Part shown: positions 1 through 64,000 of the stretch, in pieces
Layout: each line of letters opens with the position of its first letter
Position numbering within the stretch: position 1 is the stretch's first letter
Origin: Azolla caroliniana
Taxonomy: Eukaryota > Plantae > Polypodiophyta
Length of the DNA: 64,000 nucleotides
Direction: 5' to 3'
Assembly: GCA_043228905.1 (NCBI GenBank)
Contig: JBHGNT010000018.1
Span: 10,912,001-10,976,000, forward strand
Program-made: the position numbers and the translations under genes
The notes under the pieces: generated by a model
Databases searched by the model: none
Told to the model about the DNA's origin: nothing
What the model saw: the letters and a program-made list of their open reading frames with translations, nothing else

Positions 1-640
1 CCTTCGCACATTGAACCCCAAAATCGAAATGGAAACGTAACACGATCCTCTCCACGGTCGTGGGCACTATAGTGGCCGTGTTGTCGAGTGGAGGTGTCAG
101 CTCGTCACGTGGAATATGCTCTGTGTATGGTGGCCGAAACGTCGGGCTGTTGTTTGGTTGCTTCCATTGTAGTTGGTGGGGTCGAGTCCTCCTGCTCTAT
201 GGTCTACTCCTACGCTTGCTTTGGTGCCATCCCTGTGTTTGCGTCGTCATTGAATTTCTCAAGGAGGTTCCTTGATTGCTGTGGTGTGCGTGCTTGCAAG
301 GGCTTGGAATTCATCGCTGAGGTCTTCCTGTAGGACTTGGATCATGCTTTCGTCCATCTCATAAAATACGCGACTCTTTTTTTTTCGGTTTAGCTCGAAA
401 ATATCGCAATTCAGTTGCTTGGACGAACCATTCTTTCCACCCGTGGGTTAGAGTCTCCTCGACGTTTTGATTAAGCTTTGACCGACGTTGGAAGATGAGG
501 GTTTAGATGCGTGATTTGATCATTTTATCATTAGCCCGTAGGGTTTCTAGTATTTCTTTTGCTAGCTTGGCCTCTATGTGTGATTGGAGTTTGGCGATTT
601 TATACGACTTGGTGACCGTGCTCTATTTTAAATCTAATTC

Positions 641-716
641 ACGCCTGTGGCGTAATGGATAAAGCACTTGACTTCTAATCAAGGGCTTGTGGGTTCGAGT
701 CCCATCGGGCGTGCCA
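641..716 (+). tRNA. tRNA-Arg(UCU)-like gene, near-intact cloverleaf, with genomically encoded CCA (714-716)
   Basis: Acceptor stem ACGCCTG/CGGGCGT, D arm GCGT-AATGGATA-AAGC (1 mismatch), anticodon stem CTTGA/TCAAG with loop CT-TCT-AA, T arm GTGGG-TTCGAGT-CCCAT. 73 nt plus CCA; resembles plant cytosolic tRNA-Arg(TCT). Confidence 0.85.
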
Positions 717-719
717 AAT

Positions 720-1023
720 TGTGTTGTCTTTGCTAATTGGGAGATAATATGGTCAAGGGGTCGTGATACGTAGTGGTGTACAAGAAAGCCAGGAATGCAC
801 AACTAGTTGATTTCAAAACACAGTCGGCCCAAACTGGCCTTGTAAATTATACTTGAAATTAAGATAGCAAATCCAAATAGTACAGATAGATGCTTGAACA
901 GATCAGGTCCATAGAGATAGATATATTAATAGATTTAGGTTCTATGGTTACACGTCCCATGGTTGGAGTTCTATTCTCATACAGTCAAAAGAATAACAAT
1001 AATCCTATCTAGACTAGTGTATA
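720..1023 (-). repeat. LTR-like unit of the tandem element (copy 1)
   Basis: Starts TGTG 3 nt after the tRNA CCA and ends GTGTATA directly before TCTCCCTCTCCCTTT (a PPT on the - strand). Homologous blocks at 2095-2335, 3436-3767, ~4258-4429 and ~5261-5386. Confidence 0.6.
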
Positions 1024-2015
1024 TCTCCCTCTCCCTTTGAGTCTGCTCATTGTTTTATTGGTTCCCTTTTTGCTTGGTGCACTTCAGTCAATACTTTCTT
1101 CTCGGACTTCATTCTTGGTTGCACATATTCCGTTACCTTCCTCATTCTCGGTTGCCCTTTTTCACCTACTTTACCTACTCTTATCTTCATATTCATTTCA
1201 AATTGTATCCCTTTTGTCCCCCAAATAATACCTGGCATAGCCGTGGGATTGTGCCTTCGCATGTCGAACCCCAAAACCGAAATGGAAACATAAAATTGAT
1301 AAGGAGCCGTGACATAATTCTATTGTACACTCAATAAATGTCGAGGATGTCCTTGAAAGGTGGCAACACCATCATCTCCTCAGTCGTGTGCGCTATTGTG
1401 GCTCTTCATGTGGGATTTGTTTGGTGTGTATCCCTGCAAAAACGTGGAGATGTTGTTCGGTAGTGTCCATTGTAGTTGGTGGGGTCGAGGCCTCTTGCTC
1501 TGTGGTCTGGTCCTGCGCTTACTCTGGTGCCATTCCTGTCTTTGCTTCGACCGTCTACCCTTGGGCTGCTTCCTTGAATGCATGCTCGGTTTTGAGCATT
1601 AGCAACAACTGGTTGTCGTTGAATTAATCAAGGAGGTTCCTGATTGTCGTGGTGTGCGTGCTTGGTAGGGCTTGGAATTCGTCGGTGAGGTCTTCTTGGA
1701 GAACGTGAATGCTGGTTTCGTCCATCTTATAAAATCCTTCACCCTCTTTTCTCCGGTTTTTGGCGTCGGCTTGAAAATATTGCAATTCGGCTGCTTAGAC
1801 AAACCATTCTTTCCAACCATGGGCTAGAGTTTCCTTGACCTTTTGATTAAGCTTCGACCGATGTTTGAGGACGAGGGCTCAGATGTGTGTTTCAATCATT
1901 TCATCTTTAGCTTGTAAGGTTTCCAGTTCTTCTTGTGCTTGCTTGGTCTTTATCTATGATTGGATTTTGGCGATTTCATACGACTTGTTGATCGTGCTAG
2001 TCTTAAATTTAATCT

Positions 2016-2091
2016 ATGCCCATGGCCTAATGGATAAGGCACTTGACTTCTAATCAAGGGATTGTGAGTCTGAGTCCCATTGGGCGTGCAA
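2016..2091 (+). pseudogene. tRNA-Arg(UCU) pseudogene, copy 2
   Basis: ATGCCCATGGCCTAATGGATAAGGCACTTGACTTCTAATCAAGGG...TGGGCGTG-CAA; T-loop/B-box mutated (GAGTCTGAGT). Confidence 0.8.
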
Positions 2092-2335
2092 AATTGTACT
2101 TGAAATTAAGATAGCAAATCCAAATACCGTAGATAGATGGTTGAACATATTAGAACCACAAAGATAGATATATTAATAGATTCAGATGCAACATTTAGAT
2201 GGCTAATGGCTGGAGTTCTATTCTCATTGAGATAGATAAAAGTAGACTTCTCTAGAGTAGTGTATATCTCCCTCTCGGCTGGAGTTCTATTCTCATTGAG
2301 ACAGATAAAAGTAGTCTCCTCTAGAGTAGTGTATA

Positions 2336-3356
2336 TCTCCCTCTCTCTCTGCTCCTCATTTTGTTGCTTCCCTTACTTTTTGGTGCGCTTAAGTCAATCC
2401 TTTCTTCTCAGCCTTCATTCTCGGTTGCACATATTCCGTTACCTTCCTAATTCTCAGTGGTTCTTTTTCACCCACTTTACCTACTCTTATCTTTAGATCC
2501 GTTTCAAATTGTATCCCTTTCGTCACACAGATAACACTTGGCATGCGTGTGGAACATTGCCTTCTCACGTCCAACCCCAAAATCGAAATGCAAAAGCTAA
2601 AATTGATCAGGAGACTTGACAGAATTGTACTGTGCACTCAATTTCGTCCAAAATGTTGAGGATATCCTCGGAAGGTGGGAACACGATCCTCTCCTCAGTT
2701 GCAGGCGTTGTAGTGGTTGTGTTGTCCAATGGAGGTGTCGGCTTGTCACGTTGGGTTTGCTCGGTGTATATCGGTGTTGAAACCTCGAACTGTTGTTTGG
2801 TAGCTTCCATTGTAGTTGGTGGGGTCAAGGCCTTATGCTCTGTGGTATGTTCCTATGCTTCCTTTGGTGCCATGCTTGTCTCTGCTTCGTCTGTCTGCCC
2901 CTGGGTTGCTTTCTTGAATGCACGTTCGGTTTCGAGCATTAGCAACAACTGGTCGTCGTCGAATTCCGCAAGGAGGTTCCCGATTGCCGTGGAGTGCATG
3001 CTTTCTAGGGCTTGGCATTCGTCGGCGAGGTCTTCCCGGAGGACTTGGATGCTGCTTTCATCCATTTTATAAAATCCGTGACCCTCTTTTCTCTGGTTTT
3101 CGGCGTCATCTCAAAAATATTGCAATTCGGCTGCTTGGACCGACCATTCTTTCCACTCGTGGGCTAGATTCTCCTCGACCTTTTGATTAAGCTTCGACTG
3201 ATATTTGAGGACGAGGGCTCAGATGCATGTTTCGATCATTTAATCTTTAGCCCGTAGGGTTTCCAGTTCTTCTTTGGCTTGATTGGCCTCTATCCGTGAT
3301 TGCATTTTGGTGATTTCATACGATTTGGTGACTGTGCTAAGTTTTAAATCTAATCC
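2336..3356 (-). pseudogene. Degenerate single ORF (~340 codons) of the tandem unit; unknown coiled-coil/gag-like protein
   Basis: Track ORFs 2853-3065 and 2607-2828 are in one frame, broken by TAA/TGA/TAG stops typical of C>T decay. Homologous pieces occur in other units (1047-1274; 4420-4662 and 4702-4971 in one frame). No RT, integrase or protease motif seen. Confidence 0.55.
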
Positions 3357-3432
3357 GCACATGTGGCCTAATGGATACGACACTTGACTTCTAATATAGG
3401 GATTGTGGGTTCAAGTCCCACAGGACGTGCCT
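3357..3432 (+). pseudogene. tRNA-Arg(UCU) pseudogene, copy 3
   Basis: GCACATGTGGCCTAATGGATACGACACTTGACTTCTAATATAGGGATTGTGGGTTCAAGTCCCACAGGACGTG-CCT; same position in the repeat unit. Confidence 0.75.
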
Positions 3433-3435
3433 AAT

Positions 3436-3767
3436 TGTGTTTCTCTGTCTCGTATCGGAGATAAAACCTTCGTTTACTTCTATGGTAATCGGGTCAAGGG
3501 GTTGTGGTATGTAGTGGTGGACACGAAAGCCGGGAATGCTTTTCGGCTAGCTGATTTTAAAAAACAGTCGGCCACAACCGGCCTTGTAAATTGTACTTGA
3601 AATTAATATAGCAAATCCAAATAACTCAGATAGATGCTTGAACCAATTAGACCCACAGAGATAGATATATTAATTCATTCATATGCAAAGGTTACACGGC
3701 TCATGGCCGGAGTTCTATTCTCATACAGTGAGACAAATAAAAGTAATCCTCTCTAGAAAAGTGCATA
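3436..3767 (-). repeat. LTR-like unit of the tandem element (copy 3, longest)
   Basis: TGTG...GTGCATA termini, flanked by the tRNA/PBS on one side and TTTCCCTCTCCCTCT (PPT complement) on the other. Confidence 0.6.
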
Positions 3768-5386
3768 TTTCCCTCTCCCTCTGATTCTGCTCCTCGTTTT
3801 ATAGCTTCCCTTTTTGCTTGGCATGCTTTAGTCAATCCTTTCATCTCGGCCTTCATTCTCAGCTGCACGTATTGCATTCCCTTCCTTATTCTCGGTTGTC
3901 ATTTTTCACCTACTTTACCTATTCACATATTTAGATTCGTTTTACATTGTATCCCTTTTGTCCCATGGATAACACTTGGCACGCCTGTGGGATAGTGCTT
4001 TCCCATGTGGAACCCTAAAATTGAAATGTAAACGTAAAATTAATAAGGAACTATGACGGAATTACACTGTACACTAAATTTCTTTCAAAATGTTGAGGAT
4101 GTCATCGAAAGGTGGCAGCACGGTCGTCTCCTCGGTTGTGGGCACTATAATGACCGTGTTGTCCAGTGGAGGTGTTGGCTCGTCACGTGGAATATGCTCG
4201 GTGTGGATTGCGGCCGAAATGTCGGGCTGTTGTTGGGTTGCTTCCATCATATTGGTGGGGTCAAGGGGTCGTGATATGTAGTGGTATACAAGAAAGCCGG
4301 GAATGTACGACTAGTTGATTTCGAAAAACAGTCGATAGATTCAGATGCAATGGTTACATGGATCACGATCGTAGTTCTATTCTCATACAGTCAAACAGAT
4401 AACAGTAATCATTTCTAGACTAGTGTATATCTCCCTCTCCCTTTGATTCTTCTCCTTGTTTTATTGCTTCCCTTTCAGTTTGGTGTGTTTCAGTTAATCC
4501 TTTCTTCTTGGCCTTCATTCTTAGCTGCGCGTATTCCGTTACCTTCCCCATTCTCGGTTGTCCTTTTTCACCTACTTTATCTACTGTTATCTTTAGATTC
4601 ATTTCAAATTGTATCCCTTTTGTCCCACGGATAATACATGGCACACACGTTGGACATTGCATTCACAGGTCGAACGCTAGAACTGAAATGGAAACATAAA
4701 ATTAATAAGGAGCCGTGACAAATTCTATTGTACACTCAATTTCCTCCAAAATGTGGAGGATGTCCTCGGAAGGTGGGAGCACTATCGTCTCCTCGGTCGT
4801 GGATGTTGTAGTGGTCGTGTTGTCTAGTGGAGGTGTCGGTTCGTTATGTGGCCTTTGCTCAGTGGGTATCATGGTAGAAACGTTGAGCTGTTGTTCGGTA
4901 GTGTCCATCGTAGTGGGTGGAATCGAGGCCTCCTGCTCAGTGGTCTGCTCCTGCGTTTGCTCTGGTGTCATCCTTGTCTTTGCTTCATACGTCTACCCTT
5001 GGGCTGCTTCCTTGAATGCACACTCGGTTTCGAGCATTCGCAACAACTGGTCGTCGTTGAATTCGTCAAGGAAGTTCCCAATTGCCGTGGTGTGCATGCT
5101 TGCTAGGGCTTAGAATTTGTCGGTGAGGTCTTCCTAGAGGACTTGGTTGTTGTTTCGTCCATCTTATAAAATCCACGACCCTATTTTTTCCTGTTTTCAG
5201 CATCAACTCGAAAATATTGCAATTCCGCCGCTTGGACCGACCATTCTTTCCATGTGGAAATTGTGCTTGAAATTAAGTTAGCAAATCTAAATAACACAGA
5301 TAGATGCGTGAACATATTAGACCCATAGAGATAGATATATTAATAGATTTAGATGCAACGGTTACACGACTCACGACTAGAGTTCT

Positions 5387-6186
5387 GGTTGCCGACTGGA
5401 GAGTGGTCCGAGTTGGAACGTCCTTGATTCCGCTCGGATCGCCGACAAATCTCTTTTCTCTTTATTGACCAGCTATCGGAAACATTGTGGCCAACTTTCT
5501 TGCAGTGTGTGTGTGCAGTACTCGCTTGATCAGGCCGTTTTCGACTTCGACCGTTGTCGGTCTTCCCTCGTTTTTGATCGGTTGTAGTGTCGACTGGTTC
5601 TATTGGCTTGTTCTTTCGTTCGACTTTGTCGGTCGAACGACTCGGTCAAGTGATGGGCTTTTGCCAACTCATCGATGGTTAGTCCCATAGATTTTTGCCT
5701 AATGTCCTTTGTGAGGACTTGGCCGATTGTTTCGTCCAAGTTTAGGATCAGACGCCTATTCACTTATGTCGTGCAGAATACCTCCCAGCTCGCCGGCAAG
5801 CACGATAGGAGGGCAAGGGTTTTCACATCTTGTTCGAAGTTGATCCCTTGTGATGAGAGCTCAGACAACACCCGATTGAAGGTGTTGATGTGGGAGGTTG
5901 CCAGATTGGTCTCTCTCATCTTTATGTGGATTAGTTGTTTGATCAGAATTAGTTTCGAAGATGAGGACTTCTTTTCATAAACGGCCTGTAGCTTCTCCCA
6001 TAATGAGAACACTGTCGTCTCTTTTGCCATTCTAAAATAGACGTTTTCAGCTAGATGCATTCGGATGGTGGAGCGTGCGATTTCGTCCGTTGATCTCCAC
6101 TCCTCGGTTGTCATTGAAGCAGGTTTTTTGTTGTGCCGAATGGCTTCGACCTGTCTTCAAATGATCAACACATCTTGCATCATCTC
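5387..6186 (-). pseudogene. gag: Ty1/copia gag remnant (element G, downstream part)
   Basis: ORF 5764-6114 (EEWRSTDEIARSTIRMHL...LWEKLQAVYEKKS...LALLSCLPASWE) is a UBN2-type copia gag. It joins 25372-25445 across the ATCTC TSD to read KNFALWKEMMQDVLI. Confidence 0.85.
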
Positions 6187-6216
6187 TGTTATGAGAATGA
6201 CCATATAATATCCCGT

Positions 6217-6814
6217 TGTCGAGGTATTCCTCACGGATGCGTGGAATGAGGCGGGACCTCGGGGGTCCTGTACCGAAGAGCAAGAGAGAAAAGAGAAGAG
6301 GCCCACTACGTGCGACCGTAGATTCACAGGGACACGGCCCTTCGACACGAAGACGCGAGTGGGACAGCGACACAGAGAGACACGAATGTATGTATGTATT
6401 AACAAAGACAAACAACAAGACATGAAGTCGGTTACAACCGAACAGGCCGGCGAACAGATGCTGATGCCTGTTCGTAAATGCACAGAAAGGAAAGAGTAGG
6501 TTGGAGGTGCTGCCGGAAGCACTCGGGCTTTCCTCAGAGCAGCACGAGCCTCCCGAAACCTGCACAGCAAGAAGCTACGGAGCTTGCGAGCTAGAGAGAG
6601 AGAGAAGCCTTTGCCCACAAACTGACAACACTTCGTCCTCGACTCTCCGCGATCCCTTCGCCCCTCCTCGTCTCCCTCCTTTTATAGGCAAGGAAGGAGC
6701 CGTTTTCCATTAACTCCCTACCTACTGAGGATCTTCTATGTACAACATTCAAGAAGAGCCGGTTCCTACGCTCCGGCGCACCGATTCCGCTTGTGGACGG
6801 TTTTCTTCACGACA
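6217..6814 (-). repeat. 3' LTR of element A
   Basis: Highly similar to 11484-12087. Confidence 0.93.
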
Positions 6815-6887
6815 TTCGCCCCCACCTAACCGCGCATCCACCGGCATGCGCCAAATTGAGTTGGGACGGAGAAAACTGGTCCAGCCT

Positions 6888-8852
6888 TCATTCCCCGCCC
6901 GTCGGTTCTTCCTCGGTTTCGGATCGTTCGTCGTCGTAGTCCAGGTCAACTGGATCCGGCTCGTCGTCGTGACGCTTCCTGAACGCTTTGATCCGCTTCC
7001 CAGCTACCGGTATCGCCATTCTCGTACCGTCGAGTTCCGCCAGATGGTACATCCCGTTGTCGTTGGCGCTTTGTACCACGTAAGGCCCGAACCACCTTCT
7101 TGTAAACTTCCGTGTCGCTCGATGCTGATTGTTGAGGCTGCTGTCGTAGACTAGCACCCAGTCGCCTTCCTCGATCTTCTTCGGTCGGAGCCGGTGCGTT
7201 CGGTCGAACCGTGCTTTGTTCCTCGTCCTTGCCACCCGAAGCTTTTCCGCAGCCTGCTCCACGTCCTCCAGTCTTCGCTCAAGTTGTCGTATGCGCGCCG
7301 TCAACAGTTCCTCCCGGCTCATCTCGTCTCTCCAGTCCACGGTTGCCCACGAGGAGATTGTACGTTCCATCGGCATGACTAGCTTCTGCCCAAACATGAG
7401 CTCTGCCGGCATGAATCCGGTTACCGAACTGTGCGTAGTTCGGTCAGCCCACAACGCGTAAGGCAGCAACCGCGGCCAGTTCCCAACTTGCCCCCCGCAT
7501 GCTCGAACTAACGCCTTGACGATCGGTCTGTGTCCGCGCTCCACCTTCCCATTCGCCTCCGTATTGTACGCAGTGGTAAGCGAGAGCTTGACTCCTAGCT
7601 GGTCGAACAACTCCTCGGCCTCTTCGGCGTCCAACTCCCCGCGATCAGCCACGATCTTCCCGACGCACCCGTACCGGCATATCACGTCCTCGATCAGGAA
7701 CCGGCATACGGCTGCAGTCATTTTGTTCTGAAGGGCTCGGCCTTCCACCTGGTTCGTCAGATCTTCCCGAGCCAGGACCAGATACCGCATTTGTCCTACT
7801 CCCATCGGCATCGTCACCAGATCTACCATCCATTTGAAGTGGATGGTCGGGGGGTACGTAGGGTGAAGCTCGTCCCGATGTCGGACTACGGAGTGCATCT
7901 GACAGCTCTCGCAAGTTGTCACGAACCGATGCACGTCCCGGTACAATCCCGGCCACCAGTATTTCCCCTTTATCTTCTCGAACGTGGCCCACGTTCCACG
8001 GTGTCCAGCCCAAGGGCTGTCGTGGTAGGCCGTCAGCAGCTTCTCCTGTTCTTCCTTCATCGCCACCACCCGGAGCGGGACGCCGTTCCTCTTCTTCGGG
8101 TGCTTCCATAAGTATCCGTCCCGGAGAAAGAATCGGTAAGCTTTCTTCCGGATCCGGTTGGCCTCGTCCTTCGTCCATGACGCATCCGGCGTCATTGTCC
8201 TCAAAAATCCACCGATCTGGAGCCACTCGCCGTCGTACTTGCTCTCGTCGAAGTCGTTAAGTGCCGGAGTGCTCGTCCCATCGGTCGTCACGTACGCCGC
8301 CTCGAAGAAGTCCACGTTGACTTCTTCGTCCTCCGAAACCATGCCGCCCTCGTCATCAAACCTCGCCCTCGAAAGCATGTCGGCCATGGCATTGTCCTTT
8401 CCGGAAATGTGCCGTATTTCCGGATCCAGGGACTTGATGTACGCTATCCACCTGAGCATCGCCAGGTCCGGTGTCGCGCATCCGGAAACCATGCCGAGGA
8501 TTGGCAGGCAATCCGTCTCGATAATCACTTCCGTCCCGATCAGGTAGTCTTTGTCGGCCTTTACTGCCGAAACGATACCCCAGAGTTCGCGTTTAACCTG
8601 GGCGTACCCTCGCTGTCGCTCACTGAGGAGCTTCACGCCGAATCGGATCGGGAACCGAATGCCGTCCTTGTCTTCTTGGTTGACGACCCACCCGATCCTG
8701 GTCGGGCTCGTATCCACCGTCATGTATACCGGGGTACCCTTCTCGTAGACAGCCTTCCGGAGCGCCGGTGCTGCTGCAAGAGCTTCCTTCAGCTTCCGGA
8801 CCGACTCCGTGTGCTCGTCTCGCCACTCGAATTTTCGCCCTTTCTTCAGCAA
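6888..8852 (-). CDS. pol: Element A pol: RNase H + integrase
   Basis: RNase H (TVDTS...KRELWGIV...ETDC), HHCC zinc finger (YHDSPWAGH...CESC), DDE core (VDL...VADRG...GKVER) and GPY/F motif. A frameshift near 8915 separates it from RT. Confidence 0.9.
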   Translation of the reverse strand: MLKKGRKFEWRDEHTESVRKLKEALAAAPALRKAVYEKGTPVYMTVDTSPTRIGWVVNQEDKDGIRFPIRFGVKLLSERQRGYAQVKRELWGIVSAVKADKDYLIGTEVIIETDCLPILGMVSGCATPDLAMLRWIAYIKSLDPEIRHISGKDNAMADMLSRARFDDEGGMVSEDEEVNVDFFEAAYVTTDGTSTPALNDFDESKYDGEWLQIGGFLRTMTPDASWTKDEANRIRKKAYRFFLRDGYLWKHPKKRNGVPLRVVAMKEEQEKLLTAYHDSPWAGHRGTWATFEKIKGKYWWPGLYRDVHRFVTTCESCQMHSVVRHRDELHPTYPPTIHFKWMVDLVTMPMGVGQMRYLVLAREDLTNQVEGRALQNKMTAAVCRFLIEDVICRYGCVGKIVADRGELDAEEAEELFDQLGVKLSLTTAYNTEANGKVERGHRPIVKALVRACGGQVGNWPRLLPYALWADRTTHSSVTGFMPAELMFGQKLVMPMERTISSWATVDWRDEMSREELLTARIRQLERRLEDVEQAAEKLRVARTRNKARFDRTHRLRPKKIEEGDWVLVYDSSLNNQHRATRKFTRRWFGPYVVQSANDNGMYHLAELDGTRMAIPVAGKRIKAFRKRHDDEPDPVDLDYDDERSETEEEPTGGE

Positions 8853-10390
8853 CCCGTATAGCGGCTCCGCAACGTGGGCGTAATGCGGGATCCATATGTG
8901 GTAGAACGCGCATGCCCCAGGAACCTCCGAATTTCCGTAACCGAGCTACAGTCGGTCTTCATCGCGGAGATGGCTTCTACCTTTGCCGGAGACGGCTTCC
9001 GGCCATATGGTCCACATAGGTGTCCGACCACCAGGATTTCTGATTGCCCGAAGGCCGATTTCTCCCTGGAGAAGGTGAGCCTCGCATCCTCTAGCCTTTG
9101 TAGCACCTTCTCGCAGTCGTCGATGTGTGCTGCCACGAATCGCCGGCATTCGTCCGGCCCGAGTGTCTCGTCCTTCTCTTCCACCGGGCACCCCTTGATC
9201 GAGATGTCGTCTAGAAACGGCATGGTGATGTCCGGGATGCAATCCCTCAGTACCTTGTTCATTGCATTCACCATGTGGGCCATCGAGTTGGTCCCTCCTT
9301 GTGGCAGGGTACACATTCGCACTAGGCCGAGGGGAGTTCGCATCGTCGTAATGTCTCTGCTCTCCACGGCTAGCTGGAACTGGTCGTACCCTGAGTATAG
9401 ATCACCGACCGAGTAAATAGACCTTCTGGCGAAGGCCTCCGCGAACTCGTCTATGGTCGGTCCGATTCCTGCGTTCCGAATGGTCACTCTGTTGACCGGC
9501 TGCAGGTCTTGAATGAAGCGCATCGTTCCGTTTTTCTTTGGTACGGTAAACCATCTGTTCGAGTATGGGGCACTCGACGGTTCGAGAATGCCCATATCCA
9601 CTTTCTGCCTCAATAGCTCCATCAACTTCGGGATGTGAGCTCTCGGTACCGGAATCGGCTTGAGATTCCACGGCACATGCGGTATCGTGAATATCACCAT
9701 CGGCTCCACGATCGTCGGGTCTACGCACCCGATCTCTTCCGGTGAGAATGCGAAGGCCTTTCCGTGCCTTCTGAGCATTCTCCGAAACCGGTCTTCCTCC
9801 GCCGGCAGTAGGAACCTGCCCCCACCGATCTTGAGCTCCCGGAGCGTCCCGTCGGTGAAGGTGTGTCCTATGTAGGCCGGATCTCGTAAACTGGGGTCCG
9901 ACGCAACCCCTTTGATTCGGGACTCGCTGCCCTCCGGTAAGGGTGCCGCGACCGGCCTTACCTTCCGGTCCATAGTCTTGTACTTCGTGCTAACTTGGGC
10001 CGTCCGATCCGACCCGAGCCCCCGACTGAAGTTCGCGATGACTTCGTACATCTCTTCGGAACATACCGGTATCGTCCGGTCTTCGTTAAGGTCTTCTCCG
10101 GCTACCTCCCTCAGCATTCCCAGGGTGTTGTCGAAGGAGACCGCCTCCACGGCTCCGCTGATTTCCTCGTCCGGGCCGAGAACTCCGCACGCTCGAAGTC
10201 GCACTTCCGCCCTTGTCTTTTCTCGGCCAACGATGCTGACTATCATACACCCTCCGTTGTTGGAGAAGAAAAATTTCCTACCTATCGTACAGGGTCCCTT
10301 CGGTTTCGGTTCTATCGTACAATCGTGGGGTCTTTCCCGAGTGTCCGGACTATCTCGGCCCCACGCCTTGGCAGCCCTCTCTAAAAATCC
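8846..10390 (-). CDS. pol: Element A pol: reverse transcriptase (frame open up to the slippery site at 10390)
   Basis: RT motifs DLYSGYDQF, LPQG and PFLDD. Track ORF 8846-10246 is stop-free upstream to 10390, in the -1 frame relative to gag-PR. Confidence 0.9.
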   Translation of the reverse strand, partial: GFLERAAKAWGRDSPDTRERPHDCTIEPKPKGPCTIGRKFFFSNNGGCMIVSIVGREKTRAEVRLRACGVLGPDEEISGAVEAVSFDNTLGMLREVAGEDLNEDRTIPVCSEEMYEVIANFSRGLGSDRTAQVSTKYKTMDRKVRPVAAPLPEGSESRIKGVASDPSLRDPAYIGHTFTDGTLRELKIGGGRFLLPAEEDRFRRMLRRHGKAFAFSPEEIGCVDPTIVEPMVIFTIPHVPWNLKPIPVPRAHIPKLMELLRQKVDMGILEPSSAPYSNRWFTVPKKNGTMRFIQDLQPVNRVTIRNAGIGPTIDEFAEAFARRSIYSVGDLYSGYDQFQLAVESRDITTMRTPLGLVRMCTLPQGGTNSMAHMVNAMNKVLRDCIPDITMPFLDDISIKGCPVEEKDETLGPDECRRFVAAHIDDCEKVLQRLEDARLTFSREKSAFGQSEILVVGHLCGPYGRKPSPAKVEAISAMKTDCSSVTEIRRFLGHARSTTYGSRITPTLRSRYTGC

Positions 10391-11467
10391 TCCTGGTTCT
10401 CGCCACCGAGGGATTCGCGGTTTTGCTCGTGGTTCGGTCGCACCGTCAAAAATTGGACCGAATGGCGCCCATCCTGGCTTTTGACCCTCGCGTAGGCCGA
10501 ACCGTTGTCTAGCACCTTGGTCTCCATCCGCGCCGCCGTGATGTATGGTTCCCCTAAAATGACCGGGTGCGAGGACGTCTCCTGTACGAAGAAGTGCTGG
10601 TCAATCTCGACGTCGCCGATCTTGACTCGCACGTTCGGGCAGGCCCCATGCAGTTCCTCGGTGGCGCGCGTCGCCGCCCGTATCTTCCACCCGTGCTTGG
10701 TGTTGATCGGCCACTTTCCCTTCTTATAGAAGTCCATGGACATTAGGTTTATTTCCGAACCGTGGTCCACCAATGCCACCACCGGTTCCTGAACATCTCC
10801 GATCTTCACCGGGGTCTTCGTGGTCACTCGGGCCCAGTGCGGCCTTGAATAGTGGCTCTCCGCCCACTCATCTTCCAGCGCCATGTCGTCGATGTACGTC
10901 GTCCGCACCTCCACCGGTCTTTCCGGTTCCGTCTCCGTCGACAGCCTCTTCCGTTTCACCAGGTCCACAATGGAGTCATGGAACTCCTTCTTGGCGATCC
11001 CTAGCACCTCCCGCAATGACAGCTCCACTTTGTTCCCGGAGGAGTGCCGACGCGTTTCTTCCCTTGCCGGGGGACTCCACCCATTCCATGAAGTCCCGTT
11101 TCGAAAGCCGGAGCGCGTCGTCCAACCCGTATTTTTCTAGGAGTCGGCCTTCGAACTCCTCCCAGGTACGGCTCTCTGCTCGCACCTCGAGCACCTCCGT
11201 ATGGATGCTCGACATCGCCACTCGAGGAAACAAGGCAAGACGCCTCTCTTCCGGAATGTCCTGCATCAGCATTTCTGCCCCGTAGGATGCCAAATACTTC
11301 GTGGCATCCTTTCCGCTGAACCGGCCGATCGTACCGACAACCGCCTCAATGGCTCTGTCGAGGGCGCTGGTGCCCTCGCGTGCACTCAATATCCGATCCA
11401 CGACCGAAGCCATGGCCTCTGCAAGATCCGACCCCTTCATCTTCTGCTCTTCTGCCGCCTTCTTCAC
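10381..11467 (-). pseudogene. gag: Element A gag-protease with internal deletion
   Basis: ORFs 10976-11467 (gag N-terminus) and 10381-11028 (protease LVDHGSEINLM...ILGEP). Compared with D, roughly 1 kb of central gag including the CCHC knuckle is missing near 11030. Confidence 0.85.
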
Positions 11468-11480
11468 GTCGGGTTCACCA
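11463..11480 (-). promoter_or_regulatory. Primer-binding site complementary to the tRNA-Trp 3' end (element A)
   Basis: TGGTGAACCCGACGTGAA on the - strand, 3 nt from the LTR; identical in D at 39783-39800. Confidence 0.85.
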
Positions 11481-11483
11481 AGA

Positions 11484-12087
11484 TGTCGAGGTATTCCTCG
11501 CGGATGCGTGGAATGAGGCGGGACCTCGGGGGTCCTGTACCAAAGAGCAAGAGAGAAAAGGAGAAGGGAAGAGACCCACTAGGTGCGAGCGTAGATTCAC
11601 AGGGACACGGCCCTTCGACACAAAGACGCGAGTGGGACAGCGACACAGAGAGACACGAATGTATGTATGTATTAACAAAGACAAACAACAAGACACGAAG
11701 TCGGTTACAACCGAACAGGCCGGCGAACAGATGCCGATGCCTGTTCGTAAACGCACAGAAAGGAAAGAGTAGGTTGGAGGTGCTACCGGAAGCACTCGGG
11801 CTTTCCTCAGAGTAGCACGAGCCTCCCGAAACCTGCACAACAAGAAGCTACGGAGCTTGGGAGCCAGAGAGAGAGAGAAGCCTTCGCCCACAAACCGACA
11901 GCACTTCGTCCTCGACTCTCCGCGATCCCTTCGCCCCTCCTCGTCTCCCTCCTTTTATAGGCAAGGAAGGAGCCGTTTTCCATTAACTCCCTACCTATCG
12001 AGGATCTTCTATGTACAACATTCAAGAAGAGCCGGTTCCTACGCTCCGGCGCACCGATTCCGCTTGTGGACGGTTTTCTTCACGACA
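11484..12087 (-). repeat. 5' LTR of element A
   Basis: TGTCGAGG...CACGACA; paired with 6217-6814. Confidence 0.93.
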
Positions 12088-12585
12088 CCGTCGTGAGAAT
12101 TTATCGTAGTATTCTATACATGTGGATGAGTGTGTGTCAGGAATAGTACTAAAACAGAGATGGAATTAGTACTAAGAACAACAGTACTATTAGTACTAAG
12201 AGGACGGGACTGCGTAAGATTCCCGAGAGAGGAAGTGAGAAGAGGAGAGAGAGAGAGATAGCGAGAATGAGAGAGAGAGAGAGATGATGACAGCAGCTAA
12301 TATATTATGTGAGAAGATAAGTACAAGCGGCTAAGAGGCTTAAGACTGGCGTTGAACCAATTTGGTTCAAAACAATGCCTTGTGCCTCCTTTTATAGTGT
12401 TTTTAGGAATAATCCTGAAGCTTCTAGAATGTTCCAGAGAGATCTGGAATATACATCAATTTTCTATGATAAAGTATAAATGAAAATAATATCCTACAAA
12501 ATACAATTCATAATCTAATGGTAAGAGCTCGACCCATGTAGCATAAAGTCATGGGTTCGAGTTTTGCCATGACACTATCTCCCCC

Positions 12586-15500
12586 TTAAAGACGACGAGT
12601 GGAACGAGTCGGCGCTAATTGCGGACCGGGTTTGTCCGGATACTTTCGGTGGAAATCAGCAAGAAGATCTTGTGCATTGGCAACATTCTCGACGGGTTCC
12701 CAAGTACGTTCGCTCGGACTATAACCGAGCCAATCGACCAAGTAATAAAGTTTGTTGCGAACAAGTTTGGAATCGGATGGCAGCAACTTCATACTCCGGG
12801 CCGGCGTCCAACTCCAGCGGGGGCGGCGGTGGTGTCACACGATCGGGAATGGTGTTTGCTTTATAAGGTTCAAGAAGAGAACAATGGAAAACCGGATGTA
12901 TCTGAAGCTGCGGAGGGAGATCCAGGCGGAAGGTGACATCATTAATCTTCCCCGTAATACGGAAAGGACCGAGTCGTCGATAATCCAACTTGTCGCACGG
13001 TCGAGTAGTCTTGATGTGATGACGTAAGAGCCATACTCGATCTCCGATGGCAAAAGAGGAGGGAATCCGATGACGATCCGCATAAGTCTTCTGTGTGTGT
13101 TGAGCATGACGAAGGTGAGTAGAGAGATCCATCTGGATCTTGCGTAGCCTCTCCAAATGGTCCTCGGCACGAGGGTTGGTAGGTAGCTCCGGAGTGTCGA
13201 TCACCGACCAGCGAGGATGGAAACCGGTATAAGTGAGAAATGGGGAGACCCGAGTCGAGGAGTGAATAGCATTATTACACGCAAACTCCGCAAAGTGGAG
13301 AATCTCGGCCCAATCGTCCTGTTGATAACTCAGGAAACACCGGAGATATTGCTCCAACGTTTGGTTTGTTCGTTCCGCCTGTCCGTCAGTTTGAGGATGG
13401 TAGCCGGAGGAGAGGTTGCAGGAGACCTTGAGCATCCTGAAGAGATGCTGCCAAAATTTGGAGACAAATTGCGGGCCTCGGTCACTGATAATACTGTCTG
13501 GTAGGCCATGATGCCGAAATACCTCACGCATAACAAGAGCGGCGGTTTCCTCGCTAGTGATGGCTTTAGTACATGGCACAAAATGTGCCATCTTCGTATA
13601 TTGATCGACGACGGTTAGGATAGCATCGAACCCCTTCGAGACCGGCAGATCTGTGATAAAATCAAGACAAATAGACTACCATGGCTTACTTGGAATTGGT
13701 AAAGGTTCCAACAAGCCATATGGATGGTGTCGTGGCATCTTTGCTCGGCAGCAAGCATCACAGGTCCGAACGTAGTCGTCGACAAAACGGCGCATGTGGG
13801 GCCACCAAAAAGATCGCTGCACTAACTCCAACGTCTTGGTACTACCGAAATGTCTCGCCGTATGGGTGTCGTGACAATGTTGGACGATTTGAAGGCGACA
13901 GGAGCAATCGGGGACATATACGCGCTTTTTAAAGAATAACAAACCATCATGATATTCGAATTGTCGGTAGTCAATACCTGGTTGTTGAGACTGAGAACAG
14001 GATGCCCGAGAAGTATCAATGTGCGCCAGGATGTCTTGAGCAAAACTATCCGTCTTCAAGGTTGCACGTATGTCATCGGTAATCCGTGAATCCATCGGGG
14101 TGTGAAAAATCCGCGTCGTGTGCAATCGTGTTGGTGCCAAGATTACTTGCTTTTGATTATCAAATGTTGCGTCACCAGGACGAGGTGCAAGATATGAACG
14201 CCGTGATAGTGCATCTGCTTTTCCTTACTGCTTCCCCGGTCGATATGTGATTTCGAAGTTGAAACGCGTGAGGAATTGCGTCCACCGAGCTTGCCGTCGA
14301 TTTAGTACGCGAGCGTTCTGAAAATAAGCAAGATTTTTATGATCGCTAAAGACAATGACCTGATGTGGAGAGCCCTCTAAGAAATGCCGCCATTGTACAA
14401 ATGAATCCACGATGGCTAATAACTCCTTGTCATGTATTTCGTAGTTGATTTCTGCGACATTGAATTTGCGCGAATGGAAAGCCACCGGATGCAACTCTTC
14501 TTTATCGCCTTGTTGAGAAAGGATGCTACCGAGGGCGAAATCTGATGCGTCGGCCTCCATGATGAATGGTTTGCTTGTATCCACATAAGCTAGAATCGGT
14601 GCTGATGTAAAGGCTTTCTTAAGATGCCGAAAAGCCATATCTGCTTCGATGGACCAAAGAAATGCTTGGCCCTTCTTCGTAAGTTGTGTGAGAGGTAAAA
14701 TAATCTTCGAGTAATCCTGTATAAACTTACGGTAGAAGTTAGCAAAGCCTAGAAAACATTGTACATCTCGTACCGACCGTGGAATTTGCCACTCTAGTAT
14801 AGTTTGGATTTTAGCTGGATCCATGGCGATGCCCTTTGAGGAGATGACGTAGCCTAGAAATTCCACTTGCTTGCAGTCAAAGCTACATTTCTCTAGCTTG
14901 GCATAAAGACCATTCTCGCGGAGTCGCTTTAGTACTAATAGTACATGAGAATCGTGCTCTTCCTGGGTCTTCGAATAAATCAATAGATCATCCAGATAAA
15001 TGATCAAACAGATATCCAAGAGGTCTCTGAATATATCATTTGCCATGTGTTGGAAGACTACGGGTGCATTGGTTAGGCCAAACGGCATAACAGTATACTC
15101 GAAATGCCCATACCGCGTGCGAAAAGCGGTCTTCCACTCATCTCCCGGTCGGATCCGCATGAGATTATACGCTCCTCGTAGGTCGATTTTAGTAAAAAAC
15201 TTGGCACCATTAACTCGATCTAAAAGACTTGATATAAGAGGAAGTGCATACCTATTCCGGATGGTGACTTTATTCAATCCGCGGTAATCAACGACAAGAC
15301 AAAGTGAGCCATCTTTCTTCTTGACAAAGAAGATGGGTGCACCGGCTTTTACCTTGTCAAATACATCGGCATAAGGATGATATTTTGCCGGAAGTTGTAT
15401 TGAGGAGTCCTTCTTAATAGTGCTAGAAGGATGTACTGATATGGCAAATAGGAACATTGCCTCCTTGGGTCCTTCTTCGCGTAGTTGATGGAGTGAAATG

Positions 15501-15985
15501 GTCGAAACTCGGTGAGTTGATTCTTGGGGTGGTCGATATCAGACTTCTCTTGTTCTCCAATCTATGGCTGGATTATGTAATTCAAGCCAAGGTAATCCTA
15601 GGACAATGGGATGCTCTGGACTACTAATTATATTAAATGATATTATACACACAAAACTACCTAGGACAACTTGAATGGGTTCTGATTCTTCTACAATATT
15701 CCCGTAAGCAATGGGACGACCATCAATGACCACTACAGATGCGGGACAAGGAAGTTTTCTTAAGGATATCTGAGAAGCTTGGGCAAAATTTCGATCCATG
15801 AAACAGGAATTAGCTCCGGAATCTAAAAGTGCTAGGACGGGTACTGGGGGAGTACTTTTAGTACTAACAATGACTTGGGCTAGGAACACATTGCTAACTT
15901 GCTTGGAAGGAATGGAACCACTAATGGGCTGTACAGATCTAGGGCTGCTGTCCAACCAAATGGCTCCTATTTTGGCTGGACTCAA
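12586..15985 (-). pseudogene. pol: Element B pol (PR-RT-RH-INT-chromodomain), interrupted by stops, a frameshift and a deletion
   Basis: ORFs 15539-15985 (LLDSGA), 14225-15457 (IYLDD, RNase H), 13676-14140 (HHCC), 12719-13591 (DDE, GPF) and 12586-12792 (YLVDWLGYSPSERTWEP chromodomain). About 140 bp is missing near 15343 relative to the 57-61 kb copy. Confidence 0.9.
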
Positions 15986-17075
15986 TTGTTTAACTCTTCA
16001 TCTAATTGACTAAGGATTTCAAATTTATTTGAGATACTTGGGCTATTAGTACTATGAATACTATCTGACACTCTATTAGTACTATTAATACTATCAGACA
16101 CTCCGAAGGGAAGAATTGACTCGGGTTTAGTACAGGCGACGATTTGATTTACCTGTCTTCTTGGCCTATGGGGACAATTGATGGCGATATGTCCTGGTCC
16201 ACCACAATAAAGACATAATTGATTGGCATGTCGTCGTTGCTTTTCTTCTTCCGATAATGGGCCGCGTCGACGCATGGTATCGATCTCCATCGGTGTCGAA
16301 GTATTTGCTTGAGGTATGTCTCGTGCAAACGGTTTAGCCGCGATTGCGGCGTAAGTGGGCTCTGGCCTAGAGCGTGGTATCTGTAATTGATGTTCTGAAC
16401 GCCGTTCAAAAAGGCGGTTGTCACATCGAACTGCTCGACTGATTGCCTCCGTAAGAGACTTTGGTTCTTCGGGGAAAGTTAGAAGTAGATCTTTGACATC
16501 GTTTCGCAAGCCATAGCGAAACTGGTCCATTAGTGCTTGATCATCCCAGGGTATATCTGAAGCAAGTAGGCGGAAATCCGCCGCGTAGGCAGAGGCTGCA
16601 CGATCGCCTTGACGCAATCGCCGGATCTTGTTGATCGCCGTCCTGATGCTGTCGGTGTCTCCAAAGCAGGCTTTAAACTCACCAATAAAATCTTCAAAGT
16701 TATTAAGTAAGGGTGATTGTTTTTCTAGAAGCGGAGCAAACCATGCCAAGGCTGAGCCGCTAAGTAGCGTGCCTATTAGGCCGACTCGAGATGCATCAGT
16801 GGGATATCGGGAAGGATGCATCTGGATGACTAAGCGTACCTGATTAAGGAATCCCCGGAATTGCGAACGCGTTCCATCAAATTTCACAGGAAGTCCAATC
16901 TTGGGCTCTTTATGAAATCCTTGGGGACTGGATCCTTGTTGTTGCAACGCTGCTTCGAGTTGTTGTACCCGTAACGCTAACTCCCCATGTTGTTGTTGCG
17001 TTTGTTGTTTTTCTAGAGCGATTTGTTGCAGATCCCCTATCAGCCGTTGGTTTTCTTGTTCTAGGGCAACAAACT
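15982..17075 (-). CDS. gag: Element B gag (N-terminus replaced by an inverted LTR fragment)
   Basis: Track ORF 15982-17157: KFDGTRSQFRGF...ALAWF...LRQG...YAADF and CLYCGGPGHIAINC. Its first ~28 codons derive from LTR sequence. Confidence 0.85.
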
Positions 17076-19395
17076 TTACTAATAGTACTAATAGTACTGC
17101 TGTTCTTAGTACTAATTCCATCTCTGTTTTAGTACTATTCCTGACAGTTTGAACCAATTTGGTTCAAAACAATGCCTTGTGCCTCCTTTTATAGTGTTTT
17201 TAGGAATAATCCTGAAGCTTCTAGAATGTTCCAGAGAGATCTGGAATATACATCAATTTTCTATGATAAAGTATAAATGAAAATAATATCCTACAAAATA
17301 CAATTTATAATCTAATGGTAAGAGCTCGACCCATGTAGCATAAAGTCATGGGTTCGAGTCTTGCCATGACAGTGTGAGGGTTAAACGAGAGTGTAAAGAA
17401 GGGGAGGATTACTTTTAATCCTCGTGATTGAGACAACCCATTAGGCCAAGTGTTAAATTGCTTGGGGGGCCTTGGGTATCGCTATAAATAAGAGGCCTAG
17501 CTACCCTCATTTCATCATCTTTTGACTACGTCAAGACTCTGTTTCGTAGTGGTTCAACTCTTGTAGCGAGCGCGCCAGCAACAAGTACGACTCGACGCCA
17601 CGGTGGTGGTATGGGACGCCGATCGAGGCTTGAGTCCGTCTCAATCCCATCACTCGAGGGTGGTCGGGTGGATCGGCACCCTTATTTCTCTCTCTCCTTT
17701 CTATCTATCTATCTATCATTCTTTTCTCCTTATCATACGCTTAGATTAGATCATATCTCTAATAATTGGTTTCAGAGCTCATTTTCTAATGTTTCTTTTG
17801 TTGTCTTTTGTCTTCTTGATTCATGGTGATCGATCGATGTGTGGTTGGCCTTGATCCAGACAACGATCAACAAAGGAACTTCGGTAATCTTTCTTGTTTT
17901 TTTTTCTATTTTTTCTTCGCCCTTCTAATCATGTATATGGTCATATGTAAATTTTTTTCCCATTGATTCAATGATGTTGTAGTGGTAATTAATTGGTTAT
18001 ATAAAATGTTTACATATGTGCACGAGGTCAATACCTCATTTGACATATATTTAATATGTGATTAGTGTCATATGCATACGAGGTTAATACCTCAATTATG
18101 TATTACGTTCACAAACATATGTTACGTTTGCGTATGAGGTCATTACCTTGATTTGTATGTAAATGATATGCGTTTGGTGTCGTATGGGTATGAGGTCAAT
18201 ACCTCAATTGCGTATTACGATTAACCCTTATTTTTAGATGTTTCGTGTGCGTAGAGGGTATATGTCTCGATTACGTATCTCGATTACATTATTTTGGGCT
18301 ATTTTATATTACGATTTCTTTTATATATGCATATGCGGTCACGTCTATACGTATTTGATCGTATATATGTGATAATATACATATGTGTATATAAGTTATT
18401 ACATGATTTCAATATTGAATGTTTTCCTTTTCGGGGAAAGGATCTTGGTGGCCATCCTCACATTTTTGTGAGAATGACGTTGTCACCATCCCTTTTTCAA
18501 CAAATTTTTGTTGTTGAAATCCCCGTTGGTGACTTCGATTTCGTTACGTAATGAAACAATCTTAGCCACAATGGTGTTGAGAACATAGGGCTGAGGTTGC
18601 TCTTATGACACACATATCCAACATCTATCCCTCAGTACATGGATATGATGCCACCATGAGATCATTCTTACAAAAGGCATTCATAATGACGTAACAATGT
18701 GATGGGCCATGTGGACCTACTACAAAAAGAGGGCTCATTTGGCTTGAGCATTAGGTTGCACTTTGGCGTATGCCATCGTAATTACGAGACTTGAGGTTAG
18801 GTAACGTTGCAACAAAGTTTGTGGTGAACGAGGGGGAAATAAGGACTCTTGACATATATGTTTCTTTTAAAAAAACATATATGGGCAAATGCCTCGCATA
18901 TCTCTTATACACATTAAATATTAAATATTTAAGAAGAGCAACCTACTTGGTTGGCTCAAGTGTTTAATGCATTTGTTCTCGAGGTCTCGAGTTCAAATAT
19001 GACCAAGATCATAAAGCATTGTTGATACATAAGACTATAACATGTGTTTAGACTTGAGGTCTAAGTGCACTTCGGGGTCCTCGTAATAGGACTTGAAGAG
19101 CCGAAACTACATATGTGGGCACCGAAACATAGTTTATTGTTAACATTTTTTTTGTGTATAAACTATTCATGACATGAACATACATGGTTGAGCCTCGGGG
19201 AGCCGCCATGAAAAAATCGATATAGAGATAAGGGAAAGACATTAATTTGTCACCCCCATGGTTTTTAAAACACCTTTGTGTTACCATAGTAACCTGATCT
19301 TTAACCTCATCTCATACGTTTAGAGGGGTATTTACGTGAGATCATGATATCGATTAATGTTTACCCGTGATATGTTTACATCATGACGTGATGTT

Positions 19396-20400
19396 ATGAC
19401 TATTTGTCTCACCTTATCCTATTTCTTTGCCAGAAATAATCATTCAATGGCTCAAAATAATGACCCGACGTCATCCGCTCAAGCAGAAGGAACTCAAGGA
19501 AATCCTCCTGGACAAATGTCCATTGAGATATATTTTTCACAAATAAGCCAATACCTTAGTTTCACCGCTCAACAAATGACTGAACTTCGGCAATCTCAAA
19601 GTGCTCTGGAGGCACGTGTCATTAGCTTACAATGTGAGACTAATAGACCTGATGGGCGACAGGGTGAACCATCGTTTGTCGTTAACCCATTTACGGGAGA
19701 AAAAAAGGAAACAACCGAAGAAGCAATCTGCACGTGGTTGGGCCAATGGGAGTCTCATTTTGAGGTCTATCCCACTCCAAATAGTACGAAGATTGCATAT
19801 GTCGGTCGAGAATTAGGGGGTAAGGCCGCTGCCTGGTGGCGTGGGCTCCGAACTTTGGGGAAATTGCCCGATACCTGGACAGATTTTGTCACAGTTTTTA
19901 AAGGCCAATTTTTGCAACCTCCCTCTCGAGCAGAGGCAGTACATGCTTTAATGAACCTCTCTAGCATGAAGTTTTCCTTGCTAGAAGACTATGATCACCA
20001 TGCTAGAACCCAAATCCAAAAATCGGGTCTAGAAGGGGACAACTGGTTAATAGCTTGTTTTGTTAATGGCATCCCCAATTCGGATTATCACTGCATAGTG
20101 CACGATAAGGATCCAAAATCCTTCGAAGAGGCCGTTGAAATAGTTCTTCGCTATCAACACACTTCGAAGAAGGACCACAACAAACCCAACGAAGTGCTCG
20201 GGACTAAGCAGTCGAAATTCGCTGGGAAACGCAAGACACCCAACGAATTAATGGATCACGATTGTAAGTGACAACATCCTTTTTGCGTATTCTGCAAAAA
20301 GAAGGGTCGTACAAAAGAGCAATGTCAAAAGCTCCAATGGAAAGAGCACGACAGCAAAGCTAAAGCTGCAAACCATAAAGGTTCGATTCCTAATGTCCTT
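19396..20400 (+). pseudogene. gag: Chromovirus C1 gag
   Basis: ORF 19396-20271 (GKAAAWW...TWTDFVTVFKGQF); CAYSAKRR/CKKKGRTKEQC-type knuckle remnant after the premature stop. Confidence 0.8.
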
Positions 20401-20454
20401 CAGGTCTATACACATCATTTAAGTAATTGTCAATGTTCTTTCCCTCACTATGTA

Positions 20455-23400
20455 TTGGGTCCCAATGATTTACTACATGGAAACGGGTATATCAATGGAT
20501 CTCCTATACAATTTTTGTTTGATTTGGGAAGGTCACAGAACTTTGTGAATTATCGTTTGGTTAAGATATGGGGAATCCTACCCATCGTAAGTGATCACAC
20601 CTATACGGTGCACTTGGCTGATGGAAGAGTACAATACATCAACGTGGCGATTCATTCATTAGGAATTTCTATTGATACTTATATAGAGGAAGTAGACTTC
20701 CATGTAATGAATCTTTGTACCACTGATGTAATATTGGGTTATCCCTGGTTCTATAATAAAAGCTCTTCTTTATCTATTGATTGGGTTCATCATTCAATAA
20801 CTTTTGTACTAAATGACTGTACTCATTTTATTCAATGTGTAAAAAAACAATCCCTCTCGATTGTTTCCTCTCCATCAATATCCGAGTTGTCTTGTTCTAC
20901 TCTATTTTATTGTGTACTTAATCCAGACATTCACGCTTACAATATTGATAATGTCTCGGTTCAATTTGAACAACAACTTGATGAAATCTTAAATGATTTT
21001 TGTGATGTTTTTCTGAGTGAACTACCAGATGGGTTACCTCCTAAACATAATATAGACCATCGTATAGATATTGTACCTGGCGTTGCACCAATAAGTATAC
21101 CTCCTTATCGCTTAAGTAGATTTGAAGAGGATGAGGTATCTAAGCAACTCAAGGACTATTTATGAATGGGTTATATACGTTATAGTAAATCTCCATGGGG
21201 TGCACCAGTTCTCTTGGTTAAAAAGAAAGAGGGCACATGGCATATGTGTATTAATTACCGATGCTTAAATAAAGTGACGATCAAGAATTCGTATCCATTG
21301 CCCCGAGTTGACGATCTAATTGACCGTCTCCAGGGAGCTCGGTATTTTACGAAACTTGATCTATGTACTGGCTACCATCACATTCGTATAAGTGAGGACG
21401 ATGTTTCTAAAACGGCATTTCGTACGTGCTATGGCCATTATGAGTTTTTGGTTATACCTTTTGGTTTGACCAATGCTCCGGCTACATTTCAACAAGAAAT
21501 GAATGACATTTTCCGAGAACAACTTGGAAAATTTGTCATTATTTTCTTGGATGATATTTTAGTTTATAGTCGTACATTACAAGAACATGCTAAACATGTC
21601 CACTTTGTTTTACAAACATTGCGTAATAAATAGTTCTATGCGAAGATCTCAAAATGTGAGTTCTTCAAGAAATCAATTACTTATCTTCGACATCTTAAAA
21701 CCGAATGAGGAGTTGAATTTGATCCTTCTCGCATTGAGAAAATCAAGCTTTGGCCCACTCTTCGGAATATTCGAGAAGTTTGATCATTCCTTGGTTTTGT
21801 CAGGTTTTTGCGAAAATCCCTTCGTAATTACTCCTAATTGACAATGCCGTTTACTGATATTCTAAAAGGTCAAACGCGTAAGTCTACAAAACCTATTGTC
21901 TAGAATGGTACACTAGACCTCGCCTTTAAGGAGGTCAAGGACCTGGTGTGCAAGGCTCCTTCATTTCTTTTACCTGATCCTTCAAAACCTGTTGAGGTTG
22001 AATCCGATGCAAGCAATTATGCTATAGGTGTTGTCTTATATCAAGATGGTAAACCAATAGCATTCGAGAGTAAGAAACATGATTTTGCTCAATGTCGGTA
22101 TACCGTTCAACAAAAGGAGTTATTTGCAGTTATACATGCGCTCAAAACATGGCGCCATTATCTTTATGGAAATCGTTTTGTGGTAACTACGGACCACGAG
22201 TCCTTGAAATATTTTTGTGACCAACAAGACCTGAAAGGTTGTAAGGAACGATGGGCTGATCTCATCCAGGACTTTGATTTTTCCATACGATATCGTAAAG
22301 GTTCCATGAACACTATCACTAATGCACTAAGTCGCATCTGTGAAGTTAACATGCTTAGCTTTACTAAAATAACATCAGATCTTTATGATCACCTTTGAGG
22401 AAAGTATCCTGATGACAGTTATTTTGCAAAATACTGGGCAAGAGTTGAGTCTGGAACAGACACCACCACATCCTTGAAGGAATACTTCCACATTGCTAAC
22501 AGTCTGCTTTACCGTAATGGGAGGATTTGTGTTCCAAATTTTCCTAAGGTCAAAAAGAGAATTCTTTTTGAATGTCATTCTGTGGGGCACCTTGGAATAC
22601 ATCGTGCACTTGTTCTCATCTCCACTCAATTTTATTGGCCTAAGATGCGTCTTGACATACATAGGTATGTGACTAAATTTCACCAATATCAGGTTAACAA
22701 AGCCGAGCGACTTAAAGCCGCATGACTTTTACATCCCTTGGACATTCCCAATAATAAGTGGGAAAGTATATCCATGGATTTTATTGTTAGCCTTCCTCGC
22801 ACCCAAAAAGGCCATGATGCCATCTAGGTTGTGGTTGATAAACTAAGTAAAATGGTCAGATTTATTGCTACTAAAACCACAGTAACAACTCCTAAATTGG
22901 CTTACCAATTTGTTGACGAGTTATTTTGTTTTTATGGGTTACCGATGGATATCGTGAGTGATCGAGATCCAAAGTTTACTAGTGACTTTTAGACGCAAGT
23001 CTTTAAGAAGTTAGAAGCTACATTGAGCATTAGCTCCACGGATCATCCTTAATTCGATGGACAGACTGAACGAGTAAATTAAATTATTGAGGACATGCTT
23101 CGAGCATACGTTGGTACAAAACCAACAAAATGGGAACGTTATCTCCCAATTTTGGAGTTTGCTTATAACAACTCCAAGCATACATCGACGGGATATAGTC
23201 CTTTGATGTTGATGTATGGTTTTCAGCCACGAGCCCCGATTGATGTTAATATACATCATGATGAGTTGCGAAATACGCAAAACTTTCTTAGGGATATGCA
23301 AGATATGTTGCATATTGCACGAGATAATATAAAAACAGCTCAAGATAGAGTGCATTTTTATGCCGATCATCATAGGCAACCTCATGTATTCAACCCTGGA

Positions 23401-34061: not shown

Positions 34062-37000
34062 TCAATTAGATTCCTCCATGTCTTCATTTTCATCCGGCCT
34101 ATTATGTTCATCGTCGAGGTAATCGAGGTCAGGATCCTTGTCTTGTCTTTTCTTGAAAATCTTTACTCTTTTTCCTGCAATGGGTACGGCCAACCTTGAT
34201 CCGTCTAGTTCCGCAAGGTGGTATGTGGCATTATCGTTGGCACTTGTCACCACATACGGCCCGAACCATCTTCTTGCGAACTTCCTTGTTGTACTGTGTT
34301 GATTGTCAAGGGTGCTGTCGTAAACCAAAACCCAATCCCCTTCTTCAATCTTCTTGGGACGAAGTCGATGCGTGTTGTTGAACCGAACTTTGTTCTTTAC
34401 TCGGGCCGCCTTCATCATCTTTCGCGCTTTTTCTAAATCTTCAGGTCTTCTTTCAAGTTGCCTTATCCGCGCCGCTAATAACTCTTCTCGGCTCATCTCG
34501 TTCTCCCACGGTATCGCTACCCATGAGGCGATCGTCCTTTCGATGGGCATAATCGGCTTTTGTCCATACATAAGCTCCGTCGGCATATACCCTGTCACCG
34601 AGCTATGTGTCGTTCTATCGGCCCACAAGGCATAGGGTAATAGTCGTGGCCAATTCCCGACTCGACCGTTGCATGCCCGTACGATGGCTTTAACGATAGG
34701 TCCATGCCCTCGCTCGATCTTCCCATTTGCTTCCGGATTGTAGGCAGTCGTGAGGGAGAGCTTCACGCCTAGTCTTTCGAAGAGCTCCGTCGCTTCGTGC
34801 GCGTCCAACTCCCCTCGGTCGGCCACTATCTTCCCTACACATCCATATTGGCAAACAACATCTTCAAGTAGAAATTTGCAAACGGCTGAAGTCGTCTTAT
34901 TTGTCAAGGCTCGTCCTTCCACTTGATTTGTCAAGTCTTCCCTTGCCAACGCTAAGTACTTCATTTGTCCCACTCCCATTGGCATCGAGACCAGATCCAC
35001 CATCCATTTGAAGTGTATGGTGAGTGGGTATGTCGGCTTTAACTCATCACGATGACGTATATTTGAATATACTTGGCAAGTTTCGCATGTGGACACGAAA
35101 TGGAGTACATCTTTGTACATGCTTGGCCACCAGTACTTCTCCTTCAACTTTTCGAACGTCGCCCATGTTCCTCTATGACCTGCCCAAGCACTCTCGTGGA
35201 ATTCGGTCATCAGCGTCTCTTGCTCTTCTTTCTTTACTACCACTCGTCGTGGTATTCCTGTCCTTCTTTTTGGATGTCGCCAAAGGAATCCTCCCTTCAA
35301 GAAGTATCGGTAAGCTTTCTTTCGGATTCGTAGGGCCTCCTCCTTTGTCAACGAAGCATCTGTCGTCAATGTTCTTAGGAATCTACCGATGAGTAACCAT
35401 TCTCCTTCGTACTCGTTCTCGTTGAAGGCGTGGAGGGTTTGCGTGTCCTGGTCTTCCGTCGACAATCGAGCCATCTTGAAGAAGTCGAGGGCGACATCTT
35501 CATCTTCCGAAACCATGTTACTTCCGTTTGAAAATCTTGCCCTCAACAGCATGTCAGCCATGGCGTTCTTCTTCCCTGCAATGTGACGGATCTCTGGGTT
35601 TAAAGACTTGATGTAGGCGATCCACCTTAGCATAGCAAGATCTGGGGTCGCACATCCCGAGACCATTCCGAGAATTGGGAGACAATCTGTCTCTATTATC
35701 ACTTCTGACCCGATCAGGTAATCTTTGTCCGTCTTCACTGCCGACACAATACCCCAAAGTTCCCGCTTGACTTGGGCATATCTTTGTTGTCATTCGCTGA
35801 GAACCTTTGCTCCGAACCGGACGGCATATCGCGCATTATCTTCACCTTCTTGATTGATGACCCACCCGATTCCGGTTGGGCTCGTATCTACGGTCACGTA
35901 AATTGGTTTCCCTTCGGCATAGTCGGCCTTCCTTAGTGCCGGAGCTTCAAGAAGTAGTTTCTTTAATCTTCGCATCGCCTCTGTGTGCTCGTCTCGCCAT
36001 TCGAACTTTATTCTTTTCTTTAGTAGTCCATATAACGGTTCGGCGACATGAGCGTAGTGAGGAATCCATATATGATCAAACGCGCATGCTCCAAGGAACC
36101 TTCGAACCTCCGTTTGGTTTTCGCATTCTTCTTTCATGTCTTGGATTGCGTTCACTTTGGATGGCGAGGGCTTCCGGCCGTATGCTCCACACAAGTGACC
36201 TACCACCAAGATCTCCGGTTGCCCGAATGCGGATTTTTCTCCCGAAAATGTCAAATTCGCATCTTCGAGCCTTTGAAGCACCTTCTCGCAATCTTTCATA
36301 TGATTCGCAACGAACTTTCTACAACCTTCCTTATCTTTCGATTCATCTTTCTCCTCATCCGAACATCCTTTTATCGGAATATCATCCAAGAATGGCATCG
36401 TGATGTCCAGAATGCAATCCTTCAAGACTTTATTCATGGCATTCACCATATGAGCCACCGAGTTCGTTGCGCCTTGGGGTAAGGTACACATCCGCACAAG
36501 CCCGATCGGAGTCCTCATGGTTGTAATGTCCCGATTGTCGATCGCCAATTGGAATTGGTCATATCCGGAGTAGAGATCGCCAATGGAGTAGATGGACCGG
36601 CCCGCAAACGCTTCGGCAAATTCGTCCACGCTCGGACCGATTCCGGCATTTCGAATTGTCACCTTGTTGATGGGTTGAAGATCTTGGATGAATCGCAATG
36701 ATCCATTCTTCTTCGGCACCGTGAACCACCTATTGGAATAAGGAGCATTCGACGGTTCTAGAATTCCCATACTCACCTTCTCCTTTAAGAGCTCGATCAG
36801 ATTCGGAAGGTGTGCTCTCGGAACCGGTATCGGTTTCAAGTTCCAAGGCACATGAGGTACCGTGAAGATCACCATCGGCTCTATAACCTTTGGGTCGGCG
36901 CATCCGATTTCTCGTGGGAAGAATGCGAAAGCCCTCCCATGTCTCTCAAGCATATCGCGAAACATTCGGTCCTCTTCAGGGAGAAGGAAATCCTCCTTTC

Positions 37001-37556
37001 CAACTCGTAGCTTCCCCTTCGTCTCTTTGGTGAAGACATGACCTATCTTCTTCGGATCTCTTAAGCTTGGATCGTTAGCGACTTCCTTCATCTTTTGCCA
37101 GCTATCTTCCGGTAGCGGAACCGCAACTGGCTTGATCTTCTTATCCACCGTTTTATATTTCGTGTTGATGTCAGCTTCCTTCATCGAGATGCCACGACGG
37201 TATTCATCGATGATAGCGTACATGTTGACGGAGTTAACCGAAATCACGCGTTGGTTGTGAAGATAGCTCAAGTCCACGACGTCCTCGATTTCGCCGATGG
37301 TGTCGTTAAATGAGGCTTCTTCCATAATATGAGTCACGAACTCTCCTTCTTCTATTATATTCTCTTCTTTCAGCATCTTCTCGAATTCTTGTATCCGGCG
37401 CTTGTGCTTCTTGTCGGGTAGTACTAGTTTACATGCGCCACTAGGTGTGACACATGTTGCTTCTCCTTGCAATCCACGCATTCTTCTTTCTTGTGGGGTC
37501 TTGTGATTGCTCGGACTATTTGTGCCCCATGCTTCAATAGTCCGCTCTAAAAATCC
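34062..37556 (-). CDS. pol: Element D pol (RT-RNase H-integrase), one premature stop at 35790
   Basis: ORFs 35790-37481 (PFLDD) and 34062-35747 (HHCC, DDE, GPY) are in one frame, separated by a TGA; the frame is open up to the slippery site at 37556. Confidence 0.92.
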
Positions 37557-39746
37557 GAGGATTCGCCTCCGAGACTATCTCGATTCCTTTCATGATTGGC
37601 TCGCACCGTTAGGAATTGGACCGATCTTTGGTTGTCAAGACTCTTTATTCGTGCGAAGGCTGCTCCATTATCGAACACTCTGGTCTCCATCCAAGATGAT
37701 GTGATATAAGGTTGCCCTAGGATGACAGGATGCAACGCCGATTCTTGTACGAAGAAGTGTTGATCCATCTCCACATCCCCGATCGTGACTTTGACATTGG
37801 GACAAGCTCCGTACAAGTCCTCCGTAGACTTTGTTGCCGCGCGAATCTTCCATCCGTGGTTTGTATTGATTGGCCATCTTCCCTTTTTGTAGAAGTCGGT
37901 TGACATGAGGTTGATCTCCGAGCCGTGGTCGATCAAGGCTACGACGGTCTCTTTCTTCTCCCCGATCTTCACCAGCGTCTCCGTTGTCGCTCGTGCCCAA
38001 TGAGGTCGAGTGTAGTGGCTGTCCACCATATCTTCATCGATTTCGTCTCTTGCCATCGTTATGGCATTCGTTTTTGCTTTTTGCGGCTTCTCTTCTTCCT
38101 CGTCCGATTGTTGTCTCTTTCTCTTTACAAGGTCCACGATCGTGTCATGGAACTCCTTCTTCGTAATGCCAAGCAATTCCCTCAAGGACAAAGTTATGTG
38201 GCTATCAAGAACTCGTTCTTCAAGAATCTTCTTTAGGTCCGTCGTCTGCTCTATGTCCGACCTTAGCTTATAGGTAGGTATGGTCCTTGTCCTCCGAGCG
38301 GGGTCTTCGACACCAACCTTCACGGGCCGAACTGTTTCTTCAACTCGTATGCTCGGCTCCCCTTTTCGGCTTGATTCTCGTTCCTCCGTTTGTAAAGGTC
38401 GACTCATCTCTGCATCGTCCTTCTTTTTCGCGTTCCTTGTTTCATGTCTTTTTGATGGCCCTTGCTCTTCTATTCTCTTTCTCTTTTCTTCGACGAACAC
38501 CTCGTGGTTGTCGCACATCACCTCTGCAAGTATGGTGTTGTCGTCCACCGGATCCGACCACCCGGTTATGCTTTGCACGCTTCGGTCCGCAAGCTCTACC
38601 TCGTTCGATGTGATTTTTCCCTTCTTCTCATATTCGAGAACGGAAGTCCAAAACTTTGCTCCCGCTCTAGCAGCTTCAGTCTTGTCTTTCCCGACTCTTA
38701 TTCCGGCCGACGCAGCATAGTGCATCGCATCCACATGAGTTGCATCGGCATCCTCCATAGATCTCTTCATTCCTCCTCTTCCGAAATTCACCCGTAGGGG
38801 TCTTCTAGTCTCGCTTGAGCAGATCATGTTGTCCTCTATGTATACGATATTTTGTCGAATCGCCTCTCGAAGGCTCGCACAATCCCTTCTCATGTGGTCC
38901 ATGCTATCGCACCACACGCATCTAAAGGGTTCTTTTCCTTTAGGGCCCCGACGATTCATGTTGGCTAGAGTAACCTTCTCGAACTTCTTCGCTAGCTCTT
39001 CAATGATGTCGTCATCAATCTTCTTTTCTTCCACGTTACTTTGTCTTGACGGCTCAGCTACTTTCGACGTTCTTGCTTTCTCCGTGGTAGTCGGTCCCGT
39101 CAAGTCGGTGTCATCAACCCATTGGCAACGCTTGTCGAGCCTATTGCATGCCCGCTTCACCGCGATCCAGTCCGCTACGAGCCCATTTGCTTGGGTATCA
39201 TCTTCGAGAAGAGTCCCCAACTCCCGTCTATCCTTTATGTCCACGGCCTTCAAGAAGTACAAAGTCTTGTCCTCTTCAAGCAACACTTGGTCCGTATTGG
39301 GGAGACGACTAAACATCTGGTTGAATTCGTCGTACACCCTCGAGACGCTCATCTTCTTATTCTTCTTCTCTATCCACTTCATCAGGGCATGTCGAGTCAT
39401 CCTCGTTGAGTCTTCAGTCACAAACTCCGCTAGTATCGTTTTCTCGAACTCGGACCATGTTGTCTTACCTTCTTGAAGCTCGATGACGCGTCTTTGGATG
39501 TTGTTGGCGACAACTCTCTTGAAGCTTGTCAAAGGCCTCGGACACGTCCCTTTGATTCATCTCCCTTCTATATGCATCAAGGAACTTCGTAACGTTCCTT
39601 CCATCGAATTGGCCCTCGAGCTCTACGACACAATCGACAGCCTTCTCCACGCTCGCATCGTTGTCCCGAGATCTCATCATTTGCTCGACGATTAGCATCA
39701 TCCTTTCGAGCTCTCCCGCTTGGTTGCTTGAGGACGCCATCTCCAA
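37547..39746 (-). CDS. gag: Element D gag-protease (one frameshift near 39530)
   Basis: ORFs 39465-39746 and 37547-39532; knuckle CVWCDSMDHMRRDC; protease LIDHGSEINLM...ILGQP. Confidence 0.9.
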
Positions 39747-39808
39747 GTATTAATCTCGACTTGATCCTTCCTACCGCCTCGTTTCACGTCGGGTTCACCA
39801 CTTGATTA

Positions 39809-40904
39809 TGTCGTGAAGATACGTCACTACGCGCGGATCGTGAGGCGGAACCGCCGGGGTTCTGGACCGGAAGGATTCAAAGTCGATACAAGCTTTGGCG
39901 AGAAAGTACTTAAGATAGATTGGGAAAGAGAGAAGTTGAGATTAAACGATTGAGAAAGATTGATTGAAGTTTTATCTTTGGATTTAAGAAACAAGTTACA
40001 CCATCAATTTGATAACGAATTTCTTCTTCTTCATTTCATAATAAAAAACCGTGTTTTTTCTCCTCCCCCTTCCCTCTTTTATAGATGCTCTCATGCATAT
40101 GATGCATGTGAGGGTACAAGACATGCATAAATTGCATGTTTGCCATTTGGCGCTTAAGTATTACATGTGGTGCATGATAACCATGTCACTCATTTTAGCT
40201 CTCATGTATGAGAATTTACATCTAAAAGTACAATGATAGAAATATAATTTCAACTAAATAGCATGGCTTAATGGTAAGCCAATTGACTCCTAACTTGGAG
40301 GTGCAAGGTTCGAATCCTTACTTGCCCTCCTTTTATATGTAAATATGTATATATATTTATATATTTATTTATCTAGTCGTCGGATGCCGGTTTGCCGGAT
40401 ACCGTCGGTTACCGGTGCGTCGCCGGATGCCGGTGCCGGTGCCGGATACCATCGGATACCGGTGCCGGATGCCGTCGGTTACCGGTGCCTCGCCGGATGC
40501 CGTCGGATCACCGGCTCCATCGCCGGTCCGGTTTTGGTTGGCCAAAACCCTTTACGAGGAGCTAGCCACCTCCACTCTTAGTTTAAGTTACCTTGAACTC
40601 TCTATGCTCCACACATAGACACAAAGATAATATCTTTTGCTCCACCTTATATATGATGAGAGCCGTATTTGTCGTGCCTATTGGGATATCTCACAATTTT
40701 CTCTTTTCTTTTCACAAACTTTATACCCTCATATCTTGACATTTAGTTGTCCATTTCTCGTGTAATAAAGTGCATTCGAAACCTCCATCATTTTGTACTT
40801 AGATATTAAAAGTGTTATCTTCACAATTATTGTATTATGTGATTCATACTCGATTTCGTACGTTTTATGGGATTTTCACACTATTGCCGAAAATCTTCAC
40901 GACA
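39809..40904 (-). repeat. 5' LTR of element D
   Basis: TGTCGTG...CACGACA; PBS 8 nt away. Confidence 0.95.
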
Positions 40905-41435
40905 ACGTGAAAATACTCTTAGAACTAACTTCCCTAACTTTCCATTGCAAGAGTGCAATGTCTTAAAGAGGGGGGGAGTATGTTACGTGCATGGCCATAT
41001 AATATCCCGTGGTGAGAATTTACTGTAGTATTGTATACACGTGGATAAAGTGTGAGGGTTAAACGAGAGTGTAAAGAAGGGGGAGATTACTTTTAATCCT
41101 CGGGATTGAGACAACCCATTAGGCCAAGTGTGAACTTGCCTGGGGGCCTTAGGTCTAGCTATAAATATGAGGCCTAGCTACCCTCATTCGACACATTATC
41201 GACTATGTCGAGACTCTGACATTGTGGTGGGTCAACTCTTGTAGCAAGCGTGCTAGCACCAGGTACGACTCGATACCACGACGGTAGTATGGGACGCTGA
41301 TCAAGGCTCGAGTCCGTCTCGATCCTTCGCTCAGGGGTGGTCGGGTGGATCGGCACCCTTCTTTCTCTCTCTCCTTTCTTATTTATCTATCTTTTATCCT
41401 TATCATATGCTTACATTAGTAGCTAAGTTCTAATA

Positions 41436-42720
41436 GTGTACAAGGTAAAGTACAACACCGATGGCTCCGTCAACCAGTACAAGGCTAGATTGGTGGCAAA
41501 GGGTTATGCACAGCAGCATGACATCGACTACGATCACACATTCGCGCCGGTCGCGAAGATGACAAGTTCAACCGTTCGTGTTTTGCTTGCAGTATCAATG
41601 ACGAACGGATGTCACCTACACCAGATGGACGTGAAGAATGCATTCCTACAAGGAGAGCTCGAGGAACATATGTACATGCAACCTCTCGGATTTCAATCTG
41701 GATTGAACACATCAGTTGTCAGCCGACTAGAGAAGTCCATGTAAGGATTAAAGCAAACCTCGTGTGCTTGGAACACGAAGATCACGTAGAGATTGCATCG
41801 GATGGGGTTTGCTCCATAGAAGTTGCACTCATCATTGTTCATTCGGCAAGGTCGGAATGGGCCCCCGGTAAGCATACTGCTATCTATATGTGGATGACTT
41901 GGTCATCGTTGGCACCGACCTGTAAGAAATCGACCGCGTGAAGTCCCAACTAGCCGCATCATTCGATATGAAGGATCTGGAAGATCTTCATTACTTCCTT
42001 GGGATCGAAGTGATCCATACCTCGGAAGGTATACTGATCAGTCAACGACACTATGTATTAAGTAATATCTTCAAGTTTGGAATGACGGATTTACAACTCT
42101 TCTAGACTGAAACGTCAAGCCTCGCCAAGGATCGGGAACGGCGTGTGATGTGACATGGTTTCGATAGATTGTTAGAAGCCTCATATACTTGACCATCATC
42201 CAGTCGGACCTCAGCTATCCGGTCAGATTGGTTAGTTGGTTTATGTCGCAACCAACCATTGACCACCTTCAGTGCTCACATCGAATCTTGGGACATGTGA
42301 GCAGCACGAAGGATGGAGGGTTGTTGTATCAGATCGGTTTTGCCGGACAGTTAGTTGGCTACACGGATGCCGATTGGGCCGAAAATGCCAACGATTGTAG
42401 GTCAACGTCCGCTTTTGCATTCTCACTTGGAAGCACAATGATCGCTTGGAGCAGTAAGAAGTAGTTGATAGTTGCATTGTCAAGCATCGAGGTTGAATAT
42501 CAAGGAGCGGCTATTAAGGGATTTGCAGATGGAGGTGTCCGAGCCGACAATGATATATTGTGACAACCTCAACAATATCTAGCTAGCAAAGAACCTCGTC
42601 TTCCACGCCCGGACAAAGCACATTGAGGTGCATTATCATTTCGTCCACGAACGAGTCCTCTCTAGTGAAGTGGAACTACAATATGTTCTGACTGATCGGG
42701 AGGTTGCCGATATCTTTCCA
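41436..42720 (+). pseudogene. pol: Ty1/copia RT-RNase H fragment
   Basis: YKARLVAKGYAQ, HQMDVKNAFLQG, YVDDL, YTDADWA and HARTKHIEVHYHFV motifs, with stops and frameshifts. Confidence 0.9.
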
Positions 42721-43298
42721 ATACGGTTGAGTGAATCGTGATCAATGTGAAGGTTCAATTTTTAACGGATGTAGTGTTTAATAACATCTACACTAGATTT
42801 AACTCTTTCCCACGAATTTTAAAGGAAGTGGTCATCAAAGTAGCTTCCTCAAAGGTGATCATATTGATAAGATTGTAAATGAAGCATCATGTTAACCTCA
42901 TTAATATGACTCAAGGTATTAACGACTAATTGACAAACCGTTTCAAGCTATCTAATAGAAGATTGAATAAAGAGAAATTGTAGCATAGTTGTAAAACCCA
43001 AACAATAATCCAAGAATGGAGAACTCATAAATACGTCTCAAGAATGGAGATACATCTCTAGAAGATATGTGTGAGTAAACTCATAAATAGTGTTTCAAGT
43101 AGATGGATGCACCACCACTACAATTATGACCTCTGGGACCAAATAAACATATGTGATGCGTTGTTAAGAAGGGGGATAACTACTATGTAGTAACAACTCT
43201 CCATGTGAAAATATTGCACACACATTAGTGCCCACCCTTCTTGGTGTGGGTTTGATTGAGTATGAGACTTACGGGGTGGGAGCAACCGAGAGTTGGGG

Positions 43299-43686
43299 AG
43301 AAGTTTGGAAGCAAATGTATATACATATGTGTATATTATGTATGCACGACATACATGGATGGATAGGATAGTCTTCTTTTTTATTTAATTAAGAGTATCA
43401 ATCATCCAAGAAGGAAGCAACAGCAACACCTTCAATCAAAATACATACATACATACATACATAATTCCCTCCCTCCAATATAAAAAATTAGAAGTTTGGA
43501 AGCAAATGTATATACATATGTGTATATTATGTATGCACTGCGGACATGGATGGATAGGATAGTCTTCTTTTTTATTTAATTAAGAGTATCAATCATCCAA
43601 GAAGGAAGTAGCAACAACACCTTCAATCAAAATACATACATACATACATACATACATACATAATTCCCTCCCTCCAATATAAAAAA
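43299..43686. repeat. Tandem duplication (~190 bp x2) abutting the MULE
   Basis: AGAAGTTTGGAAGCAAATGTATATAC...CCCTCCAATATAAAAAA occurs twice, each with (TACA)n. Confidence 0.85.
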
Positions 43687-45948
43687 GGGAAAAGTACTAG
43701 GATACCCTTGGAAGTTTGTCTATTTACCAGAATGCCCCTGGAAGTTCCAAATTTACCAAACTACCCTTATGTCCAAAAAAATACACTTTATAAACTAATT
43801 ATACACTCAAATCTACAAGCCCTATTTACCATAATACTCTTCAAACACAATTTTCTTTTACTTAAAGGGATTCTTCCAAGCATATCCTTGTACTTTTCCC
43901 TAAATTATAATATTAGGAAGAAGCTTTTCATTTCCACATCATTAATAATACTCATAATAACACTAACTCTGCCTCGTCTTCGGCTTGCTCTTCTCCTCAT
44001 GTTATCAGGAAATATAATCAGCCTTTAATCCACGTGAGTAACAACAATATTGACAATCTGGGTAGCTTTAATGGAAGCTTGAGTGTGAACTGTGTTGCCA
44101 TTACGCCGCCTCTACTGCCACCAATGGTCCCCCCCACATGAGCAGTGATGTGAGCAACGCCCGCCTGGCAATGGATCCAGGGTCGCCGCCATTCTAGCCC
44201 TTCCCACCAACACCAGCACCATCATCATCTGAATCATGATTCTGCCCACCACCATGGCCGCTTCCTCTGCCCACCAGGACGGACAAGGATCACCATCATT
44301 TGAATCATGCTTCTGCCCGCCCTACACATCTTCATCTCCTCCAATCGCCGCCGCCTAATGCTATGCTTAATCCCACCAGCCTTAACAAACCCTGCCATCG
44401 ATCAAATTCCGTTTGATGAGGATGTGATCAGGCCGCCCTAGACCTTCAAGGTTATCAGCATCAGCAGTATGTCCAGTGATTCCTGCTTCAAATCTGAAGC
44501 CATGGATCGAATGATCAGTAACACTACGAAGGTGCCGCCCCTAAATCAGAATCCTACCAATCTCCACCAAATTGAAGCTACAATTACTGATCAAGAAATC
44601 CCTCCCCGCAATTAGCTGCCATCACTCTTCGACGAGCTGGACCTCTATAGCCTCAAAGCTTGCATGGTGGAGGCAGATCTCCCTCACCTATGCCCGTCGC
44701 CGCCTGTACGTCTCGCCGCCTCTCGTGATCCCATTCACAAACTGCCTGATACTCCTAATGTGGCATTGATTGACGTCATCCAGAAGATTCTTCGTCATTT
44801 CGCCGCCCAATTCAAATCAGGTCCTGTAGGATCGAATTGTAATCCATGATCACAGAATGGATTAGGAATGCCCTGATCTGCAGGGCGACGAAGACGTCTT
44901 GGTATTAGTAGTTGTTCTCTTCCCCATCCTTCCCATCTCCATCACCATCCCCACGCTTCCCTCTCTTCTTTGATGTTCCTTTCTTCTTCTCCCCTTGACC
45001 TTGATGGCGATGAGAGCGATCAAGTAACAACCTGCGGTGAGGCACAACACTACGGCCGTTGCCCCTCCTGAAGCTATCAGAATTATGGCGAGCTTGCTCA
45101 ACTGGGCTTGCCTCTGCTTCTTCGCCTCCTTTGCTTCCGTCCCTAGGATTATAGAGGGAGCAGAAGGAGAAGAAGGAACCATAACTGAAGATGATGAGTT
45201 GCTACAGCATTGTGCTGCCGTTCCTTGCAATGGCGTCCCAGACAAGTCTACGTTACCTAGGAAAGAAGAAGCAGAGAAAGCTCCGAGCGAAGGAGGGTTG
45301 CTGCCACTGAGCTTGTTGAAAGATTATAGGAGCATTATGCTGGAGACGAATTCATCGACTCTGACTTGAACAATGAGGAACATTATGCAGAGGCAACATC
45401 AATACTAGAGCTTGACTATGAAGATTATAGGAGCTCAAGGGGGATGAGCAGTGCGAGTACTCGAAGCTCTAGCCAACCTATAGGCTGCATTCAGGTAGCG
45501 ACTATGTTCATATGTCTCGCAGAAGACCCGATCTTTTCTTCCATAGAACTACATGCATAGATTAGTACACCAATGGCAATCTTGCATAGTGTAACAATTT
45601 CTCACCCCAATCAGAATCTGTGCGCATAGAAATCGCTGCCATGGATCCTCAGATGTATAGAGAACGTGGACGCGGAAGTATTGAGGGGGTAATTATGGAA
45701 GGAACGGATGATGATTATGATGAGCAGATGAGTTGCAAGAATAAGTACCAAGATACCTTGGAAGAATCCCTTTAAGTGAAGAAAATTGTGTTTAAAGGGT
45801 ATTCTGGTAAATAGGGCTTGTAGAGTTCAGTGTATAATTACTTTGTGAAGTGTATTTTTTGGACATAGGGGTAGTTTGGTAAATTTGAAACTTTCAGGGG
45901 TATTCTGGTAAATAGACAAACTTTCAGGGGTATCCTCGTACTTTTCCC
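43687..45948. mobile_element. Non-autonomous Mutator-like element (Pack-MULE)
   Basis: ~210-bp imperfect TIRs starting GGGAAAAGTAC and ending GTACTTTTCCC; 9-bp TSD TATAAAAAA (43678-43686 / 45949-45957); no transposase; gene-like internal fragments. Confidence 0.9.
44862..45330 (-). pseudogene. Captured LRR receptor-like kinase fragment (last LRR, C-cap, transmembrane, juxtamembrane)
   Basis: The - strand reads NKLSGSNPPSLGAFSASSFLGNVDLSGTPL...C then LSKLAIILIASGGATAVVLCLTAGCYLIALIAIKVKGRRRK, the typical LRR-RLK 'FxxSSFxGNxxLCGxPL' cap plus TM. Confidence 0.7.
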
Positions 45949-46163
45949 TATAAAAAATACATACCATAGGTAGGTAGGCATGGGCCATGGCATACAATAC
46001 ATAGAGACATACACAGAATGTGTTTGTTCATAGGATACACAAAGAGAGACAGACGCAGACGGGCAGATAAAGCAAGAGAGAGAGAGAGACACACACACAC
46101 GCACGCATAAACACAAGAGACAGAGAGAGACACACACACAGAGACAGAGACAGAGACAGAGAG

Positions 46164-49100
46164 ATGGAATGGTTGATGCCACCTCCTCCTCCCCGACGGC
46201 CTCCGAGATCTTCTTCTTCTTCTTCTTCTTCTTCAGCAATAATAATGATGACCACAGAATCCATTGACACAGATGATGTAGCATCCGAAAGCGACACCAC
46301 ATCATATCGCCCCAAGAGGAAGAGCGCCACGAATATTGACGGAGAGAATAGCTGTGAAGTGAAGATCCACAACAATACTACTGATGAAGAGGAGATGATC
46401 AGCAGGTCTGGGGAACCCAAGAAGGAAGCAAGAGAAGAAGAGGAAGACAAGAAAGAACAAGAAAAGGGAAATGGAAAGGAAGAAAACGATTTGAATTCTT
46501 GCCCAAAAATGGGATTGAGTAATTCTGTTTATTCTATACCTAAGTGGGGTGCCGCACCTGCATTCCCTTTCTCTCTTGAAATAATCAAAGATGGCACTCT
46601 TGTTGGCTCCCACGATGTGTAAGAGAGAAATAAAAGGAAGTCATTTGTATTTATTTTTGAGTTTTCAATTTCTTTTAATCTCATATGCATTTAGATTACG
46701 CTTTTAATAGGAAGGAGGTAAGTCTAAGTAGATTAAGGATTAAGTATAAATTGAATTCCTCAGGGATTCTAGATGTACTATTTATTGATTGTCTTAGGAC
46801 TCAGCCCCAGGTGACAGACACTGAAGAGATGTATAGTGAAGGTTTAATGCTAAATGACATTAGGGAGCCATTTGTTGAGAAGAAATACTAGTTACATTCT
46901 GACATTGGGAATCTCGGTGTATATTCTAAAGGTGCATATTTAACCTCGATGTATAGTCAAGACTAATATAGTCAGGATTGTTGTTGCTGCTCAATCTATA
47001 GTATGGCCTCACGTTGGAAGTTCACATGTATAGTTTGTATTAGTATTCTATGTAGCTACATAGAAAAACCTCACATTCGAATAAATATGTGCGTTATTGA
47101 GGCAGAACTCGTGTTTAAGGAATATTTCATGCTTATGGCAGGTCTGGAAAAGGTGCATATATGTTTGGTCGCAGTGATCAGTGTGATTTTGTTCTGGAAC
47201 ATCCATCAATTTCTAGGTTTCATGCAGGTATTTCCTCATCGAATTTCTATGGCATTTATGTTCTTGTCCTTACATTGGTTGAACATGAACCGAATCTCGT
47301 TTTAATACAGTTGTACAGTTCAAAAGACCAAGTGACGTCTTTATCTATGATCTGGGAAGCACCCATGGAACTGTTGTTAATAAAAAACAGGTTAGGAAAG
47401 AGACAGAGAGATTCATGTTCATATAATGTTATATTTTTTATTGTTTTCTCACAGTGAATTATTTTTTAGGTTCCAGGAAAGATGTACATATCTCTGCATG
47501 TTGGTGATGTATTAAAATTTGGTCTGTAAGTTTCAAATGCTAAACCTTTCTCATTTTTCCACACAGCAATTGTCTATACGAACTTCTAAATTGAAACATA
47601 ATACTGGTTTATAGAATTAAAATTTCAGTGGATATGTGTATATTAATGATGGGCATTACTTCGTTCAATGCTCACGATTTACTTCTCTTCCCTATTCCCT
47701 TTATATACAGGGTTATATTTCTCAACACTGGGTTTGTCTTATAAACTGAGCTTTTGGGTTGCATAATACGAATCTGACAAAAAGTAATACATTGTTATTG
47801 AATAAAAGGAAATGAAACATCATCAAAAACTGGAGGCTACTGCCATATCAGCTCATATTGGACATGTTCTGAGTGTTCTTGTTTGAGTAAAAGAACTCTT
47901 GAAGTGCCCTGGTGTTTCTCCTGTTTGTTGCAGAGAACAATTCCAACCTTCATTGGAACATATTGTAGGCAATACTCCTGCAATGAAATTGGTTTGGAAG
48001 GCATGTTAATTCTTCAAAATACAAGGCGCAAGAGACGAGAAACAAGAAACACATGACACACTATATGTGGATTTGTCCCAAAGATTGTGTCCACATTGAT
48101 ATTTCTCTGCAGCATTAATCAAAAACCAATGATTGCGATAACTCTGAACTAATTTCTAATGAGCACAAAATGATGGACTTTGTGCACAAATCCAAAATGC
48201 ACAAGAAATAATTTTGGGAGCCCTAAAATCAGTAAAATGTCATGTAGTTGAAGTTCTAATTTTATCCTGGATTCTGAAACTGTTTAAAAATAAAATTAAC
48301 AATGAGCTTGTACAAACCTTAGCCAAAAGTCTGTAGCTATTGATAACCACAGTTTTAGTTGTATGCAATACATGCAATGAAGAGAAATGCCAGTCTTTGC
48401 CATTGACTGATCACCTCAAGTTGAGCATGTTTATTCTCTACTTAAATTGACGTGTGGCTTCTTTTTGTTTTGTATTTTAAAAAGCAACTATCTTCTTTTC
48501 TAAGCTTTGTGTTTCGGTTTCTTTCGCTCAGTATCTGAGCTTGATTCAGTAAGCAGGACCCTATACACTATTTAACAGGCACTCCTCCAGAATTGTGTTG
48601 GCAAAGTCTCGTATGAAACTAAACCAGAACTCATGAAAATAGTGAACAGGCATAGTCTGTATTCATTTCTTAGAGGTTAATCTTCCGTAAAGTTATCTAC
48701 TGCATACAAAGTCATTGCAAGTCGCCAATGAATGGTATAGGTTTATTCTATTTTCTTATTTTACCATCAAAAGGACCCCGGTGTCGGAGAGATATCATAG
48801 AACATAAAAAATGCATCCCCATTTGCACTGCTAGTGATTTTACTTTGGGTATTTTAATCTGTATACAGAAATTTTTTGTGACTTGTAGGTGCATCCATAG
48901 ATTGTGAATTGTTGAATATCACTGTATACAAGTTAGCTATTCTCTAGAAACGGGCTGAATGGATCATAATTCTTTTTTCCTAGGAGTTCCTAACTTCTGT
49001 TTAGGACTAGCATCTGATGTGGCATCTCTATCAGATAGTCAAATGTGAATGAAGTGCAATTATAAGACATCAATGATGGTAAATACCTGCTAATAGGTAG

Positions 49101-52100
49101 GTGGGCTGGCAATGCTCGGCTTTTTGGTAAATTGTGTGGTGTTCATGTGGCTCATGCTAGATTGACTGTATTTTGGACCAGATTCATGAATCTATTTGAA
49201 GTGGCTAGCTTCGTTTCAAGCCTTAATATTACTTCCTCACATAGTCACCTTCATCTTGGGGTAGGTCCCGTGATTTTCTTCCATCTCTCAGTGTATCTGC
49301 TACCTTGTCTAACCTATATGCTGTGCATGCTAACTTTGAATCTTCCTCAGGATCACTGTACCGATTTTTCTTGATCATTCATCTGCTTTTCTCTTTTCTC
49401 TTTTTTCCTATTATGTAATCTTTTTGAAATTTATTTCATTTGGTTTTGATTATACCTTTGTATATGTTATAATTCTAGCTACTAGAATTTGGTCTTTATC
49501 TAAGAATGATTTCAGTGTCTCGATTTTACTTGCTGTTGCACATTTATGTTTATTGTATGTTGTAAAAGGATGAGTAGGCCAGAAGCCCTCTTCACTGTAT
49601 ATTGTTTTAATGCATGTCCATTGTGTACTCATCTACAATGAGATTATGGAAATATTGAATTTGTTTATGCAGATCTTCTAGATTATATGTGCTGCAGGGT
49701 CCAAATGAGCTAATGCCAAAGGTAGCTTTCTATAATCTTTGTATTCTCTTTATATCTATTATGTTTTAATATCTTTGACTTTTATTTTTTTCAGGAGAAA
49801 CCTACAAAGGTACAAAGAGAATTGCTTCAACAGTCTGAAACTGCCTTTGAGGTTGCTGAAAGGGAGGCATCGCTTCAACGTGCAAGAAGAGATGCATTAC
49901 AAGCTGAAGGAGCCAGTTGGGGAATGATGGAGGATGCATTCGAAAATGAAACACAGGTTTAATAAAGTTTGTTATTTGTCCTACCTCTTTAAGATGTTTC
50001 TTAGTATTACATACATCTCATGTGCTATGCTTCTTCTTTTGTAGGAAGAAGAAGAACTCACATGGCAGACGTATAAAGGTCAACTTACTGAAAAACAACA
50101 AAAAACTCTTGAAAAGATACATAAGCGGAATGAGAAGGTAGGAGATTGATTCATTTGCTTATGATGTGAGGGTAGGGTATGCATATATGGATTTTCCTAA
50201 GCTTTTTGGTTTTTCATGTAAAAAGATTTCTAGTTTGAAGAAGGAGATTGATGCAATACAAGTGAAGGAGATTCCCCAAGGAGGTCTGACACAAGGACAA
50301 CAAACTCAAGTTGCACGGAACCAACAAAGAACAGAGCAGGTTTATTTATTTATTCTTTATAAGTAAGCATTTATAAATCATGTTTGTGGAGTTGTCTGAT
50401 ATTAAAGGAAAACATAATTTTCAGCTCATGGAAGAACTTGAAAACCTTGAGGAAACTTTGAACCAAAGCATTCAAGAAAGTGTTGGTGCACGAACCAAGA
50501 AAGGATCATTTAGAAAAGGAGATGAAGAGGAGAACAATCTGAGGTTCACAAGTGTGTTGCATGTGTTCTTTCTGTTCGGTTAACAATTTCTGTTTTAATG
50601 GGCTATTTGGATTACTTGATATTGCAGTGATGATGATGATGATGATTTTTATGACCGCACGAACATTGGCAAAGCGAAATCCAATTCGACGAAAAGCCCC
50701 CTCATCCAAGTTGTAGAAACTGCAGAAACTTTGCTTGAGAAAAGGGAGAAGATTTTGAAGGATATTGAAAAGTTCTCTGAGTTACTCCATATTGAGGAAA
50801 TGAATCCACTCAAGGTCTCTCAAGATAAGGAGTCTCTTGACCCCTTGGATGCATTCATGACAGATGTATCATCTAAACTAGGTAAAAATCATCATTTGAA
50901 GTGATGCTAATGTCTAATTTCTAGTTACATGATTCCGTTAAGGAATCTTTAGGGAGGATATTCTTTGAAAATATAAACTCAAATATGGGTAGAGTTCGCA
51001 CTTCATAGGCAATGTGTTTCTAATAACTTAATGAAAACATTCATAAGCTTTTTTGTTAGAAATAGTGAGAATCAACTAGACAAGCATGCAGAGGTATAAT
51101 CACAAAGATGTATGTGTCAATACGAACTTTCTATTACATATGAGAGTAGCTCACAATGGTAGTCCTTAAAACTTAGATGGGATCTGGACTAGTCGACTAC
51201 AAAATTAGTTGACACAGATAATAGTCACAACTGTTGTGTAAGAAAAAGAGTGGATAATTGTATATTGTGTTTGATCTTATTGTCACATTAAATGTGAAAG
51301 TGAGTTGATAGTAGTGTGATATTCCTTTCTTGTAAACTGACTTGTCATTTAATTTGACCTAGCTCCATAGATTCAAGCTAGTGCTAGATAGTACTTATCT
51401 TAAAGTCAATGGCACATACTTCAAGACTAAGTACATCTTAACCTGCCAACAGAGAATATTATTCTAGTCAACCTGACTAGTCAATCCCAATACCATACTT
51501 CCCTCTTTCTTAAATACCTTCTCCTACTCATCTATGGTTTCCCACATTGACACCTCATCGACCTATATGGTCTCGGGCTGCATAATAGCTACTCATTTGG
51601 GGTGCTATCACAAACTGTGCACTCAAGAATACATGTGGGGATAAACTGACAACCTGAAGTTAATCATTGATATATCCAACATTTTTTATGTAGTGTTGCT
51701 TTCCATCTTATATCCTTGTTTTACATTCACCGTCATCACATTTAAGTACCTCGTATGTCTTATATATTCCTTCAATAGCGAAAACCCATTTTATGAAGCA
51801 CTTTAGAGATGTTTGACAGCTCATTGTATTAGAATGCTTCTTTTTATCTTGCATCATACCTTTATCACATAATTACATGGATTTTCTGGATGCTCATGTT
51901 ATATAGAGATAGATAGTACTATATGACCTAAAGTATATGTGCAAGTAATTAAACCAAGAGGCCATCCTTTTCTCTGGAGCATGAATATTCTAATCGGGTT
52001 TAATTCTTGTTTTATAAACAGAAAGTGATCGAGTATCTGGGCTTAAAAAGGAGATAGAAAAGCATCAAGGTGATTTATATAGGATTAATTGTCTCCTCAA

Positions 52101-52973
52101 AATTGCGGATCCGACTGGAGAACAAGAAAGGAACTGGCAGAAATCACCTCAATCACAAATCCAAGTCACTGATATGATTCAGAAGAGGGCATCGGAGATA
52201 TCTAAAGAGCAAAAGTTGAGAACTAGCAATGAAATCAACAATGCATCTGAGAAAGAGTCAGGAGAAAAGAAAGAGACTTGCACACCAATGCTTACCGAGG
52301 TTGATGTTAAAAAAGAAAAAGAACAAGTGGTTAAAAATGGTCCGTTGTGGCTTGGTCAGGCTAGAAACGATGTAGATGAGGCAACAAGCACCACTGTTGA
52401 CATTGAAGATGGTAAAAAGTTCATGGAATACAAAGACAGACATAAAGTGAAGTTGGGATTGGAGGAACAGGAAAATTTGGAAGATGGTATAATACCCTTA
52501 GATGCGAGTGGTCTAATTTTAAGAAAGAAAAAGAATGTTGTTCCGAAGGAGGATACATGTGATGGAGAAGATAATGAAGGAGAGGATGACAAAAGCTTGT
52601 GGGAGGGAGCTGCGGCTGCTGCTGCTGACAAAGTTGCTTTATTGTTGAGGCATCAAAGAGGGTTAGGTGCGGCTGTAGAACAGGAATTTCAAGAGGAAAG
52701 CGGATGGTTGAAGGAAGAACAACCTGCAAGTGCACCGACAAAGAAAAGGAAACTTGGACCTGAGAGACCAGATTTCCTGAATAAAGCAACAACAAAGTTT
52801 CAAGCTTGGGTACCACCTTCAGGTGGGTCTATATTTATTACATAACGAATTCAGATTTGCTTTATTTTCGATGTATAGAGTGAATTTGGCCATATTATTT
52901 AACTGTATACATGTGTTTTTCAGGGCAAACTGGGGATGGGAAAACTGCACTAAATAAGAAATATGGCTACTGA
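46164..52973 (+). CDS. SLC4A1AP: Kanadaptin / SLC4A1AP-like FHA-domain nuclear protein, 12 coding exons, ~772 aa
   Basis: GT-AG exons with consistent phase: 46164-46618, 47142-47227, 47311-47390, 47470-47525, 49673-49721, 49795-49956, 50045-50137, 50226-50339, 50425-50543, 50628-50881, 52022-52822, 52924-52973. Motifs: FHA (FGR...HPSISRFHA...DLGSTHGT..N), [29 protein letters not shown] and C-terminal [21 protein letters not shown]. Confidence 0.92.
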
Positions 52974-53382
52974 TCCATGTTGTATCTTGGACAACTAATT
53001 GCATGTAGAGAAAAAGAGAGAGGGAGTAGAGAGAATTCGTTGCGTAAAAGTCACGGAAGAAAGAAGTGATTAAATGCAAAGGGGAAGTAGTGGTTGATAT
53101 TGCTCTTTATGAGGGATTGATTGCTATTTTCATCAACAGAGCGGTGAGCTCGATTGGAACTCCTGACCTATGGGCTTATTCCAACTATTCCCTCTATGGG
53201 ATGAATTACTATTTGCAGCAACTGAGGGATGAGTGTGATTGGAACTCCTGACTTATCTATGGGCACCCTTAGACTACATGCCGGATTGTACTAGCTATTC
53301 CTGCAATGGTTTGTAATGGAAAGAGACAGACTATAATGCAAAAACCATATGATGTAAAACACAGGATGTGCAAAGTTCAGAA

Positions 53383-53570
53383 ATGTTTTGCTATGAGTAG
53401 TATTAGGATAATGGGAATTTGCTTAGTTCCATCTACCAATTTGATTAAGTAATGAATGTTTTGCTATGAGTAGTATTAGGATAATGGGAATTTCCTTTGT
53501 TCCATCTACCAATTTGATTAAATAATGAATGTTTTGCTATGCGCAGCATTAGATAATGGGAATTTGCTTA
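53383..53570. repeat. ~73-bp tandem repeat x~2.6 downstream of the gene
   Basis: ATGTTTTGCTATGAGTAGTATTAGGATAATGGGAATTT... occurs three times. Confidence 0.8.
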
Positions 53571-53894
53571 GGTGGTCATACTCGAACTTGAATCAATTTT
53601 TGCTGACACATTTGCCAATAGGAGTAATCAAGCTAACTGTCATATTTACACATACAATAAGAGTAGGTAACAGGCGACATGTTCTATACAAGAAGTAAAT
53701 CTGTGTTAAGCATGTTCAAGCTTGTGTGAACCATTAATGTGTAACATGCATATTTCCAAAAAGTATCAAGCTCAATTTTGTTAGAATGTCAAATTAGAAT
53801 TTTCTTACCCTCTTTGGAGTTGCAAGGACAAAATGGAAGAGAGTCGGTTCTTAAATATAAGAGATTAAGGTAGGGTGTTGATTACACCTAGATG

Positions 53895-54360
53895 TATGCA
53901 AATGAAGTGTCCAAGTGTTTGAGTGTATATGCATTTGAGAGTAAGTATGTGCTTGCTTGAATGCATGATGCACCTATGTGTGTGTGCTTCGTGCATGTTA
54001 TGTGCTTTTGTATGAACATGTGGGATGTTTAGCAGTGGTTATGTGTGCGTATATAAGTAGGTAATTATGGTGTAGTTGTATGAAGGAACTATGTATTTGT
54101 GCTTGTGTGAGTGTATATGTATATATATATGAATACGTGCAATTGAAGTATCCAAGTGTTTGAGTGTATATGCATTTGAGAGTAAGTATGTGCTTGCTTG
54201 AATGCACCTATGTTTGTGTGATTTGTGCATGCTATGTACTTTTGTATCAATATGTGGGATGTTTAGGAGTGGTTATGTGTGTGTATATAAGTAGGTAATT
54301 ATGGCTTAGTTGTATGCAAGAACAATGCATTTGTGCCCGTGTGAGTGTATATGTGCAAAT
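53895..54360. repeat. ~240-bp TG-rich tandem duplication
   Basis: GAAGT(G/A)TCCAAGTGTTTGAGTGTATATGCATTTGAGAGTAAG at ~53904 and ~54145. Confidence 0.8.
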
Positions 54361-55009
54361 GTTCAAAAGTCTGTTTGTATATGTGTGTGTGTGTATATAT
54401 CTATATCTATATCTATCTATATGTAGATAGATAGATAGTTATGTGCAAATATATGTATGTCCACGTAATAGGTATACGTGTAAGAATAAAGTATTGATAA
54501 GTAGGGGAGGGATATTTGGGGAAAAACGTTTACCTACATGTGGGTGGGGGAATTGATGTTTTTGTTTCTTAGTTACGAAAAGTTATGTGAAGGAGAAAAG
54601 GGAAAGGTTGACTTGGATGACATGGAAATGTAGGTGGTAACGTTGTGAGGTGAACTCACCTACATGTGTGCATGGAGGACCGAGGATGACAGAAGTAGAT
54701 GATCAACAAACAACAATGACAAAAGATGTAGTGTAGAAGCTGCAAAGGAAATATGATGATTGTTTGGCAGCAACACCTATGGGTGAAGGATGGTGGTTGC
54801 AAGGGGCGTTTGACAACAAGCGGTGGTGACAAATGACAATGATTGATAATAGATGGAGGCGACCGACAACAACGAGTGAAATCATACGACCAATGTTGAG
54901 GAAGGTGGTAGAGCTTGGAATTGAGGGATCAACCCTCAATTCGAAGACTTGAGTCAAGGTCTAAGCCTTTCACTTGAGGGTTGCCTAAGACTTCGACTCT
55001 AGCTAATGT

Positions 55010-55195
55010 GGAAGGCTCAACCTTTGATTCAAAATTTCAATCAAAGCCTCAAGCTTCATTCAATTGAATCAAAAGTTCAACCTTCAGTCAAATTGAATAA
55101 AAGGCTCAACCTTCATTCAAATTGAATCAAAGGCTCAACCTTCATTCAAGTTAAATCAAAGACTCAACCTTCATTCAAATTGAATCGAAGGCTCA
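55010..55195. repeat. ~29-bp minisatellite
   Basis: GAATCAAAGGCTCAACCTTCATTCAAATT repeated head-to-tail ~5-6 times. Confidence 0.8.
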
Positions 55196-56127
55196 TCAAG
55201 GGATAACCTTTGACTCACGACTTTCCTAGAGTCAAACGCTCCCCTTTTCAATAAATTATAAATCTAGCCCTCCCTTGCGGAGGAGAGGGGGATTTGAAAA
55301 TTTATGTTCTTTTCCGCATTAGGTGCCATATGGCAAATGGAATGTTGTCTTTGGTTGACATAGCAGGTTCGACCCGCACCGTCCCAAAATTACATGCAAG
55401 CTCATAAATATTTGCATGTCGGAATCGAGTTCCAAAAATTCCAACACGATCCTCGTAGCAAGTTCTTCCCATTGGCGCAACAATTTTCCAAGCACAAATA
55501 GTATGCAAATCTCTCTTTATTTATTTTACTCTAAATCAAAATTGTTTTATGCCTCGAGCTCGAATTTTTGAACCGAAAAGTTTACCGTGACCTTTATTCA
55601 ATTCCAAATCATTATAGTCAAAAGATTAGCAAGAAATAATTATATAAGGATATCAAAATACATATTATATTAAGGTTCTCAATTCGAATGGATACTTGAT
55701 GAGGTAAAATTGACTCTGTTATATGGACTAAGGTACGTAAATAAGATAGAAGTAGAGCTTTGGAAGGAGATGTAGGAAGGAGGTTCGAAAGTATGTGTGT
55801 GAGAACCTGTTGATCTATGAACAACAAACGACACATATATGTAGCAATATGAAGAAGAAGATAGACACAGTTCAAGCTTCAATGGAAGTTCTCTGTTACT
55901 CTGTAACTCTCTCTACAAGACTCAAGATACAAGAAGGTTATATCGTTACAACGTTAGGTTAGAGCTTATACACTCTAGACCTAACTATCGGACGTGTTCA
56001 CACTCATATGGATACAAAGCAGAAGGAGTCGGCCTTTTATGCCAACAAACTTCCTCGTAAAAGGACTACTCTTTCCTATGTATACAATTGATTTGGGATT
56101 ATCTCCCCCGTAAACCTAGATTACAAG

Positions 56128-57125
56128 TGAAAAGAGTAGCGTGCAGAAGCTTATAGATGAAACCGGCTTCACCGGATAGTAATAGAGAGTAAGCACAAGT
56201 TTAATCGAAGCTTCACAACAGAGAATACACAGGAGAGACAAAGAGAGCAGAATAACATAGACTCAATTTCCAAATAATAACACTCTATACATACAATGTG
56301 CTCAATGAGCACTTTTATACAAGTCCATAAAGGATTGATAGAAGTATTGACATGTACTTCAATGCTCATACGAGCGACTGACACTAACTCCAAGGAATAT
56401 GCCTACGTACTAGGCGAAGGTTGTAGGCCTCTAACGGCCTACCGGTTATAATCCGGTCCATCTCTCCGATTCGGCTCTGGCTTATTCAGCCGACCCAGAT
56501 CTGGTTGAGCTTGTCTGCTCAACACTTCCCCTCAAGCTCAACTTGAGGTCGGATCACTAAGTTAGTGTCTGCTGAACCTTACATCCGGCTCCTCATGGCG
56601 TCTTCCCACCTCGTTCGTGGTCCTCGACCCGTCCGATTCCGCTTTCCACAACCCGTCTGCTCCCGCGCACCTTGACCTTCTTGATCGACTTGTCTGCTCA
56701 TAAGGCCCATCTAAGCTCCTTTGCTGTTGTGACTCTAGCGCTTCTTGACCCATCGGTTCTTCCGTGTCGGTGTTGACTTCCGTTGCCTCCTCGTCCGTTT
56801 GGCCTTCAGTTGATTCGGCTCCTCCGAATCAAACACCACTTCCGAATCGGGTGCCTCTGATTCATTCCAGCTCTTGTCCGAATTGGCTGCCTCCAACTCA
56901 TCTTCAACCTTCAAACCCTTCATCACATTAGACCATGTCCGGGTCTTGGCCTTTTTTCCTCTGGCTGACTCTGCCTCCATCGCCGCTTGTTCCGACTTGA
57001 TCGGATGTGCCGACTTCCTTAGTTGACTTGGCTCCCTTTTCCTTCTTGTCTCCCCCTGCTTCGGTTGTTTTCTTCTCCTCGAGTGTTTTTTAGATTTCTG
57101 TTCCAGTTCTCTCTGTACTAATACT
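56128..57125 (-). mobile_element. Copia (H family) 3' end: extra ORF + PPT + 3' LTR
   Basis: LTR 56128-56524 resembles the H LTR; PPT TTGAGGGGAAG; ORF 56735-56980 is homologous to 63403-63795. Confidence 0.8.
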
Positions 57126-60100
57126 TGTCAGGAATAGTACTAAGATACAGAGGGAATTAGTACTAGATATGAGGATTAGTACTAAGAGGGGAAATGATGT
57201 ATTGTCAGGAATAGTACTAAGATAGAGGAGGAATTAGTACTAGAGATGAGGATTAGTACTAAGAGGGAAAAGGTGTAGAACACTAGGGAGGAGAGAGAGA
57301 AAGAGAGAGAAAGAGAGATTGATGGTAACAAACGATATATTATATTATATGAAGAGAATATACAAGAATAGTTAGGAAGCTTAAGATTAGCGTTGAACCA
57401 TTTGTTGTCCGAATTGATTCTCAATAATGCCATGTGCCTCTTTTTATAGTATGCTTAGGAGTACTCTTGATATTTCTATAGAATGGTCTAGAGAAATCTA
57501 GAACATACATGGATTTCCTAAGTGAAATATTAAATGGAAATAATATTCTTTTTATTACAATGTATAGCTTAATGGTAAGGCTTCAACCCATGTGACACAA
57601 GGTCATGGGTTCGAATCACGAGTCGTCTTAGATAGAGGACTTGGATTTTCGGGATATCGTTGATGGAAGTCCTCAATAAGAGCTCGAGCATTTACCACAT
57701 TATTGACTAGTTCCTAAGTACGCTCGCTTGGACTATAGCCTAGCCGATCGATCAAATAGTAGAGCTTGTTGCGAACAATCTTGGAATCAAGGATGGCAGC
57801 AACTTCGTACTCCGGTCCGGCTTGAAGCTCGATCGGGGGTGGAGGTGATGTAATACGATTTGGGATAGGGTTTGAGGAGAGAACTATGGAAAACCAGATG
57901 TATTCGTAGTTGTGGAGGTAGATCAAGACGAAAGGTGACATCATTAATTTTTCCGATAATACGGAAATGACCTAATCATCGATAATCCAATTTATCGCAT
58001 GGTCGAGTAGTCTTGATATGTCGTCGTAATAGCCATACCCGATTTCCAATGTCCAAACAGGATGGAAGCCGATGACGATCCGCATAAGCCTTCTGTGTTT
58101 GTTGAGCTTGATGTAAATGGGTAGATAAATCTACTTGTATCTTGCGTAGCTGCTCCAAATGATGTTCTGCACGAGGATTTGTGGGTAACTCCGGAATTTC
58201 GAGCAGACACCATCGAGGATGATAGCCTGTATAAGTATAAAATGGTGTAACCCTAGTCGATGAGTGGATAGAGTTATTGTAAGAAAATTCGGCAAAGTGG
58301 ACAATATCCGCCCAATCATCTTGTTGATAGCTTAGGGAACACCGAAGATACTGTTCCAGCATTTGATTTGTCCATTCTGCTTGTCCGTCTGTTTGAGGGT
58401 GATAGCCGGAGTAGAGGTTACAAGTGACCTTAAGCATTTTGAAGAGATACTTCCAGAAATTTGAGACAAATTGAGGTCCACGGTCGCTGATGATATTATT
58501 CGGGAGGCCATGGTGCCAAAATACCTCATGCATGACAACTTCAACGGTTTCTTCACTAGTGATTGCCTTAGTACAAGGCAAGAACCGTGCCATCTTAGTA
58601 TATCGATCTACTATTATTAAGATCACATCATCCCTTTGAAATTGGAAGATCTGTGATAAAATCTAGAGAAATGGACTGGCATGGCTTGCTTGGAAGTGGT
58701 AATGGTTCCAATAAACCATATGGATGATGTCTTGGCATCTTTGATCTGCAACATGTATCACATGTCTGAACATAGTCTTCTACAAATTGTCGCATAGGAG
58801 GCCACCAAAATGATTGTTGTACTAAAATCAACATTTTAGTACTACCAAAATGTCCAGATGTATATACGTCATGACAATTTTGGACTAGTCGAAGGCGACA
58901 AGATTCATTGGGAACATACAAGAGTTTCTTAAAGAATAGTAATCCATCATGAAATTTGAATTGTCGATAGTCCGTACCTGGTTGTTGTGATTGTGAACAG
59001 GTTGCTTGCGAGGAATCAATTGCGCTATAATGGCTTGAGCGAAAGCGTTTGTCTTCAAGTCTTCACATATGGTCTCGATAATACAGGAATCCAATGGAGT
59101 GACAAACCCATGTTGCTTGTAGTCATGCTGGTCCCAAGATGACTTGCTTTTGATTATCGAATGTTGGATCACCGGGACAAGGTGCTAGATACGAGTGCTG
59201 TGATAATGCATCTGACTTCCCTTGCTACTTCCCAGGACTATATGTAATTTTGAAGTCGAAGTGAGTGAGGAATTGGGTCCACCGAGCTTGTCGTCGATTT
59301 AATACACGAGCATTTTGGAAATAGGCAATGTTTTTATGATCACTAAATACGGTGATTTGATGAAAAGATCCCTCTGAAAAATGCCACCATTGTGCAAAAG
59401 AGTCCACTATTGCTAATAGCTCCTTGTCATGTATCTTGTAGTTGATTTCGGCGGCATCAAACTTGCGCGAATGGAATGCCACAGGATGTAGTTTTTCATC
59501 ATTGCCTTGTTGTGACAGAATGCTACCAAGGGCGAAATTCGACGTGTTTGCCTCCATGATGAACGGTTTTTTCGGATCAACATGAGCTAGAATAGGAGCT
59601 AATGTAAATGCTTTCTTAAGACTTACAAAAGCTGTATTCGCTTCCTTAGACCAAACAAACGATTGCCCTTTCCTTTTAAGTTGTGTGAGGCAAAATAAGC
59701 TTTGAGTAGTCCTGTATAAACTTGTGGTAGAAATTTGTGAAGCCTAAAAAACATTGCACATCTTGCAATGAACAGGGATTCTACCACTCTACCACCGTTT
59801 TGACCTTAGCTGGATCCATGGAGATGCCTTCTGAGGACATGACATATCCTAGAAATTCCACAAGATTGCAGTCAAAACTACATTTTTCCAGTTTTGCATA
59901 AAGACCATGTTCTCAAAGTCGTTTTAGTACTAATAGTACATGAGAATCATGCTCTTCTTGAGTTTTTGAATAAACTAGTAGATCATCCAAATATCCAAGA
60001 GATCTCGAAATATATCATTTGCCATGTGCTGGAAGATTGTTGGTGCATTGGTGAGATCGAAAGGCATAACCGTATACTCGAAGTGTTCGTATCGGGTGCA

Positions 60101-61690
60101 AAAAGCGGTCTTCCATTCATCTCCCGGTCGGATCCATACGAGGTTATATGCGCCTCGTAAGTCGATCTTTGTGAAGAACTTTGCACCATTAATCCATTCT
60201 AAAAGACTCAAAATAAGGGGAAGTGCATACCTAATTCTGATGGTGATCTTATTCAAGCCATGGTAATCCATGACGAGATGAAGTGATCCATCCTTGTTCT
60301 TGACAAAGAAAATGGGTGTGTTGGCTGGAGATTTCGAATGTCAAGTGAACCCGTTTGCCAAATTCTCCTCTATGTAGGCTCGAAGGACTTCTAGCTCGGT
60401 TGATGACAAGTTGTAGATCGGTCCCCATGGTGGCTCTTTTCCTGGTTGTAAATGAATGGGACAATCATACGGTCGATGGTGAGGAAGAGTATTGTCTTGT
60501 ACCTTATCAAACACATTGGCATGATGACGGTACTTCTCTAGAAGTTGAACTATGGATTCCTCTTTAGTGGTGCTGAAAGGTCTTACTGATACTGCAAATA
60601 CAAACATGGATTCCTTGCCTCCTTCTTCGCGCAGTTGATGTAGCAAAATGGTCGAAACCTTATGAGCAGCTTCTCGAGGTTGTCGATACCGGGTTTCTCT
60701 TGTTCTCCAATCTATGTCTGGATTGTGTAACTCGAACCATGGTAACCCCAAAACAATGGGATGTTCTGGACTACTAATTATATTGAATGATACTACACAT
60801 GTCAAATTATCTAGGACAACACTAATTGGCTCTGACTCTTCTACGATTTTTCTAAAAGCAATGGGACGACCATCAATGAGTACTACAGAGCTTGGGCAAG
60901 GGAGTTTTCTTAGGGATATGTGATGAGCTTGGGCAAAATTCTTATCCATGAAGCAAGAATTAGCTTTGGAATCTAGGAGTGCTAAGACATGTACTGGAGA
61001 GATACTTTTAGTACTAATTGTTACTTGAGTTAGGAAGACATTGCTAACTTGCTTAGAGGGAATGGAACCACTAATGGGTTGCACAGAGCTAGAGCTATCA
61101 AACCAAACGTCTCCTATTTTGGCTGGACTTAATCGTTTAACTCTTCTTCTAGTTGACTAAGGATTTCAAATTTGTTTGAAAGGCTTGGGCTATTAGGACT
61201 ATCAGACACACCTAGAGAAATAGACTCAGGTTTAGTACTATTAGTACTAGTAGATATTTGATTTACCTATCTTCTCGGCCAATGGGGACAGTTCACTGCA
61301 ATATGCCCTGGTCCACTGCAATAAAGACATAATTGATTTGCTCTGCATCGCTGTTTTTTCTCTTCCGATAGTGGTTTGTGATGATGTGTGGAGTCGATTT
61401 CCATTGGAGTGGGAGTATTTGCTGGAGACGCATTAAATGACTCCCTTGGGAAAGGTTTTGCTACAACTGAAGCATAAGTGGGCTCCGATCTTGTCCTCGG
61501 CATTTGGAATTGACGTTCCAAACGTCGTTCGAAAAGGCGGTTATCGCATCTTACCGCACGATTGATTGCTTTTGTCAATAACTTTGGTTCTTTGGGGAAG
61601 GTCAATAGTAAATCCTTGACATCATTACATAGACTATAACGAAATTGCCCCATTAATGCTTGGTCATCCTAGGGAATATCGATGGCGAGA
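57126..61690 (-). mobile_element. Second Tcn1-like chromovirus copy B2, decayed and truncated
   Basis: LTR TGTCAGGAATAGTACTAAG... at 57126 to ~57625, with its first ~75 bp duplicated; gag/PR/RT/RH/INT/chromodomain fragments colinear with element B. Confidence 0.88.
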
Positions 61691-61851
61691 AGACGGAAAT
61701 CCGCAACATAAGCTGAGGCCGACCGATCACCTTGATGCAATCTTCGGACACAAGGCACATAGGACGCAAGGCAGTACAACACTTTGCTCGCTCCTTGCTC
61801 CCATATCGGAAAGTACTTGTGTGCGGAATCCGGCGTTGCTTCATTTGCTCT
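61691..61851 (-). pseudogene. gag: Copia H-family gag fragment
   Basis: HKYFPIWEQGASKVLYCLASYV matches the H gag segment WEQAASKVMYCFASSV. Confidence 0.7.
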
Positions 61852-63203
61852 TGTAAATAATAGCGTGCGGAAGCTTGTAGACAAACCGGCTTAGCCAGAT
61901 TACAACAATAAAAACAGAGAATGAAGGTTTAATGGAAGCTTAAGAACAGATAATACATAGGAGAGACAGAGAGAGCAGAAAGCATAAAGTCAATTCAAAA
62001 TAATAACACTCTGTACATACAATGTGCTCAAAGAGTACTTTATACAAGTCCTTACATAGACTGACAGAAGTACTGACAAGTACTTCAATGCTCATACGAG
62101 CGATTGACATTGACTCCTAAAAGTATGCCTACATACTAGGCTAGATTCGTAGGCCTCTAACGGCCTACCGGTTACAATCCGATCTGTTGCTGGTTTTGGA
62201 TACCATCCGGACATCGATCCGGCTCTGGCTTATTCAATCGATCCGGATCCGGTTGAGCTTGTTTGGTAAACACTTCCCCTCAAGCTCAACTTGAGGTTGG
62301 ACCACAATGTCTGTGTCTGTGGTAGCTGCTCCTCTCCTTTGGCTCCACTTGGCGTCTTCCTGCCTTGCTCACGATCCTCGACCGGTCCAGTTCTGCTTTC
62401 CTCGACCCGTCCGGTTCCGTGCTCCTCGACCTTCGCAGTAGACTTGCATGCTCATAAGGCCCTTCTCAACTCCTTTGCTTTTGTAACTTCGGCGCTTCTC
62501 GGCCTATCGGTTCCTCTGTGTTGGAGTCGGTGTCGGCTTCCATTGCCTTCTCATCCGTTTGGCCGTCAGTTTATTCGACTGCGTTTGATTTGTTCCATTT
62601 CTTGTCCGAATTGGCTGTCTCCAAGTCGTCCTCAGTCTTCAGAACCTTCACGACATCGGACCATGTTTGTGTCTTGGTCTTCCCGACTTTGACTCCCCTT
62701 TTTTCGGTTGGCTTCGGCTTGGGCTCTCTGTTCCGGTGGCTCCCCCTATGTCTGGTCTCGACTTCTTCAGTCGTCTCGTGCACTCCGACTTCTTCAGTCG
62801 GGCCGAAATCGAAATTAGTTTCCAACTTAGATTTTCAGTCGTCTTCCTTTATCTTCCTTTCATTCCTCCCCCTCATGTTTGACATATTGAGGTACTGCAC
62901 ACCCATTGCACAGGAAAATTGCCGCAACTTGTCTAAGCCGAGGGGTTTGGTGAAGATATCGGCTACCTGTCGATTTGTCGGAACATGCAACAGTTCCACT
63001 TCACAAGAGAGAATGCGCTCTTAGACAAAGTGGTAATGCACCTCAATGTGCTTTGTCTGGGCATGAAAGACGGGGTTCTTTGCCAACTGGATGCTGCTGA
63101 GGTTGTTGCAATAGATCGTCGTCGGATCAAACACATCCACTTGCAGATCTTTCAAGAGCCTCTTGAGCCATATGGCTTCGCATGTCGTGACAGTCGCTCC
63201 TCG
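61852..63203 (-). mobile_element. Copia (H family) 3' end: RNase H, extra ORF, PPT, 3' LTR
   Basis: LTR 61852-62272; RNase H CEAIWLKRLL...HAQTKHIEVHYHFV; extra ORF 62571-62825. Confidence 0.85.
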
Positions 63204-64000
63204 GCGGGTCCTTTCCGGGGAAGTTGAACTTGTGTATGTTCCGACGGGTTTGCAGATTGCCGACATCTTCACCAAGCCCCTTGGTCTCGACAAGTTACGG
63301 AATTTCTCGGGTGCGCTTGGATTGTGTCACCTCGACACGCCAAACTTGAGGGGGAGACAGGAATAGGAGCGTGGAAGGACCAGTGGTGACCGCGATGCCA
63401 AGATGGATGAAGAATTCGATTTTTGGCTGGCTGAAGAAGCTGAAGAAGAAAGCAGGGGCCGTAATTGCAAGGAAGAGCCGAAGACAACCGAACAAAAGGG
63501 AAATACAACCAAGAAGGGCGTAAAGGCCAAGACCAAGACGTGGTCTAATGTTGTCAAGGGCCTGGAAACAGAAGCCGAATTGGAGACAACCAATTCGGGC
63601 GAAAGTGGAATTGAATCGGAAGTGACCAATTCAATCAAAATGTTTGCTTCGGACATTACGAATCGATTGAGGGCCAAGCGGAGGAAAGGGCAGCGAAAGA
63701 GGCGCAAACACCGTGATAGCAAGGGAGCTGAGAAGGGCCACATGAGCAGACAAGCCAACCGGAAGGGTCAAAGCGCGCGGAATCGAACAGATTGAGGAGC
63801 GTGAGCGAGGCGTGAAGCCAAGAGAGGCCGGAGTGAAGATCCGGAAGAGCAGATGGAACCTCAAGTTGAGCTTGAGGGGGAGTGTTGAGAGACAAGCTCA
63901 ACATTGGGTGCGTAAATGGGTGCATAACCCAGTGCGTAGACTGGGTGCGTAAAACCGTACGCACAATATGGCCGTAGCGGTGCGTAAACCGAGAGGCCAT
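63204..64000 (+). mobile_element. Copia (H family) 3' end in opposite orientation: RNase H end, extra ORF, PPT, start of 3' LTR
   Basis: QIADIFTKPL...LRGRQE*; ORF 63403-63795; TTGAGGGGGAG-TGTTGAG with the LTR starting at 63883. Confidence 0.85.
63403..63795 (+). CDS. Copia 3' extra ORF, 130-aa charged/basic protein of unknown function
   Basis: Open, ATG-initiated; motif K(A/T)KT.TWS(N/D)V.K.L...ELE.AN conserved in three divergent copies in the window. Confidence 0.6.
   Translation: MDEEFDFWLAEEAEEESRGRNCKEEPKTTEQKGNTTKKGVKAKTKTWSNVVKGLETEAELETTNSGESGIESEVTNSIKMFASDITNRLRAKRRKGQRKRRKHRDSKGAEKGHMSRQANRKGQSARNRTD

Follow-up and report, generated by a model that had tools for sequence, protein, structure and literature searches.

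A tandem array of a decayed Ty3/gypsy derivative with a whole tRNA-Arg(UCU) complement at its primer-binding site, a probable fossil of primer read-through

Introduction

A tandem array at one end of the window (the whole 64,000-nt stretch of DNA that was analyzed) consists of units in which the primer-binding site (PBS) of an LTR element is replaced by the complement of an entire tRNA-Arg(UCU), including its CCA end. The array is probably a dead, tandemly amplified and internally deleted Ty3/gypsy derivative that originated through read-through of the primer tRNA and an aberrant second jump. A preliminary description of this DNA had reported three units containing a full tRNA-Arg(UCU) followed by CCA, CAA or CCT, then AAT and TGT, all of which was recovered, and had placed the element on the minus strand, which is borne out by the frame of its internal region and by the layout of its relatives. 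The more important result concerns those relatives, a diverse gypsy lineage in which a conserved, covarying, CCA-ending mimic of tRNA-Arg lies at the edge of U3, where no polypurine tract (PPT) is found.

Organization of the array

The array occupies positions 1-5386 of the window with a period of ~1340 bp, and its units repeat on the plus strand only (Table 1). They are ~80% alike and differ by several deletions; three of the five hold a full tRNA-Arg(TCT), which units 4 and 5 have lost. Three independent public DNA data sets contain near-identical contigs, and the metagenome contig L002 is 93.7% identical to the array, so the array is not an assembly artifact. In the public contigs it extends leftward beyond the window (joint 4659->1). 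Contig counts in three genome data sets indicate that the unit-specific parts are low-copy, and the stretch at 3956-3998, covering the LTR start and the mimic, is common to many genome contigs.

Table 1. Features of the tandem array, in window coordinates.
Position	Strand	Feature	Support or remark
1-22	-	Partial tRNA-Arg 3'-part mimic, in a unit cut by the left edge of the window	Aligns with 1254-1293, 2560-2599, 3998-4037, 4660-4699 (family D12)
23-640	-	Decayed C-terminal piece of the 3' extra ORF; forms the internal region in unit 1	Frame common to units, with stops
641-716	+	tRNA-Arg(TCT) copy 1, encoded CCA; minus strand is the 76-nt PBS	ARAGORN; Rfam 58.6 bits; 70/76 vs L004
717-721	-	Spacer between LTR end and PBS, minus-strand CAATT	Same junction in L016, L054, L076, L091
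722-1230	-	LTR copy 1; begins with a decayed TGTT at 1230 and finishes with ..AACA at 722	Mimic on one side, PBS on the other, as in relatives
1233-1278	-	tRNA-Arg(TCT) 3'-part mimic, 2 nt before LTR	83-copy metagenome alignment; hairpin covaries
1279-2015	-	Extra-ORF tail piece, unit 2	
2016-2091	+	tRNA-Arg(TCT) copy 2; CAA replaces CCA; T-arm damaged	ARAGORN 2016-2089; Rfam 52.7 bits; 67/76 vs L004
2097-2536	-	LTR copy 2; ~125 bp lost at PBS-side end; 69-bp duplication at 2208-2345	
2539-2582	-	Mimic, unit 2/3 boundary	Metagenome mimic alignment
2583-3356	-	Extra-ORF tail piece, unit 3, best kept; ~265 codons, 5 stops	
3357-3432	+	tRNA-Arg(TCT) copy 3, decayed; CCT replaces CCA	No ARAGORN call; Rfam 19.8 bits, partial; 65/76 vs L004
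3438-3974	-	LTR copy 3, TGTTATCC...AACA, best kept	
3977-4020	-	Mimic, best-kept copy, ..TCCCACAGGCGTGCCA-AG-TGTT	Metagenome mimic alignment
4021-4636	-	Unit 4: short piece of the extra ORF fused to LTR remnants; lacks the tRNA and the PBS side	
4639-4683	-	Mimic, unit 4/5 boundary	Metagenome mimic alignment
4684-5386	-	Unit 5: extra-ORF tail, then LTR remnant from 5253; tRNA deleted; array ends within LTR	

LTRs, spacer and primer-binding site

LTR copies of ~510-540 bp and their remnants alternate with internal regions. The best-kept copy has inverted TG..CA termini on the minus strand, and relatives carry TGTT..AACA; its start, TGTTATCCATGGGACA, compares with TGTTGTCCATGGGACA in L009, L016 and L091. 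The preliminary description had delimited an LTR block of ~300 bp ending at a PPT. The minus-strand polypurine run that it used, AAAGGGAGAGGGAGA at 1038->1024, is real and recurs in other units, but it lies ~195 nt inside the LTR, so that 1023/1024 is no LTR edge. Directly upstream of the 3' LTR start, the place of a PPT is taken by the end of the mimic, ..GGCGTGCCA-AG.

At the opposite LTR end, the tRNA lies exactly at the primer-binding position, as had been proposed. The junction ..AACA-CAATT-TGGCACGCCCG is common to the array and to L016, L054, L076 and L091, and one family of relatives has both the LTR termini of the array and its CAATT spacer. The tRNA-Arg(TCT) complement that follows CAATT extends for 76 nt in the array as opposed to 10-14 nt in relatives, ending after 13 nt in those with array-like LTR termini and junction. 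The LTRs of the array itself are known from the tandem array only; no single two-LTR copy of the exact family with a target-site duplication was found among the sequences compared. The array begins beyond the left edge of the window and is truncated on the right at 5386. Nor was an autonomous partner with the same LTR body found among these sequences, the match to relatives being limited to termini, spacer and PBS type. When the region past the tRNA was compared with the other LTR end as a possible inverted copy, the match consisted of the tRNA 3' end alone and scores fell within the range of shuffled sequences.

Internal region

The internal region retains a minus-strand frame that belongs to a real protein family. 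The segment 2856-3110 (minus strand) has 117 protein relatives and matches residues 896-956 of a 1103-amino-acid ORF (P0118) with 48% identity (E=7e-15). In L001, this ORF is flanked by integrase and gag, and all three share one strand. No Pfam family matched the six minus-strand ORF pieces or the long relatives P0067 and P0118, and P0034 and P0076 proved to be low-complexity false matches. A search for homologues of the L076 gag returned ENA metagenome proteins only. These features refine the initial view of a mini LTR element: the unit is small, non-coding and non-autonomous, but it is an internally deleted gypsy derivative that keeps just the tail of the extra ORF.

A gypsy lineage with a tRNA-Arg mimic

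The lineage is defined here, from L001, L076 and L094, by a tRNA-Arg mimic preceding the 3' LTR. Its layout in L001, L076 and L016 consists of the extra ORF, the mimic, 2 nt, an LTR (TGTT..AACA), a spacer, a tRNA-Arg PBS of 10-14 nt and gag, and every one of these parts is found in the same order on the minus strand of the array, which places the array in this lineage. The mimic comprises ~44 nt that resemble a T-arm with an inserted hairpin and the 3' strand of the acceptor stem, and it terminates in CCA 2 nt before the LTR; in relatives, 335-560 nt separate this CCA from the PBS. Element genomes of the lineage contain two tRNA-Arg(UCU)-like stretches each. L094, a single example, shows that the mimic is internal and outside the LTR: unrelated DNA precedes its 5' LTR (647-1137), and the mimic followed by GG precedes its 3' LTR (1750-2235).

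The mimic alignment comprises 83 distinct metagenome copies; about 30 of the 120 matches in the metagenome scan were bacterial chance matches and were left out, and a scan of viral contigs returned phage or chance matches only. The hairpin covaries in this alignment, with its structure specified by hand and with counts that related sequences can inflate, and RNAalifold applied to the same alignment did not recover it. In the literature searched, which did not cover most subscription journals, no description was found of a mimic-bearing lineage or of a tRNA-like module that replaces the PPT.

The location of the mimic in the place of the PPT raises the question of how plus-strand synthesis is primed in these elements. 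A tentative possibility, on present evidence rather doubtful, is that the array is the fossil of a lineage that primes both strands from 3' ends in ...CCA, with tRNA-Arg at the PBS for the minus strand and, for the plus strand, a second tRNA-Arg(UCU) or an RNA of the mimic annealed to the mimic copy 2 nt before U3, and with whole-tRNA derivatives such as the array and L004 as recurrent by-products. On their other strand, the whole-tRNA derivatives display a layout of tRNA, CCA and antisense U5 that has been proposed for proto-SINEs.

The presence of tRNA-related sequence on both sides of an LTR with inverted termini (TGTT..AACA) also means that geometry alone is symmetric. The array could accordingly be read on the plus strand, with the full tRNA as an enlarged mimic before an LTR starting at 722 and TGGCACGCCTG at 3977 as the 5' PBS. 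This model is rejected from the orientation of the ORF and of the mimic and from the LTR terminal motifs, and is extremely improbable: the minus strand carries the extra-ORF piece, with ORF, mimic and LTR in canonical order; the stretch adjoining 3977 shows, in minus orientation, the T-arm and hairpin that belong to the mimic; and the U3-start motif is at the mimic side, with AACA-CAATT-TGG at the tRNA side.

Decay of the tRNA-Arg(TCT) copies

Three full-length copies of the tRNA remain, each abutting extra-ORF sequence and spanning exactly G1 to A76, the CCA position included. The nucleotides 3' of the discriminator base are CCA-AAT-TGTG, CAA-AAT-TGTA and CCT-AAT-TGTG in copies 1, 2 and 3, respectively, giving an encoded CCA as the consensus of the three. 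ARAGORN recognized the first two copies only, and the Rfam score of copy 3 is below the 29-bit tRNA threshold. Identity between units is 0.77-0.86 in the tRNA part and 0.80-0.82 in the flanks; the tRNA copies decay neutrally, at the rate of their flanks, and are not under purifying selection. An intact cloverleaf under such selection, as in a functional tRNA-Arg(UCU) gene, is not present among them, and, unlike nuclear tRNA genes, they have an encoded CCA and no T-run terminator close by. Host tRNA-Arg(TCT) genes, compared together with their flanks (public contigs with loose ends at 704, 714 and 3421), have different 3' sequences, with neither an encoded CCA nor a flank of the CCA-AAT-TGTG type.

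These data bear on the earlier suggestion that the antisense tRNA is retained by the element as a functional Pol III gene, which would be a source of its own primer, of new tRNA genes or of PBS-blocking fragments. The cloverleaf of copy 1 still folds, its A and B boxes are recognizable and A/T-rich sequence lies upstream of it, and the recurrence of whole-tRNA capture in the lineage (L004, below) could also be taken in favor of such a gene. The tRNA part nevertheless diverges as fast as its flanks, the T-arm of copy 2 is broken, copy 3 has lost its cloverleaf, units 4 and 5 lack the tRNA, and the first run of at least four T residues is found 337, 268 and 108 nt downstream of copies 1, 2 and 3. 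The host, moreover, has tRNA-Arg(UCU) genes of its own. The one possible RNA data set (X13) gave four short, poorly matching contigs, none over the tRNA or the LTR; these have no bearing on expression, and the lack of a contig over the tRNA is weak evidence against the gene. A maintained gene is therefore very unlikely, and the gene-like tRNA on the plus strand is most likely a by-product.

Plants have tandem tRNA gene arrays with units of ~1.5 kb, which might suggest segmental amplification of an ordinary nuclear tRNA-Arg gene, or the chance insertion of an LTR element beside such a gene. Either course of events would have to accommodate an encoded CCA, an LTR terminus at PBS distance on one flank and a retroelement ORF on the other, host tRNA-Arg genes with other flanks and tRNA copies free of purifying selection, and we consider it barely credible.

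A second whole-tRNA derivative and the origin of the array

Another element of the lineage, L004, contains an intact 76-nt tRNA-Arg(TCT) complement that meets the extra-ORF tail at another point than in the array; the mimic and the LTR follow. It is apparently a second full-tRNA deletion derivative, independent of the array. In both cases, tRNA nucleotide 1 is precisely where the deletion starts, and comparison of the tRNA/extra-ORF junctions of L004 and the array revealed no homology above that of shuffled sequences. If capture does recur, the lineage may tolerate or even favor long tRNA complements, which would not be predicted by a model of pure accident.

Retroviral plus-strand strong-stop synthesis normally halts at m1A58 or m5Um54 of the primer tRNA. 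Where the stop is lacking, plus-strand cDNA runs on and loses the complementarity needed for the second (plus-strand) transfer (PMC8599865). The array tRNA encodes CCA and extends exactly from G1 to A76, which points to a read-through copy of a mature tRNA, in keeping with what the preliminary description had proposed. The parental element would have had the normal order of the lineage: 5' LTR, tRNA-Arg PBS of 10-14 nt, gag-pol, long 3' extra ORF, CCA-ending mimic, 2 nt and 3' LTR. In one replication cycle, plus-strand strong-stop synthesis would have continued unhalted through the tRNA-Arg(UCU) primer to nucleotide 1, leaving a 3' end unfit for the normal PBS-guided second jump. This end may instead have landed within the extra ORF on minus-strand DNA, yielding a product composed of LTR, 76-nt tRNA complement, extra-ORF tail, mimic and LTR. 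A single event of this kind would account for the complete tRNA as well as for the absence of gag-pol. Unequal LTR-LTR recombination could then have built the array of alternating LTRs and internal regions, which afterwards decayed neutrally. We infer the read-through and a microhomology jump from their product, the parental junction sequence not being at hand.

Alternatively, the full tRNA could have been acquired by template switching or recombination of a short PBS, or of the mimic, with a tRNA or a tRNA retro-copy, the internal deletion being a separate and later event. Reverse transcriptases switch templates often, and the two tRNA-Arg(UCU)-like stretches in each element genome offer homology for copy choice. 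The tRNA is, however, antisense to the element and separated from the LTR end by a spacer of canonical length, as expected of a copied, attached primer, whereas a switch at the mimic would yield a sense tRNA before the LTR; and two separate events are difficult to reconcile with deletions that start from tRNA nucleotide 1 in the array as well as in L004. This route is unlikely, and primer read-through with an aberrant jump is preferred.

Comparison with known systems

With its LTR, spacer and whole-tRNA complement, the array resembles a product of primer read-through. The read-through described for HIV-1 is a dead-end laboratory intermediate (PMC8599865), whereas in the array an aberrant jump presumably rescued the product, which became part of a plant-like genome and was inherited and amplified there. 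No natural element with a full-tRNA PBS was found in the literature, coverage of which was incomplete and lacked most subscription journals. Integrated, inherited elements with a whole primer tRNA at the PBS would be rare natural records of the stop of plus-strand synthesis within the primer and of the consequences of its failure, a step otherwise studied with retroviruses in vitro and in mutant cells. The occurrence of two apparently independent cases within the lineage suggests that the stop is leaky for tRNA-Arg(UCU) in the host or with the reverse transcriptase of the lineage.

Like tandem arrays of LARD and TRIM elements, the array lacks gag-pol and has a short internal region and alternating LTRs, and its mobility would depend on a partner, but it differs from them in its 76-nt PBS and in having no PPT at the LTR edge. 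It also exceeds the size of TRIMs, here taken as LTRs of ~100-250 bp in an element of less than ~1.5 kb, since its LTR measures ~510-540 bp and LTR, internal region and LTR together ~1.85 kb. Cassandra TRIMs carry 5S rDNA in their LTRs, conserved throughout the family. The array shares with Cassandra the presence of Pol III-type gene sequence in a small LTR element, yet its antisense tRNA is located at the PBS and not within the LTR, is lost from two of the five units and decays neutrally, no better conserved than its flanks.

Ty3, with its bipartite PBS, and Ty1, with CYC5/CYC3, have 3'-terminal helper sites; those of Ty3 show complementarity to the primer tRNA. The mimic of the lineage is likewise conserved and tRNA-related, and it occupies the 3'-terminal part of the internal region, next to U3. 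It differs from the Ty3 sites in having the same sense as the tRNA, in ending with CCA 2 nt before U3 and in occupying the place of the PPT.

A strong-stop-DNA model for the origin of tRNA-derived SINEs was reportedly put forward by Ohshima and Okada in 1993. The plus strand of the array has the layout of that model: tRNA, CCA, a short spacer and antisense U5-R. By comparison with a tRNA-derived SINE, the array shows no SINE tail or target-site duplication and no sign of Pol III transcription or SINE-like dispersal of the unit; its flanks are an LTR and a retroelement ORF, and its copies are members of an array. Its succession of tRNA, CCA and antisense LTR also illustrates concretely the intermediate that has been postulated in the emergence of tRNA-derived SINEs.

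The Array and Its tRNA-Arg Copies

A tandem array with a period of ~1340 bp, on the + strand only, extends from the left edge of the window, which already lies inside it, to position 5386. The array is genuine DNA rather than an artefact of assembly, since contigs nearly identical to it occur in each of three public DNA data sets that are independent of one another, and a metagenome contig, L002, shares 93.7% identity with unit 3. Contig counts indicate low-copy unit-specific parts and ~10–20 variants of the LTR block, although Logan contigs give no real copy numbers. The presence of a full tRNA-Arg in three units, claimed in the preliminary description, was confirmed by ARAGORN, Rfam and alignment of the copies, which are followed by CCA, CAA and CCT, respectively, and then by AAT and TGT in each. 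The array end abuts a copia-type gag-like fragment (5387–6216, minus strand, recognized by eye on its translation) into which gypsy element A is inserted, making this edge a nested-transposon region.

Features of the array, of neighboring elements and of related contigs
Feature	Position	Strand	Remarks
tRNA-Arg(tct) copy 1	641–716	+	ARAGORN; Rfam 58.6 bits
tRNA-Arg(tct) copy 2	2016–2089	+	ARAGORN; Rfam 52.7 bits
tRNA copy 3	3357–3432	+	aligns with copies 1 and 2; Rfam only 19.8 bits
Mimic copies	1233–1278, 2539–2582, 3977–4020, 4639–4683	minus	~44 nt, ending CCA
Element A	6217–12087	minus	gypsy; PBS TGGTGAACCCGACGTG 3 nt after LTR; 4-bp duplication ACGG
Element D	32905–40904	minus	gypsy; PBS TGGTGAACCCGACGTG 8 nt after LTR; gag region matches DUF4100
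P0118 (extra ORF)	L001:1769–5080		between integrase and mimic; relatives P0067, P0007, P0023
L004 full tRNA-Arg(TCT) complement	1190–1265	+	76 nt, cloverleaf intact; mimic at 708–767 (minus)

Reading Strand and LTR Limits

Each unit contains a second tRNA-Arg site ~515 bp to the right of the tRNA (+ strand ..ATAACA-CT-TGGCACGCCTGTGGGA.. at 3977–3992; at 1233, 2539 and 4639 in other units), in which TGGCACGCCTGTGGGA complements the 3' end of tRNA-Arg(TCT). Because each ~510-bp block has tRNA-Arg sequence at both sides, with the CCA ends pointing to the block, geometry alone has no power to decide the reading strand. The internal region, on the minus strand, contains one frame common to the units and interrupted by stops. 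For an 85-aa piece of it (2856–3110, minus), a search of 1.8 billion representative proteins gave 117 relatives; the piece aligns with residues 896–956 of P0118 (48% identity, E=7e-15), a 1103-aa example of the long 3' extra ORF of this gypsy lineage, which matched no Pfam family. The internal region of the array is the decayed tail of such an extra ORF.

Contig L001, which contains P0118, carries on one strand integrase, extra ORF, ..CTGTGGGTTCGAAGTGCAACGCACTTTCCCACGGGCGTGCCA-TG, LTR, spacer, PBS TGGCGACCACG and gag; CTGTGGGTTCGAAGTGCAACGCACTTTCCCACGGGCGTGCCA begins right behind the extra-ORF stop codon, TG then precedes the LTR, and the LTR is ~365 bp long (TGTTGG...ACAACA). The order is the same in L076, with a 13-nt PBS of tRNA-Arg(TCT) type, TGGCACGCCCGGT, and, ~190 nt beyond it, a gag that contains a zinc knuckle. 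Extra-ORF homology in identical orientation also lies, in 16 further contigs, a few hundred bases upstream of the mimic module, a stretch that resembles the 3' part of tRNA-Arg(UCU) and stands just before the LTR. The ORF frame and these layouts bear out the minus strand first proposed for the element, on which the order is extra-ORF tail, mimic, AG, LTR, CAATT, tRNA complement and then the following unit's extra-ORF tail.

LTR copy 3 starts with TGTTATCCATGGGACA on this strand, and the LTRs of L009, L016 and L091 with TGTTGTCCATGGGACA. The array LTR ends at ..AACA-CAATT-TGGCACGCCCG; the junction in L016, L054, L076 and L091 is ..AACA-CAATT-TGGCACGCCCGGT, diverging from the array beyond, and supports the earlier placement of the tRNA at the PBS position. 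The distance from the mimic CCA to the PBS is 335–560 nt in relatives and ~515–545 nt in the array. From these shared termini and distances, the LTR comprises ~722–1230 in unit 1 and 3438–3974 in unit 3 and replaces the ~300-bp block proposed previously; the supposed polypurine tract, a run at 1038->1024 (minus) found in every unit, sits ~195 nt within the LTR. Within LTR copy 2, a 69-bp tandem duplication (2208–2345, 95% match) has doubled the internal polypurine run. No relative with the same LTR body was found; in host data sets, 3956–3998 (LTR start plus mimic) is all that many contigs have in common, the pattern that a module shared by many families would give.

The tRNA Copies Are Probably Not Working Genes

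The preliminary description proposed that the tRNA was kept as a Pol III template that could supply the element's own primer, which is most likely wrong. Pairwise identity is 0.86, 0.80 and 0.77 in the tRNA part vs. 0.80–0.82 in the flanks, and copies 1, 2 and 3 differ from the intact tRNA of metagenome contig L004 at 6, 9 and 11 positions. The T-arm is damaged in copy 2, acceptor and anticodon-stem pairing are gone in copy 3, and the tRNA is deleted from units 4 and 5. The first run of at least four T residues lies 337, 268 and 108 nt downstream of the copies. Nothing in identity, copy damage, T-runs or host flanks indicates selection for Pol III function. Amplification of an ordinary tRNA-Arg gene also fails as an explanation, since host tRNA-Arg(TCT) genes, read from many contigs whose loose ends lie at 704, 714 and 3421, have unrelated flanks and no CCA; this comparison, set beforehand as a refuting test, left the view of an element-borne tRNA standing.

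A tRNA-Like Module in Place of the Polypurine Tract

Scanning metagenome contigs for CCCACNGGCGTGCCA, 2–4 nt and TGTT yielded 120 loci (L003–L122), about 90 of which are plant-retroelement-like, with 83 distinct copies of a single module (consensus GTGGGTTCGA-[CGTGC AAG GCACT]-GTCCCAC(R)GGCGTGCCA). The module equals the last 35 nt of tRNA-Arg(UCU) plus a small hairpin in the T-loop, minus one base at the T-stem/acceptor junction. Comparison of families shows covariation in the hairpin stem: one pair is UA in 48 copies but GC in 33, and the next is GC in 62 but AU in 18. The covariation score was 0.203 vs. 0.090 in shuffles (0/500 reached 0.203) and 0.036–0.084 for slid partners, in sequences that are related and whose 3' module part is fixed by the search pattern; RNAalifold did not recover the hairpin from the mimic alignment.

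The module often lies directly behind a stop codon and is followed by 2 nt and then the LTR. In many gypsy families this conserved mimic occupies the place where a polypurine tract is expected. L094 contains a small two-LTR element (647–2235; LTRs ~490 bp, ~90% alike) in which the mimic precedes the 3' LTR, not the 5' LTR; no recognizable tRNA PBS was found behind its 5' LTR, and the flanking pentamers differ. Seven loci combine a UCU-type mimic with a PBS for another tRNA, TGGCGACCACG, which may resemble tRNA-Arg(UCG/CCG). The mimic is thus more than a mere complement of the PBS in the same element. A CCA-ended primer 2 nt before U3 would be the mirror image of the PBS arrangement beside the other LTR. 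We hypothesize that the plus strand could be primed by tRNA-Arg(UCU) on minus-strand DNA, or by mimic RNA, a scheme for which we found no published description.

Gypsy elements A, B and D of the window carry ordinary purine-rich tracts ahead of their 3' LTRs; A and D are related, share a PBS, and have G-rich tracts. The LTRs of element B (12352–12574 and 17149–17371, minus) start with TGTCATGGCAAGACTCGAACCCATG, similar to the complement of a tRNA 3' end. Elsewhere, in retrotransposon-rich surroundings, a stretch of 255 bp (24258–24512, +) matches bacterial-type small-subunit rRNA (119 bits, model positions 44–395) and is possibly an organelle-derived insert.

Origin of the Full tRNA

The spacer that separates the tRNA complement from the LTR end is of canonical length. 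The complement extends from G1 to A76 with the CCA included and borders on sequence that stems from the final ~270 codons of the extra ORF; neither gag nor pol nor the remaining extra ORF is present. Plus-strand strong-stop synthesis copying the entire primer would give exactly LTR, spacer and tRNA complement. If synthesis in HIV-1 does not halt at positions 58 and 54, cDNA runs on and complementarity for plus-strand transfer is lost (PMC8599865). The read-through 3' end may have landed illegitimately inside the extra ORF on minus-strand DNA, which would rescue the molecule and delete all sequence in between. Judged from the product, primer read-through followed by such a landing is the most likely source of the full tRNA, and the earlier suggestion of a mature tRNA copied by read-through is upheld on its PBS-distance start and G1–A76 extent with CCA.

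L004 strengthens this origin. Its tRNA complement opens a ~470-nt internal region consisting of an extra-ORF tail, a different and shorter part than that of the array (ending ..EDILGILEED*), behind which lie mimic, TG and LTR. Next to the tRNA, L004 and the array are no more similar in sequence than shuffles are, and we accordingly take them for separate events; the deletion nevertheless begins exactly at tRNA nucleotide 1 in each.

The array is a non-autonomous LTR element, tandemly amplified and now decaying, that most likely fossilized a whole primer tRNA. The preliminary interpretation holds for strand, PBS position and read-through copy but not for LTR size, polypurine tract or function. 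The array is chiefly of value as a natural record of read-through of the primer; it also points to the unusual module that stands in for the polypurine tract in its lineage.
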